Below are positions 1 to 64,000 of a stretch of DNA of 64,000 bases, in pieces (positions within the stretch are counted from its first letter, which is position 1; each line of letters opens with the position of its first letter). The notes below the pieces were generated by a model. That model was given only the letters and a program-made list of their open reading frames with translations, did no database searches and was not told where the DNA came from. Location: IMG/VR virus record IMGVR_UViG_3300043571_000263. One strand, 5' to 3'. This DNA is from an uncultured virus (IMG/VR IMGVR_UViG_3300043571_000263) (Duplodnaviria > Heunggongvirae > Uroviricota > Caudoviricetes). The translations under genes and the position numbers were made by a program.

Positions 1-272
1 GTTTCTTGGGCGTTGACGATGCCGCATGTGATCAACAACGCAGCCGCCGTGGCTTTGATTTTTTGACCAAGCGAATAACGCGCATAGCGTTTTCCGTTTT
101 TGGTCACAATCTCCTTGTTGACAATGATTCCAGATCGTTTGATTTCGTTGATTCTGGAAGCCAGACGAAAACACTTAAAGCGGCTTAACGCTTCAAGCGG
201 CGTGATGGATTTACCTTTAAGCAGGTAGTTGAGGATTTTAACGGTTTGACTAGGATTAGTGTGGTTTTTCAT
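1..272 (-). CDS. Helix-turn-helix protein (HTH_39-like), runs off window start
   Basis: Not in ORF track; read manually from ATG 272: MKNHTNPSQTVKILNYLLKGKSITPLEALSRFKCFRLASRINEIKRSG...KRYARYSL, typical ITPLEAL..F.CFRLA.RI motif. Confidence 0.75.
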   Translation of the reverse strand, partial: MKNHTNPSQTVKILNYLLKGKSITPLEALSRFKCFRLASRINEIKRSGIIVNKEIVTKNGKRYARYSLGQKIKATAAALLITCGIVNAQE

Positions 273-281
273 ACGACTCAA

Positions 282-309
282 TAGACACATGTTAACCGCA
301 CTCGTTCAA
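282..309 (-). promoter_or_regulatory. ECF-like class M promoter TTGAACG-N15-TGTCTA
   Basis: Matches repeated consensus; ATG 9 nt downstream of -10. Confidence 0.7.
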
Positions 310-732
310 TCTTTTTTTAAAAAATATCCGCACTCCCAAAGCGTCCTTTGGGCGAAACCTGTTAATTCAGTTCCATGTTGCGCGTGCAAGCAGAGGCGTT
401 GGCGGAAAATGTAGCTACGGCTCAGGTCGCTCACGCAGGCGTATGCTCCTTCGGGAGCAGGAACGGTTCTGTTAGTCGTGCCCTCAATGACCGCAGCTAA
501 AATTTGGAGGAGTCGGTGATCGAAACCGAGTCCGAGGGTATAGCCCTTCGTCGAATCCAAGTCTCTCCCCCTTAAGATTTAAAAGAACTAAAGGTTATGG
601 ATATGGTTAAATGATTATTATCGATATTGTCAAACAATTTCTTATTACGCCGTATTATCGAAGTTTAATCCATCCAGATAGATTGCGATGCTCTTCACAC
701 ACTCCGCCCCCGCAAAGGGGCAAGAGTTTTGT

Positions 733-990
733 AAAAAGTCGAAGTATTCATCCTTCCGAGATGAGTTGCTTCAGCCCTACCACCAACGTCTAGGCTCCGA
801 GGCTGCCATTCTGATGACCTACTAACGTCGATGCACCCCACAGGGCATGTCCCTGTCGCTTTACCAGACTACTTCTGGATTACCAAGCTGGCGAGGCTTG
901 GTTCGGATTTCCCAACGTTCGGCGGTTTTATCCTTGCATACCTGCGCTGGGTGTTCGGCTACAATATGTCAGACGCGCCGTGCGTCTTTG
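733..990 (-). ncRNA. Candidate structured non-coding RNA (~255 nt)
   Basis: Downstream of class M promoter 995-1022; several perfect hairpins, one long-range helix, ends in hairpin + T5; no credible ORF. Confidence 0.55.
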
Positions 991-994
991 TGTA

Positions 995-1022
995 TTGACA
1001 GCGAAACCTATCTGGCGTTCAA
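995..1022 (-). promoter_or_regulatory. Class M promoter TTGAACG-N15-TGTCAA
   Basis: Consensus match, divergent from promoter at 1044. Confidence 0.7.
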
Positions 1023-1043
1023 ATAAAGTCAAACAAAAAAAAT

Positions 1044-1071
1044 TTGAACGAAACGCAAACACCCGTGTCAA
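1044..1071 (+). promoter_or_regulatory. Class M promoter TTGAACG-N15-TGTCAA
   Basis: Consensus match, ATG at 1081. Confidence 0.7.
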
Positions 1072-1080
1072 AGTAATCGC

Positions 1081-1395
1081 ATGAAAGTCCATAAAGAACA
1101 ACTCAAAGAAATACTGGCCCAAGGCCCAGCATCAACCAACGAAATCGCCAAGCTCTTTAATTGCAGCTCAGGAGCCGTTTATTACGCAATCAAAAAACTT
1201 GGATTGTATCAGGGGCGCAAGCCTTCGGTCAAAAGCCGCCAGCACCCATCAACACGAATCATCAAGGTCATTGCCGACATTATTAAATCAGAACCCACGG
1301 AATCCATGGCGAACATTGCAAGGCGCAACAATTGCAGCCGCGAATACGTCTCGCAGATTTCGGGTCAACTTCGGACAGAGGGGGTGATCAAATGA
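1081..1395 (+). CDS. Double helix-turn-helix DNA-binding protein
   Basis: STNEIAKLFNCSSGAVY and SMANIARRNNCSREYVSQI HTH motifs. Confidence 0.7.
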   Translation: MKVHKEQLKEILAQGPASTNEIAKLFNCSSGAVYYAIKKLGLYQGRKPSVKSRQHPSTRIIKVIADIIKSEPTESMANIARRNNCSREYVSQISGQLRTEGVIK

Positions 1396-1700
1396 CCAAC
1401 GAACAAATCAACATCGCAATCGCGAAAGCGTGTGGGTGGGAAGATGTATGGTTGCCAGACAGATCGGGGCTTCCAGTTGGAACTTCGCCAGAAAATATAT
1501 TTGGTCACATTCCGCGATATTGCCAAGACCTCAACGCGATGCACGAAGCGGAAGAAGTGCTGACACGCGATCAGATTGAAGTTTTCTGCGAGCAGTTATT
1601 ACCGAAACATCATGGCATTTGGTGGGGAATTCACACCACCGCCAGTCAACGCGCCGAGGCATTTCTGCGGACAATCGGAAAATGGGAGGAAGCAAAATGA
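1392..1700 (+). CDS. Small phage protein (NinX-like), paralog 1
   Basis: MTNEQINIAIAKACGW...P.YC.DLNAMHEAE...AEAFLRTIGKW; ATGA overlap. Confidence 0.65.
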   Translation: MTNEQINIAIAKACGWEDVWLPDRSGLPVGTSPENIFGHIPRYCQDLNAMHEAEEVLTRDQIEVFCEQLLPKHHGIWWGIHTTASQRAEAFLRTIGKWEEAK

Positions 1701-1963
1701 GCGACACGCCGGAAACAGACGCAATGGGTGGATATATCTCTGATTGGATAACCTTTGCACAAAAATTGGAACGCGAGCGAAACGCGTTAAAAAAGAAATT
1801 TGTGGAAGAAAAATTTCGCACAATAGATGCGCTAGCAAAACTTGCCAAGGCGCGAGACATCGCAGACAAAGCAATAAATCTAGCAAGCTCATTGGGGGCC
1901 TCTGGTATGGATGAATGGGATGACCTCTGTGCTGAACTGAACCAATTGGAGGGCAAGAAATGA
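1697..1963 (+). CDS. Hypothetical MSDTPETD-family coiled-coil protein
   Basis: ATGA coupling; FAQKLERER motif shared with 5789 and 6187 ORFs. Confidence 0.65.
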   Translation: MSDTPETDAMGGYISDWITFAQKLERERNALKKKFVEEKFRTIDALAKLAKARDIADKAINLASSLGASGMDEWDDLCAELNQLEGKK

Positions 1964-2310
1964 CCAACGAACAAATCAACATCGCCATCGCGAAAGCGTG
2001 TGGGTGGAAATGGACAGGGAGCGGTCCAAATAAAGACGCGCATTGGCGTAGAAACAAAAACGATAAAACCTTCAAGCGCACGCACGAACTTCCCGACTAC
2101 TGCTACGACCTCAACGCCATGCACGAAGCGGAGGATAAACTAGAAGGCATGAACAAAGTTGAGTTTGCAATCCAACTATGTCGTGTTGTTGGCAAGGATT
2201 GGCCAAGCGGAATTGGAGGTGGTTCGTTTGCTCACATCCACGCCACCGCACTTCAAAAAGCCGAAGCATTCCTGCGGACGATTGGGAAGTGGGAAGAGGG
2301 TGGAAAATGA
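1960..2310 (+). CDS. Small phage protein (NinX-like), paralog 2
   Basis: Same three conserved blocks as 1392..1700. Confidence 0.65.
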   Translation: MTNEQINIAIAKACGWKWTGSGPNKDAHWRRNKNDKTFKRTHELPDYCYDLNAMHEAEDKLEGMNKVEFAIQLCRVVGKDWPSGIGGGSFAHIHATALQKAEAFLRTIGKWEEGGK

Positions 2311-2564
2311 GCGGAAAAACAATTGAGGATATTCTTAAAAAAATATCAAAAGACAAAAACGCCGCAATCGACTGTCTTGAAGAGATAATATCTTCTTGTG
2401 ACGATTGGCTTAACAGTATAATCCAAGAATCAAGTGTTGACTTTATCAAGGCAATCAGAGATTACACCAAAAAAGAGCTTGATAAAATCGAAGAACCCCA
2501 CGAACTTCAAGAAATCCACGAGTGGAAAAACGGAAAATACCAAATTAACAGAGTAAATACATGA
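2307..2564 (+). CDS. Hypothetical protein
   Basis: ATGA coupling in operon. Confidence 0.55.
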   Translation: MSGKTIEDILKKISKDKNAAIDCLEEIISSCDDWLNSIIQESSVDFIKAIRDYTKKELDKIEEPHELQEIHEWKNGKYQINRVNT

Positions 2565-2716
2565 CCCTGATACCGCTAATAATCACAACCGCCTGTTACT
2601 TGGTAACAGCGTTTGGCTTCTGGCAACAGGGTAACGTGGGGCTTGCGGTCGCCTTTGCTGGATACAGTTTTGCAAATTTTGGATTTCTCTACATCTGCAT
2701 CTACGGACAACCATGA
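2561..2716 (+). CDS. Small two-TM membrane protein (51 aa)
   Basis: Manual read MTLIPLIITTACYLVTAFGFWQQGNVGLAVAFAGYSFANFGFLYICIYGQP; ATGA overlaps both ends. Confidence 0.65.
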   Translation: MTLIPLIITTACYLVTAFGFWQQGNVGLAVAFAGYSFANFGFLYICIYGQP

Positions 2717-2931
2717 GCAAAAAAGAACACTTCTGGAATTATCTTGTGCAAAAAAATCCAAGGCTGTTGGAAAGCCCGCACTTCACCACAGCCAGCATCA
2801 AAAAGTTCTTTGACATTGTTTACAGCAGGGGCCACGATGACGGATATGTTGCGGCTTCAGAAATGCAAAAATCAACATACAAATCCTCATCCACATCAAT
2901 TTTTGAAGAAATCTTTGGAGTAAAACAATAA
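2713..2931 (+). CDS. Hypothetical protein
   Basis: ORF track, coupled start. Confidence 0.6.
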   Translation: MSKKEHFWNYLVQKNPRLLESPHFTTASIKKFFDIVYSRGHDDGYVAASEMQKSTYKSSSTSIFEEIFGVKQ

Positions 2932-2934
2932 AAT

Positions 2935-3342
2935 ATGGGATGGGAAAAAATACCAAGCGGCTTTGTAGAAATCAGACCGGGGGTTTATGAACGAATATCA
3001 AACTACAAACAGGGAATCGTTGCAAAAAGAGCCATTCCTAAAAATAACAGTAAGGGGAGTGACCCCAAGCCTCAACGCGCTGTTCGGAATGACTCATTGG
3101 CAAAGGTTGTCGGTAAAGAAAAAAATACAGGACGCATTCATATCCGCCTTACAGCCAAAAGAAAACGGCTCATCGACCCAGATAATCTTATCTTCAAATA
3201 CCACATTGACTGCCTCCGGTATGCTGGAGCGATTCCAGACGATAGTGAAAGAAACGTTACTATTGAAACAAAACAAGAAAAGGTTGGCGAAAACGAAGAA
3301 ACGATTATAGAATTGTTCTATTATGAACCAGCAACAATTTGA
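2935..3342 (+). CDS. rusA: RusA-like Holliday junction resolvase, catalytic (C-terminal) half
   Basis: RKRLIDPDNL...K..ID.L...G.I.DDS motif. Confidence 0.7.
   Translation: MGWEKIPSGFVEIRPGVYERISNYKQGIVAKRAIPKNNSKGSDPKPQRAVRNDSLAKVVGKEKNTGRIHIRLTAKRKRLIDPDNLIFKYHIDCLRYAGAIPDDSERNVTIETKQEKVGENEETIIELFYYEPATI
2987..3310 (+). CDS. Nested ORF encoding RusA-like N-terminal half
   Basis: ITVRGVTPSLNALFGMTHWQRLSVKKKIQDAF resembles PSLN...HW..R..KK start of RusA-like resolvases. Confidence 0.55.
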   Translation: MNEYQTTNRESLQKEPFLKITVRGVTPSLNALFGMTHWQRLSVKKKIQDAFISALQPKENGSSTQIILSSNTTLTASGMLERFQTIVKETLLLKQNKKRLAKTKKRL

Positions 3343-3469
3343 CGCCGACCTAAAAATCAAGTTTGACGATACCGGAGACTTTATGAAATTCCCCGAACAA
3401 GAAGAGGGATTTTGGGAGAATCCGATTCGTAGAATTTTTGAGGGAGACGAAATTCCAGAAGAAGATTGA
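3323..3469 (+). CDS. Small acidic hypothetical protein (48 aa)
   Basis: Manual read MNQQQFDADLKIKFDD...EIPEED; fills operon gap. Confidence 0.45.
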   Translation: MNQQQFDADLKIKFDDTGDFMKFPEQEEGFWENPIRRIFEGDEIPEED

Positions 3470-3493
3470 ACGAATCGCCTTGATCTTGGTCTA
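3466..3493 (+). promoter_or_regulatory. Class M promoter TTGAACG-N15-GGTCTA
   Basis: Consensus match upstream of 3506. Confidence 0.7.
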
Positions 3494-3505
3494 AACACAC
3501 ACGCC

Positions 3506-4099
3506 ATGAACCAAGAACAGAAAAACAAATTTGCCTGCTTTCTTGGCAGCTCGATACTAAAGTATCACAAAAAAATCAAAATATCCTTCCATCCGGTAGA
3601 AAAATTGTTACAGGGAAGGGTTGAGTCAACTGGCTGGGCCGACGACAAAGAGCTACGCATTGCCACGAACGGCGAACCAAGCATTTGGCTTGGGGTTTTT
3701 GTCCATGAAACCTGCCACGTTGATCAAGGAGAGGAAAGACCTGAGTGGACAAGGCAATGCGAAATCGGCGTGGGAGCAATTGATGAATGGTTGGCTGGCA
3801 AAAAATACAGCAAGAAAAAAGTAGAAGAATTCATCAAGGACATTATCGAGCTTGAGTGGGACTGCGAGTGGAGGGCTTTGCGGAAAATAAAAAGCAACAG
3901 GCTGCCGATCAACATCAAGGAATACGCGCAAATGGCCAATGCCTACATTCTTGGATACCATTGGACTCTAAAAACCCGCAAGTGGTGCAAAAAAAGCTAC
4001 AGCGACGAAAATATCTGGAAAGCCATGCCAAACAGGCTTATATCTTTGACGGACGCGCTTTACCCGCCGAACCACCTAATAGAACTTTACAATGAATAA
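3506..4099 (+). CDS. Zincin-like metallopeptidase
   Basis: FVHETCHVDQ (HExxH) and ELEWDCE. Confidence 0.6.
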   Translation: MNQEQKNKFACFLGSSILKYHKKIKISFHPVEKLLQGRVESTGWADDKELRIATNGEPSIWLGVFVHETCHVDQGEERPEWTRQCEIGVGAIDEWLAGKKYSKKKVEEFIKDIIELEWDCEWRALRKIKSNRLPINIKEYAQMANAYILGYHWTLKTRKWCKKSYSDENIWKAMPNRLISLTDALYPPNHLIELYNE

Positions 4100-4316
4100 C
4101 GATCACAATGAATGCGAGCCATCCAAGGCATTGCTAAAAATTATGGACATAATCGAAGACTTCAAAATCCACGAATCTGTCGATGTTGTCAGCGCGGTTG
4201 ATTTGCTGGCCAGCGAGCTGCGAATGAGGAGGGCCAAAGAGATTTACGAGATCAAACTAAAGTCATCCATAATTGGATATGCTAAAGAATTTTTCCAAGA
4301 CGACAATGAAGAATAA
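4092..4316 (+). CDS. Hypothetical protein
   Basis: ORF track, overlapping neighbours. Confidence 0.55.
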   Translation: MNNDHNECEPSKALLKIMDIIEDFKIHESVDVVSAVDLLASELRMRRAKEIYEIKLKSSIIGYAKEFFQDDNEE

Positions 4317-4749
4317 GTGGGAAAAAAGATTCATCGAAATGGCCAGACTTGTTTCGGGTTGGAGCAAAGACCCATCCACCAAGGTTGGCGCAGTGATTGT
4401 GCGTCCAGACAAAACAATTGCATCTGTTGGATACAACGGAATCGCCAGAGGCGTCAAAGACGAGGACAGGCGGATTCAGAACAGAGAGCAAAAGCTTCTT
4501 TACACTGTCCACGCCGAGCAAAATGCCGTTCTTTCAGCCAAAGAGCCGCTTAACGGATACTCTTTGTATATTTGGAACATCCACCCATGCGCCCAATGTG
4601 CGGCTTCAATTATCCAAACCGGAATACGGAACGTCTTTCTTCCGGTAAACGGAAAAAACGAAAAAGTGAATCAGAGATGGGTTGACTCATTTGAGGCCGC
4701 TGAAATAATGTTCAGGGAGGCAAAAGTAAAACTAACCTACATAAAATAA
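4306..4749 (+). CDS. dCMP deaminase
   Basis: SKDPSTKVGAVIV, GYNG, HAEQNA, PCAQCA. Confidence 0.92.
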   Translation: MKNKWEKRFIEMARLVSGWSKDPSTKVGAVIVRPDKTIASVGYNGIARGVKDEDRRIQNREQKLLYTVHAEQNAVLSAKEPLNGYSLYIWNIHPCAQCAASIIQTGIRNVFLPVNGKNEKVNQRWVDSFEAAEIMFREAKVKLTYIK

Positions 4750-4750
4750 C

Positions 4751-4957
4751 ATGAGTAACGAGTTCGTCAGGCTGTTCGAGCGTGTGAGCGATTGGATGGA
4801 GTATAAAAACTTCCAAGACATGCACGAAGGCTACATCACAAAAGAAAAAATCAACAACAACAGAATAGCCATGTTTCTTTGGCGGCACGAAGAGGAACCC
4901 GTCCTTCTTGACCACATGTTCTTAGGCGGAGACATCTACGTTAAAATCTCACATTAA
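4751..4957 (+). CDS. Hypothetical protein
   Basis: ORF track. Confidence 0.5.
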   Translation: MSNEFVRLFERVSDWMEYKNFQDMHEGYITKEKINNNRIAMFLWRHEEEPVLLDHMFLGGDIYVKISH

Positions 4958-4960
4958 AAA

Positions 4961-5224
4961 ATGAATAAATCAGACAAAGACGAAGCGGTGATTTCGGAAG
5001 AAATCAAAAAAACAGAAGATCGTATCGTTGCCTCATTTTTGGCAAAAGACTTTACAATCGCCAACTACAACGGAGAACACATCCTGTTTATCCATGGGGT
5101 GCGCGGCGAAAACGAGGCCGATATCATTATGACCATCGACGGCGCAAAAGGAATGGCTCAAGCAATCTTGGAGACAAGCAATAATGAACAGTCTGGAGAA
5201 CTGGATACGTTGGCACAGCCTTAG
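4961..5224 (+). CDS. Hypothetical protein
   Basis: ORF track. Confidence 0.55.
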   Translation: MNKSDKDEAVISEEIKKTEDRIVASFLAKDFTIANYNGEHILFIHGVRGENEADIIMTIDGAKGMAQAILETSNNEQSGELDTLAQP

Positions 5225-5384
5225 CGAAACATCGGTGCTAAACGCGCTGACCGAAGGATGCTACGATTTTTCTGACAACAACGTAACCGCATCCGACTTA
5301 ACAGAAGACTGTTGCAACAAATGCGTGGGTTGGCTGGAAAAAAATAAAAATTTTATTGAACGAACGCCGGCATCGTCGGTCTAA
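5184..5384 (+). CDS. Hypothetical protein
   Basis: ORF track. Confidence 0.5.
   Translation: MNSLENWIRWHSLSETSVLNALTEGCYDFSDNNVTASDLTEDCCNKCVGWLEKNKNFIERTPASSV
5356..5383 (+). promoter_or_regulatory. Class M promoter TTGAACG-N15-GGTCTA
   Basis: Consensus match. Confidence 0.7.
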
Positions 5385-5421
5385 TCTAACATGAACAGAC
5401 AGAAGGCAGTTCAAAATTTTA

Positions 5422-5510
5422 GCGGTTGGGATAAACAGGGGGGCAAAATAAAAACAGGACAATTGGGTGGTTCCTTTGCGCTGTTTTGTTGATACTCCCT
5501 GCCCAGCCGC
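5422..5510 (+). other. Long imperfect RNA stem-loop
   Basis: GCGGTTGGG/CCCAGCCGC, CAGGGGG/CTCCCTG, AAAACAG/CTGTTTT nested pairings. Confidence 0.6.
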
Positions 5511-5519
5511 GACTTTATT

Positions 5520-5792
5520 ATGTCAACCATTGGAAAATCAGCACCAGCAGGAAAGGGCGACAGGCCCAGAAAGCTTGATATGCACAAATACCGTAAAAAT
5601 TACGACGCCATTAAGTGGAAGAAATATCCAGACTGGATATGCAACACCTGTGGCAAAACCTACGGCAAACGCCCAGAGGGCAATCCATTTGGCGCAACCT
5701 ACCACATGGATGAGTGCGATGTTTGCGGAAAAGTGACCAACGTTACTGAAGCGAGAGACTTCGGACACCTGAAGAAAGGATGGGACAAATGA
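5520..5792 (+). CDS. GKGDRPR-motif protein fused to Zn ribbon
   Basis: GKGDRPR..D..KY..NYDAI.W plus CNTCG/CDVCG. Confidence 0.65.
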   Translation: MSTIGKSAPAGKGDRPRKLDMHKYRKNYDAIKWKKYPDWICNTCGKTYGKRPEGNPFGATYHMDECDVCGKVTNVTEARDFGHLKKGWDK

Positions 5793-6166
5793 GCGACACA
5801 CCTAAAACAGACAACTTGGCCCGCAGCAACCATGTGGTGCCGACGGGGTTTGCGCGGGACTTGGAGCGAGAGCGCGACGAGACGCAGAAAGAGCTTGCCG
5901 ACCTCAACAAGCGGTTCATCGACAAATGCGTCAAGGAAGCGCGACTTCAAATGCAGCTTGATGAGAGATGGGCCTTGAGGCGGGAACTTGAGGCAGAGCT
6001 TGGCATTACTGATGAAATGGCCAGCGACGAGTCGTTGCGGGTCGGGCTGGAAGCCATTAAGGCGTTAAAACGTGAGCGCAACGAGGCGCGGAGGGCAAGC
6101 GCACGATGGAAGTCCGCAGCAAAAAATTGGCGACGATTTTACATTGAGCTTTGGGGGCGGCACTAA
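5789..6166 (+). CDS. MSDTP-family coiled-coil protein
   Basis: MSDTPKTD...FARDLERERDE. Confidence 0.65.
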   Translation: MSDTPKTDNLARSNHVVPTGFARDLERERDETQKELADLNKRFIDKCVKEARLQMQLDERWALRRELEAELGITDEMASDESLRVGLEAIKALKRERNEARRASARWKSAAKNWRRFYIELWGRH

Positions 6167-6186
6167 CGATTCAAGGAGGCCAGCAA

Positions 6187-6474
6187 ATGAGCAGCATGGC
6201 GATTTTTAGAAGCCCGTCCGAAATGTCTAATCCCATCATTGGGTGTGAACGGTGCGGAAAAAACCATGCTGTTGATTATCCATGCGAGTTTATTGCAAGC
6301 CTTGAGAGGGAGCGCGACCAATGGCGCGAATGCGCGGAGGGGTTGGTCGATTATGCGCGTGAATGCCTAGCGAGTTTAAGCGGGGGATGCGGACACCCTT
6401 ACTGCGAGCGCGAAATGGATACAATTCGCAAGGACATCGCCCGCTTTGAGCGGTTAAAGGAGGGCGGGAAATGA
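6187..6474 (+). CDS. Hypothetical protein (LERERD family)
   Basis: AAGGAGG RBS, ATG 6187. Confidence 0.6.
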   Translation: MSSMAIFRSPSEMSNPIIGCERCGKNHAVDYPCEFIASLERERDQWRECAEGLVDYARECLASLSGGCGHPYCEREMDTIRKDIARFERLKEGGK

Positions 6475-6743
6475 AAACGCTACTAATAGAAGAAACGATT
6501 AAAAAATACCTTGGAGAAGACGAGACGATTCTTCTGGCGGACGGACTTGAATCTGCCTTTATCGGAATCGGCAGGCAGTTCGGATATCCGGTGGCCATCT
6601 ACTCCAAAAAGAAGGCAATCAAGGCCATCCGATCAAGCTCCATGCCACGCATGAGCGAAGAAGACGCCATAGAGTATTTTGATTACAATGTATCACAATC
6701 CTTTGTCGGAGATCAGACTCCTGTGTTTCTTGAGGACGAATAA
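6471..6743 (+). CDS. Conserved phage hypothetical protein
   Basis: LLADG.E.AFIG...AIEYFDYNV...VG..TPVF pattern. Confidence 0.65.
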   Translation: MKTLLIEETIKKYLGEDETILLADGLESAFIGIGRQFGYPVAIYSKKKAIKAIRSSSMPRMSEEDAIEYFDYNVSQSFVGDQTPVFLEDE

Positions 6744-6758
6744 TCCCCAAACGCCGCA

Positions 6759-7136
6759 ATGAAAAAACACCTCATACTCATATCAATACTCATAGCGTCG
6801 TGCCAAACGACGCCGCAAAACCCAGACAACTGGATGGAGAAAGAACAAAACTCCTGCCTACCAACAGCCATAACCTTCAAAGAATCACTAAAGAAATACA
6901 ACATCTGGGCAGAAGTTGTCCACTACGGATGGAGAGACGCCGCCACACAAAAAAGCCACTCCCACGCAGTATTGGCATACATCTACCCCAAGGGAAAGAA
7001 CAAGCTTTGGACATACGACTTCTTAGGCAGCTACAGAACAAGGGCATATATTGATAACCCAGTAGCACTAGCCCAGCAGGCCCAATACGTCCGAGGAAAC
7101 TACAACAAAATCACCTTCGCAGAATACGTCAAGTAA
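6759..7136 (+). CDS. Lipoprotein with papain/transglutaminase-like Cys-His-Asp motifs
   Basis: Lipobox ILIASC; NSCLPTA, HSHAVLAY, LWTYD. Confidence 0.6.
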   Translation: MKKHLILISILIASCQTTPQNPDNWMEKEQNSCLPTAITFKESLKKYNIWAEVVHYGWRDAATQKSHSHAVLAYIYPKGKNKLWTYDFLGSYRTRAYIDNPVALAQQAQYVRGNYNKITFAEYVK

Positions 7137-7156
7137 TATTAAATCGCCGAAACACA

Positions 7157-7369
7157 ATGAAAACAACAGAATCACAAGACCACTCTTACCCAAACGAATT
7201 CGGAGATCCAGTAGTCCCTCTATGGTTTGCCGAAAAACTGGAAGCCCAAAGAAACGAGCTTGCAAGAGAAAACTCAAAACTCCAAATAAATATAGGCAAC
7301 CACGAATCTTACATTGAAGAAAAATGGGGATACGGCGATTTTGAGCTTTGGATTAACGACGAAGAATAG
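7157..7369 (+). CDS. Hypothetical protein
   Basis: VVP..FAEKLE..RN motif related to MSDTP family. Confidence 0.55.
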   Translation: MKTTESQDHSYPNEFGDPVVPLWFAEKLEAQRNELARENSKLQINIGNHESYIEEKWGYGDFELWINDEE

Positions 7370-7388
7370 CTATAGCCCCGCAAACACA

Positions 7389-7613
7389 ATGAACAGGGTA
7401 TTAGAATATCTAGACCTAACCGCCGATGCGGCTATTGATTTAGCCCTCAACCCCAAACCCACAAAACTATCTCCATTTATCTGCATCTACCAATTCCAAG
7501 GAAAGAGGCACAATATCATTATCTACGCCCAAAACTGGGAAAACGCCCGATCCTACGCACAATACCACGGGATGGTAGTAGTCAATAAGATAGACAGAGA
7601 AAACGCCCCCTAG
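7389..7613 (+). CDS. Hypothetical protein
   Basis: AAACACA-ATG start. Confidence 0.5.
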   Translation: MNRVLEYLDLTADAAIDLALNPKPTKLSPFICIYQFQGKRHNIIIYAQNWENARSYAQYHGMVVVNKIDRENAP

Positions 7614-7916
7614 GGCCATCAGATCGCAAATGCGGGGCATATACGATCATAGACAAGAACCACATAGCAACCCCCACAGGTTGCAATAGCCCATAGCAAC
7701 CCCAATAGGCTGCCCCACCCCCACCAATACAAACATGGAAGATCATAGAGGAATTACATAGTCCGCAACGGAGAAGTGTTCTTTTCTACAGAGAACGCAG
7801 CTAATAATCGGCTGTCAGCATTAACAATTAAAAAATCTAAATAATTTGCTAGGTGTAGAGTCTAGCGCAATGGGGTGGGGGCAAGGAAAAAACCAAGCCC
7901 CCGCCCAAAAAATTAA

Positions 7917-8108
7917 ATGAATGTTATCAAATTATCAAACTCCCATTACGAAGTTAAAGTGGAAAACGGAAAAAGAATGGTAAGAGCAGACAGGTGGATG
8001 GAGGCTACAGTTTTTGTAGATTGGCTCATTGCCAACAATAAAACTCAAGAAATATCTGATCTTGTTCGATTGGGCATCAATACGATAAAAGGACAAAACA
8101 AGCTCTAA
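7917..8108 (+). CDS. Hypothetical protein
   Basis: ORF track. Confidence 0.45.
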   Translation: MNVIKLSNSHYEVKVENGKRMVRADRWMEATVFVDWLIANNKTQEISDLVRLGINTIKGQNKL

Positions 8109-8622
8109 AACCTCAGATTGCCCCACCCCAATAAACCAGCCCCACCTCAAGTTACAATTGATAGTATCTTCCCCGTATTGTCCTACAATATGTAGCGTGG
8201 CGCTTGAACTATTGCCCCAAAACCAAGCATAGCCCCATCTAACGCCTTTATCTAAACACCCAGTTAATCAATTCCCCAAATTATACATAATTGGCGTTAG
8301 TTAATTTATATTGTCAATATAAAAATATAGGATTTAGTTTTTGAGAAAAATTTCTTGAGGGGGTATATTTTTCACCGCCGCCGCCCCCCGCTATGAGAGG
8401 GTGGGGGGTAGACCGGTGTGGTAGGGGTCTGTGATTCGATGGCTTGCTGTCGAATGTGCGCTCCGTGGGGCTGTGCATTACCGAGCCACGTTCGCAATCG
8501 TGCGCTCTTTTCCCATCGTCTCTTTCCCTTGCCCTACTCTGTGCAAGATATATTGATAATGTTTTCTCATCCGTATATGTCTATGCCACTAGGCAAAACA
8601 ACTAACACCCAATACACATACC

Positions 8623-8859
8623 ATGACAAAAAAACACTTCATCCAACTAGCCGACACTATCAAAGCGCAGAGGCCTTGCAGCTTGCAATTATCGGAGATA
8701 TGCAACGATGAGGCGCGAGCCGCGCTGAAACAATGGGAGCAGATGCGAGACGCGATCGCCGACTTTTGCCAAGCGCAAAACCCCTACTTTAACCGCCAAC
8801 GCTGGTTTGGTTATATCGAGGGCAAATGTGGCCCAAGCGGAGGAAAAGTCAAAGCTTAA
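8623..8859 (+). CDS. Early protein (MTKKHF...NP.F...RF family)
   Basis: MTKKHFIQLAD...ADFC...NPYFNRQRW pattern common in phage early genes. Confidence 0.7.
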   Translation: MTKKHFIQLADTIKAQRPCSLQLSEICNDEARAALKQWEQMRDAIADFCQAQNPYFNRQRWFGYIEGKCGPSGGKVKA

Positions 8860-8885
8860 CAAAAAAATAAATAGAACATAATAAC

Positions 8886-9104
8886 ATGTTATTCAATACA
8901 AGCCCGACACTATGGAAAAACTATGGGAAAACAATGGCAATGCAGTCGCCCTCCCGCTTTGTATCGCTGACAATCCACAGTGGGGGAGACGTGTCAAATG
9001 GCGTTGAGCACTTGGCAAGGTTTGCAAGCCGCAGCGAAGCTGTAAAAGCTCTCGAAAATGCGGGCTGGCTAATCAATGGTGACATTGCCAGATTCCGAGC
9101 GTAA
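8886..9104 (+). CDS. Early hypothetical protein
   Basis: ORF track; start uncertain. Confidence 0.5.
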   Translation: MLFNTSPTLWKNYGKTMAMQSPSRFVSLTIHSGGDVSNGVEHLARFASRSEAVKALENAGWLINGDIARFRA

Positions 9105-9184
9105 TTGCTTTCCCGCCTCCCCCTTCCGAGTGAGGGGGGAGTAGGGGAGACAATCCCGCAAACAATCAACAGAATCAAATCACC

Positions 9185-9448
9185 ATGCAAATCACACGAA
9201 TAAAAAACGACATAAACGGAAACTCAAGGCGAGTGGTCCACTTCATCGACCTTGTAACAGAGCAAGACCGGAAAGACGCTCCATCGGACTTTTCAAGAAT
9301 CTCCCATCTTTACAGCGTTGCGCTTAATCGTTCGCGCAAAATCGGCGGAAGAAAATACCATACTAAAAGCTTTGGCGGTGGAATTGTCTTTCAAGCTTAC
9401 TCTGACAACGAGTTGGAAAGAGACATTGCAAAGTTGCTTAAATCCTAA
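9185..9448 (+). CDS. Early conserved phage protein
   Basis: TRI.ND.NGN.R.V.HF...GGRKYH.K.FGGGIVFQ.Y. Confidence 0.7.
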   Translation: MQITRIKNDINGNSRRVVHFIDLVTEQDRKDAPSDFSRISHLYSVALNRSRKIGGRKYHTKSFGGGIVFQAYSDNELERDIAKLLKS

Positions 9449-9551
9449 CTCCCGCACGACGGCATCTCTTATTTGTAATGATTATAAATAACAATAAAAA
9501 AACAATTTGACAAATTGAACACCCACGGCAAAAATCCGTATATTAAAAAAG

Positions 9552-9755
9552 ATGAAAACAAAACAAAAAGCCACAATGGAAAAAATGTTCCGAGATGGGA
9601 TGAAAAGCGGGAAGTTTCCGCACCCAGAAAACAAAGCAAAGGCATTGAAGGCGGTTGCAAGTGAGTTTACTGCACCCCTTGTCAGAGCTTATTGGTCAGG
9701 CTATCTATGCCAATCTTTACAGAAAAAATACTGTGTCGATCTAAAGCTATTTTAA
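9552..9755 (+). CDS. Early hypothetical protein
   Basis: Preceded by early element. Confidence 0.55.
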   Translation: MKTKQKATMEKMFRDGMKSGKFPHPENKAKALKAVASEFTAPLVRAYWSGYLCQSLQKKYCVDLKLF

Positions 9756-9767
9756 AAAATAAACACC

Positions 9768-9971
9768 ATGAAAGCAAAAAACAAAATTGATACGTCTATG
9801 GGGCGCGTTAATCTCCATGTTCGCGCTATCCTAAGGAATCCAAGGGGTGCGGGGTTTTATTTGCGGGGCATCATTCGTGAGGCGTGTAATGTCTCTCTTA
9901 TGGATTCTGTGATCATTTGCGGCACGGCGACAATACTTTTACTGATAGCGATTGACAATCTGATAAACTAA
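9768..9971 (+). CDS. Early hypothetical protein, C-terminal hydrophobic segment
   Basis: AAACACC-ATG start. Confidence 0.5.
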   Translation: MKAKNKIDTSMGRVNLHVRAILRNPRGAGFYLRGIIREACNVSLMDSVIICGTATILLLIAIDNLIN

Positions 9972-10004
9972 TACCAACAAATAAATCCGTATATACTAAC
10001 ACCC

Positions 10005-10220
10005 ATGAAAACAAGCAAATTCAACCCGGAGCGCAGAGCAAAACGAGAAAAAGAATATGAGATTAAATTGAGAAAAATAAGGCAAAGAATTTTTGACTAT
10101 GAGGGAACAAGCAAGGAGGAAAAAGCAGAAAGAGTCTTAATGAAAATCAAAAATGAGTTTCTGCGCCTGCGCGGATTCTCCGACTACAACAACCCAAGTT
10201 TTAATTGTTATCTTTACTAA
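10005..10220 (+). CDS. Early basic hypothetical protein
   Basis: Preceded by early element. Confidence 0.6.
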   Translation: MKTSKFNPERRAKREKEYEIKLRKIRQRIFDYEGTSKEEKAERVLMKIKNEFLRLRGFSDYNNPSFNCYLY

Positions 10221-10230
10221 CAAAACACAC

Positions 10231-10515
10231 ATGAAAACAAAACAGCAAGAATTAGACATAATTGAAAACGCAATCTCACATCTATATGAATTAGAGGCCA
10301 TGATGCGAGCAGATTGCTTCCCTATAATTAGCTTGTCAGAATCGCAGGACATTTTCGAAAAGCAAATCAAAGAGGCGACAATGAAGGCAAAGCAAATTCT
10401 CGCCAATGCAAAACAATCTGCCGACGAATTGAGGCGGGAAAATGATGCCAAAATCACTCGATCAAAAGAATGGGCATACTCTGCATTGCAGAAAGCTATG
10501 GCAAATCTCCAATAA
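10231..10515 (+). CDS. Early coiled-coil hypothetical protein
   Basis: AAAACACAC-ATG start. Confidence 0.6.
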   Translation: MKTKQQELDIIENAISHLYELEAMMRADCFPIISLSESQDIFEKQIKEATMKAKQILANAKQSADELRRENDAKITRSKEWAYSALQKAMANLQ

Positions 10516-10538
10516 ATAAATCCGTATATACTAACTCC

Positions 10539-10736
10539 ATGAAAACAAAACAAAATAATTGCACAATTTGCAATCGACCAATAATTCTGGTTCCAAGTGC
10601 GAGCGAGCGCGCAAGAAAATATGGCAAAAGTCCAAAGTTTTACAAATCGATATTCACGACTCATGACGATTGTTTGATAAACAAAAGAAACATGGAAACC
10701 AGCGAGCTAATCAAAAAACATTTCACTAAAAAATAA
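10539..10736 (+). CDS. Early Zn-binding hypothetical protein
   Basis: CTIC...LVPSASERARKYG...H..C. Confidence 0.65.
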   Translation: MKTKQNNCTICNRPIILVPSASERARKYGKSPKFYKSIFTTHDDCLINKRNMETSELIKKHFTKK

Positions 10737-10756
10737 CACACCAAAATACACACACC

Positions 10757-11134
10757 ATGAAAAAAACACTGACAACATACGATATTGCGAACGAATTACA
10801 CAGCGACAAAAGTGCCGGATGGTCATGGGCTGGAGCCTTGGCATTGGCCGAATATCTTGAAGAATTAGACCGAGAGATCGAGCAGGAAATGGAATTTGAT
10901 GCGGTTGCCATACGCTGTGACTTTTCAGAATATAAAAACTTGCAAGAATGGGCAAAAGATTACTTTTGTGGAGAGGACAATGCAAAGAGGGAATTGTGCG
11001 ATGAATATATGCCCGACGAAAACGAATTATCAGATAATGATGAGGAAATTCCCGACGACAAAATCAAAGAATATATAAACGATAACGGCATCTTGATTGA
11101 GTTCGACGGCGGTATCATCGTCTCATCATTCTAA
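10757..11134 (+). CDS. Acidic early protein (possible antirestriction/DNA mimic)
   Basis: AL.EYLEE...EFD.VAIRCDFSEY; very D/E rich. Confidence 0.65.
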   Translation: MKKTLTTYDIANELHSDKSAGWSWAGALALAEYLEELDREIEQEMEFDAVAIRCDFSEYKNLQEWAKDYFCGEDNAKRELCDEYMPDENELSDNDEEIPDDKIKEYINDNGILIEFDGGIIVSSF

Positions 11135-11153
11135 ATCCGTATATATATCTGCA

Positions 11154-11284
11154 ATGAGCATCAATAAAAACATCCACTGCGCATGGGTAATCTCTGACAT
11201 TATCGGCGATACCGCGTGCAGAAAACATACTACTACATAACAAAGAAACAAGCAATTCAACTATTCAAGAAAGAAAACAAATGA
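11154..11284 (+). pseudogene. Frameshifted small early gene
   Basis: MSINKNIHCAWVISDIIG then shifted-frame YRVQKTYYYITKKQAIQLFKKENK ending in TGA overlapping next ATG. Confidence 0.5.
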
Positions 11285-11493
11285 AATACTATTATTACAT
11301 CAACCTAAACGAACGTGGAGAATTCTTTGCGGACGTTCGTGATGCAAATGATAAGACGATATTCGAAATCCAAGGATTCAGCATCTTCGAAGATGGACAC
11401 ATGCAACACGCAAAAGATATTGAAGGATTGCGAGATCACCTTATCGAATTAAACATCATTGATCCTGACGATCACATTGAAACCGGAGACTAA
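11281..11493 (+). CDS. Early acidic hypothetical protein
   Basis: YYINL.ERGEF.ADVR...IFEDG.M.H..D..GL. Confidence 0.65.
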   Translation: MKYYYYINLNERGEFFADVRDANDKTIFEIQGFSIFEDGHMQHAKDIEGLRDHLIELNIIDPDDHIETGD

Positions 11494-11501
11494 CACACAC
11501 C

Positions 11502-11648
11502 ATGAACAAACAACACACAGAATGGCCTTGGAGCCTTGAAGCAGTGAAAGACTATCTGCGGCACGGGGACACCGGAACCGATGCGAAAAGCCGTCACGCC
11601 CACATTGTCCGTGCCGCTATCGCCAAAGCCGAAGGGAGGAACCCATGA
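11502..11648 (+). CDS. Short HTPGPW/ARAAIAKA-family protein (48 aa, internally deleted)
   Basis: Manual read MNKQHTEWPWSLEAVKDYL...VRAAIAKAEGRNP. Confidence 0.55.
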   Translation: MNKQHTEWPWSLEAVKDYLRHGDTGTDAKSRHAHIVRAAIAKAEGRNP

Positions 11649-11944
11649 AAGCAATCAGCAAATATCAAATCGTAGATCATGGTGTAGAACATTCTCAATT
11701 CTTTAGTGGATGCGGAACTTCGTTTACAGAATACGAATCGGTTTATACAGGAATAGGCGATACACCATTTGAGGCCCTAGAAGATGCGCTCAACGAAGCT
11801 TCTATGGATGATTGGGACTGCGAGCACATTGAAAACGAATTGTCAGACAAATCGGACATTCCGGAAACGGAACAAGAAGATGATGATGAATTATCGGTTG
11901 ATGTAGGCGAGCTGTATCACTACGTCTCCATCAGAGTAAAATAA
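11645..11944 (+). CDS. Highly acidic early protein
   Basis: D/E-rich, GGGAGG RBS. Confidence 0.65.
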   Translation: MKAISKYQIVDHGVEHSQFFSGCGTSFTEYESVYTGIGDTPFEALEDALNEASMDDWDCEHIENELSDKSDIPETEQEDDDELSVDVGELYHYVSIRVK

Positions 11945-11966
11945 AAATCCGTATATATTAACGACT

Positions 11967-12302
11967 ATGAAAAGCAAAATACAACCAGACAAAACATATT
12001 GGGCAACAGGAAACCGTCATGAATTTCGGATTAAGGGGGAAGCCATTATTGACATTTGCCATCGTGGAGACAATTCCAAGTCCGTCTCTCATTGGGTTGA
12101 TGATGTTAAAAAAATGGCAGACAAAGACGGGTTCACTAATCGTCCGACGCCAGAAACGATCAGAAAAGAGCTTGGCGATTTTGGCGCATGGGACGAAGAA
12201 GAATTGCTGGACGACGAGCAAAATTGGAAGCGTCTCCTATGGCTTGCAGCTTGGGACATTTTCGATTCAGATGAACCGGATTTTAGCGAACCCGTTAAGT
12301 AA
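11967..12302 (+). CDS. Acidic early protein
   Basis: CHRGD...IRKELGDFGAWDEEEL.D..QN..RLLWLAAWDI. Confidence 0.7.
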   Translation: MKSKIQPDKTYWATGNRHEFRIKGEAIIDICHRGDNSKSVSHWVDDVKKMADKDGFTNRPTPETIRKELGDFGAWDEEELLDDEQNWKRLLWLAAWDIFDSDEPDFSEPVK

Positions 12303-12312
12303 TAACAACACC

Positions 12313-12522
12313 ATGAAAACAAAACCATTACGCGACACAGTATTTACGCTGCCCTTCAAAAAATGGGGAGGCTGGCACTACATCTCCTTTCCACCAATCG
12401 GAGAGGAAAAAGTCCATGGGCCATTTGCAACACGCGAGTCGGCAAGAGATGACCGAAAAACAAACAAAGAGGAGTCAGCGGGAGATCGTCACTCTTACGA
12501 GTGGGCGTTAGCTAACCGCTAA
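12313..12522 (+). CDS. Early hypothetical protein
   Basis: HGPFATRE.A motif; AACACC-ATG. Confidence 0.55.
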   Translation: MKTKPLRDTVFTLPFKKWGGWHYISFPPIGEEKVHGPFATRESARDDRKTNKEESAGDRHSYEWALANR

Positions 12523-12563
12523 TATCAACACACACAAAATGAAAGACACGCACGACATAGCAC

Positions 12564-12791
12564 ATGAAAACAGAACCAACACAAGCAATGATTGATGCTG
12601 CACCACAAATGCTGCAAGCACTACAAAGATTAACCCATCCAATGGCGAGTGAAGATGATATTGATTTTGCCATCGCAACAATACGTCTGGCTCAAGGGAT
12701 AAAAGAAACTCCTTACGAGGATGTGAGAGAGTCTTGCTACGAAAAGTGCGCGGCGGACAGGATTAGTGGCGATCACTGGTCTAATTTTTAA
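12564..12791 (+). CDS. AAPxMLxAL-family phage protein
   Basis: IDAAPQMLQAL...AIATIRLA.G. Confidence 0.6.
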   Translation: MKTEPTQAMIDAAPQMLQALQRLTHPMASEDDIDFAIATIRLAQGIKETPYEDVRESCYEKCAADRISGDHWSNF

Positions 12792-12795
12792 TCCC

Positions 12796-13083
12796 ATGCG
12801 GAGAAAAATTACATTAACAATATGGGACGACCTGCCCATTCCCGCGAAAGTCCGATCCTTTCCGGCGATGAAGCACCCACTCCATAATATGCTGAAAAGA
12901 TTAGAGATTGGTCAAGCAATGGATTGGCCGCGAGAATTGAAAATGCAAGACTCAAACCGATTGAGGGCAATAATCAGCGTTCATCAAAAATCAACCGGAA
13001 AGAAATTTACATTGCGGACAATCTGGCCTCGCGCTTGGAAGGGTGACAAGGGGCGGACAATCAGAATTTGGAGAACGGCATGA
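12796..13083 (+). CDS. Small DNA-binding phage protein
   Basis: LPIP...HP...L..LEIGQ...KKFTLR...IRIWRT pattern. Confidence 0.6.
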   Translation: MRRKITLTIWDDLPIPAKVRSFPAMKHPLHNMLKRLEIGQAMDWPRELKMQDSNRLRAIISVHQKSTGKKFTLRTIWPRAWKGDKGRTIRIWRTA

Positions 13084-13084
13084 C

Positions 13085-13294
13085 CTACTTGCCCTTTGTA
13101 GCCCATCGCTTTTCTCCGTTCCTTCGCCTCGCTCCACGTCCCTTTCGGTCTGGGCGATTTCGTATCATGGCAAACTTTAACGCCTCCTTTTCTTTGGACG
13201 TGAGGGGCGGCGGAACGAATGGCTTTTCGGCCATTGGTGCGGGAGCCTCCCCTTCTTGCGGGGCAAAATCATGGATAGACCAACTACTTTTCAT
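13085..13294 (-). CDS. Hypothetical basic protein (only antisense gene in early block)
   Basis: ATG 13294, fits gap exactly between neighbours. Confidence 0.4.
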   Translation of the reverse strand: MKSSWSIHDFAPQEGEAPAPMAEKPFVPPPLTSKEKEALKFAMIRNRPDRKGRGARRRNGEKRWATKGK

Positions 13295-13321
13295 TGAACA
13301 TTACAAACTATTCGGTGTCTA
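13294..13321 (+). promoter_or_regulatory. Class M promoter TTGAACA-N15-TGTCTA
   Basis: Consensus match upstream of 13343. Confidence 0.65.
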
Positions 13322-13342
13322 AAAATCTAACAACACGAACAC

Positions 13343-13552
13343 ATGAAAGCAACAATCAAAAAATACACCCCACCATCAAACGGATACATCCTGAGGCTTG
13401 GATTTGACGAAATCACGACAATCAAGATGGCACTTGAATCCAAACTTAAAAACAATTTCAGAAACAGGCGTTCCCAATTTGGGAAGCGAGAGATCAAGTT
13501 CACCACAAAAGCAATGAGAGCTGTCGCTCAGGGGGAAATCTATGTGGATTGA
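13343..13552 (+). CDS. Hypothetical protein
   Basis: AACAC-ATG start. Confidence 0.55.
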   Translation: MKATIKKYTPPSNGYILRLGFDEITTIKMALESKLKNNFRNRRSQFGKREIKFTTKAMRAVAQGEIYVD

Positions 13553-13760
13553 CGCTTGCGGAGAAGTCCATTTTGAATTTTGGAACGGACTGAAACTCAA
13601 CGGAAAGACCTACAAAAGCGTTCCGCTTTACAATCTTTGCTCTGAATACGGAGACTCCGAAGTGTTGGAGGTTTGCCAAACTCAAAACATAAATCCCGAA
13701 GAATACAATCTGTCAGAAATACACAACCACCTAAAATTCAACACATTCCAATACAAATGA
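13542..13760 (+). CDS. Hypothetical protein
   Basis: ORF track. Confidence 0.5.
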   Translation: MWIDACGEVHFEFWNGLKLNGKTYKSVPLYNLCSEYGDSEVLEVCQTQNINPEEYNLSEIHNHLKFNTFQYK

Positions 13761-13849
13761 TCGACGCACTCTTTATCCTCCTGTTCATATTTGTTTTCGG
13801 TTACATCATATATTACAACATCGACCAAATCACCAAATACAGAAAATGA
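13757..13849 (+). CDS. Small single-TM protein (30 aa)
   Basis: MIDALFILLFIFVFGYIIYYNIDQITKYRK, ATGA overlaps. Confidence 0.45.
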   Translation: MIDALFILLFIFVFGYIIYYNIDQITKYRK

Positions 13850-13978
13850 AAGCATTAAAATTATTCCAAAAGAAACAACCCTCGTTGTTAGCACTTCAAA
13901 TGGCTTGGTTCAACAAATCATCATGGCTTGATAGGCTGTTCGCATATCAAAACATCCATCGTTACCTGTCACATTAAA

Positions 13979-14221
13979 ATGAAAATAGCGCATCAAACAT
14001 TCGACGCCATCAAGTGCGTCAACGGAAATATGCACCTGATCAACCAATCGGGAACAATGGAACTGGAGGTCACTCCAGATGAAATAGAAGATTACGAGCG
14101 AAGAAGCGGAGTATTTGTCGAGTCTGATGTTGTTCCTGACTGGCTAATGGGTGAGCTTTTATTGCACTTACGCCATGAAGAAGCATTGTCGGATGACTAC
14201 GAATTTATTTGCTCGAAATAA
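13979..14221 (+). CDS. Hypothetical protein
   Basis: ORF track, ATG 13979. Confidence 0.5.
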   Translation: MKIAHQTFDAIKCVNGNMHLINQSGTMELEVTPDEIEDYERRSGVFVESDVVPDWLMGELLLHLRHEEALSDDYEFICSK

Positions 14222-14246
14222 ACATATCGGACATCATCAATCTTTT

Positions 14247-14435
14247 ATGAAAACATCAACAGAAAACAAATGGATAGCCACAATCCTAATTGTGGCAACC
14301 GCAATCGCGGCAATCATCATAATCGAGGGAGGGGAAAAGCCCAAGACGCTACCCAAGCAAGACACCAATCAGACGGCCCACGTCCTTCCGATGGTTTCTG
14401 ATATGCCGACCAACCCAAGCCCGCTCTCGTTTTGA
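14247..14435 (+). CDS. Single-TM membrane protein
   Basis: WIATILIVATAIAAIIII. Confidence 0.5.
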   Translation: MKTSTENKWIATILIVATAIAAIIIIEGGEKPKTLPKQDTNQTAHVLPMVSDMPTNPSPLSF

Positions 14436-16036
14436 TACCGGAGTCAACGATAAACGACATTACATCACGGGTGCGCCTCTCCGAAATTGCAGGGGATTAC
14501 TTTCCTGTTAAACGGAGGGGCCACCAGTATGTTGCGTGTTGTCCTTTTCACAACGAGAAAAGCCCCTCGTTCTACATCAATGATAACAAGAACGTTTACA
14601 AGTGCTGGGGATGCGGGGCAGGAGGCGGCATATTCCGCTTTGTTATGGACATGGAGCGCATTAGCTTTCCAGAAGCTGTTAAAAAGATTGGTGCGCGTTT
14701 AGGCATTGTTGTTGAGGAGGAGGAATCAGAAGAATCCAAGCAGAGAAAAAAGATGGCGTCCTCGCTTTATGCAGCATCGAGATTTTTCTTTGAGCAACTG
14801 ATTGGAGCTGCCGGAGCTGAAGCAAGGAAACAACTAAAATCGAGGGGATTCACTAAGGAGATTTGCGAAGAATGGGGTATTGGCTATGCGCCTAAAAACT
14901 ATTCGCTCTCAGGAAATCCAGAAATTTTGAAGGGGGCGGGATTACTTTTGGATGGGGGCTATCCCAAGTTCCGCGAAAGAATCATGTTCTCAATCCGCGA
15001 CGAATCAGGAAACATTTGCGGATTCAGCGGAAGAACCACGGCGAACCATGCGGCAAAGTATCTCAACTCTCCAGACTCCAAGCTGTTTAGCAAGGGCAAG
15101 CTGCTTTATGGGCTTGATAAAGCAAAGCGGGACATCATTGATTCTGGCAAGGTTGTCATTGTTGAGGGGCAAATTGACGCAATTCGCTGTCATCTGAATG
15201 GGATTAAAAATGTGGTGGCCCCGCTTGGAACGGCCTTTACCACCCACCATTGCCAGACCATCAAACGTCTTTGCGGCGAGGCTGTTCTTGCCTTGGATGC
15301 AGACAGGGCTGGCAAAGAAGCCTCACGAAAAATATTTTGCGCCCTTGCCCCTATCGGTGTGGATGTTAAATCTGTCTTGCTGCCAGACGGAAAAGACCCA
15401 GACCAATTCATCTTGGACGGAGGCAATCTGTCGGAATTGATAGACAACGCCAGTGGTTACATTGACTCTCTGGCTGATGGGATGATTGGAAAGATCGAAA
15501 CAGCCGAAGAAAAACTGAAGGCTGCAAAACAAATCGGAGCCGCCATTTCCAATTTAGATGAGGGAATTATCAGGGATGCTGTCGTTTCCTCTGTTGCTCC
15601 CAAACTTGGAGTTTCGATAGGCGAGCTAAACAAGCACGTTGCCATGCGCGGCGGTCACTCCTGCGTTCCCACAGAGAGCAAGAGAGAGATAAGCGAGGCT
15701 GTCAAAACCCTCATAGCACACGGAATCCTTTGCGGAAAGGATGAGATACAAAAATACAACTGGGAAATAATCGGAGACGAAGATGTTAAGTTTTTGATTC
15801 ATTCTGATTTCGATCACACCAATCAGTCCTCAATCGCCATGCTTTTGGCCGGAATGAATCCTGAAATCGAAAGCTATCTTGTGGACATTAGCCCAGAATC
15901 GGTCAAGTCTGCACCAATCGGCGAGATTTATCGCTCGCTTTTAGGACTTGAATTGAAGAAGAAAACAGAAGAAGTTGCACACGGCGGGAACATCAAAGAC
16001 CTGATTCCTCTACTCGAAGAATACAAGAAGCTATGA
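14432..16036 (+). CDS. dnaG: DNA primase (DnaG type)
   Basis: CHC2 Zn finger CPFHNEKSPSF...CWGCGAGG, KYLNSP, TOPRIM VEGQID and DADRAG. Confidence 0.95.
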   Translation: MIPESTINDITSRVRLSEIAGDYFPVKRRGHQYVACCPFHNEKSPSFYINDNKNVYKCWGCGAGGGIFRFVMDMERISFPEAVKKIGARLGIVVEEEESEESKQRKKMASSLYAASRFFFEQLIGAAGAEARKQLKSRGFTKEICEEWGIGYAPKNYSLSGNPEILKGAGLLLDGGYPKFRERIMFSIRDESGNICGFSGRTTANHAAKYLNSPDSKLFSKGKLLYGLDKAKRDIIDSGKVVIVEGQIDAIRCHLNGIKNVVAPLGTAFTTHHCQTIKRLCGEAVLALDADRAGKEASRKIFCALAPIGVDVKSVLLPDGKDPDQFILDGGNLSELIDNASGYIDSLADGMIGKIETAEEKLKAAKQIGAAISNLDEGIIRDAVVSSVAPKLGVSIGELNKHVAMRGGHSCVPTESKREISEAVKTLIAHGILCGKDEIQKYNWEIIGDEDVKFLIHSDFDHTNQSSIAMLLAGMNPEIESYLVDISPESVKSAPIGEIYRSLLGLELKKKTEEVAHGGNIKDLIPLLEEYKKL

Positions 16037-17382
16037 CCATATTGAATCTTGGACGATTGGGCGACAACATAAATCTGTTGCCTGTTGCCTATGCCGAACA
16101 CTTGGCTGGAAGGCGTTTAACATTTGTTACTGCTGGCAAATACAGCGAGATATTCGATGGTGTCACATATTGCGACATCAAAAGATACAGCGGAGACCCA
16201 ATAGAACTTCAATACGCCAAGGATTTATGCGGTGGCCTTACAGATTTGCGGGTGGCACAGGTGTTTATGAACCAAGATCAGCGATACTTGGAGCCGTCCT
16301 TTGCCAAGGAAAGCTACAGGCTGGCTGGGGTTTTGGATTTGTGGAGAAAGTTTCCTTATGTTCTCGATCGGCGCAGCCCTGAACGAGAGCAAGAATTACT
16401 CAATCAGATATTCCCCAAGGCTTATGATGTTGAGCCATTCATTGCTGTTGCCACGCATGGGGTGAGTTCGCCATTTCCAAATAGCGAAAAGATACTGTCT
16501 GGCTTGCGTGAAAGGTTTGCTGGCTGGAAAATTGTCGATCTTTCCACGATCAGGGCGGAAAAATTCCACGATCTGTGCGGGATTCTGGATGCGGCAAGCT
16601 GTTTAATCACGATTGATACCGCCCATCTGTGGCTATCCAATGTCACTAAATGCCCCGTAGTGACGTTAGTTAACGATGGCTGGCGTGGTAGCCCGCCCCC
16701 AGTAACAAGCGTGGCCTCGTTCAGATACAGGGATTTCCAGATAGACCAAATATGCGATAGCGTTGAATCGTGCATGCTTCCCCATGGTTCGGTTGTCGGG
16801 GTCGTGGATAGGTTCGGCAAGGAAAAGCGTCACAGAGAGGCCCACAAGAGCCAGCAAAGGGCATTCAGCATGATGTTTGGTAATACCGGAATCGAAAGAA
16901 CGGCACAAGATATTGGCGACCCAAGGCCATTGCCAATGCTCAAGGAAATGTTAAGAAGAGCGGTAATGTTTTCATCTGATAGGGACATTATCATTTGGAC
17001 AAACGATGATGTTAAGATTCTGGACTTGTTTCCACTTGTTAATCACGCACGAATCTTTGGCGCGGCAAGTGTTCGACGCGACCCCGCCCACATTGGCAGG
17101 GAGATGTTCGCCTTCCGTTGGGACTGGCTGGCAGACAGACTAAGAGATTTTCCAGACGTTGCGGTGGCCTGTCCTTGGTTTGATTTGGCGATTGCTGCTT
17201 GGATTCGCAAACAATTCGGATGGAACAGCACAATGCAAAATCTGGAATGGGATTTATACCCTTGCGAAATAGCCAACGATGGTCTATTTATCCATCCAGA
17301 CCACGAATCAAGCTGGACAGATAAAATGGAAATGCCAGCGGCGAAGTGGAACGAAAGAATATTCAAACAATTATTGCAATGA
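16033..17382 (+). CDS. Two-domain glycosyltransferase (GT9-like N-term + GT-A-like C-term)
   Basis: LGRLGDNI and ITIDTAHLWL (GT9-like); IIIWTNDDV. Confidence 0.65.
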   Translation: MTILNLGRLGDNINLLPVAYAEHLAGRRLTFVTAGKYSEIFDGVTYCDIKRYSGDPIELQYAKDLCGGLTDLRVAQVFMNQDQRYLEPSFAKESYRLAGVLDLWRKFPYVLDRRSPEREQELLNQIFPKAYDVEPFIAVATHGVSSPFPNSEKILSGLRERFAGWKIVDLSTIRAEKFHDLCGILDAASCLITIDTAHLWLSNVTKCPVVTLVNDGWRGSPPPVTSVASFRYRDFQIDQICDSVESCMLPHGSVVGVVDRFGKEKRHREAHKSQQRAFSMMFGNTGIERTAQDIGDPRPLPMLKEMLRRAVMFSSDRDIIIWTNDDVKILDLFPLVNHARIFGAASVRRDPAHIGREMFAFRWDWLADRLRDFPDVAVACPWFDLAIAAWIRKQFGWNSTMQNLEWDLYPCEIANDGLFIHPDHESSWTDKMEMPAAKWNERIFKQLLQ

Positions 17383-17912
17383 GAAAACTAAACTTAGGTT
17401 GCGGTGGAAACATTTTAGACGATTGGGAAAATCACGATGCAGATTTGGACATAAGTAAACCACTTCCACACGAAGACGAATCTATCGACTTCATTTTTGC
17501 GGAACATGTTTGCGAACACCTAACAACCCCAGACGTTGTAAGGTTTTTCATGGACGCTTACAGGGTTCTTAACGTTGATGGCGTTATCAGGATTGCCGTC
17601 CCAAGTGCAGACAAGATTATGGACAAAGCTGACGAAGCCTATCTTGCTTGGTTTGGACAATCTGGATTCGGTGACGGAACAAGACGTTCAGCCGTTCAGT
17701 CAATCCTATTGAATCACGGTCATCTTTCTGCTTGGAATTTCCCAATTCTAAAAACGTGTTTGTATGCCGCTGGATTTGAAGAAGCATACATAACTGAATG
17801 TAGGGTTGGCGAATCAAGCCATGAAGAACTTCGCGGAATCGAAGGCCACGGAAAGGTTATTGGAGAGCACAACAACAAAATAGAAACAATCGTAATGGAG
17901 GCGGTGAAATAA
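17379..17912 (+). CDS. SAM-dependent methyltransferase
   Basis: KLNLGCG, AEHVCEHL, RVL..DG.IRIAVP. Confidence 0.85.
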   Translation: MRKLNLGCGGNILDDWENHDADLDISKPLPHEDESIDFIFAEHVCEHLTTPDVVRFFMDAYRVLNVDGVIRIAVPSADKIMDKADEAYLAWFGQSGFGDGTRRSAVQSILLNHGHLSAWNFPILKTCLYAAGFEEAYITECRVGESSHEELRGIEGHGKVIGEHNNKIETIVMEAVK

Positions 17913-18475
17913 TGGAACTTGTAATGGATGGACACTTGGGAGGATTTGTTCGCGGCGGCGACCCAGACACATACGATACTGCGGTATGGTCAGAGTTAAT
18001 CAAAACGTTTAATCCACAAAACCTAATTGATATTGGATGCGGTGAGGGCCACTCGGTAAAATGGTTTGCTGACAACGGGGTTGATGCCATTGGTATCGAG
18101 GGTTCAGCCAAGGCATTGGACAATAGCCCAGTCAAAGACCGCATCATCCTCCACGATTACACCAAAGGCCCATACAAAGTTGAATCGGAATTTGACATGG
18201 CTTGGTCTTGCGAGTTTGTCGAACATGTTGAACCGCAATATGTCAACAATTACATGGCAACGTTTAATTCGGCGAAGATTGTAGCCATGACATACTCTGA
18301 ACCCAAATGGAGTGATGGGGGGCATCATCATGTTAATTGCCAACCCCAATCCTATTGGAACGACATCTTTGAATTCTGGGGATATCAATGGATGGAAGAC
18401 TTCTCGCGGGACTTGAGGTCTATTGCTACGGCGCGTTGGATAAAGCCCACCCTATCTATCTACCGCAAGAAATGA
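17912..18475 (+). CDS. SAM-dependent methyltransferase
   Basis: LIDIGCGEG, CEFVEHV, GGHHHVNCQP..YW. Confidence 0.85.
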   Translation: MELVMDGHLGGFVRGGDPDTYDTAVWSELIKTFNPQNLIDIGCGEGHSVKWFADNGVDAIGIEGSAKALDNSPVKDRIILHDYTKGPYKVESEFDMAWSCEFVEHVEPQYVNNYMATFNSAKIVAMTYSEPKWSDGGHHHVNCQPQSYWNDIFEFWGYQWMEDFSRDLRSIATARWIKPTLSIYRKK

Positions 18476-19116
18476 ATTACATCATTGGTTCGGGCTACCA
18501 TCGTCGCTGCGATTGGGACGAGATGATGCTTGGGGTTTGGAAAGCTAACACCGAAAGGTATTCCAACAACTACTATATCATGTCCACGGACTACAGTAGT
18601 GGATTAGAGGGTGACATCTTTCTGGATAACAACTTGGGTCATGTCGGAGACCTAATCAAAGAAGGTCGCGAAGGGCTGTGTGGCTGGTCGGCTTCTGTCT
18701 GTGCGCTGGCTATGATTGCCTATAACTGTGGTAGAGATTTCATTTACAAAGAAGCTGATTGCCTGTGGTTTGGGTGGGTTCCTGAAAAGATGTACGAGGA
18801 TATTGGTGACAAGGGCATGGTCTTCGGGGCGAAGATGGATGCTCCACCTTGGATGAATTGCGCCCAATCCACGTTCCTTATACGCCACAGTTTCATTCTG
18901 GGTTTCTTGCGGGGATACCTATTCCTCCCCCATGACAAGGATATGCTTCCAGAAGACAAATTTGTTAAGCTGGAAGAGAATAGTCCCAACAACTACGGGA
19001 GGCTTTCTTTCGGGGTTGACCGCATGAGACCGCTGCCTTGGGACGCCGAAGTATGGTATGCCCAGCAGTGGACGCAGGAAGAATTGGACGAGGCTAAAAA
19101 GCGGAAACTGATCTAG
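18472..19116 (+). CDS. Putative GT-A glycosyltransferase-like protein
   Basis: DFIYKEADCL (DxD-like), context in GT/MTase operon. Confidence 0.45.
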   Translation: MNYIIGSGYHRRCDWDEMMLGVWKANTERYSNNYYIMSTDYSSGLEGDIFLDNNLGHVGDLIKEGREGLCGWSASVCALAMIAYNCGRDFIYKEADCLWFGWVPEKMYEDIGDKGMVFGAKMDAPPWMNCAQSTFLIRHSFILGFLRGYLFLPHDKDMLPEDKFVKLEENSPNNYGRLSFGVDRMRPLPWDAEVWYAQQWTQEELDEAKKRKLI

Positions 19117-22100
19117 CGTCCAGAAAGAATACGAGCCATTTCCCTTTCGTTTTCTTTGGATTTACTTTTAATTTCCCTTCTTGCCCGATCCACCATACGA
19201 GCAAAGTCGGCATCGTTAAGCCTCATCAAGTAAAGCCAATCGGAAAGCGCGGCGAAGTAGAGAAGGCGTTGCTCTTCGGTTGTGAAGTTTTCCATCTCTT
19301 CTGGGGCCATAAGAGTCTTGGTTTCAAGAATAGCTTTCTTGCCTTGATCAAGCCCGATATCAAACATGCCCAAGCTCATGGCATTATCGAACGAGCGATA
19401 ACGCCAGAACGGAGAACGCTCTTTGGCGTATTGTGAAAACGATATAATCTCACCATCTTCACCCAATACGGTTTCATTTTCGGTCTGCATGGCGATCAGA
19501 TAGGCGGCATAGTTGAATGTATCTATAGTTGCCGCTTCAACAATCTGTCCAGAACCACCGACCAAAAGGTTGGCAGTAAATTCACCAAGGAACTGCCTCC
19601 AGCGTTTTGCAAAATCTTCGGCCTTTTTCTCTTCGTCTGGTTCATCCATGTCAACCCCGAATGCCGCATAAATCATTGAAACGCCAAGCCCAGTAAAGGC
19701 TGGCAGGGCAAAACGGCGGACGCTATGGAAGGCGACAAGACCACCAATAGTCGACGCAAGACCGAATCTTCCAGCAATGGTATCTCCAGATTTTGTGAAA
19801 GAATCGCGGGCATCAGAGTAAATCCTCATTCTTTGCTGGACGGCAAACGAGTTGAATGGAACAAAAATGGCCTTGAAAAGATTTTCCCAACCAGACTTTC
19901 CGCTTTGGACAAATGTTGCCATTTTGGTTGGATCAGAAGAACCTTGATAAATATCGGTCATCTGCTCGGCATAGGATGCGGCGTCCTGTCGGGCTGTGTC
20001 GGTTTCCAAAAGTTCCGCCTCTTTCTCCCATCCTTGGAAGGCAACTCCATCTTTGGCAAGTTGCGCCCGATAGTAAGTCATCCAAGCACCAGCCGCAAAA
20101 ACGTAGTCTGTTTTCTTTAGGGCAAGCAACCACACATCGGCAATTTTTCCAGCCTGTTCTTTGGCGGCGTCCCAACGACTTTCGCTCAAGTAACGCTCAA
20201 TCTTGTTCTGCGCCCCCTCCATTTGGTTGATGTATTTGTAGCCAGAAGAAGCGTCTCCACGGCGACCAATGGAGAACTTATCAAGAAGAGCCTTGGCGGC
20301 TTTTAATGCCGAAGGAGCCATGTTTTCAGCCATTAGATCGGCGCGACCAGTTGTTCCAATAGCCGCAATGATCTGGTCTGGAGCCTGTTTGAATGGCTGG
20401 TAAGCACCACCAAGGGCGATACCAGTGCCGATTTTGCGAGCAAACACCGAAAGAACATCAGCCGTTTTCTCAATGTATCCAGTTGACATGCTGCCACGGC
20501 GCATTCTGGAAAGACGCAAGCGATTAAGCCTTTCAATAAAGAATTCCTTGTTTGCCGCACCACCGAATAGTTTCTCGGATTCTGGCGTTTTCATGAACGC
20601 GAAAATTTGCTGCCAAGCTGGGCTTGTGTAAGCCTTGTTGATCTGATCAGACAAAGAATCAAACGCATTGCGTCGAAGGTTGAATTCAATTTCCTTGGGC
20701 TTGTTGGTTGTCTTGTCTGTTGGAAGCTGGGTGTAGTCGGCTCGCTTGATTGTATAGGAAGATTGTTTCGGGCGCAAACTGACATGCTCGTAATACAAAG
20801 CCTCATTTTCTGGGGTGATAGCAAGCGACACTCCAGCTCGAATAAATCCAATTGGAAGATAGTCGGTGTTCTCGTAGTTGTTTGCCTGATCATTGAAGTT
20901 CTCATCAAACCCCTTCAAGAACTCTTTGTATTTCGGGAAAAGCGTATCCTTGAGCCATATCACAGATTCATAGTTTGCTCTGTAATCGCGCTTGAGATTG
21001 TCCATGATATCACTGACGCTTTCTCCATCGAGTTGTTGCAATATGCGTTCAATACGATTCGCCATTTCGATTCGATCTGCGTCTTGAGATATGCGACGAT
21101 TGCGGATGTCCTGTTGAATCAGGTTGCGGCGTTGGGCCAAAGACTCAATCTCTCCCTTCTCTGGAACTTTCTGAATGAGAAATCCCACGACACCTTCAGC
21201 AAGGATGCCGTCTTGATTGCGGGCTGCTGCCTTGTATTTATTTTCAAGTTTATTGTAGAACTCGGCTATCTCTTCTTGGATTTGGTTGACCGCATTGGCC
21301 GCTGCGGTGAAGCCGCGATCCAGATCATACATGCCCATCATGCGGTAAACCTTGGCCATGGCCCCCTTTCCGAAAGCGTTGCGGAAAGTATCGGCAACGG
21401 ATTGAAGTTCCAACGCCCAATTTCTCCAAGTCTTTTGCAATGTGCGAGAACGAAGTGAAGGAAGAACATTTACCCATGCCTTGTTTTTGGCGATCAATTC
21501 TTCATTGCTTGCAGCCTCCTTGGCCATTTGCTGTCCCTTTGCCGTAACGGCAAACAATTCTGCGCCGTGGGTCTGGTTGTTGAAAATGATGTTGTTGCCA
21601 ACACGGATAAACTGTTGCTTCTCTTGGCTGCTAAGAAGGGATGGGTCTAGATTCAGAATTGAATCAAGAATCTTGCGTTGATCGTTTCGTAGGGAGGTTT
21701 GATCGTGTGCCTTGAGTCCGGCAAGAACGTCATTTGCTTTTTCGTTGATGATGGCTTCAGCGACCTCGCGCTTGGCATACTGCACCAAAGCCCGTTCAAT
21801 ATCCTGTGCATCAAGAATTTCCCGAATCCTGTCAGGGGACACTCCGTATTTTTCGGATAGTCGTTGTGTGACAACACGATCAAACGCAATCTTTGCCTCC
21901 TCGACAATATCTTCAGCTTGTGAAAGATAGCTGGTCATCTCATCATCTGGAACAACCAGATAATCAGGAGATACCACAGACTTGAATCCACGCATGTAGT
22001 AATTGACCACATCGGCAAACTCGCGTGGATTGTCCAACATGTTTACTCCAATCTTGGTGACGTTTGAAAGAATCTCTCGCTGTGGAGAAGCTATGGTCTT

Positions 22101-25100
22101 GCGCTTGGAAAGCTCTGCCGCCCTCTTCTGTGCCGCCTTGGCCTCGCGCAAATCTGCATCATAGTTTGTATTGGCTACAACCTTCTCAGCATAGGCTGTG
22201 AAAGATTCCATGGATTTCTCACTCGTCCAGATAACTTTGGCTGCGCGTTTGGCAAGGGCTTGCGCCTGTTTAGGGCGCACGGGGCCGCGAAGTTCCATGG
22301 CCTTAATCATCTCGACCACTTCGTTAGCTGTTTCTTGTTGGGCCTTCTTGGCTTCACGGTTCGCCGCCGCTCGCATCCGAATCTGATTATTCAGGAGCGA
22401 TCTTTCTGTAGCGGTGATCTTGACTGGAGGAACACGCACACCCGTAGTCACATCAATCAGACGCTGGATGACGGTCTTGGGACGCTTTGGATCGGCCTCC
22501 TTGGGAATCGACACACCCTCCGGAAGCCCCTCAAGAGAGACGCCCTCGGCGGTTTCGACACGCGCTTCTGCGATTCCCTGCTGGATATCGTATTGCTTGG
22601 CAATAGCATTGGCTACCCGCTTGGCATTGGCTGGGGTGAGGTTGGTATACTCTACCACCATGTCTTGGAGTTGGCGGGCATCTCCCCCTTGATCCATCCA
22701 GACAGAGGCTATCTCGCTGATCTTGTAGGTGGGTTTGTTTTCGGGGTTTGGCTTGGCCTCGGACGCCGCATCCACCTTGGCCATAGATGAGGCCATAGTA
22801 GATAGAGTAGATGCTTCGGGGCTTCCCTCGGAGAAGGTGGGGATGGCGTCTTCTCTGCGGGATTCGCGGATCTCTTCACCTCTTGCTGGTCGCGGAGTTA
22901 CGGTGATTCCCTGCTTTTCCAATTCGGCTTTTAGTGACGGGGTGACCGTGTTTTCTGGAATAGAAAGATTTGTGCCTTCAAGAAGATTTGAGATGATTCC
23001 AGCAACCTCGCTGTCAGGAACAATGCGGACAACCTTGGCGTAACGGGAAAGAATGACCTTGCGTTTCTTGTCGGCGGGAAGCTTGCTGCTCACGGGGCCA
23101 GCATTCCAGCGGACTTCGCCAACGGCATCCTTTGCGCCTTCTGCTTTGTAGCCACTGGTTAACTCGCTGGCGGGAACCTCGACTTCAACGGTAACAAGAT
23201 TATCTCTTTTGTAAGCGGACGAGAATTGATCGTTGAGCGGAGAAGTGGATGTGTGAAAATACGGGTTGTATGCTGCGGGGACTGTTGCTTTGTTGCCCTT
23301 TTGCAGAATGAATTTGCCTCTCTTGTCCAGCAAATCTGGACGCTCTTCGGCTTTTTCCCATGTTCCAATTTCTGTAGGCTTGCGGAGCTTGCCACCGACC
23401 AGCGCGGACATCGGAGGATATAGCTTACCATCAATGACTTGCATTGCTCGGTAAACACGGATCTTCTCGCCTCTTTCTAGTTGTTCTATTTCTTGTGGCG
23501 TTAGTTCGGTCTGCGATCTACGGCCCATATCGGCATCAACGACAGCTTGCTCGCCAACTCGCGCTTCCCTAGCCTCTCCTTGCACATTGATAAATTTGTT
23601 GTATGCCTGCTTGAATTCGGCGTTGATCTCGGAAACGTTTCGGGCGGCGATGTATTCGGCGGCTCGGCGGGTGAGCTTGTAGCCCAGCTTGTTGGCCCAT
23701 GCCTCAATCCGCGCCACAGCCCGTTCAAACCAGCGTCTGCCCCTCCATCCTTCGGCCAGTAATTCGACGGCTCTGGCGGCTTCCTCGGCGGTTCTAGCAC
23801 GTTCTGAGTAGCCCAGTCGGGTGATGGCATCGTTGATTTCTTTTCTTTCTTTCGGGGTCAACCCCGCCACCAAACGATTAAGCGCCCCATCGGCATTGGC
23901 GGATTCGGCAATCTCATGGTTCAAGACTCGTTCTACAGCGGCATCGTCTTTCAAGGCTGCGGCGTTTAGCTCTATACCTACCACCTTACCATCTCGGATG
24001 ATGGTGCGGCCCTCAAAGGAGGCATCGGGTTCATTGACCACCGATACGATCCCACCCCGCCCGAATCCCAAAGACTCTAGCTTTGCAGTCACTGCTTCGG
24101 GTTTCATGCCAGCAGGGCGCGGCATCTGGATCTTGGCATACCTGATATCCTCTTCTGTGGGCTGGAAGCGTTGGCTGGGAGGGATGATGTTGCCTTTGTC
24201 ATCGCGGGTGATTACTTCTCCAGATTTGATCTGATTCGGAGACGAAACAACGATCTCCCTATTTCCGATTTCTGGATTTGAGATCAAAACATCTATTGCG
24301 TTATCTCCGCGAAACTTGCTCCACAATTCGACTCGACCTTGGGTTGTGGATTCCAACGCAGTCAACTCTTGGTTTGTGCGTCCAATTCTATCTCCCTTCA
24401 AGTATGCCTTGATTAAACGTTTGCCATACTTCTTGGCATATTCTTTATCAGGAGAGAAAAAGAATAGCGAGAATCCCTCTCTTTTGAATGAAGTGAATTC
24501 ACCAGAATCGGTTCCATGCCACATTGGGCCAATGTTGTATCCAGCGCGATCCGCCGCCTCATCCACTAGGCGTTGTGCCACATCCAAATCTCCTCTTTCC
24601 ACCGCATCTAAATACTCTCTGTCTTGTTGAGTAAGGGGAGCGGGTTCCCTGCGGGATTCTCTTACTTCGGGGGCAGGTGACGGGGTTGCCCCTCTCGTTA
24701 CACCTGTGCGTTGCGCTTGTTGTATTCTTGTTTCAGTCGGCGCAACTTGTCCAAGTCCCGCAACACCAGTTCGTCCAGAAAATCTTCTACCTCCTCTTTC
24801 GACATCTTTGAACTTTTGTTCTGATTCGTCAATTGCTTCTCTGATGTCGTCTGTGGTGAACCCTTCATCGGTTGCCTCTTGTATGTATTCATAAGCTTGC
24901 TTTCTGTCTATTAAGTTTTTGCGTATAAGAAAACCGCTAAGTGCCGCCCTCTCAAGCGGAGTAAACGATTCAAGTATTGTGGCTGCATCGGTTCTGGATG
25001 CAACAACATCAGGGGTAAGCTGTCCATCGTCAAGCTTATCTCCCAATTTTACACCCTCATCTTTGTCCTCATCCATGGAGGACTCTATCTCGTTGATTTC

Positions 25101-27620
25101 TCCAGAAAATCGCTTTAAGTTTTTGACATCATCAAAAGCTGACGCAACCATTCTTGCACCAGAAATTGTTTTTACTCCGCGCTCAAGTGATCTCCTGAGC
25201 CTGTCTGCCGCCTTGTCAATCACGGCGTCTCTAAAGTCATCAGACCTGTTCTTCGTCATTGCCGTTATTCTTGCCGCCATGTTGGCAATGGTCTTCCTGA
25301 TGCTCTCCTCTTTTTCTGGAGTAGCGGCTATCAAATCTTCGGCAAACGCGAACAGGCGATCAAATGTGGTAAGGGCGGGAACCTCGTCACGAACGTCTGC
25401 GTCCTCAACTTCTTCCGAAACTTGTTTTTCTCTTGCTACTCGGCGTAGAGGTTCAATATTCGGGGTTTCGGGGGTCGGAGTTACTTCGGGGGCCACCTCG
25501 GCGGGAGGAAGCGCGAGAGTTTCTGGCTGGGCTTGAGACTGGGCCAATAGAGAGTTTTTAATTTGATTATGGATGGTTTCCGCCGCGATCCTAGCCTCAT
25601 CTACGCGAGCTTGTTTACCAGCGTCTGTCAGATTGGAGTTTGGCCCAAGAAGACCTTCGGGAGACAGCCCCTCGGCTTCAGCCCGATACTTGAAGATGGC
25701 TTCGGAAAGTTTCTTGATGGTCGCCGCATCATCATCAAAAGCTTCTTGTCCTCGCTCTGACACTTGGGCGATTAGACCTTCGTCTCCTTGCCGTGGCGCG
25801 GCATACACATTCTCAATAATAGAGAAGGCGGGATTGGTGATGAGATCATTTTCCGTTACGCCCTGCTCCGTGAAGGCTTGGTTTACGATGTTTCGGTAGC
25901 TGTTGATGGCCCCGCGATCCATGGCAAGCCGCTCTTCAAGAATTGCGGCGACCTCTGGGGAGTTATCAGCCTCCTCAAACGTCATTCCGCTTTCTACAAG
26001 TTCGTCAATCTTGGCATCGATACGATCCTGTATCGGTTTAACTCTTTCTTCGTAATTGAAAATTGTTACAGACCTGTCTTCGGGTAATGGCTCTTTTGGC
26101 GTTACAAATGGTTCTGCTGGCACTATTGCGGCTGGCTGCGGCTCTGCTGCTTCTGGAGTAACTGCTGGCTCTACAGGGGCTACTGCGCCTTCGGGAGTTG
26201 GTTCTACGGGCGGGGTGACTGTAACAGGTGGCTCGACCGCGACTTCAGGCTCTTCCTCTAATTCAATTTCCGTAGCGGCTCTGGCTTCTTCTTGGAGTCG
26301 GGCTACTCGCTGTTCGGGGGTTTCGGCGCGTTCGCGTTCAGTCCTTGCTCGCCATTCTTGATTTGTTTCGCCTTCTTGGCGCGGTGATACCGTTGCGTTA
26401 ACAGATAGTGTTTCCGCCTGTCTCTCCACAAGAGACGCCGTTTCTGGAGCGATGTCCATATTCTGCCTAGCCACATCCTTTGTTTCCGATGCGGCTGCAT
26501 TAACCTCTTGAGTTGTTGGGGGAGAAATCCTTGGCTCAATGGCCCCCGCTCCAGCACCAATAGCGACACCAGCAAGACCTTCTAATGCCCCGCGAGAGAA
26601 CACTCCTTGCGTTAGCGGAACATTCACACCCTCTCTTTGCAGTGCAAGATTTGAAGCAAACGCCTCTTGTGCGGCCTGTGCAAATTCTGGAACACCTTCA
26701 GTGAGTCCGCTCTTCAGGGTGTTTCCAATGCGACTGGCAGTTGGGGAAATCCCGCCCTTTGTGAGAACCTTGCTGATAATGCTTTCCGCGCCAGTATATG
26801 CAGACGCTGCACCCAGTCCCGCTGAGAGCAAAATTTGATCTAGGTTTTTTCCGCCGAACGACTGCGCTTCCATGGCGATGGAGCGAGCCATTTCTTCGGT
26901 CTTACCCTGAGAAATCATCTCGTCTTTTACGGATTGATAAATCTCACTCTTGGCAATGCCAGCACCCATGCCAGCACCCATGCCAGCCTGAACGGCCTGT
27001 ATGCCGCGAACACCAAGACCAGCAGCGCGGCCAACCGCCCCGCCAATGGCGAATGTTGCCAAAGAACCCAAGCCAGAGGACACGAAATCAACAGGGGCTA
27101 CAGCAAACGCCTCCAAACCAGCTTTAAGCTGTCCGCCGATGCCCTCGTTTTCCGCTGCCTCCATTATGCGAGAAATCTCAGCTTCGTCTTCTTTTGCAGA
27201 CGCCGAAAGAAGAGAGCGATACCAATCAACATTTTGGTTTAGATTTTGCGAAACGGGATTGTCAGCACCAAAGAGGTCGGTAAGACCCTTGATGCTATTG
27301 TTGACACCTATGGCAAACTGAACTGGAATATCAGCCGCCTGACGAAGTATTGATTCTGGCGGCGGTGGCGGCGTTGGTAGCTCAATCCCAAGAGATTCTG
27401 GGGTTGGTGCTTCAGTGGAAATTAGCGACGGCGTGCTTGGTTTTTCTTGTTCTTTCTGATCGACGCCATTTGAAAAGAATCTAGAAACTTCATCTAGTGA
27501 ATACCCAGCATCTTTGGCCTGAGTGAACCGATCATCTTGTTCGGATGCAAATCCCCAAATTTCATCATCTGAGTAACCAGCATCCCGCGCTTGCTTTAGT
27601 TTATCGGCGGTAAAATTCAT
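19113..27620 (-). CDS. Giant internal virion/ejected polyvalent protein (2835 aa) with sigma-like, ART-like and degenerate metallopeptidase domains
   Basis: N-terminal AGYSD.EI repeats, Gly/Ala hydrophobic region, WHGT...FFFSP...AYLK...NQIKS, LNHEIAE, helical C-terminus; last of virion-core genes. Confidence 0.8.
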   Translation of the reverse strand: MNFTADKLKQARDAGYSDDEIWGFASEQDDRFTQAKDAGYSLDEVSRFFSNGVDQKEQEKPSTPSLISTEAPTPESLGIELPTPPPPPESILRQAADIPVQFAIGVNNSIKGLTDLFGADNPVSQNLNQNVDWYRSLLSASAKEDEAEISRIMEAAENEGIGGQLKAGLEAFAVAPVDFVSSGLGSLATFAIGGAVGRAAGLGVRGIQAVQAGMGAGMGAGIAKSEIYQSVKDEMISQGKTEEMARSIAMEAQSFGGKNLDQILLSAGLGAASAYTGAESIISKVLTKGGISPTASRIGNTLKSGLTEGVPEFAQAAQEAFASNLALQREGVNVPLTQGVFSRGALEGLAGVAIGAGAGAIEPRISPPTTQEVNAAASETKDVARQNMDIAPETASLVERQAETLSVNATVSPRQEGETNQEWRARTERERAETPEQRVARLQEEARAATEIELEEEPEVAVEPPVTVTPPVEPTPEGAVAPVEPAVTPEAAEPQPAAIVPAEPFVTPKEPLPEDRSVTIFNYEERVKPIQDRIDAKIDELVESGMTFEEADNSPEVAAILEERLAMDRGAINSYRNIVNQAFTEQGVTENDLITNPAFSIIENVYAAPRQGDEGLIAQVSERGQEAFDDDAATIKKLSEAIFKYRAEAEGLSPEGLLGPNSNLTDAGKQARVDEARIAAETIHNQIKNSLLAQSQAQPETLALPPAEVAPEVTPTPETPNIEPLRRVAREKQVSEEVEDADVRDEVPALTTFDRLFAFAEDLIAATPEKEESIRKTIANMAARITAMTKNRSDDFRDAVIDKAADRLRRSLERGVKTISGARMVASAFDDVKNLKRFSGEINEIESSMDEDKDEGVKLGDKLDDGQLTPDVVASRTDAATILESFTPLERAALSGFLIRKNLIDRKQAYEYIQEATDEGFTTDDIREAIDESEQKFKDVERGGRRFSGRTGVAGLGQVAPTETRIQQAQRTGVTRGATPSPAPEVRESRREPAPLTQQDREYLDAVERGDLDVAQRLVDEAADRAGYNIGPMWHGTDSGEFTSFKREGFSLFFFSPDKEYAKKYGKRLIKAYLKGDRIGRTNQELTALESTTQGRVELWSKFRGDNAIDVLISNPEIGNREIVVSSPNQIKSGEVITRDDKGNIIPPSQRFQPTEEDIRYAKIQMPRPAGMKPEAVTAKLESLGFGRGGIVSVVNEPDASFEGRTIIRDGKVVGIELNAAALKDDAAVERVLNHEIAESANADGALNRLVAGLTPKERKEINDAITRLGYSERARTAEEAARAVELLAEGWRGRRWFERAVARIEAWANKLGYKLTRRAAEYIAARNVSEINAEFKQAYNKFINVQGEAREARVGEQAVVDADMGRRSQTELTPQEIEQLERGEKIRVYRAMQVIDGKLYPPMSALVGGKLRKPTEIGTWEKAEERPDLLDKRGKFILQKGNKATVPAAYNPYFHTSTSPLNDQFSSAYKRDNLVTVEVEVPASELTSGYKAEGAKDAVGEVRWNAGPVSSKLPADKKRKVILSRYAKVVRIVPDSEVAGIISNLLEGTNLSIPENTVTPSLKAELEKQGITVTPRPARGEEIRESRREDAIPTFSEGSPEASTLSTMASSMAKVDAASEAKPNPENKPTYKISEIASVWMDQGGDARQLQDMVVEYTNLTPANAKRVANAIAKQYDIQQGIAEARVETAEGVSLEGLPEGVSIPKEADPKRPKTVIQRLIDVTTGVRVPPVKITATERSLLNNQIRMRAAANREAKKAQQETANEVVEMIKAMELRGPVRPKQAQALAKRAAKVIWTSEKSMESFTAYAEKVVANTNYDADLREAKAAQKRAAELSKRKTIASPQREILSNVTKIGVNMLDNPREFADVVNYYMRGFKSVVSPDYLVVPDDEMTSYLSQAEDIVEEAKIAFDRVVTQRLSEKYGVSPDRIREILDAQDIERALVQYAKREVAEAIINEKANDVLAGLKAHDQTSLRNDQRKILDSILNLDPSLLSSQEKQQFIRVGNNIIFNNQTHGAELFAVTAKGQQMAKEAASNEELIAKNKAWVNVLPSLRSRTLQKTWRNWALELQSVADTFRNAFGKGAMAKVYRMMGMYDLDRGFTAAANAVNQIQEEIAEFYNKLENKYKAAARNQDGILAEGVVGFLIQKVPEKGEIESLAQRRNLIQQDIRNRRISQDADRIEMANRIERILQQLDGESVSDIMDNLKRDYRANYESVIWLKDTLFPKYKEFLKGFDENFNDQANNYENTDYLPIGFIRAGVSLAITPENEALYYEHVSLRPKQSSYTIKRADYTQLPTDKTTNKPKEIEFNLRRNAFDSLSDQINKAYTSPAWQQIFAFMKTPESEKLFGGAANKEFFIERLNRLRLSRMRRGSMSTGYIEKTADVLSVFARKIGTGIALGGAYQPFKQAPDQIIAAIGTTGRADLMAENMAPSALKAAKALLDKFSIGRRGDASSGYKYINQMEGAQNKIERYLSESRWDAAKEQAGKIADVWLLALKKTDYVFAAGAWMTYYRAQLAKDGVAFQGWEKEAELLETDTARQDAASYAEQMTDIYQGSSDPTKMATFVQSGKSGWENLFKAIFVPFNSFAVQQRMRIYSDARDSFTKSGDTIAGRFGLASTIGGLVAFHSVRRFALPAFTGLGVSMIYAAFGVDMDEPDEEKKAEDFAKRWRQFLGEFTANLLVGGSGQIVEAATIDTFNYAAYLIAMQTENETVLGEDGEIISFSQYAKERSPFWRYRSFDNAMSLGMFDIGLDQGKKAILETKTLMAPEEMENFTTEEQRLLYFAALSDWLYLMRLNDADFARMVDRARREIKSKSKENEREMARILSGR

Positions 27621-27632
27621 TGACCCAAAGGT

Positions 27633-28631
27633 TTATCGACTTTTGTTGAATATATCACTCAACAGGGGTCTTTGTCCAGTCGTTCCTTTAGGGGATTTTT
27701 GCTCGCCATTTTCCGATTGAGCCTTTGTGTCTTTCTCGGAAAGAACAGAATTGACGCCTTCGAGATCAAGCACAAGCGCGCTTCGTTGTGATTTGAGAAT
27801 ATTAAGTTCTGTTTGAAATTTCTTTTGGTTTGGGCTTCCCTCTTTCTCCTCCTTCGCCCTTGTTTCTCGATCAAGGATTTCTGAGTCAATTTCTCGAACC
27901 TTTCCGCGAATTTCCTTTGCCTCTTGTCGCAGGGTTGAAGAATCGACGCTGGGCTTCCTTGCTGCTTCAGCTTCCATTTGTCCGAGTTTTATGGGATCAA
28001 TAACCAGCTCTCCTGTTTCCTTGTCGGAATACGCAAAATCGTTAATACTTTTTCCGGTTAGCGCAGCCAACTTGGATGTATCACGAAGCAGTTGATTATT
28101 TCTCTCTGATTGTTGTTCTCGCTTTCTTTGCCTTTCTTCATCTGCACTTCTGTAAACCTGAGATGCCGAATTGTATTGAGCGATGGTCTTTTGCACGCCC
28201 TCATCGGTTGTGCCAAGAGCGTTGTTTGCCATGATTTCGGCAATGCTGGATTCAAAGTCTGGCGATCTTGGATCAAGCTTATTGATTGCAGACATGATGT
28301 TCGCGGCTTCAAGTTGCGTCTGCGCTTGCAGTTTTTGATTGGCAACAGCCTCCTCCTGCTTGCGCTGAAAGTCTGCCTCTCGAAGCATTTGTTCGCGCAT
28401 CTGAAGACCGTACGATCTTTCGCTTTCGTATGCCTCTCTTTGAATCTCGTAGTTTGCGATCTCGCGTTTTCTGCGCTCGTCCCATTCTCTTTGCATACGA
28501 ATAGACCTGCGAGACGTTCCCGTGGGTCTTCCGCCCCAAGATTCTGGAAGGTCTTCTGGTGTTATGCCAGTTTGCGCCATGCCCCTAAATTGGGGAATTG
28601 CCGCATTGTCGCTAAAAAGAGGTTCGGCCAT
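27633..28631 (-). CDS. Internal virion protein (coiled coil)
   Basis: Position upstream of giant protein, helical composition. Confidence 0.6.
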   Translation of the reverse strand: MAEPLFSDNAAIPQFRGMAQTGITPEDLPESWGGRPTGTSRRSIRMQREWDERRKREIANYEIQREAYESERSYGLQMREQMLREADFQRKQEEAVANQKLQAQTQLEAANIMSAINKLDPRSPDFESSIAEIMANNALGTTDEGVQKTIAQYNSASQVYRSADEERQRKREQQSERNNQLLRDTSKLAALTGKSINDFAYSDKETGELVIDPIKLGQMEAEAARKPSVDSSTLRQEAKEIRGKVREIDSEILDRETRAKEEKEGSPNQKKFQTELNILKSQRSALVLDLEGVNSVLSEKDTKAQSENGEQKSPKGTTGQRPLLSDIFNKSR

Positions 28632-28632
28632 A

Positions 28633-29505
28633 TTATGCTGGTTGGGTTCTTAGTCCAAATGGTAGCGGGTTAAATGTCGGATTCCTTCTTTGGGGAGACG
28701 TTGCCATCCTTAATCCCCTGAATGGGTCTGCCATGCTTTGAGACGTGGCGGCAAACGGAGTGAATGAAAACGGAGTTCCGCTGGTCGTCCCCATTGAGAT
28801 GGTTGATTGCTGCGGTTGCCCTTGTGGCAAAAGTGGTTGAGGGAATTGCCCCATTGAAGATTGCATCCCTTGCGTGGTGTATGACGGCCTCTGAATTGGA
28901 GAGAACTGCCCCATTGAACCCATCCTGAATTGACCGCCAAAGGCAGAAATCGGAGACGTGTCCATTGCTTCTCGTTGTCCAGATGCGGCCTGTTTCCATC
29001 TTTCGGCCCCGACCAAAGCCTTTGCAGCTCTTTCTCTTCTGTCTTTACCCAAGACGCCACCTTCATAAGCGGACGGGGTAAGGGCTTCTTGTGCGCGGCG
29101 TTCCTCAATGCCCTGTCTAAAGGTGTAGTAATTTTGTATGCCTTGTCCCGCAAGACTTCCGGCAATTTCTGAACCGCGCTCGCGCATTTGAGCCAACAAC
29201 GCCTGCTGTTCTGCTGGTGATCTTGAACTTCTTTGATCTACGGTTCTGGGAGCGTTCATGTTTGCAGTCTGTTCTGGTGTCGCGTAAATGGTTCCACCAG
29301 CAACGCTTATGGGCAACATTCCAGATTTCGCCGCTTCGGAGAAGCTGGGCGTTGAGCTTGTGGCCGCTTGTCTGCTAACAGTTTGATTAAAGTTTACAGG
29401 AAAATCACGAATATAAGAATCCCCAAAAGCCGGAGCCGCGCTTGTTGAAGCGGGATTCAAGCTCGTTGGAAATTGCGGGATTTTATTTTTGTCTTCTTCT
29501 GGCAT
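28633..29505 (-). CDS. Low-complexity putative internal virion protein
   Basis: Q/S/G/P-rich, synteny. Confidence 0.55.
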   Translation of the reverse strand: MPEEDKNKIPQFPTSLNPASTSAAPAFGDSYIRDFPVNFNQTVSRQAATSSTPSFSEAAKSGMLPISVAGGTIYATPEQTANMNAPRTVDQRSSRSPAEQQALLAQMRERGSEIAGSLAGQGIQNYYTFRQGIEERRAQEALTPSAYEGGVLGKDRRERAAKALVGAERWKQAASGQREAMDTSPISAFGGQFRMGSMGQFSPIQRPSYTTQGMQSSMGQFPQPLLPQGQPQQSTISMGTTSGTPFSFTPFAATSQSMADPFRGLRMATSPQRRNPTFNPLPFGLRTQPA

Positions 29506-29509
29506 ATAT

Positions 29510-30481
29510 CTACCTCATGTTAATCATTCTGCGGGTTAACCAAGTTGCTGGCTGCATGGTTCCCTCTTGTCCAGAATTATACTCTTTCAGCTCTGCGTTG
29601 AGAAGCAGTAATGCCCTGTCCATGTAATATTGTCCCCGCTCTACGTCCGCCTTCTCTTCTGCGTTGAGTGCCATCAGGCCAAGCTTTAACGCCTCAAGGC
29701 TGTCTGGGAAGAGTTGATCGTTGTCGGAAGTTGCCCACACATGACGGCGTTTGAATACCCCCTGAACGCTGTCCCAGTTTTTATCAACCATGTAGCGGCG
29801 ATAGTTGATTACCCGCTCCCCCTGCTCATACTTTGCGATGTTCGTTGCCCCGACAGCCAGCGAAACAATGCCATCGGTGGGGGTTTTCTCCACGCTGTAA
29901 ATCGTGGCAAACGTCTGGCTTGTGGTTTGTGTGCCGCCAGAAAGATCAATTCTTATTCCTTCCACAATGTTGCCATCTACGGTTGAGAAAATTTTGTCTC
30001 CGTTGCTATCCGTTCCGCGAATCCAAACATAGCTTCCTACACACTCCGTTTGTGTGCTAGAAATTGTCAGTGGAGACGGCGTTGTGATGTCTCTGAAACT
30101 GACAAACCCTTCGCCCATGTCCTGTATCGGCCCATGGTAGGCTTGATCTGTTCTGCGTATTCCTCTTCCGTTTGGCAGGTATTGATACCACTCGCTCTGA
30201 ACGGAGCTTGTTTTGTATCCAGCCTTGCCAGCCCTCAAGCAGGTTTCAAGATGTCTGGGGAGCGTAATGAATTTGTTTTCGTTGGCGTCTTCGTATGCGG
30301 CAACTGTCGCCTGAACGACCAAGCCCTCCCATTTTCCTTCTGAATGGAATCGCTCAAGAACCCTGTTGATGTTGTTGCGTAGCTCTCCCTGTGCGTCAAA
30401 GCCCGCCAAATCAGGTGGGTCTGGTTGCGGCACAACGGAAGCTGGCAATCTTTCTATGGCAAGACCAAGTGTAAGTGACAT
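29510..30481 (-). CDS. Putative head-tail adaptor / tail tubular protein
   Basis: LRNNINRVLER...ITLPRHLE...ALKLGLMA...YYMDRA adaptor-like layout; sigma70-like promoter TTGACC-17-TATTTT upstream. Confidence 0.55.
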   Translation of the reverse strand: MSLTLGLAIERLPASVVPQPDPPDLAGFDAQGELRNNINRVLERFHSEGKWEGLVVQATVAAYEDANENKFITLPRHLETCLRAGKAGYKTSSVQSEWYQYLPNGRGIRRTDQAYHGPIQDMGEGFVSFRDITTPSPLTISSTQTECVGSYVWIRGTDSNGDKIFSTVDGNIVEGIRIDLSGGTQTTSQTFATIYSVEKTPTDGIVSLAVGATNIAKYEQGERVINYRRYMVDKNWDSVQGVFKRRHVWATSDNDQLFPDSLEALKLGLMALNAEEKADVERGQYYMDRALLLLNAELKEYNSGQEGTMQPATWLTRRMINMR

Positions 30482-30529
30482 TTGTTCTAAGAAAATACCA
30501 TCAATTTCAAAACAGGTCAATAACAGATT

Positions 30530-30605
30530 TGGCGTGGCTGGCAGGACTTGAACCTACGACTCTCGCTTTAGAAGAGCGATACTCTATCCACTGAGTTACA
30601 GCCAC
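30530..30605 (-). tRNA. tRNA-Arg (UCU)
   Basis: GTGGCTG acceptor stem, anticodon arm TCGCT-CTTCTAA-AGCGA, TTCAAGT T-loop, encoded CCA. Confidence 0.93.
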
Positions 30606-30606
30606 A

Positions 30607-31386
30607 TTAAAAAAGAGGTTTTGCGCTCGCTCCATTACCAACCCAAGGCAAAAATTCTTTCAGGTCTTTCACTGGCCAATTTTTGTTTTTCTGCAACCTG
30701 CCCCAATCCTCGCAAGCGTTCTCATATCCGCCGCGATATATGCGCTGTTTTTGTGCCACCTGTTGCGGCGTCACCCAAGCCATATGGAGGATGCTTCCGA
30801 CAGTATCAGACGTTGCCTTACGATCCAGTAGGTTGCCCTTGTTTCCATTAAAGATCGGTGGTTCATGCCGTTCCATCCATAGCCCTACACTGTATCGCCA
30901 AGCCCGAATCCATTCGTTCTTTCGATTTCCATAGCCATCTGATGATGTGGAGATTACGTTAGGCCCAAGCATGTAGTCCATCTCAAACTGTGCGGTATTT
31001 GCTTCGGGATTTTTCTCAAACAAATAAAGCAGCTCGATCATCTGGTGGAACGTCCACAACTCATCGCTATCCATTTGAAGCAACACTCCGTCACTGTTAA
31101 ATGCCGTTAATGCGGCGTTGATCATCTCTGTCTTTCCGCCCCATTCCGGCTTTGAGTTAACGGTAATTCGTGGATGAGTCGCTAGGGCTTGAATGAACTG
31201 ATGGGTTCCATCATGGGAGACTTTTCCGATCTGGTTTCCCATCCACGCTGTATCCTTCTGCGGAAGAGATGCGCCCTCGACTATTGACCAATGCCAATCA
31301 ACATCCCTCAATCGGCACAGTTCGGCAAATTGCGATCCAATCCAAGGGGAGCCATCAAGAACAATAGTGAATATGTTGAGGGTCAT
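30607..31386 (-). CDS. Glycosyltransferase (GT-A fold)
   Basis: IFTIVLDG.PWI, S.DGT, LQMDSDELW. Confidence 0.75.
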   Translation of the reverse strand: MTLNIFTIVLDGSPWIGSQFAELCRLRDVDWHWSIVEGASLPQKDTAWMGNQIGKVSHDGTHQFIQALATHPRITVNSKPEWGGKTEMINAALTAFNSDGVLLQMDSDELWTFHQMIELLYLFEKNPEANTAQFEMDYMLGPNVISTSSDGYGNRKNEWIRAWRYSVGLWMERHEPPIFNGNKGNLLDRKATSDTVGSILHMAWVTPQQVAQKQRIYRGGYENACEDWGRLQKNKNWPVKDLKEFLPWVGNGASAKPLF

Positions 31387-31395
31387 TTGTTGCCG

Positions 31396-31620
31396 TTAGT
31401 CAACATTCAGGGGTTTCGCCCCACAACGACATTCAAGATACTCCCCAAAGCTTAATTCTGTTTCTTGCTCGTTGTAGATGTAATCAAACAAAAAGTATTC
31501 TGCCTCTTTGTTGATTCCCAATTTTTTGACAAGCTTGTTGAATCGTCGATCTTGAACTTTTGACAGCTCGTTGATGAATTTCTTGGCGTCGTAGATTCTA
31601 TCCTCTGGATGTTTCTTCAT
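31396..31620 (-). CDS. Hypothetical protein
   Basis: ORF track. Confidence 0.55.
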   Translation of the reverse strand: MKKHPEDRIYDAKKFINELSKVQDRRFNKLVKKLGINKEAEYFLFDYIYNEQETELSFGEYLECRCGAKPLNVD

Positions 31621-31850
31621 TGCCTGTAGCGAGATGTTTTTTTAGCGATTTTGCTTGGTTGTTTTACGAACTGTTTTCCCGATTTGTTGCCCTTGGCTTT
31701 TGCCCTATTTGTTGCGGCCTTTTCTGCGGGGCTTAGTGCGCTCCAAGCGGCATCAGGAAGATAGCGTTTTTTTCCTTTAGACGGAGAACCGTCAGATGTT
31801 CGCCATTTCTGTTCCGTCCACTTCTTTAGGGATTGCTGTGATTTTTTCAT
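31617..31850 (-). CDS. Small basic protein (DUF5872-like C part)
   Basis: QQSLKKWTEQKWRT...RYLP.AAW..LS..EKAATNRAK. Confidence 0.75.
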   Translation of the reverse strand: MKKSQQSLKKWTEQKWRTSDGSPSKGKKRYLPDAAWSALSPAEKAATNRAKAKGNKSGKQFVKQPSKIAKKTSRYRQ

Positions 31851-31851
31851 G

Positions 31852-32037
31852 TTAATCGCGGTATCCTCCACCCTTGGCTTTGTATTCCTTGGCAAGAAGC
31901 TGTGCCTTGCGAGCCGACCATTCACCCTTGTCGCCGCCCTTGGTTCCAGCCTTGATCTTCTGGTAAAGGCGTTTACGCATTGCTGGCTTGGTATAATTTC
32001 CAGCGGCGTTGACTGTGCTTTTTGATTTCTTTTTCAT
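31852..32037 (-). CDS. Small basic protein (DUF5872-like N part)
   Basis: YTKP.MRKRL...IKAG.KGG..GEWSARKAQLLA.EYK..GGGY. Confidence 0.75.
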   Translation of the reverse strand: MKKKSKSTVNAAGNYTKPAMRKRLYQKIKAGTKGGDKGEWSARKAQLLAKEYKAKGGGYRD

Positions 32038-32041
32038 TGTA

Positions 32042-32299
32042 TTAGCACTCCCATTTTTTGCGCGACCAGTAATTGGCCGAAAGCTTGTTGCTTGTTCCCT
32101 TGATGCCACCAGACCTAGCGCAGTAGCTTTTTTTGCGGGCTGGCTGATCTTTCTTGATGGACATATTGGGGTCGCCAAAGCGAACCAATTTCACTTCGTC
32201 GCCCTGCTTGGCAAGGACGGCAAATTTCTTCGGGCCGCTTGGCGTGCGTTTTGGCTTGTTATAGCCACTGAACTTTTCACCTCTGTATTCTATGCTCAT
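32042..32299 (-). CDS. Small basic phage protein
   Basis: GYNKPKRTP...KKFAVLAK.GD.VKLVRFGD...RKKSYCARS...SANYWS. Confidence 0.75.
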   Translation of the reverse strand: MSIEYRGEKFSGYNKPKRTPSGPKKFAVLAKQGDEVKLVRFGDPNMSIKKDQPARKKSYCARSGGIKGTSNKLSANYWSRKKWEC

Positions 32300-32304
32300 G
32301 TTGT

Positions 32305-33177
32305 TTATTCCTTTGTTAGTGTTTTTCCAAAGTTACACCATTGCCTAACTCGGCAATAATTCAAGCATCTTGTTGGCTCCCCGCGTCTTTCTTCGACCAC
32401 TCCGCCAATCTTGGATGCGTGGGCTTTTGCTGATTCGATATCGTTATAGATTCCTCCCGATACAGCCCTCTTGGCTGTCTTGTCTTTGAGCACGGCAAAC
32501 ACGTCCTCCTTTTGCCAGCGTTCGCGCTCTGAACAATGGGGAATTTCGTCGTCGTGGCTGGACGCTCTTGCAGCCTCATGCGCTGCTATTCTGCTCTTGA
32601 TATAGGCCATCGTCTCCTCTGGCTTCCAGATGGGAAGCTCAATGGGTTGAATGGCGCATTGCGGATACTCTGGTTTTATCTTCGCCTCGCGCAACTTCCA
32701 GTCCTTCATTATGATGATGTTGCAAAGCTTCTTGGGAAATACTCCATTGGCCTCGCACAGCAGCTTGTTGATATTTCCCTGAGCCGTCCATTCAAACTTG
32801 TCGTCTGACAAAGCCTTCCACACACCAGACTCCTTCCAGTCGTAAAGTGTTTCTGTCTCGTTATCGTAAAGGTCAATCTGGCCCCCGACCTTGATTCCAT
32901 CTACGTCGAGATACATGCGCTTCTCCACGATGTAGCGGCTTGGGTTGCGCTTGGCAATTTGCTCCAAGACGTAGTGCTTGGCTGTTCCGCTCATTGTCCA
33001 CACGCGATCAGATGCGTCTTCTACAATGTCCGCTTGGTGCCGAGCAAACAGAACGCTAACCTTCGGCGGGCCGATTAGCTGTGTGGTGCTGTATTGTGCC
33101 TCGCCCTTGTTGTAGGAGTCTTCGCTGACAAGATCAACGAAGGGTTGTGGTAGATTGTGGACATTCGTTATTAACAT
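32305..33177 (-). CDS. PD-(D/E)XK exonuclease (Cas4/RecB-like)
   Basis: GTAKH, VEKR, GQIDLYD, DWK, Q.N, C-terminal RC..YC.V..WC. Confidence 0.8.
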   Translation of the reverse strand: MLITNVHNLPQPFVDLVSEDSYNKGEAQYSTTQLIGPPKVSVLFARHQADIVEDASDRVWTMSGTAKHYVLEQIAKRNPSRYIVEKRMYLDVDGIKVGGQIDLYDNETETLYDWKESGVWKALSDDKFEWTAQGNINKLLCEANGVFPKKLCNIIIMKDWKLREAKIKPEYPQCAIQPIELPIWKPEETMAYIKSRIAAHEAARASSHDDEIPHCSERERWQKEDVFAVLKDKTAKRAVSGGIYNDIESAKAHASKIGGVVEERRGEPTRCLNYCRVRQWCNFGKTLTKE

Positions 33178-33184
33178 GTGCAAT

Positions 33185-33212
33185 TTGACAGTAGTGTGGT
33201 TGATTCGTTCAA
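33185..33212 (-). promoter_or_regulatory. Class M promoter TTGAACG-N15-TGTCAA
   Basis: Consensus match; ATG 7 nt downstream. Confidence 0.72.
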
Positions 33213-33293
33213 AAAAATGTGCAGTCTCTCCTGCTGTCACGCCATTGTAGCCCACGGTTGCGACCCGTAATGCTGGCTGACGTTGCCAAAGGA

Positions 33294-33455
33294 TTATTTA
33301 CTTTTTTTCTTTTTGCTCATTCCAGCAGAACTCAAGGCAATTGCTTGGGCCTGCTTGCGCGATGTTACTTTTTGTCCAGAGAAACTTTTGAGCTTTCCAG
33401 ATTTGTATTCACGCATCACTTTTTCTACTTTTTTCTGTCCGTTTTTCTTTTTCAT
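33294..33455 (-). CDS. Small basic protein (DUF6496-like, 53 aa)
   Basis: Manual read MKKKNGQKKVEKVMREYKSGKLKSFSGQKVTSRKQAQAIALSSAG. Confidence 0.75.
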   Translation of the reverse strand: MKKKNGQKKVEKVMREYKSGKLKSFSGQKVTSRKQAQAIALSSAGMSKKKKSK

Positions 33456-33676
33456 GTTGATTTAACTCCTAGTAGCTTTTTGATGTATTTTATGTGCCAG
33501 CACTCATGGCCTTTGTCCCGAACGTGGCGGAACATGTAGCTGTCACAACAGCAAGTCCAAGGGGATTCTGTGGTGTCAACGATGTATCCTTCGTGGATGT
33601 TGCGGCGAGACGGCACATAAAAGCTTCCGTTGTTATACTTGAAAACCTTCCAATTAGAAGATTTCTTCTTCGTCAT
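33452..33676 (-). CDS. SWIM-type zinc-finger protein
   Basis: WTC.C..Y.FR......C.HI. Confidence 0.65.
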   Translation of the reverse strand: MTKKKSSNWKVFKYNNGSFYVPSRRNIHEGYIVDTTESPWTCCCDSYMFRHVRDKGHECWHIKYIKKLLGVKST

Positions 33677-34337
33677 TTACTGGCTGTGCCTCCGCTAAGT
33701 TTTGGGCTTTGCTTGCGCCAAATCCAAGCTCTTCTGGTGTGTAGGGGTTAATCGGCATCGAGTCAATAAATCCCTTGCGGTCAGCTTGAATGAATAACGT
33801 TGTCGCAATTCCCTGACGGTGTTCATCAGGAAGACCAAGCTCGATCTTGATATCGTTGGCCTTCTTGACACAGAGCCGCATAAGGTTGGCTGCTTGACAG
33901 AGAAACGTCTTTGTTTCGCGGTCTGATTTTTGTTGGGGCGGCTTTTGCTCTGGAGCCACAACACGAAATGCTGCGGGCTGCGAAACAGCAGGGGCTGTTG
34001 CCACAGGTTGGACTGGTTGTGCTGGCTGTGCGATTTGCGTAGCGGGGACTCCTGCGAGCTGGAACTCCATACGCGCAGTCCCTTGCTTGCTGTTTCCAGA
34101 TGCCATGAGGACGACTTGTTGCCCAACATGTGATTCAAAACCAGATTTGATCTCCGGTGTGTCAACCCAATAGACATGTTTGACTCCATCAACAAGAAGC
34201 TCCACCAAGCAGAGCGTGTTGTTTTTTACCATCTTCGGCGCGTTCATCACGGTAACGAGCTTGGGGCCGTCTTTGACGAGTGCGCTGTGGTAGAGAGTCG
34301 GGTCTTTGGGTTTGTTGTTTGTGTTTTGATATGCCAT
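33654..34337 (-). CDS. Putative ssDNA-binding/recombination protein
   Basis: Beta-rich N-term, AQP linker, IATTLFIQA helix, acidic-aromatic C-tail DEEEIF; next to exonuclease. Confidence 0.5.
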   Translation of the reverse strand: MAYQNTNNKPKDPTLYHSALVKDGPKLVTVMNAPKMVKNNTLCLVELLVDGVKHVYWVDTPEIKSGFESHVGQQVVLMASGNSKQGTARMEFQLAGVPATQIAQPAQPVQPVATAPAVSQPAAFRVVAPEQKPPQQKSDRETKTFLCQAANLMRLCVKKANDIKIELGLPDEHRQGIATTLFIQADRKGFIDSMPINPYTPEELGFGASKAQNLAEAQPVNDEEEIF

Positions 34338-34360
34338 AAGGATTATAGGTTAGGCAGATA

Positions 34361-34388
34361 CAGACACGGCGCAAGACAATTCGTTCAA
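34361..34388 (-). promoter_or_regulatory. Class M promoter TTGAACG-N15-TGTCTG
   Basis: Consensus match upstream of 34337. Confidence 0.65.
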
Positions 34389-34396
34389 TGTTTTGT

Positions 34397-34432
34397 AAAA
34401 AAAAGCGACCCCGCCGATTAAGCGGGGCCGCT
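34397..34432 (-). terminator. Intrinsic terminator
   Basis: AGCGGCCCCGC...GCGGGGTCGCT followed by T8. Confidence 0.85.
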
Positions 34433-34484
34433 CCAACACACACACACACATGTTTAGTTACTTCAACCTTACATTAAAAACCCA
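34397..34484 (-). ncRNA. Candidate GU-repeat small RNA (~88 nt)
   Basis: TTGCAA-17-AAGAAT (extended TG) promoter at 34491-34519, CAT(GT)n core, GC hairpin + T8 terminator. Confidence 0.6.
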
Positions 34485-34571
34485 AAAACCATTCTTGCAC
34501 GATTTCTCGATTATTGCAACAGGAAAATGCTCTTGATTGTGAACATTTTTTAAGCTATGGTATTTGATTAA

Positions 34572-36314
34572 ATGGCCACAGAATATCCCCCTTTAGGAAA
34601 GTCTTACGTTTCAGGATACGCAAACAATGAGCGCGACTATCCAATTGTGTCAATCAGGAAAGACCCAAGGGTTGAAAACTACAAAATTCCCGACGACCTT
34701 TCCCCGCATCCCGACTCCTCAAGGTGGCCAAACCATGTGTTTACAGGAGCACAGCCAACGCGCAGCGATGAGAGGGTAGAGTGGGTTTATGAGATTCTGC
34801 CGGGGCCGTGGGTTCCATTCACCCGCTATGACGACAATCTTGGCCCAGTTCAGGGCAGACGCCGCTCCGTAATCAACACGGGGCAACGCGCCTCTTTGGC
34901 AACCAATCAAAAGAGAACCTACGAGGGGCGTGAAGGCTCGGCGATTGTCTCTCTGGAGATTGAGGAGAATTGGAGCGACGGCTCTGGCTCTGAAGAAAAC
35001 CCAGCATTCCCGATCAACACAAGCGACATCTACGACGAAAGACTTGGCCCTGTTGAGTTGCAACGTCAGATTGTGGTGGCCACAGGAGATGAGGTTGGTT
35101 CCATCACTCAAGACGGCGCGGTTGTAACCGAAATCGAGTTTGAACCCTACAACGAGTTTCTGCTTGTCAAAACAACCAAAAGATACAGCCTGCCAAGCGT
35201 TGATTTAACTGGTCAGGCCACAGGCCAATGGGGCGTTGAGTCCACCAGTAGAAGGTCTGTTGACAATGGCTCATCTGCCGATTTTGGGTTTGGGATTAAG
35301 GGTTCTCAGGTTCAGCCGCAAGGAGACGGCAGCTCCCTAAAACAAACCGAACTGTATCCGCCTGACTCCAATAATGATGGGGTCATTTATACACTAAGGG
35401 GGCAGGAGGAGGACGAGACAACCAAGGCCGTGGTCAGTGTTGAGAAGTCTTTGGTTGAGGCTGAAACCGTGGAGTCTGGAAGGGTGGCAAATTACATTGC
35501 TGGCCTTAGAAGCAACAATTACACTGTTGAGGTTCAGCCGTTGGACAAGTGGCACAGCATTACTGTTGCTTCCAAAATAACGTCTCCCCCGCAGAATGAG
35601 ACTTGGACAGAGACGGGTGGAATATCCCTGCCCAATCGCCTTCTGGAGGTCGGTGTAATCTGGGATAAAAAGATAGACTCAAATGCCGGAACCGCTGGAG
35701 TTGATAATATCGCAGGGGTTGAGTCTGAGGATATTTCTTGGAATGTAAAGGCGGAGGCGGCGATTACTGGAAGCTTTTCGGGCCGTCCGTTCACCAAGGT
35801 TGAGGCTGGATATAATGGCCCAGCAGAAATGACTGTTGTAAGGACGTTCACTTTCGGCGAGCCAACAACCCCCATCTCTGTGAGAAACTTCAAGCCTGTG
35901 TTCGGATACATTACAATATTCGGGATAGCGCAGCAAAGAAACGGAACTTCTTATGTTGCTGGTCAGGGCGATATTAGGGCCGCGTCTGGTGCTTATACCA
36001 GATTTGATGGAGACACGGACATGGTTGTTCACGACTTTGGCCCAGTTGAACACAATAACCCAACGTTGCAGGCATTGGGAGACGGCATTGGTGCTTTGAC
36101 TGGCAATATCTCCGCAAGCGGCGGCAGCGTTCCGGGAGGCGGCTCCTATCCCACAATCAATCTTTCGTTAAACTTACAGGCATCGGCAAGCTTGGAGCTT
36201 CCGCCAAGTTCCGTTCCCCTCCTTTCTGGACAGACATTCATTAAGCAGGTGGTCACAAGACCTTGGAGGCTTGGATGGTGGGTGCGCGAGGTTTATACTG
36301 CAAAAGTTCCATGA
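34572..36314 (+). CDS. Putative tail/virion structural protein
   Basis: 580 aa beta-rich, G/S/T/V-rich; no catalytic motifs. Confidence 0.5.
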   Translation: MATEYPPLGKSYVSGYANNERDYPIVSIRKDPRVENYKIPDDLSPHPDSSRWPNHVFTGAQPTRSDERVEWVYEILPGPWVPFTRYDDNLGPVQGRRRSVINTGQRASLATNQKRTYEGREGSAIVSLEIEENWSDGSGSEENPAFPINTSDIYDERLGPVELQRQIVVATGDEVGSITQDGAVVTEIEFEPYNEFLLVKTTKRYSLPSVDLTGQATGQWGVESTSRRSVDNGSSADFGFGIKGSQVQPQGDGSSLKQTELYPPDSNNDGVIYTLRGQEEDETTKAVVSVEKSLVEAETVESGRVANYIAGLRSNNYTVEVQPLDKWHSITVASKITSPPQNETWTETGGISLPNRLLEVGVIWDKKIDSNAGTAGVDNIAGVESEDISWNVKAEAAITGSFSGRPFTKVEAGYNGPAEMTVVRTFTFGEPTTPISVRNFKPVFGYITIFGIAQQRNGTSYVAGQGDIRAASGAYTRFDGDTDMVVHDFGPVEHNNPTLQALGDGIGALTGNISASGGSVPGGGSYPTINLSLNLQASASLELPPSSVPLLSGQTFIKQVVTRPWRLGWWVREVYTAKVP

Positions 36315-37000
36315 ACGAAATAGACCCCCAAAAACTGGAAATTCTAAGACAGGCACTTCCGCGTGGATTGGCGGCTGGTGATGGCGGATTTGTTGATTCT
36401 CGCGGCACTCCAGACGTTATGCCGCAATTTGCGCCGTTTCGCTCCAACACAATACAAAACAAGCTAAGAGTTCCATCGCCTGAGTTTTCCGATCCCCCGC
36501 AAGTTGGAGGAGCTGGGCCGAAGATTCCGCTCCATCCGTTTCAGGTTGTTCAGATAAACAATGATGGAAACTACAGCTATTTTGTAAACCTTGAGAGCAA
36601 TCTGTTTTCTTCGTTGTCCCCGACATCGAAGGTTGCAATCACAGGATTGAATAGTCCGTTTACGCTTACCTCTGGAGGCTACATCTGGCTTGGAATTACA
36701 TTTAATAGAAGCGGCGGAGTAACTGGCGCGTTTATCGACAATAGCGACACCGATACCTTTAACCTGTCTGCCGCACCTTGGAGCGATAACAATGCTTATG
36801 TTGAAGATGACGGCGAACCCGAACCAGAAGGCGCAAGACACCAATCGTCCCGCAAGCTCATAGCTTACATCATTGCTGGGGCAAATGGAGAGCCTGTGGT
36901 TAAACAGGTTATGCGTAACGACCAAGTATTAAGAAGCGTCTGCATCAATGGCAAGCCGGCCCAATATCCATTCGCCCACGAAGGGGGGTATCCATTTTGA
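36311..37000 (+). CDS. Putative tail-associated protein
   Basis: HPFQV motif, beta-rich, coupled to upstream gene. Confidence 0.5.
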   Translation: MNEIDPQKLEILRQALPRGLAAGDGGFVDSRGTPDVMPQFAPFRSNTIQNKLRVPSPEFSDPPQVGGAGPKIPLHPFQVVQINNDGNYSYFVNLESNLFSSLSPTSKVAITGLNSPFTLTSGGYIWLGITFNRSGGVTGAFIDNSDTDTFNLSAAPWSDNNAYVEDDGEPEPEGARHQSSRKLIAYIIAGANGEPVVKQVMRNDQVLRSVCINGKPAQYPFAHEGGYPF

Positions 37001-38070
37001 GCGGAGTAAATTACTGCGACGGTTATTTGCCGTTCTGCATACCAACTGAAGTTGGTGGAAAGGATATTGAGTTGTGGGACGGAAGCACGACATTTGAGGA
37101 TGTTATTTATCGAGAGGGAGAAAATCCAGACGATCCATTTGGAGAGCAGGTAATAACACTGGCCTCCAACTCATCAAGCGAATACATTCCTGTTGTTGGA
37201 AACGGGTGCGGGTGGGTTGAAATTGATATAAACACAGCATGTGAGCTTTATTGGCGAGCGCGTGCGTTAACTTTTACAGAAGAAAGTATTACTGGCACAA
37301 TCACGTCCCAGTCCTTCTATCAAACGCCAGTCTTGGCAGAGGTAACGGCTACAAGAATAAATGGTGTTTTGGATGAGAACATTCAGAACGAGGGGTCTTT
37401 GGTTTGTTCAAAAAAGTCTCCTTGGGAGTCGCTGTTCCCGCTACTTTCTGGTGGATGGCCAAGATTTGATTTTGAAGCAACAATGCAATCAATAGACAGC
37501 GGAGAGCCTGACTACGAGTTTATTGGAAATTTCCCAGTTGATCCGTTTGTTAATGGAAGCGTTGTTATCGAGCCTCAATTTGTTGATGAGTTTGGCTTTC
37601 AGGTTCTTGGCTATACAACCGATGGAACTGGTTTAAATTTTAGACAAATAAAAGAACAGCCAGACAGGGTTTACGTTGCTTTAGTATCACTTTTTGGCCC
37701 TCCGATTTTTCAATATATTACTAGATACAACTTTTTAAACGGCGACCCCGTTAATGCCGGTATATCAATTGTGAGCGGAGATGCTGTTGGAATTTTCCGA
37801 ACTACAGATTTTACCGGATTTAGTAGCCTGTTTGAACTTACGGATCAATCTACAACCATAACAATACTCGGAAAAAGCAACTCCGTGAGAGTAATAAAAT
37901 ACACGGATGCCGTTTACTCTCCAGACGGATTTTACACAATAAACGAAATCAAAGATTTGTTGAGACAGCATTACCCAACAATATTCTCATACCCCAATCT
38001 TGGAATAAAGGCTCTAGAATACTTCACCTATGGAGGTATTTACGATAAAGACACCGGAGAACAAGTATAA
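36997..38070 (+). CDS. Putative tail/receptor-binding protein
   Basis: YWR motif near N-term, C-terminal YFTYGGIYD.DTG; AT-richer variable middle. Confidence 0.5.
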   Translation: MSGVNYCDGYLPFCIPTEVGGKDIELWDGSTTFEDVIYREGENPDDPFGEQVITLASNSSSEYIPVVGNGCGWVEIDINTACELYWRARALTFTEESITGTITSQSFYQTPVLAEVTATRINGVLDENIQNEGSLVCSKKSPWESLFPLLSGGWPRFDFEATMQSIDSGEPDYEFIGNFPVDPFVNGSVVIEPQFVDEFGFQVLGYTTDGTGLNFRQIKEQPDRVYVALVSLFGPPIFQYITRYNFLNGDPVNAGISIVSGDAVGIFRTTDFTGFSSLFELTDQSTTITILGKSNSVRVIKYTDAVYSPDGFYTINEIKDLLRQHYPTIFSYPNLGIKALEYFTYGGIYDKDTGEQV

Positions 38071-38838
38071 CTACTTACTGTCTTTGTAGTTTTCGTAAGC
38101 GCGATTGCTGATAGTGTAAAACGTTTTGCAGCATTTGCACATCATTTGTCTCTTTACCGTGCCAGCGGCAGTGGTTCGGGTTTTGGACAAATACACGTCT
38201 GTTTCTCCGCAATTGGGACAATCGTATTTTTCTCCGCCATTAGCAACCGCGTAATTGTATTGATGGTTGGCGTAAGTTCGGAGTTCTTGGTAAACGCGCT
38301 CAAGCAAAACAACATCACGCTTGCAATAGTCCACCATTTTCCGAAGGCTCTTTCTGTCCTTGTTGAGGACAATTGATTTCCACAAATCAAAACCTCCCGT
38401 GTCCATCTTTCCGCCGAAGCCCAAAAACTTGGCAATATAATCAAGCTTGTTGCTGTTGAACAAGAATTGGTTGCGGGCAATCTTCAAGGTGTCTAAGGTA
38501 ACATACTTTGGATACATGGGAACGCGATGGTAGAGGCATCGAGTCTTGAGCCATTTCATGTCGAAACGGTCTCCATTGTGTCCTACGATTTCTTCGGCGG
38601 AATTTGCGATTTCCGAAAACTCCTTAACCATCTTTTTGTCGCAATGGTTTTCATCCCACGTCAAAGAATGGACATGGCGTTCCCCCTCCCACTTGTAGCA
38701 GATGCAGATGATGGCTCTTTCCTCCAAAATGTTGTCATGGGGGATTCGCAGCTCGTATCCGGTTCTCCAAGAGAACACAACGTTTGGAGATGTTTCGATG
38801 TCAAAGAATAAACGGCGACGTTTGATTTTGTTGCTCAT
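38071..38838 (-). CDS. DnaQ/RNase H-like 3'-5' exonuclease with Zn ribbon
   Basis: FFDIETSP, VGHNGDRFD, DTLK, NKLDYIA, YCKRDV, CPNCG. Confidence 0.85.
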   Translation of the reverse strand: MSNKIKRRRLFFDIETSPNVVFSWRTGYELRIPHDNILEERAIICICYKWEGERHVHSLTWDENHCDKKMVKEFSEIANSAEEIVGHNGDRFDMKWLKTRCLYHRVPMYPKYVTLDTLKIARNQFLFNSNKLDYIAKFLGFGGKMDTGGFDLWKSIVLNKDRKSLRKMVDYCKRDVVLLERVYQELRTYANHQYNYAVANGGEKYDCPNCGETDVYLSKTRTTAAGTVKRQMMCKCCKTFYTISNRAYENYKDSK

Positions 38839-38842
38839 ATTG

Positions 38843-39454
38843 TTATTCTAAACCGCGAATCATGGCCAGCGTCCTGACGTATCCAATGCTGTCCAGCAAG
38901 TTGTCGTATGTTGTTTTGTTTTGATCTCTGGCAATCTTTAGCAATACCATCATCCAAGCAATGTCTTCAACTGTAATGTTTCCACCCTCTTTGCGGTTTC
39001 CAAGGTAGATGTTCCACAGGTCTGCGATTCTCTTGAAGTTCTCCGTTGGGTGGCCGTAGTCCTTTTGTCGGTCGCCCGATGTAATGCGCTTGGCTTGGTC
39101 AAGAATGGACTCTTTTCCGTGTTCCACCATTGATGGGTAGAGATACACCTTCTTGCACAGCCATTGGGCTACAGCAAGCTCTGCCTTGGCTCCTTTACTT
39201 TTCTCCCAATCTGGCAGCATGGCGATGGCATCTGCGTTAATAAGTCCAATAAGATCGCGCTTGGCAGCTCCAAGCAAGAACTCCTCGTCCATAACGAAAT
39301 CTGGATGAGTTGGGTCGTATCCCGCCTCAGAATCCAATCTTGCGGGATTTATTACTTCGTATCCCTGTTCTTTGAGTTTTTCTTCCGCCGCGAAGAATGC
39401 AGGGAAATTGTAATGGGTGTAACCCGTCATCGGGCCAGCCAGATATATTTTCAT
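38843..39454 (-). CDS. DUF4406 (deoxyribosyltransferase-like) fused to DUF6378-like domain
   Basis: IYLAGPMTG..NFPAF...NPA...WEKSKGA.AE; GDRQKDYGHP.ENF.RIA.LW...LKIAR...D.IGY. Confidence 0.8.
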   Translation of the reverse strand: MKIYLAGPMTGYTHYNFPAFFAAEEKLKEQGYEVINPARLDSEAGYDPTHPDFVMDEEFLLGAAKRDLIGLINADAIAMLPDWEKSKGAKAELAVAQWLCKKVYLYPSMVEHGKESILDQAKRITSGDRQKDYGHPTENFKRIADLWNIYLGNRKEGGNITVEDIAWMMVLLKIARDQNKTTYDNLLDSIGYVRTLAMIRGLE

Positions 39455-39474
39455 GTGTTGTGTTGGTTGTGTGT

Positions 39475-39750
39475 TTATTCGATGTTTTTCTTCAAAACAT
39501 TTTTTAATCCGCCGTCATCATCATTGTCGTCGTCGTCATCAATTTCGTCAATGTCGTCTTGGGAATACATGATGTCGTGGATATTCGATATAAGACCATC
39601 AATTGTGTAGTCATTGCCAAATTTAATAAAAGCATTTTTGGTTTCGCTGGCTTCCTTGTAGGTAACAACAACGTAGCCTGCATCGACATATTCGACAAGC
39701 TCATGGCAGAGTTTGTTCAAAATTTCTACAAGTTTTTCGTCTCGCCCCAT
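39475..39750 (-). CDS. Hypothetical protein with acidic tail
   Basis: GGAGG RBS; poly-Asp. Confidence 0.6.
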   Translation of the reverse strand: MGRDEKLVEILNKLCHELVEYVDAGYVVVTYKEASETKNAFIKFGNDYTIDGLISNIHDIMYSQDDIDEIDDDDDNDDDGGLKNVLKKNIE

Positions 39751-39876
39751 TAAAATTCCTCCCTGCAATTTTTACAGATTCTCAATACACCCACATGTTT
39801 GACGTAAACCGTGTCAACGTTTTTGTCTCCGCAATACGGACATTGATTTTGCTTGGGCTTTTGCTTTTTCTTTTTG

Positions 39877-40473
39877 TTATTTTGTTGCATACAACTCTTT
39901 GAGAATTCTTGAAATTACACGACCGTATTCCATTGGGGCAATATCCGTTTTTCGGCTTGGGGAAACCATGCGGTGATCCAAAACCATGTTGGGTTGAATA
40001 TTCCAATTCCTCATTCTTGGCAAGATGTATTCCATAGCAGAAGCAATGGCGTCCTCGCCAAGCGGCTCAAGATATGTGTCGCCCTCCCAGCTAACACCTA
40101 TTGACCAGCTATTGAGGTCTGGGCGGCCCTTCCAGAGGCTTTTGCCGGCGTGCCATGTTCTCATTCGGTCGTCGGCAAAAACGGTTCTGCGGCCATCTCT
40201 GGCGATTAAGCAGTGGTAACTTACCTTAGACGCTGGATTCATTATCCAGTCCACGCCTCCAGCGTAAGAGCCACCCGAATGGTGGAGAACGATTGCTTCG
40301 GGCTTGATTAGGGAGCCGCTTTTATTGGGCGTGTTTTTTCTCGCCTCTGGATATTTTTTGACGCTCACGCTTGGAGTGGATGGTATTGGCGATACGGATA
40401 CAGAGTTCGGCGAGTGTGGTGACTGGCCACTTTTTGATCTCTTTCCAAACAGCTTCAAGATCGCGTTCCACAT
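39877..40473 (-). CDS. Endolysin, N-acetylmuramoyl-L-alanine amidase
   Basis: IVLHHS, VSYHCLI, TWHAG.S.W, N.WSIGVSWE, DHR.VSP.RKTD. Confidence 0.9.
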   Translation of the reverse strand: MWNAILKLFGKRSKSGQSPHSPNSVSVSPIPSTPSVSVKKYPEARKNTPNKSGSLIKPEAIVLHHSGGSYAGGVDWIMNPASKVSYHCLIARDGRRTVFADDRMRTWHAGKSLWKGRPDLNSWSIGVSWEGDTYLEPLGEDAIASAMEYILPRMRNWNIQPNMVLDHRMVSPSRKTDIAPMEYGRVISRILKELYATK

Positions 40474-40519
40474 TGCTCATTTTTTCCAAGGGCAACTGCG
40501 AGTGCCAATGTCCCAACGC

Positions 40520-40699
40520 CTAAAAATCCGCTCCACCTCTGATTCCGAAGTGTTTGGTAATCTTCCCTCCCTGTATCCGCCCTTTAACTGAGAACTTGAT
40601 TGAGGCGAGGAGGCGGACAAGGAAGGGGCGGCTATCTTCTTTTTCTGGGGGGTGGATGAATATTTCACGAAGATGCTCCTTTTTTATTTGTTTGCTCAC
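40520..40699 (-). CDS. Small basic lysis-cassette protein
   Basis: GTG start overlapping upstream stop; amphipathic FLVRLLASI, ends GIRGGADF. Confidence 0.5.
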   Translation of the reverse strand: MSKQIKKEHLREIFIHPPEKEDSRPFLVRLLASIKFSVKGRIQGGKITKHFGIRGGADF

Positions 40700-41034
40700 C
40701 GTTTGCGGCGAATTGGGTTTGATTTCTTTTTGGCAGGAATGGCCCTGCGAACTTCTGTGTAGGTTTCGGGGCCGAACCATCCATCCTGCTCGACATTGAC
40801 GACAGCCTGAATCTTCTTAACCTCTTGGGTCTGCTTGGCGTTGGTGAAGTAGTTTACTCCGCTCATAATGCCAGCCCAGACAAAGGCGACAATTGCCGAT
40901 TGGTCGACGGTGCTGGCGAGGTTCGGGTCGAACGAGGCAATCTTGGCCACCACCCAGCTAACACCAGCGGCGATGAGCGGGGTAATGATTCCGCCAGCCT
41001 TTGACACCAAGAACTGAATAAGTTTTTCTTTCAT
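40696..41034 (-). CDS. Holin-like membrane protein with PG-binding-like tail
   Basis: Two TM segments; IQ..V.V.QDGWFGPET. Confidence 0.55.
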   Translation of the reverse strand: MKEKLIQFLVSKAGGIITPLIAAGVSWVVAKIASFDPNLASTVDQSAIVAFVWAGIMSGVNYFTNAKQTQEVKKIQAVVNVEQDGWFGPETYTEVRRAIPAKKKSNPIRRKR

Positions 41035-41315
41035 TATTCGGCTTTCAGCTTTTGAACGGCGGACTCGATGGTGAAGCGAATAACGCTTTCAGCGGCGTCA
41101 ATTCCCCTCTTGGTTGCCGTTTGGGTGAGAAGCTTGACGGCGGCTTCGCGCTTTTGTGCGCCTGTCTTGTTCGTATCGGCAAGCGAGCGAACAATCTCAA
41201 GTGCGATGGGTAGCAATGCGGCTGCGCCAGACACAAACACACTCTTGAGGATGGGTGCGTAGAAGTTGAAGATTGCGCTGGAGATTCCAGCAAGTTTTGC
41301 GAGTAATGATTTCAT
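41034..41315 (-). CDS. Holin-like protein
   Basis: Hydrophobic N-term, TGAQKREAAV...IESAV motif. Confidence 0.6.
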   Translation of the reverse strand: MKSLLAKLAGISSAIFNFYAPILKSVFVSGAAALLPIALEIVRSLADTNKTGAQKREAAVKLLTQTATKRGIDAAESVIRFTIESAVQKLKAE

Positions 41316-41331
41316 AGGTTTTCAATCTATC

Positions 41332-41604
41332 TCAAAATCCTTTGGACTTCAAGTAATCTTCGATTCTTTTTGTGCGCTCGTCAATTCGGGCCAATGTCTC
41401 TGACCTTATTTGATTTTCCTTACTCATCAGATCAATCCTTGCGTCCTGCTTTACATCGTTAGCTTGTATTGAGCGCATTTGTTCAGGCAAAACAATCCAT
41501 CCATTCAGCGCGGAAAACATTGTAACCATTAAAGCCACACCGGCGATTAACTCGCTCATGGTTAGCTTTACTCCTCTTTCGTTTCTTACTTGCTCTATGC
41601 TCAT
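41332..41604 (-). CDS. Single-TM coiled-coil protein (XhlA/holin-like)
   Basis: TM then LARIDERTKRIE. Confidence 0.55.
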   Translation of the reverse strand: MSIEQVRNERGVKLTMSELIAGVALMVTMFSALNGWIVLPEQMRSIQANDVKQDARIDLMSKENQIRSETLARIDERTKRIEDYLKSKGF

Positions 41605-41608
41605 TGTC

Positions 41609-42706
41609 TTATGGAACGTTAGGATAGTTAGTCCAAGTTGATACAGTGATGCCGGACTTGTCTCCAATGGTTTGGCCAGAGCCTAGCGTGTAACCCGTAG
41701 CGTCTGGGCCGATATAGACATCGGTGATTGACGTGGCATAAAACGCATAGCTGCCAATGGAGCCTATAGGTTGATTAAGATAGGCAACTGTAAGGCCGGA
41801 GCAACCTGCGAATGCAGAGCCTCCAATAGTTGTTGCAGAGTTTCTAATAGTGACGCCTGTTATTAAATTGTCTCGAAACGCTCCTTGCCCAATTGAGGTG
41901 ATAGAATCGGGAATAACAATGCTTGTTAGAAGGTTGTATGCAAACGCATAGTCGCCGATTGAGGTGACGGATGCGGGAATTGTGAGAGAGCCAGATAGTT
42001 TGGCACTATTGGCAAAACTATCCTGAATGGCTGTTCTACCGTCTGTGAGTATGACGCTGCTTATGAGGCCGTCCGCGAACGCATAGCTTCCAATGGATGT
42101 GACAGAAGTTCCAATTGTAAGTGATACATAATTGTTGAATCGAAACGCATAGCTTCCAATAGAAGTGACAGAATTGGGGATTATTAAATCGCCCTCAAGG
42201 CCGCTGCAATATCGAAACGCACTGCTTCCAATGGAGGTAACGGAATTGGGGATTATTAAATCGCCCCCAAAGCCGCCGCAATATCGAAACGCACTGCTTC
42301 CAATAGAAGTGACAGAATTAGGGATGACTAGGTTGCCGGTAATGTTATAGCAACTGGCAAAAGAACTAGCTCCAATTGAGGTGGCGGAATTACCAATGTA
42401 AAGTTGAGTGAGGTTGGAGTTGTAAGATTGCCAGCTATTAGGAATGTCGCCGTAAACGAACAAAGAATCCCCTGCTGCGGAGTCATAGACAAAAGTTGGC
42501 AATATGGGAAGGCTGCTTGGTGATGCGGCAAATGACCACGCTCCCGATTTGCGGCCATAAAGGTCGCCATCAGAAGGAGCGTCTTGCAAGAAAGAATTGG
42601 CGGCTATCTTTCTGGTATTATTTACCGCGCCGTCTATAGCAAAAAAGTCACCAGCCGATGGGGCTGTTGCTGTCGTTGCTATGTCTTTGATTCTTTGATC
42701 GGCCAT
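41609..42706 (-). CDS. BspA-type leucine-rich-repeat protein A (putative virion adhesin)
   Basis: Tandem IPNSVTSIGS.AF..C repeats; DAPSDG.LYGRK.GAW fibre motif. Confidence 0.85.
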   Translation of the reverse strand: MADQRIKDIATTATAPSAGDFFAIDGAVNNTRKIAANSFLQDAPSDGDLYGRKSGAWSFAASPSSLPILPTFVYDSAAGDSLFVYGDIPNSWQSYNSNLTQLYIGNSATSIGASSFASCYNITGNLVIPNSVTSIGSSAFRYCGGFGGDLIIPNSVTSIGSSAFRYCSGLEGDLIIPNSVTSIGSYAFRFNNYVSLTIGTSVTSIGSYAFADGLISSVILTDGRTAIQDSFANSAKLSGSLTIPASVTSIGDYAFAYNLLTSIVIPDSITSIGQGAFRDNLITGVTIRNSATTIGGSAFAGCSGLTVAYLNQPIGSIGSYAFYATSITDVYIGPDATGYTLGSGQTIGDKSGITVSTWTNYPNVP

Positions 42707-42712
42707 GGCTTA

Positions 42713-43183
42713 CTACTGAAGTTTGCTTGCTGCCTCTTGGACTGTTTCTTCAAACGTAAACGGAGCTTGCGGCCAATTGTTGCGGGGTTCGGGGTTGGCG
42801 GCAAATGCTCCCAAAATAGAGTCCAGCCAAGAGCGAACGGCTGAAAGCTTCGCGGAAGATTTGCCAAGCTGCACAAGCTTACCCTCCAAGTCCATCAGGG
42901 TGACAAGTCGAATGGCGGGATAACCCTGACGCTCAATGTGCTTTTCTGCCGTAACCTTGGGACGCCGCTCTTCAAGAATTCTCGCCAGATGAACGCTGGC
43001 CTCTTCGAGTTCTCCTTGGTTGTAAAAATAAATAACCCTAGGTTCGCTTGCGAGTCCGGCCCCAACGATTGCTGCTTGCTCGTCCGTTATTTGAACAACC
43101 TTCGCAAATTGTCCGACAACTTGCGGCTCTGTGTCGCTAATACGGTTAATTGCCCCCTTGGGGCCAGTGATTGCATATTTCAT
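42713..43183 (-). CDS. Hypothetical (tail-fibre chaperone-like position)
   Basis: Between LRR genes. Confidence 0.5.
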   Translation of the reverse strand: MKYAITGPKGAINRISDTEPQVVGQFAKVVQITDEQAAIVGAGLASEPRVIYFYNQGELEEASVHLARILEERRPKVTAEKHIERQGYPAIRLVTLMDLEGKLVQLGKSSAKLSAVRSWLDSILGAFAANPEPRNNWPQAPFTFEETVQEAASKLQ

Positions 43184-43980
43184 AATTCGTTAATCCATTT
43201 GAATGTTTGTCCTATCTGGTCGGAAAGTTGCCGCCCAAGAGTGTCGAGCCAATCTGGTGTTACGGGTTCCACTTTGTTTCTTATTTCGTGGTCGCCATAC
43301 GGCCATCCAAGCTCATGCTCTTTTGTGTATTGTCTCACATTATTGAAGTCATGGCTATCAAATTTAAGCCCAAGATATTCCCAAATTTCTCCCATGGTTT
43401 CGGCGGGCTTGGTCGCCAATGATTCAAAGTGAACAAAATGAAGTCTGTCCTTATGGCGACGAACGGCGTCCGAAACTCGCTCAACAGCAATTCCAAGAGG
43501 CGGCATTTGCAGCCATCCCTGCGCTCGTTTTTCTAACGTAGTCCAATTCTGCGGGTTTTGTTTTTCAATACCAGTAAATGGAAAAGGATGCGCTCTCCAC
43601 TTCTTCTCAAAGCTCGAAAGAATTCCTCGCATGTCTCGCACAGGAACAAGCACCTTGGCGTTCGGCCAAATGGAAAAAAGCATGTCTAGGTGTCCAACCC
43701 AACTGCGGCACTTGTCAGCCACAATCGGTCTGTCGGTTAAGCGATTGAAGGCATTTTCGCATCCTCCCTTGATGTAATCGTAAAAAAGTGTCTCGCCGTC
43801 TTTGGGATTGGGGATGGTCTTGAACTCTTCGGTCTGGCTAAATTGTCTGGCAATGTAACCTATCTCATGGAGTCCAGATGTTGCTGTTGAATGAACCAGC
43901 GGATTTTGCGCGAGGAGGTTCATTAGCAGCGTTGACCCGCTGCGCGGAAGGCCGGATACAAAGTGAATTGTTTTACTCAT
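43180..43980 (-). CDS. PAPS-dependent sulfotransferase
   Basis: FVSGLPRSGSTLL (5'-PSB), DK.R, VRD...ILSS, V.FESL...P. Confidence 0.88.
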   Translation of the reverse strand: MSKTIHFVSGLPRSGSTLLMNLLAQNPLVHSTATSGLHEIGYIARQFSQTEEFKTIPNPKDGETLFYDYIKGGCENAFNRLTDRPIVADKCRSWVGHLDMLFSIWPNAKVLVPVRDMRGILSSFEKKWRAHPFPFTGIEKQNPQNWTTLEKRAQGWLQMPPLGIAVERVSDAVRRHKDRLHFVHFESLATKPAETMGEIWEYLGLKFDSHDFNNVRQYTKEHELGWPYGDHEIRNKVEPVTPDWLDTLGRQLSDQIGQTFKWINEL

Positions 43981-43990
43981 GGCCCCCAAA

Positions 43991-44896
43991 TTAAGGCACG
44001 TTTGGGTAATTTGTCCAGATAGAAACGGTGATGCCTGATTGTCCTCCGATGGTCTGACCTGAACCCAAGGTGTAGCCTGTGGCATCGGGGCCAATATAGA
44101 CGTTGGTGATTCCGCTGCCCGCAAGTGCATAGCTTCCAAGGGAGCCTATAGGTTGATTGAGATAGGCTGCTGTGAGGTTTGTGCAACTTGTAAATGGATA
44201 GTCATCAATTATTGTTGTGGGGCTTGGGACAATGACGCTCGTAAGGCCTGTGCATCCTATAAATGAAGAGTTTCCAATAAGTGTCACAGAGTTGGGGATA
44301 ACGAGATTTCCAGAGAATCCAGAGCAATCTTGGAACGACGAAACTCCAATATATGTGACAGAATTGGGGATTACTAGACTTCCTGTGAGTCCGCTGCAAT
44401 TTCGAATCGCGTTATCTCCAATCGTTGTCACCGAATTACCAATGAACAAATTGCCGTCAAAGCCGCTGCAATACTGGAAAGCATAGCTTCCAATGGAGGT
44501 GACGGAATTAGGGATGACTAAATCTCCCGCAAGGCCGCTGCAATATGTAAATGCGTAGCTTCCAATAGACGTGACAGAATTGCCTATGTAAAGTTGTGTG
44601 AGGTCGGAGTTGTTTTGTTGCCAGTTGTCTGGAATGTCTCCATAGATAAATTGTGTAGTTCCTGCCGTGCCATCATATACGAACGTTGGAACAAGCGGAA
44701 CGTCATCTGGGCTTGCCGCCTCTTCCCATGCGCCATCCTTGCGACCGTAAAGTGTGGCGTCTGTCGGCGCGTCTTGCAGGAAGGAATCAGCGAGTATTTT
44801 GCGCGAATTGCTGGTTGCTCCATCTATTGCAAAAAAATCATCCCCTGCTGGCGATGTGGCGGTAGTTGCTAAATCTTTTATTCTTTTGTCGGCCAT
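43991..44896 (-). CDS. BspA-type leucine-rich-repeat protein B
   Basis: Paralog of 41609..42706 sharing N- and C-termini. Confidence 0.85.
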   Translation of the reverse strand: MADKRIKDLATTATSPAGDDFFAIDGATSNSRKILADSFLQDAPTDATLYGRKDGAWEEAASPDDVPLVPTFVYDGTAGTTQFIYGDIPDNWQQNNSDLTQLYIGNSVTSIGSYAFTYCSGLAGDLVIPNSVTSIGSYAFQYCSGFDGNLFIGNSVTTIGDNAIRNCSGLTGSLVIPNSVTYIGVSSFQDCSGFSGNLVIPNSVTLIGNSSFIGCTGLTSVIVPSPTTIIDDYPFTSCTNLTAAYLNQPIGSLGSYALAGSGITNVYIGPDATGYTLGSGQTIGGQSGITVSIWTNYPNVP

Positions 44897-44907
44897 GATA
44901 TTTCTCC

Positions 44908-45414
44908 TTATGCGTAAATTAATTTACCTGAGTCGTCTCCATCATCGTAAAGAAGATCGCCAGCATCAACACCGTCATTGTATTCAATGAAGAATGTTTC
45001 TGGAGGTGGCGGGGTTCCGCCGTTGAGTTCTACCAAAAGGGCCAGTTGAATTCTCGTTGGAAGGTCGATGTAGTAGGCCAAGAATTGCCCGACATTTTGA
45101 TCTCCGTAGGTTGCGCCAAGAATCCATCCCAATGCCTGTTTTTCAGACCAATCGTAATGAACTCCCGTGTCCCCAGAAATTGCGTTGTAAATATCACTCC
45201 AAACGTATTGCTTGGGAAGTGATATGTAATCGGCTTCGGATTTGGGGCATCCGTAAGCTACGGCAATTTTGGCAAGAATGTATCGCTCTGGAAGCGTGGC
45301 GTAATCGCCAGTTTCGCCGAACCCCTGAACACCAATAAGCCACCTCGCAAAAATCTCCCTTTTGGGGAGTGATGCGTTAATGGCTACTTGGTCATTGAGA
45401 ACGGGAATTGGCAT
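44908..45414 (-). CDS. Helical-repeat hypothetical virion protein
   Basis: About five LP...L/W repeats (LPKREIF, LPERYIL, LPKQYVW, WSEKQAL, LPTRIQL). Confidence 0.55.
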   Translation of the reverse strand: MPIPVLNDQVAINASLPKREIFARWLIGVQGFGETGDYATLPERYILAKIAVAYGCPKSEADYISLPKQYVWSDIYNAISGDTGVHYDWSEKQALGWILGATYGDQNVGQFLAYYIDLPTRIQLALLVELNGGTPPPPETFFIEYNDGVDAGDLLYDDGDDSGKLIYA

Positions 45415-45423
45415 CTTACCAGA

Positions 45424-45660
45424 TTAGGCCATACCCATGATGCGCTCGCCCATTCCTCCCATAGAGGCGGCTTCTTCCATATCTTCCGTAGCCATGTCTT
45501 CGTCTTCATCTTCGGCTTCTTCAGCCGCGATTTCAACGCCAGCAATCATGGTGGGAACAAGCATGTCGCCTTCAACGCGAAGGGTTACAAGTTCTTCTAT
45601 GGTTTCGCCGTCAGCGGTTTCTTCGGGCAGGGTGTATCCTTCGGGAATGGGAATTTTCAT
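45424..45660 (-). CDS. Small acidic protein
   Basis: ATG 45660, TTGACT-17-TAATGT promoter upstream. Confidence 0.6.
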   Translation of the reverse strand: MKIPIPEGYTLPEETADGETIEELVTLRVEGDMLVPTMIAGVEIAAEEAEDEDEDMATEDMEEAASMGGMGERIMGMA

Positions 45661-45709
45661 AATAGTAATAAGATTGGTTATCAAACATTAGTTCAAATTC
45701 CCCCAAAAG

Positions 45710-46426
45710 TCAAGCCGCTTTATTCTCAAAATATTGCGGAAAATATTCACGTTCAGCTTTTTCGCGGGCGGCAATCGCCAAGTCAAGGTCTGCAAATGTT
45801 CCAATATGTTTTACTTTTCCTTTAATAGTAATGGTCGCCTTCCATTTACCCTTAAATCTTGTGACGCCAGTTTTTCCAGACGAGTTGTTATTTCCTGTCC
45901 TTCTTAGCGTCCTTGGAATTGCCCTGTGCGGCTCTATTTTTGCATCCTCTGGCAAGGATGAGTTGTCTCGCGCAAACTCGCCGTAATGCTTTTTTGCGGC
46001 CTGATCTCGCACATAAATAGCCTCCTCTAGAGTCCTGTAACGTCCAAGAGATTTTCGCTTTCTATCAACATTGATATAGACTTGATATTTCTCTCTGTCT
46101 GGACACCAACTAATTCCTTTGTGGCCACTTGTGTTGTCCTCGCGCGCCCTTTGATTCATGTTGTTTTGTGATGGAACAACAAATCTCAAGTTTTCCCGAC
46201 TGTTATTTAATCCGTTTCCGTCAATATGATCTACCGTTTCACCAGATTGTGCTCCCATTACCATGCGGTGCATATAAACTGTCATTCCTCTAATTTTGCA
46301 TGTCGCATAGTGCCTTTTGCCAGTTCCGTCATTGTCAACAGAGTTCCATTTATATTGATTGATTCTGTCGAAGTCTTGTTCGTCTATGATTGCTGTGCCG
46401 TGTTTGAGTTGGATGTATTTCTTCAT
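45710..46426 (-). CDS. HNH homing endonuclease with two AP2 domains
   Basis: MHRMV...VDHIDGNGLNNSRENLR; NTSG.KGI.W and NSSGKTGV...W.ATI...IGTF. Confidence 0.9.
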   Translation of the reverse strand: MKKYIQLKHGTAIIDEQDFDRINQYKWNSVDNDGTGKRHYATCKIRGMTVYMHRMVMGAQSGETVDHIDGNGLNNSRENLRFVVPSQNNMNQRAREDNTSGHKGISWCPDREKYQVYINVDRKRKSLGRYRTLEEAIYVRDQAAKKHYGEFARDNSSLPEDAKIEPHRAIPRTLRRTGNNNSSGKTGVTRFKGKWKATITIKGKVKHIGTFADLDLAIAAREKAEREYFPQYFENKAA

Positions 46427-46430
46427 AAAT

Positions 46431-46467
46431 AGTTAGGGCTGGCAGGATAACCTGCCAGCCCCAACTT
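46431..46467 (-). terminator. Hairpin/terminator after major capsid gene
   Basis: AGTTGGGGCTGGCAGG-TTAT-CCTGCCAGCCCTAACT. Confidence 0.7.
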
Positions 46468-46487
46468 GTCAATCAGTTTCGGTTATG

Positions 46488-47708
46488 CTAAACCAAATAC
46501 CCGTATCCTGAACCGGCAGGGCAAGCAACCAAGTCATTGGCCAAGTTGCAGCGGAGGTGCAGGATATAGTATGCCCACTGAGGGAACACTTGCTTGACGG
46601 CGCAGGCCATCTTCGCTCTCCAGTAACCGCTGTTCTTGTCAGGGTTGCAGGTCTTGTCGTATTCATTGATCCACTTGAAGTCGCCGCGATAATTCTGGGC
46701 ATCATAGACCAATTTTCCGACTTTGACGTTCGGGTTAGGAACAAGCCATTCCATAGCCTTCGGGTGAAACACAACCGTGGAGGTGTATTTCGCCGTCTTG
46801 TAGGCGGGGTTGATGACATACTTGGTTCCCTTGGTCGCGCCAGAAGCAACGTAAGCGGGAACTTCGGTATAACCACCAGCACCGTCATCATTGAAGCGTT
46901 TCGGGAACGGACGGCTGTGGAACACAAAGCCACCATAGCTCTTGCGGGGCAGGAGCGAGGAGCCGTTTGCGCCAAGCAGGTCGTTCACGCGGTCGCTCCA
47001 ACGGATGTCTTGACGGACATCTTCCTGAAGCTTGATCAAGTTCTCAATCGTGGCGCGTTCGGCGAACACGTTGAAAACAGGCGAACCATCGTCGGTAACG
47101 GCGTCACCGTCATCACCAGCGTTGTCCTGATAGAGGTTGTCGTAGATCGAGCGCAGCACACCCGGAGTCAAAACGCTGGTAGGAGCGGTCGAGGGGAACG
47201 CAGTGTCATCTTCGGGCAGGCCCGGAGCAACAACCATTTTGTGCTCGGCCACCTCGAAGTAGTCATTGTCGTAACGCTCAATCCACTCAACGTTCACGTT
47301 GTCGGCGAGGATTTTGATGTAGTTGTTAACATCGTCCACGGGGAACGCGGAGGTGCGAACATCTTCCAAGCAAATCCAATCCGACTCAATGGCCTGATGA
47401 CGGAGCTTGAAGGTTTTCTGGTCAAACGCATAGCCAACCTTTTTGACGGGGGGCAAGCAGGCGTTGTCTTGACCGCTGACGGTCGAGATGCCCACGTCTT
47501 CCCATCCAGAGCCAGTGGCTTTGGTGCGTTGAGCAATGGTATTGGTGATGACCGCTCCCATGTTGTCAGGGAAGGCGGACTGCGAAACAAAACGCAGATA
47601 CGGGTCTTTATAGAGGCCAAGACGATGAGTGCCAAGGGCAATACGTCCGGTTTCTCTCTGGAAGTTATCATTGATAGCTTCGCAAGTGAGGGATGAGGGT
47701 GCAGACAT
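46488..47708 (-). CDS. Major capsid protein
   Basis: 406 aa after portal and scaffold, own promoter, AGGAG RBS, biased codons, downstream hairpin. Confidence 0.8.
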   Translation of the reverse strand: MSAPSSLTCEAINDNFQRETGRIALGTHRLGLYKDPYLRFVSQSAFPDNMGAVITNTIAQRTKATGSGWEDVGISTVSGQDNACLPPVKKVGYAFDQKTFKLRHQAIESDWICLEDVRTSAFPVDDVNNYIKILADNVNVEWIERYDNDYFEVAEHKMVVAPGLPEDDTAFPSTAPTSVLTPGVLRSIYDNLYQDNAGDDGDAVTDDGSPVFNVFAERATIENLIKLQEDVRQDIRWSDRVNDLLGANGSSLLPRKSYGGFVFHSRPFPKRFNDDGAGGYTEVPAYVASGATKGTKYVINPAYKTAKYTSTVVFHPKAMEWLVPNPNVKVGKLVYDAQNYRGDFKWINEYDKTCNPDKNSGYWRAKMACAVKQVFPQWAYYILHLRCNLANDLVACPAGSGYGYLV

Positions 47709-47890
47709 TTTATTAAGTCTCCTATTTAATCTAATTTGGTTTTTGCATTAAGCCTTGTATAACGCACACGCATTATCTGGCCGCTTGCGGTTTTTTCCCA
47801 CGCCGCGAGGGGGATAGACGGCTATTAGTTTTAGGAGGCGATGTCGCTCACCAACCAGCGTCCGTGACCAATTCGGCTAAGTCATAATTG

Positions 47891-47919
47891 AATCTACTAT
47901 ATTGACAATATGGTGTCAA
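47891..47919 (-). promoter_or_regulatory. Sigma70-like capsid promoter TTGACA-17-TAGATT with overlapping palindrome
   Basis: TTGACA-N6-TGTCAA at 47902-47919. Confidence 0.65.
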
Positions 47920-47955
47920 CAAAAAAAAGAGCGAGATGTTACTCTCGCCCTTTTT
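47920..47955 (-). terminator. Intrinsic terminator after scaffold gene
   Basis: AGGGCGAGA-GTAACA-TCTCGCTCT + T-run. Confidence 0.8.
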
Positions 47956-47972
47956 GTGCTGATAGGGGGAAA

Positions 47973-49289
47973 TTAGCGACGAAGCAGTGTTGCGCCGAAG
48001 TTGGTCAACGACTTGTCATCTATGTCCTCTTCTGGCTCTTGCGCCTCTGTGGTGGACGTTCCAAGACTGGGAGAAGCTCCGACCAATCCTTCGATTTGTT
48101 TTTTGAGTTCTGCAATCTCCGCGTTCTTTGCCTCTGACACTTTGGCAAGTTGCGTTGAATAATGGCTGATTGCAGACTCCAAGAACGGAACAACGGAAGC
48201 CTTGGCAAGAATGGAAGACCTCTCTTCCACGCTCAATCTATCGAGGTTTATTTCGGCTGCTGTTTTTCTGGCGCTCCGAATGTGGTTGTTCCAGTCATCT
48301 TGTCCGTCAACCTCTTTTAAGAAGTTATGCCTGTCTTCAAAATTTGTCCACGTTTTTGATGTGAATACCTTTTGCAAGCGCAGATCGTTCTCGATGAACT
48401 CTTGTTCCTCTTGGGCTTTCCGCGCTTTCTCGTTTTCCACAAGAGATTCAGCGTCTCTCTGAAAGCGTTCATGCTCTGATGCTAGGTTGTGGTATTTCTC
48501 GGCCAGCTTGACAACCTCGATTTGCTCCATGCGCTTGAAGTCGCCAATCAGGTCTTCAAGGCTATCGGTTCGCTTGCGAATGTCGGGTTCTGTAACCGCT
48601 TGCCATAGCTTGCCGAAATCCGCGTCATTGGCTTCGGCGATTGCGCGAAGATCACCCTGCAATCCGTTTAGCGGCTTTTTGACCCTTTCAACATACTCTG
48701 GACTGCGTTCAAAGTTGGCTGTTTTAAGCTCTCTGCTGAGTTCTGCAATTTTGGTCTTGTAGTCTTCGATTTCCTTTTTGTAGTTTTCGGCCTCAAAGGA
48801 ACTCGTTGTTGAGGCGGCTTCTTTGGCGGCTTTAAGTTCTGCGGCAAGCCTGTCCCTTTCTTCTCTCGCTTTTTTAAGCTCTGCTTTGTGCTCTTTCCAA
48901 GAAGACAGTCCCTTTTCCGAATCATCTCCAGAGGGTTTGTCCGCAACCTCTTTGTCGTTAAAGTGGGGATTGACAGGAAGATCAGAGTCGGAAGAAACCA
49001 ATTCTTCAGTTTTATCTTCGCTTTTTTCAGTAGCTTTTTCAGTTTGTTTTGCAATGTCAACATCTTCAGTTTTCTTGGTTTTTTCTTCAACGTCTCTGGT
49101 GGGAACCTTGGTTTTTTCCTCCTGCTTAACAACCTCCTTGACTGGCGGTTGCTCTGCCGCTTTTTCAGCATCAGGTGTTGCTGGAGCCTGCTCGACGACT
49201 GGCTCTGCTGTCTCTTGACTTCTACCAAGAACGGCTCCGGCAAAATCTGCCTCGCCCGTTAATGCACTGTTTAGTATCGCGTTTGACAT
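47973..49289 (-). CDS. Capsid scaffolding protein
   Basis: Acidic disordered N-term, coiled coil, directly upstream of MCP. Confidence 0.7.
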   Translation of the reverse strand: MSNAILNSALTGEADFAGAVLGRSQETAEPVVEQAPATPDAEKAAEQPPVKEVVKQEEKTKVPTRDVEEKTKKTEDVDIAKQTEKATEKSEDKTEELVSSDSDLPVNPHFNDKEVADKPSGDDSEKGLSSWKEHKAELKKAREERDRLAAELKAAKEAASTTSSFEAENYKKEIEDYKTKIAELSRELKTANFERSPEYVERVKKPLNGLQGDLRAIAEANDADFGKLWQAVTEPDIRKRTDSLEDLIGDFKRMEQIEVVKLAEKYHNLASEHERFQRDAESLVENEKARKAQEEQEFIENDLRLQKVFTSKTWTNFEDRHNFLKEVDGQDDWNNHIRSARKTAAEINLDRLSVEERSSILAKASVVPFLESAISHYSTQLAKVSEAKNAEIAELKKQIEGLVGASPSLGTSTTEAQEPEEDIDDKSLTNFGATLLRR

Positions 49290-49291
49290 GG

Positions 49292-49582
49292 TTATTTATT
49301 TTTTTCTGATGTTATATGTGAAAATGGTTCTGGAAGCTCTGTTTTCGGTTTGTTCTCCACTCTTCCATTAGCCAAAATTTCAACAAGGTCAAGCACTTCT
49401 TGTCCGCCCTCATAGAATCCACAGGTTTTGATGAACACTGGAGACAGATCGAATCCCTGTGCGACTTGTCCAACCATTCGTCGTGGTCTTACCTTTTTGG
49501 CAATTATCTTCAATCCCTTAATCATGTGAGACTCTTGCCAAGTCTTTGCCCACTCGCGGGCGTCTTGATCTGTCCATTCCAT
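49292..49582 (-). CDS. Small protein between portal and scaffold
   Basis: Synteny typical of podoviruses. Confidence 0.6.
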   Translation of the reverse strand: MEWTDQDAREWAKTWQESHMIKGLKIIAKKVRPRRMVGQVAQGFDLSPVFIKTCGFYEGGQEVLDLVEILANGRVENKPKTELPEPFSHITSEKNK

Positions 49583-49638
49583 TGATAAGTCTAACTATAC
49601 GAAAATTTTATTCTTGTCTAGCACGAATAGTGTAAAAA

Positions 49639-51915
49639 TTAAACTGTTTGCGCGGCAATCGGTGGTCTGCCTGCGGGTCTGGCTGTTTTCTCCAAAATGG
49701 AACTGCGCGTTTTGAGGTCGTTGAGGGCCATCTGCTGCCTGATTGTTTCCATCTTTTGCTGATGCGCCTCTTGGCTCATCATTCGTTTTTCCTGCATTTC
49801 CGCCAAGCGCAGTTGTGCTTTTTCTAGCTCAATCATGTCTTTGGGGTTCGGCTGTTGTCCTTGTTGCTGCCCCGCCAAAGCCTGTTCCTGCATCTTATTT
49901 TGCTCGGTCATCATTCTGTTTATGACCTGTTGCTCAAGTTCGTCAACGTATGCGGTGACATTTTGCAGTTGTCTCTTGAGTTCGTTGACCTCCTGCTTGC
50001 GGAAACTATTGGTGGAAAAGAACACCAAATGCTGTGTGGTATGGTCTGCCAGCGGGCGGAGAATTTGCATTGCCTGCTCGTCTGGGATTTGCTGCTGGCG
50101 ATGAAGCTCGACAATTTCCGCCATAAGCGGGATATGGGCCTCGATGTGAACAGCGTGGTTTTGGCTGTCGTGGACAATTTGCTGTATTCCTTGGCGGAGG
50201 TTTCCGTTTTCAAGGTTGGCAATGTCAAAGTCAACAACGCGCCTTGGGCCTTTGTCTGCCACGAAAAGATCAACCTTCTGGTAGCCAACTCCGGGGATTC
50301 CGGCCACAACCGCTCTAAGCGTGTTTTCTTTGCCCTTCTCGTCCATCAGCGAATAAAGCTCCATGAGCTGCTTGCTGGCCATCTCGGTCATCACTGGGCT
50401 TCCGTCGCCCATGGCCCGCATTGCCGTCACCTTCAAGAACTGGCGCATCCTTTCAATGGACACACCCTGTCTCTTGCATCTGGCGCGAAATTCGAGCGCA
50501 AGTCTTCCGCCTTTGTCGTTTGGCGTAATGAATGGGGAAACAGCGCGGCGATATTGCTCTGTCAGGAGCTTGTTGTATGGGGTGTAAAAAAGCTCCAAGG
50601 CTGCTGCGTTGAGTGTGGATTCTTGTCTCGCCTGCTGCACAACCTCCGTGGCCGATCTTGCTTGTCCCTCTGGCGTCACAGAGCGCGAGCGATAGCTGCC
50701 CGTGTTGTTCTGTAGGGTCTGGCTCATCAAGTTGTAAACAGGAAGTCCTTGTGTAGCCACGGTCGGGGGAGTGAGCTGAACTGGTGTCAGTCCGTTGGGA
50801 ATAAACGTGTATGGCCCAACCTCGATGTATTGGAAGTCTTGGATAGCTTCAGAATCCCCCTGTAGCTGAATGAGCCCAGCGGTTATGGCGGCTTGGGCGG
50901 CTTGGCAAAGGATTCTGTTGGAAACTTGAATCGGATTGTAAATCTTTTGCTTTAATCCGCGAATGGTATGAAAGGTTCCTTGGCCTACGCCGTAGGTAAA
51001 GATGACAAAACAATTGTTAACGCTATTGTATTTTCCGTATCTCTCGTAAAGAAAATCATCAGCGTCTCTGGAAGCGATTAGCTGCGTGAACTTTCCGTCA
51101 AACTCTCGGTTGTATGCGTAAATCAATTGAGCGCGATGGTAGGCGGACTCTCCAGAATAAAGGTCGTTCTCCTTTACCTCGCGCTCAAAGTCTTCCCAGT
51201 GATGGGTGTAATTCTTCCACTGATCAGACTTTGTGGAAGCCTTCCAAATAGCCTGTTTCACAGCCTCGATATTCCAACCCATCGCATTCGCCGTCTTGGG
51301 ATTACGGATGTAGTAATAAAGCTGACTAACACTCATGTTGCGCGTAACAATGGCAACCTCTATCGCCTCGTCCGACACCTTTGTGTCTCTGGCAACCTTG
51401 AAGTCTTTCAGCCCGCAGGGCTCCCAAAATATGGTTCGCTCGTCGGGCCACATGGCAACGCCAACGCCGTCACCAACGAACTCTCGCGAAAGTAGCTGCA
51501 TGTTGTATGGGTAGTCGCTCCACTCCTTAAGCATCCAATCAAACTCCTGTGAGATGATTTCTGAATCTTCGTTTGAATCGCCCTCATACGCTTCCATGAT
51601 AACGTTGGCAATTCTGGGGACGCCGTTCTGTAGTTCGATATACGGAGCCAAAGCCGCCTCCATGACGGCACTAGCCTCTCCGAAGTTCGCATTGACAATG
51701 TGCGTCAATCCCTTGTCTCTTAGTTCGTCGGAATCATAGGGAGCCTCGCCATTAACAAGGGCTTGAGCTTTTGACCTCAGATACGCCGCTTCTTCGTCTT
51801 GGTCGATATATTTGTCCGCTATTGAAACAAGATGCTCCGAAGAAGATATGCGCTTTTTAGGCACAGCACCAGAATCGTCAATATTGCTTAATTCAGCGTT
51901 TCCTTTGGTTTCCAT
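49639..51915 (-). CDS. Portal protein
   Basis: 758 aa, RSATEV motif, Q-rich C-terminal barrel (P22-like), synteny. Confidence 0.8.
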   Translation of the reverse strand: METKGNAELSNIDDSGAVPKKRISSSEHLVSIADKYIDQDEEAAYLRSKAQALVNGEAPYDSDELRDKGLTHIVNANFGEASAVMEAALAPYIELQNGVPRIANVIMEAYEGDSNEDSEIISQEFDWMLKEWSDYPYNMQLLSREFVGDGVGVAMWPDERTIFWEPCGLKDFKVARDTKVSDEAIEVAIVTRNMSVSQLYYYIRNPKTANAMGWNIEAVKQAIWKASTKSDQWKNYTHHWEDFEREVKENDLYSGESAYHRAQLIYAYNREFDGKFTQLIASRDADDFLYERYGKYNSVNNCFVIFTYGVGQGTFHTIRGLKQKIYNPIQVSNRILCQAAQAAITAGLIQLQGDSEAIQDFQYIEVGPYTFIPNGLTPVQLTPPTVATQGLPVYNLMSQTLQNNTGSYRSRSVTPEGQARSATEVVQQARQESTLNAAALELFYTPYNKLLTEQYRRAVSPFITPNDKGGRLALEFRARCKRQGVSIERMRQFLKVTAMRAMGDGSPVMTEMASKQLMELYSLMDEKGKENTLRAVVAGIPGVGYQKVDLFVADKGPRRVVDFDIANLENGNLRQGIQQIVHDSQNHAVHIEAHIPLMAEIVELHRQQQIPDEQAMQILRPLADHTTQHLVFFSTNSFRKQEVNELKRQLQNVTAYVDELEQQVINRMMTEQNKMQEQALAGQQQGQQPNPKDMIELEKAQLRLAEMQEKRMMSQEAHQQKMETIRQQMALNDLKTRSSILEKTARPAGRPPIAAQTV

Positions 51916-51958
51916 GAATCTTTATATTCTATTATATCAATCTATTAAGTCAAACCCA

Positions 51959-52462
51959 TTAAACGCTTTGCGTATGGGGAATGAGCAATGATGCCTTTTT
52001 GATTCCGTCATTTACCACGTTAAGGTCTGGATTAAGGGCGGAGCGAACAGATGAGGCAATATCAATTTTATCTTGCGCCGTAACTCCAGAGCCAGTTGCT
52101 ACAACGGTTGATGCTGCGGACTGGATTAGCAAGGTTTGGACTCCTTCTGAGTAGGCGATTGGGTCGCCTTCTGGGCCTCCTGTGAGGTTTCCTCCAGCGA
52201 CTCGCGCAACGTAGTTTCCCGCCGTAAAACGAAGTTGCCACGTCCCCAATAGTTCGACGGTGAGGCCAACTTGCACTCCGGGGCCAAGTTCTTTGAGTCC
52301 TGAACCTGATCCGATTCCTTCATAAATTATTCCGACCTCCCCCGATTGTGCTGTTTTGATGGCAGAATAAAGCGTGGAACAATCAACATCTGTTGTTCCA
52401 TCATCGACCTCGATAATGGATGTTTCAAAATCGAAGGTAAATGGAGATACATATTCTGTCAT
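51959..52462 (-). CDS. Putative virion structural protein
   Basis: FDF....I.V...LYS.IK...SG..ELG.G..VG.T..L..W. Confidence 0.55.
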   Translation of the reverse strand: MTEYVSPFTFDFETSIIEVDDGTTDVDCSTLYSAIKTAQSGEVGIIYEGIGSGSGLKELGPGVQVGLTVELLGTWQLRFTAGNYVARVAGGNLTGGPEGDPIAYSEGVQTLLIQSAASTVVATGSGVTAQDKIDIASSVRSALNPDLNVVNDGIKKASLLIPHTQSV

Positions 52463-53898
52463 TATACATCGGAGTTCCTACTTGCGTTAACAGAGCCTCC
52501 CGCCGATGTCACGCTTAATAGTGTATTAAACGGAATAATTGGTGATTCGCCAGAGCCATTGCGAACGTCAACTCTTGCGGTGAAGTTTGTTGAAAAGATG
52601 AAGGTCACGCTTTCGCTTGATGCCGCCGCAACCTTGTCGATGAACGGAACAAATACATCGTCTGCCGTCACAATGTTGCCCGCAAGAGATGGGGACAGGC
52701 CAGAAAACGTTTTGGTTCCAGCGTTAAATGAAGAGTAGGTATATCGAAGCCCCTTGATGCGAATCACGCCAGATGATGGTGTATCCGTCTTGATGGACTC
52801 CACGACCTGTAACGATGTTGCTCCAGAGTTGGCTGCAACGGGTGTATATTCGTCTTTGAGCACTCCGCCGCTTCCGTTTTCTCTGGCCACCAAAACCCTG
52901 TCTCCAGAAACAAGGTTTCCAACGGTGATGCCGATAAGTGTTGGCGGCACTTGCGTTGTTCCATCATCGGCGATCAATTGATAGCGCGTAGCTTCAGCGG
53001 GTAAAACGCCAGACAAATACCATCCTCTGGCAACGAAAAGGGTTCCACCAGCAAATGTCCCGAACGGAGCAGAAACAACCTCCGGATATGCGGAGTTGAG
53101 CTTTCGATAACGCCATCCCGGAATGCTGTTCAGTGTTGTGGTTGACGACTCTCTTGTTATATATTGGAGATACTGATACGCCTCCTGTAACGTGCAAGAA
53201 TCCGACAAAGCTATCGTTCCCTTGTAAAGCTTTGAGCCGTTACCATTGCCAATGTCTTGAGTGGTGTCTCCGAATGTGATTGTTACCTTTGACGAAAGAA
53301 GTGCGGCGTTTTCCTCGGAAAGAACGATTGACGCATCCACTGAGGTTGACAAAGCTGCCGCCGATTCGCCGCCAGCAGCAAGGTTTGTGTCAAAGTGTGA
53401 ATATGTTTGACCCCACTTTCTTGAAAATGCGGTCACGTCCCCGCTATCAATAAATGAACCGCTCGTTCTGACTTTAACCAAAATCTGTATATGTCCATCA
53501 GACCAGAACTTGGTTAGCTTGTTTCCGTTCTGCACAACGTAAATCGGTGATTCGGCAACAATACCACCGATTGTTTTTAGACCCGAATATTGAACGTTAC
53601 CACCGTCCTGCTTGATGGAGCCAAAGTTAATGTATTGAGATGCGCTGTCATCAATATTGAAAACAACGGAACCTGATGTTAGGAGGTTTAACCGCGATGC
53701 AACAGCCGCGTCTCTTGGGCCGTCAAGTCTGGACGGGTTGGGTGCTAATGTGTCAAGAAGATCATTGCCGCTGGATGATGCGTCGTCTGCCAAATCCTGC
53801 AACCAAGCGTGAAGATCTAAAACGCTATAAATGGTGGTTCCGCTGGTATGCCGAATATCTCCTGTTGCGCTAATTGAAAAATCGTCTTGAATTGCCAT
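52462..53898 (-). CDS. Putative virion structural protein
   Basis: MAIQDDFSI..TGDIR...YSV.DLH.WLQDLADD; S/T/G-rich; ends SRNSD. Confidence 0.6.
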   Translation of the reverse strand: MAIQDDFSISATGDIRHTSGTTIYSVLDLHAWLQDLADDASSSGNDLLDTLAPNPSRLDGPRDAAVASRLNLLTSGSVVFNIDDSASQYINFGSIKQDGGNVQYSGLKTIGGIVAESPIYVVQNGNKLTKFWSDGHIQILVKVRTSGSFIDSGDVTAFSRKWGQTYSHFDTNLAAGGESAAALSTSVDASIVLSEENAALLSSKVTITFGDTTQDIGNGNGSKLYKGTIALSDSCTLQEAYQYLQYITRESSTTTLNSIPGWRYRKLNSAYPEVVSAPFGTFAGGTLFVARGWYLSGVLPAEATRYQLIADDGTTQVPPTLIGITVGNLVSGDRVLVARENGSGGVLKDEYTPVAANSGATSLQVVESIKTDTPSSGVIRIKGLRYTYSSFNAGTKTFSGLSPSLAGNIVTADDVFVPFIDKVAAASSESVTFIFSTNFTARVDVRNGSGESPIIPFNTLLSVTSAGGSVNASRNSDV

Positions 53899-53977
53899 AT
53901 TTTGTTGGGGGTATGTTTTTTACAATGCGGGCCTTACAAGTATAACTATAAAATTCTCAATTTCCAGAAATTATTTT

Positions 53978-56212
53978 TTAATCTATTTCTTGAAGCGCGG
54001 TAACCGTAGCTCCTGAGCCTACAGTAACAATCGTAAACCATGGCTTATATGCTGGAGTTCCGCTGGCATTACGAGCCTCAACTCTTACCTCTCCAGTGTA
54101 AGTTAGAGAAAAGGTGCGAGTTGTTCCTGCTTCTAAAACGTTTTCCAAAACCGTTCCGTTGTCGGTGCGGACTATTTTGATTCGAGAGCCAGCGACAAGA
54201 TTGTTTACCGTAAGTTCCGCTCCGCTTATGATTGTAACTGTTGCGCCCTCGCTAGTTACTTGGCCGCTCTCTAAGGTGGTTGAGCCAGACAATGTTATCG
54301 TTACCGTTCCAGAAGTTTTTAATACATGAACTCTATCTGTGCTTGGTGTTCCCGCAAATGTAACATCGGTCAGAGTGAACTCTGTTACGCTTGTTCCCAG
54401 CTCAATATGATACGCTGCTGACGTATTTGAAACGTCAATTGTCGTTCCGTTCATGCTGCTGTTGGCACTAAAGGCAATGGCGGCATCTGTGCTGCGGGTT
54501 GATGTAATGTTGCAATTGTTGAACTGTGCGCCCTTTGCGTCTATTTCTCCACATTGCTGAAATGCCGCACCGTCACAGGTTACTCCGGTTTTCCACACCA
54601 CGTCCCAACCAACGATTGAGGCTCCTGCAAATACATAGGTTGCGCTTGTGCTACTGTTTGTGTCAATTGTAAACGCTTGCCTTGTCGTTGTTGCTACAAT
54701 TGCGCTTGAAAAATCAATAACGTCAGAACTGCTTGCGCGAACCGTCAGCGGTTGGTCAAGCTCGCCAAGACGAAACCAAGGCGTTTCGGCCTTGCCGCCA
54801 ATCTGATATTCCAATGATTGCGCCGAACCCTTAAAATACGTTTCATTGGTTCCGTTTCCAATCTGCGCTGGTATCCCTAATAGAGATTGTCCCGCGCCCT
54901 GAAGAAATGCGCGATAGATTCCGCCACCGCCAGAAGAAATCTTGGCAATATCGGCAATTGTAAGCGGTCTTACCGATCCTCCGCCCAAAAGCTCAATTGT
55001 TCCTATGGAACCCAATGCTTTAAGTGCTATTAAGCGGCTTGTCGCGTTTGCTGTTGTATTGTGACTCAACATGCCAAAATACACAATATTGGCCCAATTG
55101 ATTGTTCCAGAAGTAGCAATGAAGGTTTCGTTCGGCAAATCTGCAATTATGCCCTTAAAGTTGTTTGTGCCAAACCGCGCTCTTGATATTGGTTGCCAAG
55201 CCGCCCACGCCCCCGCATTGTCCTCAAAGTAAAATATGGGGCCGCTTGGAGACATGACGTTGTTAAAGTTTGTGTATGCCAAAACGGCAAACAACTTGCC
55301 CGCCGACCAATCTGCCGTTACAGGGAAAACGCCACCGTATATTCCGATGGTTGCTGGCGGTGTGGTCGCAACGGTAACGAATGGCCCATACCAGTTTGGG
55401 TCGCCAGTATAAGATGGCTGAGTTGTGACGGTTGGCCCTGCTGTTGGTGTCAGGCACGTTATTCCCGCAATTGACGCTCTGCGTGTGTGGATGGAAACCG
55501 GAGTTGGGCTATCGGCGTCTAAAGTAAATTCCTCAACAACCGTAAACGGCGAAGATGAATACGCCGTGATGTTTCCACTTGTTTTGTTTCTGATGGCGAT
55601 TGTTGCCAAAACTCCACCCCTAGTAACGCTCCTGTCCCAAGTAAATGTTCCAGTGGCCCCCGCCGTTCTTTGATGCTGCTCGACAACATAAAGCTCAACA
55701 CCTGTATCGCTGCGGCGAGACACATCTGTAAATCCACCCAAAATCGTTGCTGGAGTTGATACGCCGTTCAGGTCAAGGCCCGCAACGCGAATGATAAGCG
55801 CGTTGTTGTTTGACGTTGTAACGCTTGGAGCCACATATTTTGTAACAAATGATGTTTGCTCTGTCGTTCCAACAGAAACATCGAGAAATGTTGTTGCGTC
55901 CGCATCTCTAATCAGCATTGCGCTTACAATCCAGTCGTCGCTTGCTCCTGTAATTGTTGGAGCGGTTATATCGCTTCCGCTGCGTTTTGCTTGCCAGATT
56001 CCAACGCGAACACCAGCAACAGACGCCGAGCTTTTGTATATTTCTGTCCAACCTGCACTAATACCAAGCGCGGTTCCGCCACCATCGTTTACGGCGCACA
56101 GCAATATGTAGTCGTTGTCTTGTTGTGTATCTGTAATCCATTGATCTGGAACAAACGAAGCAGTTGTTGCCGTTTCGGTTGACGATTGCGCTGTTTGAAC
56201 GATGTAAGCCAT
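53978..56212 (-). CDS. Putative spike/decoration protein with beta-helix and Ig-like segments
   Basis: 744 aa T/S/G-rich beta protein. Confidence 0.55.
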   Translation of the reverse strand: MAYIVQTAQSSTETATTASFVPDQWITDTQQDNDYILLCAVNDGGGTALGISAGWTEIYKSSASVAGVRVGIWQAKRSGSDITAPTITGASDDWIVSAMLIRDADATTFLDVSVGTTEQTSFVTKYVAPSVTTSNNNALIIRVAGLDLNGVSTPATILGGFTDVSRRSDTGVELYVVEQHQRTAGATGTFTWDRSVTRGGVLATIAIRNKTSGNITAYSSSPFTVVEEFTLDADSPTPVSIHTRRASIAGITCLTPTAGPTVTTQPSYTGDPNWYGPFVTVATTPPATIGIYGGVFPVTADWSAGKLFAVLAYTNFNNVMSPSGPIFYFEDNAGAWAAWQPISRARFGTNNFKGIIADLPNETFIATSGTINWANIVYFGMLSHNTTANATSRLIALKALGSIGTIELLGGGSVRPLTIADIAKISSGGGGIYRAFLQGAGQSLLGIPAQIGNGTNETYFKGSAQSLEYQIGGKAETPWFRLGELDQPLTVRASSSDVIDFSSAIVATTTRQAFTIDTNSSTSATYVFAGASIVGWDVVWKTGVTCDGAAFQQCGEIDAKGAQFNNCNITSTRSTDAAIAFSANSSMNGTTIDVSNTSAAYHIELGTSVTEFTLTDVTFAGTPSTDRVHVLKTSGTVTITLSGSTTLESGQVTSEGATVTIISGAELTVNNLVAGSRIKIVRTDNGTVLENVLEAGTTRTFSLTYTGEVRVEARNASGTPAYKPWFTIVTVGSGATVTALQEID

Positions 56213-56217
56213 TTTGT

Positions 56218-56652
56218 TTATGCTCTGGAAACAATAAGTCCAGACAATATACCACCAGAAAAACTCGAATAAAAGGAATCATTCGTTGGGTCATAGGGGG
56301 ACGGAACATTTCTGTATCTGGTTACACCTTCCCAAGTATAACTCCATACAGTTCCTGATAAAAATGTTGGAGGTGTGTCCCACATGCTAACAAGGTCAAT
56401 CCAAAGCAATGGGGCGTTTTCCCCCGCGTCCCCCTTGTCGCCCTTGTCGCCCTTGACTCCTTGTGGCCCCCTTTCGATGATTTCGATAACGTCCGTGTTG
56501 GTTTCGACAACCTCAATTACGTCAAAATTCGTTTCGACAACTTCAATTACCTCTACATTGAGATTGTTTACCTCTACAACCTCGACACTCCTTTCGACTA
56601 AGGCGACAGTATCGGGATTTGCTTCAACGATCTGCACCACTTCTTGGCTCAT
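56218..56652 (-). CDS. Collagen-like fibre-associated protein
   Basis: VIEVVETN repeats then GPQGVKGDKGDKGDAGE. Confidence 0.65.
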   Translation of the reverse strand: MSQEVVQIVEANPDTVALVERSVEVVEVNNLNVEVIEVVETNFDVIEVVETNTDVIEIIERGPQGVKGDKGDKGDAGENAPLLWIDLVSMWDTPPTFLSGTVWSYTWEGVTRYRNVPSPYDPTNDSFYSSFSGGILSGLIVSRA

Positions 56653-57017
56653 TACCTTGCGATTTCCTCGTAAACCTTGGCCTTTCCAGTTGCAAAAGCG
56701 ATAGACGTATATCCTTGTGTTAATTCTATTTCGTAAACATTCTCTCCAGCCGTAAGGTTTGAAGCTTGTGTGCCAGTCATTACAATCTCAATGGTTCCGT
56801 CCGAACCAAGCGTAATGCCGTTTCCAGCCGTCAACGAAAGAAGCGTGGCACTACCCTTTGTGCATTCCCTAATCACAAATGAGGCTCCGTATGTCGAAAG
56901 ATCAACGGGAACGTTGGTCTTTTTGTTGCAGGACTTGGTTAAATAACGGAATTTGGCAGTCCAAGTTTTACCTTGAACGATAACAATATCTCTCTCAAGT
57001 CTCCAGTAGTTCGTCAT
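56652..57017 (-). CDS. BppU-N-like virion protein, paralog 1
   Basis: I.I.QG.TW...PVDLSTY.A...G.I.I.MT..QA..L....VYEIEL. Confidence 0.65.
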   Translation of the reverse strand: MTNYWRLERDIVIVQGKTWTAKFRYLTKSCNKKTNVPVDLSTYGASFVIRECTKGSATLLSLTAGNGITLGSDGTIEIVMTGTQASNLTAGENVYEIELTQGYTSIAFATGKAKVYEEIAR

Positions 57018-58264
57018 TGGAATAGGGGTATCCTGTAACTGTTTGTCACGTTGTTGGTAATAATGCTCACTTCCATCCAAAGTATGGCCGTATTAAAGTT
57101 GACGGTGTTGACGTTGGCTGTATTTGTTGGAACAGCGTTTGTAGAGAAAATAGCGCGTTGAAAGCTAGCCGCGTTTGTATTCGTTAAAGCTGTAAAACCA
57201 AGACCAAGATTTGTTCGTGTAAGCGCAGCGTTGGTTACGGCAATTGCCCCGCCAACATTAAGATTGGTGACAGCTGTAACAACTCCTGTAGAGGTCAACG
57301 TTCCAGATGCGGTAACATTTGAAAACGTAACATTGTTTGTTGTTCCAAGCTCGACGGCTGTTCTAAAGTTTGTTACGTTGGTATTTGTGAGCCACGTTGC
57401 ACCAAGGCCAAGATTTGTTCTACTGGCTGCAATGTTGGCCGTAGCATTTGCTCCAGAAAAATAAATTGGCTCAATATATGAAATATTGTCGGCAAGCGTC
57501 CATGCGTTTTCTTTGTAAATAAGCTTAACAGCCTCGTCTGCTTGATTTAGGACAATAATATTGGTTGCGGCCCCCAACTGTCTAATTTGTGTAACAGAAC
57601 TGGTGTTTCCAGAATGTATAATGGTGGCCACGTCACCGTTAAATGTTGCGCCGTTTGTTGGAAGCGTAACAACGTTTGTCACATTGTTTACAGACGGAGA
57701 AAGGCTATACAGCCAAAGATTGCGCGAGTTTGTTGCAGCATTTGTGGCGTTTGCGGTAACGTTGGTAAAGCTTTGAACCGTTGTGCTGATGGGCGCAGCT
57801 TGCCAAAAGTTTGTAGGACTAATAACCGAGCCGTTGGTGTTAACAAGAACCGGATTTGTGCCAACCCCAAATAGCGCGGTTTGAAATGTTGGTGCGTTTT
57901 GATTTGTTAATCCGCTCCAAGGTATCCCCAGATTGATGCGTGCGTCAGTTGGATTGGTTGCTCCTGTTCCGCCATTTGCAATTGCCACAGAACCCACAAG
58001 ACTGGACGTGTTGATGTTTGTCAGACTGCCTCCGTTGTTGGACGATAGGTTTGTCAAAACAGAAGAAGACGGCTGAAACGCTGATGCTGGATTTGTTGCT
58101 GCGCTTCCAAGGCCAAGACCCGATGTTGCGCTTGAAGCGTTTGCGCTCCAGAAGTTGGTTGGCTGTGTTACAACATTGTTTGTTCCAACCAAAACGCTTC
58201 TTGTCTGAGCAAGCCCAAGACTTGCAAACATCAAAAGTGCGGCAAATAAGAAAGTTTTTTTCAT
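57014..58264 (-). CDS. Asn/Thr-rich tail-fibre-like protein with signal peptide
   Basis: MKKTFLFAALLMFASLGLA-Q; IANGGTGAT...ARINLG, RTNLGLG repeats. Confidence 0.7.
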   Translation of the reverse strand: MKKTFLFAALLMFASLGLAQTRSVLVGTNNVVTQPTNFWSANASSATSGLGLGSAATNPASAFQPSSSVLTNLSSNNGGSLTNINTSSLVGSVAIANGGTGATNPTDARINLGIPWSGLTNQNAPTFQTALFGVGTNPVLVNTNGSVISPTNFWQAAPISTTVQSFTNVTANATNAATNSRNLWLYSLSPSVNNVTNVVTLPTNGATFNGDVATIIHSGNTSSVTQIRQLGAATNIIVLNQADEAVKLIYKENAWTLADNISYIEPIYFSGANATANIAASRTNLGLGATWLTNTNVTNFRTAVELGTTNNVTFSNVTASGTLTSTGVVTAVTNLNVGGAIAVTNAALTRTNLGLGFTALTNTNAASFQRAIFSTNAVPTNTANVNTVNFNTAILWMEVSIITNNVTNSYRIPLFQ

Positions 58265-58266
58265 GG

Positions 58267-58587
58267 TTACATTAGCCTTTTCCAAACCCTTTTGTTTCCA
58301 GTTTGAACGCCGTAGTCATTGGGCCTGATTACGAATGGGTCGTTTTCCGCGTCGGTTCCTTCTGTAAGCTGATAAATTGCAGGAGCACCAGAAATGACCA
58401 AAAAAACAACGATGCCAACAACGTAGGTTCCGTTGATTGTGCTTAGTCCAGCAAGAGAGCCGCTTCCGCCTGTGAGCGTGGTTATTGATGGCTCAACGCG
58501 CAATATGTTCACGCTTGGCGTTGTGATCGGTGTGGACGAAACCCCGATAACGCTGGAAGATGGAATTGGTATGCAAATTTTACTCAT
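58267..58587 (-). CDS. Small virion-associated protein
   Basis: IT.LTGG...L.G..T...Y.L..GTDAE..P.VIRP.DY....N..VW. Confidence 0.6.
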   Translation of the reverse strand: MSKICIPIPSSSVIGVSSTPITTPSVNILRVEPSITTLTGGSGSLAGLSTINGTYVVGIVVFLVISGAPAIYQLTEGTDAENDPFVIRPNDYGVQTGNKRVWKRLM

Positions 58588-58946
58588 TTTGTAACTGTTT
58601 CAGATATAATGACATTACCTTTGAGCACTGGAGTTTTAGTTGCTCCATTGTATAAAAACAGATCATATACAGCGTCTTTGCACGAAGAAAGATTTTCAGT
58701 GTCGGTTGCGGCAACAAACAGACGAATTGATCCGGTGGTTTCGTTGAGGACAATCCTGCCGTTACTGGTGGACAGCTCCAATATTACAGCTTTACTTTCT
58801 GGTTTTGATCTTACTTGCATTTTGGCGGTATATCCAGAAAGGTCAACGGGAGACGATGGTTCTCCCGTTTCGTAAAACAGTGTTTGATTAAATGTGCCGC
58901 CTTTGAAAATGCAAATGTCGGCAACTGCAATTGGTAGTTCTGCCAT
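58584..58946 (-). CDS. BppU-N-like virion protein, paralog 2
   Basis: PVDLSGYTAKMQVR...LELST.NGRI...AVYDL. Confidence 0.7.
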   Translation of the reverse strand: MAELPIAVADICIFKGGTFNQTLFYETGEPSSPVDLSGYTAKMQVRSKPESKAVILELSTSNGRIVLNETTGSIRLFVAATDTENLSSCKDAVYDLFLYNGATKTPVLKGNVIISETVTK

Positions 58947-58964
58947 AATAATCAACAATAGAAT

Positions 58965-60809
58965 CTACCAATTAGACCTTAAAGTCAAGCGTTGTTTTAT
59001 CTTCTTAAAGCCCTCTCTGTTCTTTTGTTTTATCTCTGATATTGCCTCGCTTCCAGCCATTGCTCCAAAAACCTTTCGCGCAACAAACAGACCAACAGCA
59101 AAAGAGTCGAACAAGTCGGGAGATTTTCCTATGCGCTTTTTCATGTCGGTCTTGGACTCAATGATAATCTTTCTGGTTCTCCGAACATATTTTCGCTGCG
59201 TCATCTCCCAAGCCAAGTCTGGGGTTACGCCTTTTAATTGCTCGTTCTCAAGAAAGTATCTACCAACAAAGCACAATTCGCTGGCCATATTGTGGAACAG
59301 CTCTTTCCCAACCTGCGGTTTTCCCGTAATCTCGTTTCTGAGTGCGTATTGCGCCGATACGGGTAGGTCGGATGCCGCGCCAGCAAAGCTTACCGCGTGC
59401 CAGCCCCTCAATAGCTCTCTTTCACCAATAGACCAAAATATGCCGCCAGCCGAGGCGTCCACGCCCATCCACTGATTTGGTATTCCAAGTTTATCGGCAA
59501 GGTCTTTGATTTGATAAATCATCTCATATTGGAAATCCTCTTGGCTTCCCTGCCTCCTGTTAAGGACGTATTGTTTTTCTACGGCAATCGCCCATTTTCC
59601 TGTTATCAGCTTTCCGTATTTAAGATGGGTAAAAACAAATCTGTCGCCGCCTTCGGTGTAGCTTGGGTCAACTCCAGCTATGTCTTTGGGTGTTCCGTCC
59701 CATATTGGCTTGTCCAATGCGCCGTGGCGGGCCAAAAGGATGTCGCTAAAGATTGTAGTGTCATCGGCGTCTGCTGGTGGCCAGAACCCGCGAAACTTTC
59801 TCCAATACTGTGGGTTAAGTTCTCCAAGCTCCTTTCTGGCAATAGCAACATCGTTGGGCTTGGGAAGGAATGGATAGCGCAGCCCCTTTCCCGCGTCAAA
59901 CGATTGCTGGTTGGGATTGTCCTTTTCAGAGTCAAACCGAAGGCACAGCCCTTCAATGCCCGCCACCCTTATCTTCCAGTGTGATGTTTCTTCGTCAACG
60001 CTCATCCAGCCCTTAATGGGTTCGCAGAACTTTCCGTGGGGGTCAAAGATTGAGGATGGGTTTCCCGCGCCAACCACATACAGCTCTTGCGCCCCCTTAA
60101 AGCCCCAGATAGCCTCATTGATCACGGAAGCCGAACAGTCTTGCAATTCGTCGATGATCAGAACGATACGGCGGTTCTTCTTGCCCTGAAGTCGTTTCTG
60201 CGCGTCATCCTTAAATTCGTCGCCAGCCGCCAATAGCATGATGGAAGATGCGTCGGACACGCCAACAGAGGCGTCAATCACTTTTCCCTCTTCGTCTGAC
60301 AGTTTGATGATGTCCATGGACTCGATTAAACGCCCCGGAGCTACACCAAGGGCTTGGGCCTCTCTATACATCTTTACCAGTGCGCCCCAAATCCGCTGCT
60401 TCGCGTCAATCTTGCTTGTCGAAACAACGATGACCATAGTGTTTAGGGGGTCACAAAACCAGCTCACAAGGCCAAATGCAGCCATGTCCCAAGACTTTCC
60501 TGAGTCTGTGCCGCCAGCTAGACCCGTAACACCCCTTACATACTTGTTGTTGTTATCAATCTCAACGTTGTTCATGCAGAACGCTTGTGCTCTTAGCTCT
60601 GCCCATTTGTGCCAAGCAAAGGTTGGCCAGATTGTTGAAACAATGTTTTTGTAATGAACTGCCCTTCCGAGTCCTCCGTCCTCCTTGCTCAAGCCAGCTA
60701 GGAACGCGTCCATCTCAATTCTGAGCGGAGTAATGGCCGCCCCGCTCTTGGGATACCACAGCCTTCCATATTTTTCAATCGCCCCGTCAGCGTTAATTGC
60801 TGTTGCCAT
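58965..60809 (-). CDS. terL: Terminase large subunit
   Basis: Walker A GGTDSGKS, Walker B LIIDE, GNP, nuclease GVDP..GGD, ESK.DMKKR.GKSPD..D. Confidence 0.92.
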   Translation of the reverse strand: MATAINADGAIEKYGRLWYPKSGAAITPLRIEMDAFLAGLSKEDGGLGRAVHYKNIVSTIWPTFAWHKWAELRAQAFCMNNVEIDNNNKYVRGVTGLAGGTDSGKSWDMAAFGLVSWFCDPLNTMVIVVSTSKIDAKQRIWGALVKMYREAQALGVAPGRLIESMDIIKLSDEEGKVIDASVGVSDASSIMLLAAGDEFKDDAQKRLQGKKNRRIVLIIDELQDCSASVINEAIWGFKGAQELYVVGAGNPSSIFDPHGKFCEPIKGWMSVDEETSHWKIRVAGIEGLCLRFDSEKDNPNQQSFDAGKGLRYPFLPKPNDVAIARKELGELNPQYWRKFRGFWPPADADDTTIFSDILLARHGALDKPIWDGTPKDIAGVDPSYTEGGDRFVFTHLKYGKLITGKWAIAVEKQYVLNRRQGSQEDFQYEMIYQIKDLADKLGIPNQWMGVDASAGGIFWSIGERELLRGWHAVSFAGAASDLPVSAQYALRNEITGKPQVGKELFHNMASELCFVGRYFLENEQLKGVTPDLAWEMTQRKYVRRTRKIIIESKTDMKKRIGKSPDLFDSFAVGLFVARKVFGAMAGSEAISEIKQKNREGFKKIKQRLTLRSNW

Positions 60810-60838
60810 AAGAATTTGATTATACTATATTATAGCAA

Positions 60839-61612
60839 ATGGAAGAAAAAAAGAAGCGCGGAAGGCGTCCAACTGATTGGGACTCGCCAGAAAATAGGTA
60901 TAAAAAGCAAAACGCATTTAGGCTATTTGTGGCGGATAGGGGCATTTCGGAAATTACTGAAGCTTTAGGGATTAAGAGCCTGACAACCACAAAGCGTTTT
61001 ATTTACTCAGAAAATTGGGAAAAATACAAGAAAATTTGGCTTGATAATCCAGACAAGGAAATGCCGTATCCTTGGGAACAAACCACTCCAGCCAAGCTGT
61101 CTGCGCCACCTCCTGACATGAGCCTAATGACTCAAGACAAGAGGCTACAGTGCATTAAAGGGTTTTCAATGTATTGCGCTGGTCGCAACATTGCAGAAAT
61201 AGCACAAGAGCTTAAATTAAGCTATACAACAGTGTGCATGTGGGCCGACGCGCAGAGGTGGAAGGTTTGTCGTGAGCGTTTGGTTAATGACCAGTCTCCC
61301 GCTCCTTGGGAAAGCGAAGACGTTCCAACTCTTATATCCGACATTACGGCCTCGCTGGAAACCATGAAGAAGTCCATCAAATTTTTGACTGGCAGGGTTC
61401 TGGTTAAAGCGGCGGACGCCGCGCAAGAACTGGACGGAATGGAGGCGTTGGGCATGATGCGAAACATCAAGCAGCTCGCAGAGGCGGCAACCATTAACTT
61501 CTCAGAACCCAACCAGCAATCACAGGTTCAGATCAATATTGCCACGAAGCTTGAATCCTTGAAAATACCAGACAACAATACCTTTGAGGCCGAATTGGTA
61601 GTCAATGAGTAA
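60839..61612 (+). CDS. Putative terminase small subunit with duplicated HTH
   Basis: Two AF..F/Y..GR.I.EI...L HTH units each followed by W and PWE; adjacent to TerL. Confidence 0.55.
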   Translation: MEEKKKRGRRPTDWDSPENRYKKQNAFRLFVADRGISEITEALGIKSLTTTKRFIYSENWEKYKKIWLDNPDKEMPYPWEQTTPAKLSAPPPDMSLMTQDKRLQCIKGFSMYCAGRNIAEIAQELKLSYTTVCMWADAQRWKVCRERLVNDQSPAPWESEDVPTLISDITASLETMKKSIKFLTGRVLVKAADAAQELDGMEALGMMRNIKQLAEAATINFSEPNQQSQVQINIATKLESLKIPDNNTFEAELVVNE

Positions 61613-62195
61613 TCCGCTTAAATTTTGCCTAAGCAGAAAAGAGGCTGTTCCCCCAAATGGCTTTCGTTGCATTTGCCCCATGACGGACGTGATGGTTCGC
61701 GCTGCTGATTTTGGAGAGCTTGTTAAAGAATGCACCAAGACGATTATTTCTCTTGGGCTTGTTCCTCCTGCGGATTTGATCAGAGAAGTGGAAAATGCGG
61801 TCTGCAATGAACTTCCCGGCTACAAATTTTGCAAGCCCTGCTCGCAAGTTAGGCAAACCCTTGGCTTTGGAGAAATAACGCGGTGGGTTACGGCAATGTA
61901 TAAATTTGCGAAGGACGCAAGGTTCTCACTTGTCGAACAAGAAGAAGCTGAACGGAGAGCTAAAATCTGTGCTTCTTGCCCTCACCAAATTGAGGCGGCT
62001 GGATGTTGGGGTTGCAAGGGAATTGCCGGAATGCTTCCACACATTGCTGGTGCAAGAAAAACATCTTTTGACCCTCAGCTTAAAGCTTGCGGGGTTTGCG
62101 GCTGCTACAATTCGGTTAGTGTTCATTTGCCTGTTGATATTCAAGGTGGAGAAAATTTAGAGTTTCCCGATTGGTGTTGGAAGAAAAAAGTTTAG
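61605..62195 (+). CDS. Cys-rich metal-binding protein
   Basis: ERRAKICASCP, CWGC, CGVCGC, CW. Confidence 0.6.
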   Translation: MSNPLKFCLSRKEAVPPNGFRCICPMTDVMVRAADFGELVKECTKTIISLGLVPPADLIREVENAVCNELPGYKFCKPCSQVRQTLGFGEITRWVTAMYKFAKDARFSLVEQEEAERRAKICASCPHQIEAAGCWGCKGIAGMLPHIAGARKTSFDPQLKACGVCGCYNSVSVHLPVDIQGGENLEFPDWCWKKKV

Positions 62196-63505
62196 CCAAT
62201 ATCTTGGAATCTTGTGATTGGCTTGTTGAATAGCATCTTGCAGCTATCGGTTGCGCCCTCGCGCTGTTTGGCAACAAGAAACTCTACATACGGTGTTTGT
62301 GTCTGGTTTTCGGGGTCTTCGTCGTCCCTGTGAATCATGATCACAATATCCGCATCTTGCTCGATGGCTCCGCTGCCCTTAAGGTCTGCCATGGTTGGCT
62401 TGCCCTTTCTCTTTTCTGGGTCGCGGTTTAGCTGTGCCAAAATCAGAATTGGCACATTCAGGCTCTTGGCAAGCTCTTTGACGCCATTGCTGATTTCCTC
62501 GACCTCGCACACCCTGTTTTCCTTTCCACGCTTTGAATCGCCGTGAATAAGCTGAAGATAGTCTATAACGATCAAGTCTATTGGCTGTTTTTGGTGCGCC
62601 CTTCTGGAAACGGCCTTGATATACCCCATGCTTTTTCCTGAGCTGTCATCGCACAGTATGTCCGATTCCATGATTTCTTGTGTCGCGTTTGCCAATGCCA
62701 TTTTTTGATCATTGGTTACGGCGCGGGCCAAAAGATGGGCAACAGGAACTTTAGCCCTTGAGCGAATCATTCTTTCCATCAGTGAAACGCTTGTCATCTC
62801 TAAAGAGAATATCAGAACCCTCTTTTTCAGGTCTAACGCCACATGCTCTGCAATCTGCATTGCGGCAGAAGATTTGCCAACGCTTGGGCGAGCCGCCAAT
62901 ACCGCCATGTCTCCGCCGCGCAGCCCGAACGCCAATATTTTGTCCAACTCCCTCATTCCTGTAGATACTCCGCGTCGTGGCTCTCCACGAAGAATGGCCT
63001 CAATATTGGAAACAGCCGCGTCGGCAGCGGACTTGATTGAAAGCTTGTCGCCGTCATCAAGCATAAAGTCCGCCTTCATCACGCTTGTCTCGCTCCAGTT
63101 TTTGAGCTGATCAAGCGTCATTTCCCTGTCTCTAGCCTTGTGTATCATGTCTGACGCCAGAAATTCCAAAGAACGGCGATAGCGGGCGTCTTCGAGCTTG
63201 GGGTAGTATCTTGTCCAGTTTGTGTGGGATGGGCAGAATGTGGCAATTTCGGCGATCTTCTGTTGTCCGCCAACCGAGGCAAGCTGTTGCTGCGCTTCAA
63301 GTTCGTTCATTATCGTAACCCAATCAGCCTGCAAATTTTGGGCAATAAGCCGTAGCGCGGCCCGATAAATCAACTTGTGCTCGTTTAGATAAAAATGGTC
63401 GTCTTTTATCTTTTCCACCATTTCTTTTTGCAGCTCTGTCGGTGCATGGCAAATGCAAGAAAGTGTGGCTGCTTCAGCGGATTGTTCGTAGATGATTTCT
63501 TTCAT
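62192..63505 (-). CDS. dnaB: Replicative DNA helicase DnaB
   Basis: LAARPSVGKS, FSLEM, IDYLQL, LAQLNR, DLKGSGAIEQDAD. Confidence 0.96.
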   Translation of the reverse strand: MKEIIYEQSAEAATLSCICHAPTELQKEMVEKIKDDHFYLNEHKLIYRAALRLIAQNLQADWVTIMNELEAQQQLASVGGQQKIAEIATFCPSHTNWTRYYPKLEDARYRRSLEFLASDMIHKARDREMTLDQLKNWSETSVMKADFMLDDGDKLSIKSAADAAVSNIEAILRGEPRRGVSTGMRELDKILAFGLRGGDMAVLAARPSVGKSSAAMQIAEHVALDLKKRVLIFSLEMTSVSLMERMIRSRAKVPVAHLLARAVTNDQKMALANATQEIMESDILCDDSSGKSMGYIKAVSRRAHQKQPIDLIVIDYLQLIHGDSKRGKENRVCEVEEISNGVKELAKSLNVPILILAQLNRDPEKRKGKPTMADLKGSGAIEQDADIVIMIHRDDEDPENQTQTPYVEFLVAKQREGATDSCKMLFNKPITRFQDIG

Positions 63506-63508
63506 GGG

Positions 63509-64000
63509 TTATTGTCCGTCATTAAGTATTTGAAGTTGTCTGAGTTTTTTGGCGCACCCCTCGACCATGAATTGGCTCATTCCTCCAGCAATGCATGGTA
63601 TGTATTGCTTCGCGTGGGTCTTTCCCCCGCAACGATCAATGCGTCCGACGGCTTGACCCATCTTGACTGGTTGATCTGTTGGAAATATGTAGCTCACTCT
63701 TGGTCTGGTTCCTGTGGTGTCGTGCAAACTGACGCTTGCTCCGCCAGCTCCAATGTTAGACAGCAGGATGTGGATTTCGTTCAATTGAAATTTTTCAATA
63801 AGTTCTTTTCGCTTTTTTGGGGACTGTCCGCCAAAGAATCCGTCTTTTGTTCCGAGGATGCTTCCCGCAAGTTCCCTGCTCTCCGTAAAGGAAAAGAAGG
63901 CGGCTACAGAGTTTCCGTTTTTTACGTCCTCTTGGATTTTTTTGCAGACATGTGGAACGAGGGCCATCTCTGAGGCTTTCCAAGCTTTCATCCTGTTTCC
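63509..64000 (-). CDS. SF2 helicase C-terminal part (truncated by window end)
   Basis: AGGASVSLHD, QAVGRIDR motifs V/VI. Confidence 0.75.
   Translation of the reverse strand, partial: GNRMKAWKASEMALVPHVCKKIQEDVKNGNSVAAFFSFTESRELAGSILGTKDGFFGGQSPKKRKELIEKFQLNEIHILLSNIGAGGASVSLHDTTGTRPRVSYIFPTDQPVKMGQAVGRIDRCGGKTHAKQYIPCIAGGMSQFMVEGCAKKLRQLQILNDGQ

Follow-up and report, generated by a model that had tools for sequence, protein, structure and literature searches.

A probable sigma70-derived cassette in a giant polyvalent protein of an uncultured tailed phage

Early transcription in phages is known to rely on the host holoenzyme or on an injected polymerase, and injected enzymes also modify the host polymerase. 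In T4, the sigma-like fold of gp55 is used as a partial sigma. Free phage sigma factors and injected polymerases have been described (PMC7824862, PMC4496689), and sigma-like folds are found as mimics, partial sigmas and flap binders, including PhyR (PMC4598750) and the T4 proteins gp33 and AsiA (PMC7824862). Unlike the cassette described here, PhyR, gp55, gp33 and AsiA are free proteins made in the cell and not modules of a virion-type giant protein.

Phage polyvalent proteins (Iyer et al. 2017, PMC5512222) are, like the protein studied here, giant multidomain products of late genes with ART-PolyVal domains and mosaic cassettes, and their delivery with the DNA has been predicted. They commonly, though not universally, also have a zincin-like MPTase with an HExxH motif, of which the present giant shows a variant. 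The transcription modules covered in the main text of that survey are however N4-like polymerases and modifying enzymes, and the word 'sigma' does not occur in that main text, supplements excluded. The ejection operon of N4 and DEV likewise places two smaller genes before a giant Cys-free gene with transcription-related cargo (PMC11445570, PMC13434306). The cargo there is a virion RNA polymerase, whereas the present giant has no detected polymerase domain and carries an optional sigma-like module. Sigma factors without domain 3, such as M. tuberculosis SigH and SigL, E. coli RpoE and the two-domain phage sigmas, match the cassette in size (about 200 aa), in their two helical domains joined by a linker and in collinearity, while its 3.2-like and 2.4 motifs resemble those of group 1-3 sigmas. 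It differs from them in lying inside a 2,835-aa protein and below every library cut-off, in the loss from the window's copy of the aromatics of 2.3 and the Gln of 2.4, and in having an insertion in the helix-turn-helix and an acidic recognition helix. The cassette is a variant of the polyvalent-protein theme that resembles a sigma factor and falls short of the sigma family in the curated-model matches and DNA-reading residues described below. A literature search, judged mostly from titles, brought up no description of a sigma module carried by a virion-type giant.

The giant protein and its genome

The 64-kb stretch of DNA analysed (the window) comes from a contig at most 67.8 kb long. It is a tailed-phage-like genome in which family matches mark genes for terminase, primase, helicase and lysis, and genes for a putative portal, capsid and tail tube were labelled by gene position. 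Scans of 87 and 85 window ORFs turned up no RNA polymerase or free-standing sigma factor. Several other regions were recorded. Small genes are duplicated at 1390-2135 (+), where 53-nt and 38-nt repeats lie about 570-580 nt apart. A methyltransferase gene cluster with its neighbours (16033-19116, +) and a glycosyltransferase-like gene (30607-31386, -) possibly serve modification of the virion or host surface, and in the late region (41609-44896, -) a sulfotransferase gene lies between two BspA-type leucine-rich-repeat genes.

The coordinates of the giant protein and its features are collected in Table 1. The giant follows two smaller genes, which probably encode further ejection proteins, and both this small-medium-giant order and the suppression of Cys agree with podophage ejection proteins, having been described for Schitoviridae ejection operons (PMC11445570, PMC13434306). 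Cys is absent from the giants of all 12 family members (the window and 11 related records, one giant possibly being cut by the record end) and likewise from both upstream gene products; the same holds for two further proteins of the window, 438 and 580 aa long. The first-pass annotation described the giant as virion-ejected. Its gene position, lack of Cys and neighbouring ART-PolyVal domain point to an ejection (cargo) protein, and its ejection is a prediction rather than an observation; the giant would be packaged, and the module presumably released from the polyprotein.

The middle zone of the giant is a mosaic of swappable cassettes, and this mosaic and the ART-PolyVal-like domain give the long chain several effector domains of unrelated kinds, as in polyvalent proteins. 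The ART-PolyVal domain, below the Pfam cut-off in the window, is above it in the L002 and L022 giants. The only zincin-type motif of the window's giant, HEIAE, lacks the second His, and an intact HExxH is present in the other 15 of the 16 giants scanned; the G005 giant carries both forms. A globular-looking cassette without a family match, at aa ~1385-1585 of the giant (22860-23470, -), has high identity with the G005 giant.

Table 1. Positions of the giant protein, its probable sigma70-derived cassette and associated features in the window
Feature	Residues	Coordinates	Strand	Remarks
Giant polyvalent protein	2,835 aa	19113..27620	(-)	0 Cys; last gene of the structural block
Probable sigma70-derived cassette	746-950	24771..25385	(-)	
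Sigma2-like helical bundle	746-840	25101..25385	(-)	acidic 2.2-like positions kept
Acidic low-confidence linker, region 3.2 (sigma finger)-like	841-870	25011..25100	(-)	
Sigma4-like domain	871-950	24771..25010	(-)	insertion of ~8 residues before acidic 4.2-like helix
ART-PolyVal-like domain	1033-1133	24222..24524	(-)	E 1.8e-4, under Pfam cut-off
HEIAE, zincin HExxH variant		23904..23918	(-)	sole such motif in the window's giant
Cys-free gene	332 aa	27633..28631	(-)	directly upstream of giant; no family match; putative second ejection protein
Cys-free gene	290 aa	28633..29505	(-)	no family match; putative first ejection protein
Five exact AAATCCGTATAT copies		9532..11956	(+)	at 9532, 9983, 10518, 11133, 11945

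Resemblance of the cassette to sigma factors

The peptides that the first-pass annotation quoted as sigma-like are present in the order given, at aa ~767-940 (24800..25320) of the 19113-27620 (-) ORF. Their resemblance to individual sigma regions held in part when position-specific scans were run against a background of 43,635 residues from 14 related giants. Two segments stood out, VKLGDKLDD as a likeness of region 3.2 (p 0.002) and AATILESFTPLERAAL as one of region 4.1 (p 0.013), whereas the 2.1, 2.2, 2.4 and 4.2 segments were within chance (p 0.36, 0.16, 0.59 and 0.35). The acidic positions of region 2.2 align with those of sigma factors, and in P0003 the p value of this motif is 0.035. Sigma2-like part, 3.2-like linker and sigma4-like part follow one another as in a sigma factor, at the modest significance given by these 3.2 and 4.1 values and by a collinear alignment. 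The order claimed for a sigma70-family factor is present; the spacing is that of a sigma without domain 3 and not of a full sigma70.

No sigma model in Pfam, NCBIfam or PHROGs matched the window's copy, and none of the curated models (Sigma70_r2, r4, TIGR02937 and kin) rose above its cut-off; the best sigma-model match of any cassette member was that of P0003 to NF006550 (E 0.033). The sigma2-like part (25080-25360, -) also has a weak PHROG match, possibly due to chance, to the C-terminal part of phrog_2206 (E 0.0019), a family of virion RNA polymerases. Profiles were built from 93 reference sigmas, 68 of ECF size and 25 of groups 1-3, which are mostly actinobacterial with E. coli added. In local profile alignment the first half of the cassette fell on regions 2.1-2.4 and its second half on regions 4.1-4.2 (P 0.19 each). 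Global alignment to the pooled profile was collinear over 181 columns, a result that none of 40 shuffles and one of 35 natural tiles equalled; with the ECF-only profile, 16 of 40 shuffles reached the cassette's result. An HMM of the group 1-3 sigmas ranked the cassette first of 1,569 tiles (E 0.03), and with an ECF-only HMM it was outside the top tiles. Among ESM Atlas clusters, the nearest named one to the window's copy was Sigma70_r2, which was also carried by 24 of the 30 named matches of P0004, at feature overlaps of 124-148 that lie below the 170 typical of true family members.

Two distant homologs, P0003 and P0004, are better preserved. An ordered chain of five motifs, with spacing windows chosen after the alignment was seen, scored 8.3 in the window, 13.8 in G003, 32.3 in P0003 and 18.6 in P0004. 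These scores were reached by 6, 0, 0 and 0 of 198 natural tiles and by 3, 1, 0 and 0 of 300 shuffles, respectively, and the reversed sequences scored 4.8, 4.4, -7.1 and 22.3. A phage sigma annotated as such and kept out of the training reached 36.2, near the value for P0003. Since P0004 scored higher reversed than forward, helix periodicity supplies part of the chain signal and the chain score of P0004 is unreliable. The same protein carries the exact sigma70 peptide IRQAIT at the 2.4 position; this peptide is present in 13 of the 25 group 1-3 sigmas and occurs once in the 43,635 residues of giants.

Folding and fold comparison, one of the checks proposed with the original claim, gave a mixed outcome. 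AlphaFold2, run on a cassette alignment of only four rows, predicted two helical domains and a flexible, low-confidence linker (pLDDT 75) for the window's copy, from which the single-sequence model was likewise made. For both models Foldseek ranked chains F of transcription complexes first (top 5, E 0.81-1.0; top 3, E 0.45-0.58), which we take to be the sigma subunits, partly from the titles and partly by the usual chain-naming convention. Neither model had a match at E 0.001 or better, viral library included. The best 50 rows from the viral fold library comprised 10 named sigma factors and 16 unnamed proteins, among others. The top viral match, D9ZNG7 (E 0.072), is presumably phiCTP1 gp43, by equal length and accession order; it matched Sigma70_r2 only weakly (E 0.021), with a chain score of -0.6, and was not counted as support.

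In structural alignments, sigma chains reached Z 5.3-6.0, below unrelated helical bundles (up to 9.2). Comparison of the sigma2 fold gave Z 5.6-6.0 and rmsd 3.0-4.6 over 73-87 residues, again below unrelated bundles, and the superposition among realigned Foldseek matches gave rmsd 3.0-3.3 over 73-78 residues. Every row that spanned both domains was a sigma chain; there were 2 such rows among 50 from the wide search and 9 among the 50 realigned Foldseek matches. A wide search with the single-sequence model had no sigma chain in its best 50, and sequence searches of solved structures returned only chance-level matches, such as MotA at E 0.67.

Several tests, each weak, thus point alike to sigma2, sigma finger and sigma4 without sigma3. 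Two generic helical bundles in a low-complexity ejection protein might look like this without descent from a sigma factor, as the lack of a significant HMM or Foldseek match, the designed helical repeats and unrelated bundles that outscore sigma chains, the high reversed controls of the chain test and the occasional separation of the cassette halves would suggest. Such a chance resemblance is nonetheless unlikely in our judgement, given the chain score of P0003 with its clean controls, the exact IRQAIT at the expected position in P0004, the correctly ordered 3.2 and 4.1 motifs of the window and the restriction of two-domain alignments to sigma chains. No single test is decisive, and we consider it probable that the cassette descends from the sigma70 family, a judgement carried mainly by P0003 and P0004. 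The sigma70-family assignment of the first-pass annotation is accordingly supported at the level of the family, and not by any library model matching the window's own copy.

Limits, selection and distribution of the cassette

The cassette is a discrete, mobile module under purifying selection, the latter measured on one pair of sequences. Its stretch is 80% identical over 272 aa in the L002 giant (3,458 aa), while the flanks and most of the rest differ. When the window is compared with L002, dN/dS is 0.035 over the sigma2-like part (aa 746-840), where three of the 95 aa are changed, 0.032 over the linker (aa 841-870) and 0.28 over the sigma4-like part (aa 871-950). These values indicate that the cassette is maintained, its first half most tightly.

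A search of 1.84 billion representatives with the cassette gave three matches: the query, P0003 (43%) and P0004 (28%), the last two being other giants. No free-standing form was found, and the word-index searches, which returned the query alone or nothing, are weak evidence of absence. Two metagenome scans yielded no confirmed relative, and neither the cassette nor the putative capsid protein had a tblastn match among cultured phage records. The sole genome-collection match, L005, lay outside any related gene and was dropped as chance.

Of the 12 family giants, 2 have the full cassette, 4 have the sigma4-like half by itself and 6 have neither; the full cassette is found in none of the four records that are at least 90% complete. 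The module is optional. Four more loci have the sigma4-like half alone. The relatives with this half and no sigma2-like half are L016, L019, L026, L029, L152, L153, L154 and L156, in which other short segments precede it; in those examined, HExxH domains come after it. In these eight the sigma4-like half may serve a job unrelated to the polymerase.

Possible roles on the host polymerase

Judged by the roles of sigma domains given in PMC4598750, the window's copy has lost its usual DNA-reading residues. The cassette is without sigma domain 3. In the 2.3-2.4 segment the melting aromatics are absent and Ser replaces Gln (score -6.5, rank 435 of 2,824), so that the aromatics and -10-reading Gln/Asn expected of a sigma are lacking; the 2.4 Gln is kept in P0003 and P0004. 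The basic 4.2 helix is lacking as well. The net charge of the 4.2-like helix is -4 in the window and lies between -1 and -4 in all eight family copies, whereas the 93 sigmas average +3.2 and only one of them is at or below 0. This acidic helix makes reading of a -35 element unlikely, and reading of a -10 element by the window's copy would require non-canonical chemistry.

Because these residues are lost, the window's copy is most likely a sigma mimic or handle. We tentatively favour, at somewhat less than even confidence for the mechanism as a whole, an injected mimic of or handle on host core RNA polymerase. A sigma70-family factor with sigma2, sigma finger and sigma4 and no sigma3 would have become an optional module of a polyvalent ejection protein. 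The giant would be packaged, cross the envelope and enter the cell with the DNA. There the sigma2-like bundle would dock on the beta-prime coiled-coil of host core polymerase, the acidic linker would occupy the RNA exit path and the sigma4-like domain would dock on the beta flap. The module could then compete with host sigmas or tether the polymerase at the entry site, where the neighbouring ART domain would possibly also be tethered. It had been suggested that the phage uses this domain to redirect or block host polymerase before any phage gene is expressed. Of these two actions blocking fits better, since the 2.3, 2.4 and 4.2 residues that redirection would use are not kept and 10 of the 12 giants are without the full cassette.

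Action at the AAATCCGTATAT elements had been proposed. These elements are real, with five exact copies and one with a single mismatch against 0.23 expected, and each exact copy sits just 5' of the ATG of a small gene. The sites are candidate -10-type promoter sites. Before the primase gene, TCCGTATAT occurs in 6 copies within 9 kb in the window and in 4 copies in G003, both of which carry the full cassette. It did not come up among the 9-mers repeated in the same region of seven other records without the sigma2 half, the position of that region being estimated for two of them. The primase of G003 is 91% identical to that of the window and those of the others 51-53%; the window and G003 being close kin, the co-occurrence of motif and cassette amounts to one comparison in one lineage. 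A collection scan for the motif returned 32 stretches, with 4 loci not covered. Two stretches came from the cassette family, and since both are G003 sequence the scan adds no independent test. The proposed link between cassette and elements thus depends on that lineage. Read directly, 4 of the 5 exact AAATCCGTATAT sites have a TAnnnT, compatible with a host -10 box, whose end lies 6-7 nt from the following ATG, and at the first site of the window and of G003 TTGAAC or TTGACA lies about 18 nt upstream; no shared -35 element was seen upstream of the sites. Host housekeeping promoters making nearly leaderless messages fit these sites just as well.

Two side observations concern the same regions. 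GTGACAAGG is repeated instead in the early regions of four of these seven records without the TCCGTATAT cluster (G005:36-42 kb, 5 copies; G023:22-24 kb, 3; G010:21-22 kb, 2; G019:12-13 kb, 2), and the window has a single copy at 13043. A G+C-rich run with opposing C and G tracts at 8370-8420, just before the early gene cluster, is possibly a terminator or genome-end signal.

A working injected sigma, comparable to T4 gp55 and gp33 fused in one chain, would read the -10-only TCCGTATAT with its sigma2-like domain and merely grip the flap with its sigma4-like domain. Early genes would then be transcribed before any phage protein synthesis, a third route beside the host holoenzyme and an injected polymerase. 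The presence of the TCCGTATAT cluster in the two full-cassette genomes and not among the repeats of the seven other records, the want of a shared -35 element, the strong constraint on the sigma2 part and the absence of a polymerase or free-standing sigma among the scanned ORFs all agree with such a factor. We regard both this factor and this route as unlikely, given that the kinship of the window and G003 leaves a single comparison, that TAnnnT and TTGAAC/TTGACA suit the host housekeeping sigma, that the melting aromatics and the 2.4 Gln are missing, that most giants, including all four records at least 90% complete, are without the full cassette, and that the window's giant has no intact HExxH protease motif to release the module.

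A sigma-derived module might also have been repurposed off the polymerase, perhaps to serve as a structural spacer or to work with the downstream peptidase or ART cassette. The sigma4-like half standing alone in eight relatives, with HExxH domains after it in those examined, and the weak 2.2 similarity would fit such a change of use. We hold it to be quite improbable, because the constraint on the sigma2 part and linker far exceeds that on the sigma4 part, as expected if the polymerase-facing surfaces still work. Least probable is a PhyR-like decoy for a host anti-sigma factor, whose capture would free an alternative sigma of the host. PhyR is a sigma2/sigma4 mimic not acting as a sigma (PMC4598750), and the DNA-reading residues are likewise missing from the window's copy. 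Against a decoy stand the conserved 3.2-like linker, of a kind that threads through the polymerase in sigma factors, and the lack of an evident gain to a lytic phage.

An injected mimic of or handle on host polymerase is therefore the reading we prefer, with the tentativeness stated above. If it is true that a sigma-derived module is delivered with the DNA, it would provide the phage with an instant inhibitor of host transcription or with a specificity factor. This 200-residue module and its natural variants, which include full cassettes, sigma4-only forms and better-preserved homologs, are open to direct testing with purified core polymerase.

Follow-up and report, generated by a model that had tools for sequence, protein, structure and literature searches.

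A conserved small RNA gene with a G/U-repeat seed in uncultured freshwater phages and its predicted pairing with C/A-rich translation starts

Introduction

A 64,000-nt stretch of DNA from an uncultured virus (IMG/VR record IMGVR_UViG_3300043571_000263; hereafter, the window) carries on its minus strand a short unit made up of a promoter, a G/U-rich body and an intrinsic terminator. This unit is very probably a real, conserved and previously uncatalogued phage small RNA (sRNA) gene. The chances appear evenly divided, judging from the sequences compared here, that its RNA acts in trans in this lineage and pairs with C/A-rich start regions of the phage.

To our knowledge, few sRNAs are known from non-temperate or uncultured phages. 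Phage-borne sRNAs presented as examples in one review come from prophages of enteric bacteria, including AgvB and StxS of E. coli, and target a host sRNA, a host mRNA or, in the case of StxS, the phage-borne stx1AB transcript (PMC12197685). The phages described here form an uncultured freshwater family with genomes of about 65–73 kb.

Results

A terminator-ended unit between divergent genes

The window is phage DNA: it encodes a primase, a DnaB-type helicase, a large terminase subunit, an exonuclease, a holin, an amidase, tRNA-Arg and a 2835-aa ORF. No phage in the GenBank phage collection matched the window DNA, and a terminase search returned a single weak match (26% identity). The nearest record, G001, is without the sRNA region. 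When the bacterial and archaeal genome collection was scanned with a profile of the protein flanking the sRNA, nothing matched.

The unit occupies a 234-nt gap between divergent ORFs of 227 aa (minus) and 580 aa (plus). The original prediction had described a promoter (TTGCAA-17-TGcAAGAAT), about 88 nt with no credible ORF, a G/U repeat and a hairpin followed by T8, and all of these elements could be read directly on the minus strand (Table 1). Within the extended -10 element, TG lies at 34499-34498 and AAGAAT at 34496-34491. The promoter is weak, with eight of 12 consensus positions, and was left unlisted by our promoter scan, which had a cut of 9/12 and returned 14 promoter-like sites against 19.9 expected. 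We place the 5' end of the RNA tentatively near 34484, 6–7 nt past the -10 element. The predicted RNA has a folding energy of -30.5 kcal/mol (z = -3.5), which none of 200 shuffled sequences equalled. Its terminator ranks first among the 27 terminator-like sites in 26000-45000. The seed consists of CATG (34452-34449) and (TG)7 (34450-34437), followed by TTGG; a same-strand ORF starting at the CAUG of the seed reads through the terminator.

Part of the stretch is present in 24 sequencing runs from 24 studies, none of them an RNA run, and DNA contigs from four of these runs were compared over the region. Contigs from three other lake runs, two spanning 34250-34650 (X3 and X4) and one, the second contig of its run, spanning 34292-34650 (X5), were all identical to the window, with the length of (GT)7 unchanged. 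One contig of a further run (X6) begins at 34438, within the GT repeat.

Table 1. Coordinates of the sRNA gene, its neighbours and its predicted targets in the window
Feature	Position	Strand	Basis or remark
sRNA promoter: -35 TTGCAA (34519-34514), 17-nt spacer, extended -10 TGcAAGAAT (34499-34491)	34491..34519	minus	sequence read; kept in relatives
Predicted sRNA, ~88 nt	34397..34484	minus	fold and covariance-model match; 3' end in T8 run
Single-stranded seed CAUG(UG)7UUGG	34433..34452	minus	unpaired in centroid structure
Intrinsic terminator: hairpin 34434-34402 and T8 34404-34397	34397..34434	minus	14 pairs, nine of them G-C
Promoter of 227-aa gene, TTGAAC-17-GTCTGT, ATG 22 nt beyond	34360..34388	minus	recurrent class; kept after terminator in relatives
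Downstream 227-aa gene	33654..34337	minus	378 metagenome homologues; separate from sRNA
Divergent promoter of 580-aa gene (34572-36314), TTGATT-17-TATGGT, back-to-back with sRNA promoter	34533..34561	plus	read directly
Predicted target, start of 94-aa gene (10231), ACACACAUGAAAACA	10222..10240	plus	9-nt exact complement to window seed
Predicted target, 125-aa gene, acacacacc-ATG-AAAAAAAC	10737..10768	plus	duplex -24.8 kcal/mol; 1% control threshold -18.6 or -20.9
Predicted target, 48-aa ORF, AACACACACC-AUG	11492..11504	plus	9-nt exact complement
Predicted target, 69-aa gene, leader aacaacacgaacac-AUG	13323..13354	plus	-22.4 and -22.9 kcal/mol
Doubtful target, 197-aa gene (3506), AACACACACGCC-AUG	3486..3517	plus	-24.0 and -25.7 kcal/mol
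Predicted target, 203-aa gene (39454), leader acacacaaccaacacaacac-AUG	39443..39474	minus	-19.8 kcal/mol

Conservation in relatives

Relatives were collected with a profile built from 17 of the 378 metagenome homologues of the 227-aa protein, which led to 64 viral-contig loci, 53 of them with distinct upstream regions. The flanking protein is only 46–89% identical in these relatives. In two relatives with 86% protein identity, the -35 element is unchanged and the -10 element is of the extended type. The G/U-rich body that follows is shorter and closes with CAUGGUGUGUGUUGG; next comes a terminator with a T-run, and the letters of the terminator stem are wholly different from those of the window. 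The form most common in distant relatives (46–59% protein identity) combines a TTGCAw-16-TGcTAGATT promoter, a 5' hairpin (GGAAGGC/GUCUUCC), the linker UGUUUUCAUGUGUGUGG, a terminator and a U-run; across relatives the sRNA promoter has the form TTGCA(A/T)-16-TGnTAGATT.

A covariance model with 18 base pairs was made from 19 RNAs of the commonest form and searched against the window and 52 loci, one per distinct upstream region, with 12 duplicate loci left out. At E <= 1, the model found a match in 52 of the 53 sources, with 32 of the matches at E <= 4.4e-17, so that the conserved promoter-(GT)n-terminator unit that the original prediction proposed to seek in related phages is indeed present there. 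The match in the window covers 34398-34486 (28.6 bits, E = 0.0015). The sole source missed was L065, in which the T-run is weak. Each of five near-complete genomes examined (5/5) holds exactly one copy of the sRNA. Since it is conserved in relatives, the unit is more than a chance arrangement. No Rfam family reached its gathering score for the window or for four relatives, and the exact 28-nt core of the commonest subtype was found in only nine metagenome contigs.

RNA structure and functional strand

Structure is constrained at the level of the RNA. In an alignment of 40 distinct rows, which was made with the covariance model and is fitted to that model's structure, 96.1% of cells formed standard pairs, compared to 75.9% in shuffles (0/500 as high) and 50–61% with slid partners. 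Both hairpins covary: 16 of the 18 pairs changed on both sides, and such changes were counted in 105 cells against 20 expected. The terminator helix has compensatory changes in 10 of its 11 pairs, with 98.6% of cells paired. When all subtypes were aligned with MAFFT alone, RNAalifold recovered only four pairs; plain MAFFT cannot align the stems because their sequences are unlike, and we read this failure as a signature of covariation.

Single-sequence folds of ~40 variants gave a terminator, a separate 5' hairpin, which most relatives carry, and an unpaired linker. Three pairs are mostly G-U and would be A-C mismatches if read on the opposite strand; therefore, it is the T-run strand whose RNA carries the structure. 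Taken with the conservation in 52/53 sources and the covarying helices, these G-U pairs uphold the view of a non-coding minus-strand unit with its own promoter.

The plus strand of the seed reads (CA)7-ATG, and translation of a small protein could instead begin there; in the window, the ORF is present at 34450-34536 and has 28 aa. The plus strand reads like the other CA-leader starts, and two relatives (L003 and L004) have AACACACACC-ATG-AAAAAA. Against this, a pattern search found the start in 30 of the 40 distinct relatives followed by ORFs of 3 to 33 aa (one extends beyond 74), and both frame and stop vary between near-identical RNAs, for example giving 10, 13 and 31 aa. No plus-strand promoter is evident upstream, and the G-U pairs and the T-run fix the opposite strand as the functional one. 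We rejected this ORF, whose length, frame and stop are unconserved, and consider a coding role extremely improbable. On two points named beforehand as counting against an sRNA, the findings are the reverse: the unit is conserved in relatives, and the 28-aa plus-strand ORF is not.

The exposed seed and the downstream operon

In a plain alignment, invariant columns occurred only in the TGTGT core. A UG run of at least 5 nt was found at the seed position in 40/40 distinct RNAs, within a linker of 68–100% G+U, and CATG was present in 30 of the 40, the window counted. In relatives, the linker UG run is mostly UUUUCAUGUGUGUG and the commonest seed is UGUUUUCAUGUGUGU; the seed of the nearest relatives is CAUGGUGUGUGU. 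Since nothing but the UG run is invariant in sequence, the proposal that the G/U repeat forms the functional core was well founded.

Downstream of the terminator, a long same-strand operon runs from 34337 to 19113. Its first gene encodes what is probably an OB-fold ssDNA-binding protein: the AlphaFold2 model (mean pLDDT 68.9) has an N-terminal beta-barrel, and Foldseek gave weak matches to SSB-type OB folds (E 0.013–0.2). The protein had no match in Pfam or PHROG, and a sequence search of solved structures with the 227-aa and 580-aa neighbours found none either. An exonuclease gene follows at 32305-33255.

Promoter, short transcript, strong terminator and long operon stand in the order expected of a cis-acting transcription checkpoint, in which antiterminator-dependent read-through would feed the operon and the short RNA would be a by-product, as is the 6S RNA of lambda PR'-tR'. 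This explanation has to contend with the separate, conserved TTGAAC-17-GTC promoter between the terminator and the 227-aa gene. It is also at odds with the strongest sequence constraint lying on the single-stranded G/U stretch and not on a promoter-proximal site. The unit sits further upstream in L040 and L064; in L040, a 194-aa HNH-type ORF has been inserted precisely in the space that separates the terminator from the 227-aa gene's promoter, and the unit still scores 89.5 bits. No fold competing with the terminator, as a riboswitch or attenuator would have, was seen among the ~40 variant folds, and no Rfam cis-regulatory family reached its gathering score. A Pfam search of 75 ORFs, most of them without a match and drawn from a partial genome, revealed no antiterminator-like family. 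We regard the checkpoint as improbable. A leader or attenuator of the 227-aa gene was likewise judged unlikely, given that gene's own promoter, the HNH insertion and the lack of an alternative fold. The sRNA gene is independent of its neighbours.

Near 34 kb, the cumulative GC skew is at its lowest and the AT skew switches sign. This location and the DNA-metabolism genes downstream (SSB-like protein, exonuclease) would suit an RNA that works without pairing to mRNA, by priming replication or forming an R-loop at an origin, or by serving as decoy or sponge to a host protein that binds G/U. However, skews in phages mostly follow gene orientation, which flips at this point, and the G-tracts beside the seed differ between subtypes instead of being kept, so we consider such a role very improbable.

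Promoter classes and C/A-rich leaders

The TTGAAC-N17-GTC promoter class recurs at 10 sites in the window, seven in G002 and nine in G006. No phage sigma factor for these promoters was found by a Pfam scan of the window ORFs. A 104-aa helix-turn-helix protein (1081-1395) had a weak Sigma70_r4 match (E 0.005) below the cut-off. The region of the CA-leader genes is served by this class. The sRNA shares its own, sigma70-like class, TTGnnn-16/17-TAGAWT, with the 580-aa gene and with large ORFs of the terminase-gene region, which are presumably structural. Both hexamers of the 580-aa-gene promoter are kept in L003 and L004, and more distant relatives have TTGCCG-17-TAAGTT or TTGCCG-17-TAGGTT. Because their promoter classes differ, the genes of the sRNA class and the CA-leader genes probably obey different programmes; that the sRNA is expressed late, as originally proposed, is a guess.

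Shine–Dalgarno-like motifs are sparse in these phages (16–25 of about 100 start regions per genome). Seven CA-rich leaders had been quoted as candidate targets, and each was found where it had been placed. Outside the sRNA gene, the window has four (AC)4 runs (3495, 10748, 11493 and 12528), all of which end 1–3 nt before an ATG; near the run at 12528, the ATG is not tied to a reading frame and the main ORF begins at 12564. In six genomes, CA runs of 6–7 nt or more (three or more CA repeats) had an ATG with an ORF of at least 40 codons within 12 nt in 21 of 99 cases, compared to 8.6% for random positions (p = 9e-5).

Among the predicted targets, the start of the 94-aa gene is complementary, over 15 nt without a mismatch, to the seed that is commonest in relatives. 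The leader of the 69-aa gene is probably transcribed, since it lies 20 nt after a TTGAAC-17-GTCTAA promoter. At 3506, by contrast, the CA run starts directly after the -10 GTCTAA of a TTGAAC-17-GTCTAA promoter, with the ATG only 11 nt on. Squeezed between the two, this run is probably mostly untranscribed, which weakens a leading example. The 203-aa gene, for which PHROG gives the names nucleoside 2-deoxyribosyltransferase and MazG-like pyrophosphatase, has orthologues with CA-rich leaders in G003, G004 and G005 as well.

Predicted pairing with start regions

For every genome, its own seed was paired in silico with the start regions (-20 to +12), and the duplex energies were compared with those of two controls, in-gene windows and composition-matched shuffled seeds. 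The program (duplexfold) ignores accessibility and allows many bulges. A first duplex scan of the whole window was too permissive (median -8.4 kcal/mol), and its top sites were used only after ranking.

For the window, six of 90 start regions fell below the 1% control threshold with a 26-nt seed and four of 90 with a 23-nt seed, where 0.9 would be expected, and no shuffled seed performed as well (0/60 and 0/40). The same was true of the closest relatives, G007 (3/82 start regions below threshold) and G008 (9/50), again with 0/40 shuffled seeds as good in each. Weaker signals were obtained for G002 (4/99 and 3/99; shuffled seeds as good, 1/60 and 1/40), G003 (4/110 and 2/110; 2/60 and 1/40) and G004 (3/101 and 1/101; 1/60 and 1/40). 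The complete genomes G005 (1/101 and 0/101; 7/60 and 15/40) and G006 (0/93; 55/60 and 36/40) gave none. Four fragments, G009–G012, which are 66–74% complete and may be missing the relevant region, had one below-threshold start region each out of 57–84, with 0.6–0.8 expected and 6 to 29 of 40 shuffled seeds as good. The sole below-threshold match in G013 was the complement of the sRNA gene itself, for which a shuffled comparison is not meaningful.

Predicted pairing with phage starts is partly supported: it appears strong in the lineage of the window, moderate in G002–G004 and absent in seven records. G008 adds a 2.5-kb cluster of small genes with ACACC-AUG leaders (ACACACC-AUG) that fit the seed of that lineage. 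Among exact complements of at least 9 nt to the seed of the commonest subtype in G002–G005, 27 of 44 fell at (C)ATGAAAAC(A) gene starts (7/10 in G002, 7/16 in G003, 9/10 in G004 and 4/8 in G005), compared to four of 16 for a reversed control, an enrichment that is partly built in because ATGAAA-type starts are common everywhere and the seed contains CAT. When 48 gene families were ranked as orthologous targets, none was significant; the top-ranked family was that of a ~200-aa gene (38843-39454), with p, by our own estimate, of about 0.003 uncorrected and about 0.15 corrected. Support for the predicted seed-leader pairing is strongest in the window, G007 and G008; G005 and G006 show none, and a significant orthologous target did not emerge. 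The comparison with shuffled controls that had been suggested came out in the same divided way, with no shuffled seed matching that of the window and uneven results among the relatives.

One explanation of this unevenness keeps the sRNA as described and takes host mRNAs or a host sRNA as its conserved targets, with pairing to phage leaders a side effect of shared C/A-rich signals. The seed is retained in relatives without start-region enrichment (G005 and G006), no conserved phage target was found, and the full 13-nt complement ACACACATGAAAA occurs in the four complete genomes G002–G005 only at the sRNA locus itself. Action on host RNAs is also described for several of the phage-borne sRNAs in the review cited above (PMC12197685). 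We consider this explanation rather unlikely, as it leaves the strong enrichment in the lineage of the window unexplained. The C/A-rich leaders may also be mere translation enhancers that seem to pair in silico with any G/U-rich RNA.

Discussion

The mechanism that we propose for the sRNA, to which we give an even chance as a whole, is as follows. A sigma70-type promoter (TTGCAw-16/17-TGnTAGATT) would drive a transcript of 60–90 nt, laid out as a 5' hairpin in most relatives, a single-stranded AUG(UG)n stretch and a strong terminator with a U tail. This exposed G/U stretch would act in trans on C/A-rich initiation regions that lack a Shine–Dalgarno sequence: by pairing with the (CA)n leader and the AUG, and in most relatives also with the AAAAC that follows, it would block ribosome access. 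For the lineage of the window, the best target predictions are small genes on the plus strand at 3.5–13.4 kb and the gene at 39454. We infer from sequence comparison that the unit is transcribed and that its RNA acts by base pairing, and likewise which mRNAs it would bind and when.

A broader version of the same idea is more speculative, and we think it somewhat unlikely: a family-wide 'anti-leader' riboregulator that, by pairing with (CA)n leader, AUG and AAAAC, would shut off a whole class of start sites. In these phages, and probably in their host, these three elements would make up the Shine–Dalgarno-independent start signal. Small early-region genes of the phage itself would belong to the class, possibly along with host mRNAs, and the sRNA would be a switch for the timing of translation in these abundant lake phages. 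Between lineages, the motifs of seed and leader would then co-evolve, CAUG-UGUG with ACACAUG and CAUGG-UGUG with ACACC-AUG.

The closest known parallel, already drawn in the original prediction, is GcvB, an Hfq-dependent sRNA of enterobacteria (Rfam RF00022). GcvB is described as silencing translation-enhancing ACA motifs (PMC3879156). Like the phage sRNA, it has a G/U-rich single-stranded seed, an intrinsic terminator and C/A-rich sites at or just upstream of many start codons, which for the phage are predicted sites only. In contrast to GcvB, the sRNA described here is phage-encoded and much shorter, without homology in sequence or structure. In its seed, CAUG is joined to a dinucleotide repeat, so that the start codon too would be covered, and this seed lies directly before the terminator. 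The GcvB covariance model gave no match to the window or to four relatives, even in the lists of matches at E up to 10 and up to 1. By this analogy, the best reading is that the phage sRNA works like GcvB and is unrelated to it.

Phage-carried relatives in function may be sought among AgvB, StxS and DicF, which are trans-acting sRNAs borne by phages or prophages. They share with the present RNA that they are short, terminator-ended and carried by phages, and are thought to base-pair. Compared to AgvB and StxS, the sRNA reported here comes from an uncultured freshwater family, and its best predicted targets are the phage's own Shine–Dalgarno-less starts.

The 6S RNA of lambda PR'-tR' and the oop RNA are short constitutive transcripts from a regulatory intergenic region that end at a strong terminator upstream of an operon. 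A short transcript with a strong terminator just upstream of an operon is also what we find, but the gene behind the present unit has a conserved promoter to itself, so that the terminated promoter, unlike that of PR'-tR', is not the sole promoter of the operon. The unit, moreover, survives the insertion of a gene behind it, and its most conserved part is the unpaired G/U stretch. With a conserved promoter of its own, a covarying terminator and no conserved ORF on either strand, it has the general features of a terminator-ended sRNA.

The unit defines a new sRNA family purely by comparative genomics, in a phage family that occurs in lake metagenomes of many studies. The evidence is unusually clean: the sRNA is single-copy, its helices covary and its exposed seed is invariant. 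The covariance model and the sRNA family provide a usable marker for this phage group, its function aside. Outside Bacteroidia, Shine–Dalgarno-independent initiation is described as poorly understood (PMC6847099). Pairing of the seed with C/A-rich starts, if it does occur, would link sRNA control to this mode of initiation, and the RNA and its start-site motif would form a compact, testable pair.

Surroundings of the sRNA Unit

The sRNA unit, a predicted small RNA gene, and the 580-aa gene on its other side are served by divergent promoters arranged back to back (Table). The −35 elements of the two promoters are separated by 12–13 bp. The ATTTTCC block between them is conserved and might serve both promoters as the site of a common regulator or as a UP site.

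The 227-aa protein encoded on the opposite flank had no Pfam or PHROG match. In its predicted model, a disordered linker connects a beta-barrel at the N terminus to a helical hairpin at the C terminus. Foldseek searches with this model consistently returned single-strand-binding proteins of the OB-fold type, namely PrgE, mitochondrial SSB, and SsbA, although the matches were weak (E 0.013–0.2). Taken together, the 227-aa gene and the exonuclease gene resemble a module for recombination or replication.

In relatives, HNH-type endonuclease ORFs are inserted beside the sRNA unit, on one flank or the other depending on the relative, and the unit is intact despite these insertions. Such a distribution looks like homing-endonuclease traffic within the phage family. 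Among the other genes of the window, the 2835-aa ORF gave only a weak hit, below threshold, to the polyvalent-protein ADP-ribosyltransferase domain (E 1.8e-4; 22.7 bits, cut-off 31.2).

Features of the window and of related loci (L0xx, related viral contigs)
Feature	Location	Strand	Basis or remark
dCMP/cytidine deaminase	4273–4749	+	
2835-aa ORF	19113–27620	−	counterpart in relative G006, 2975 aa
tRNA-Arg(TCT)	30530–30605	−	
Exonuclease gene	32305–33255		
227-aa gene	33654–34337	−	378 homologues
Divergent promoter pair, back to back	34533–34561 with 34491–34519	+ and −	sequence reading, relatives
Lysis cassette (Amidase_2 endolysin, LLH-type holin)	39877–41315	−	
HNH_3 plus AP2 ORF, away from the sRNA unit	45710–46426		
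HNH-type ORF	L040 1843–2427		
HNH-type ORFs	upstream regions of L033, L036, L055/L057, L064		
TTGAAC-N17-GTC sites	1044, 3466, 5356, 13294	+	motif
TTGAAC-N17-GTC sites	63784, 39720, 34388, 33212, 1022, 309	−	motif

Seed Complementarity, Promoters, and Start Regions

The start region of the 94-aa gene (10222–10240, plus strand) reads ACACACAUGAAAACA, a perfect 15-nt complement of the seed found in the commonest sRNA subtype of distant relatives (UGUUUUCAUGUGUGU). Compared with that seed, the window's own has lost the UUUUC part and carries a longer UG repeat instead.

A second promoter-like class, with the motif TTGAAC-N17-GTC[ATG][AG]N, was present in the window (10 sites) and in the genomes of two relatives, G002 (seven) and G006 (nine). 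The spacer measured 17 nt at every site but one (18 nt). We take the class to be similar to the ECF-sigma motif type (GAAC ... GTC); no phage sigma factor was found when the ORFs of the window were scanned against Pfam. Because the ATG often lies just 6–11 nt past the −10 element, the spacing implies that mRNAs from many of these putative promoters would be leaderless or nearly so.

Throughout the window and its relatives, start regions were rich in A and C, poor in G, and mostly devoid of Shine–Dalgarno motifs. ACC-AUG and ACACC-AUG are frequent endings of these regions, with an A at −3, and many genes open with AUG-AAA-AC. The runs containing the phage were all lake or freshwater metagenomes. 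These features of the start regions point to a host that would use Shine–Dalgarno-independent initiation.
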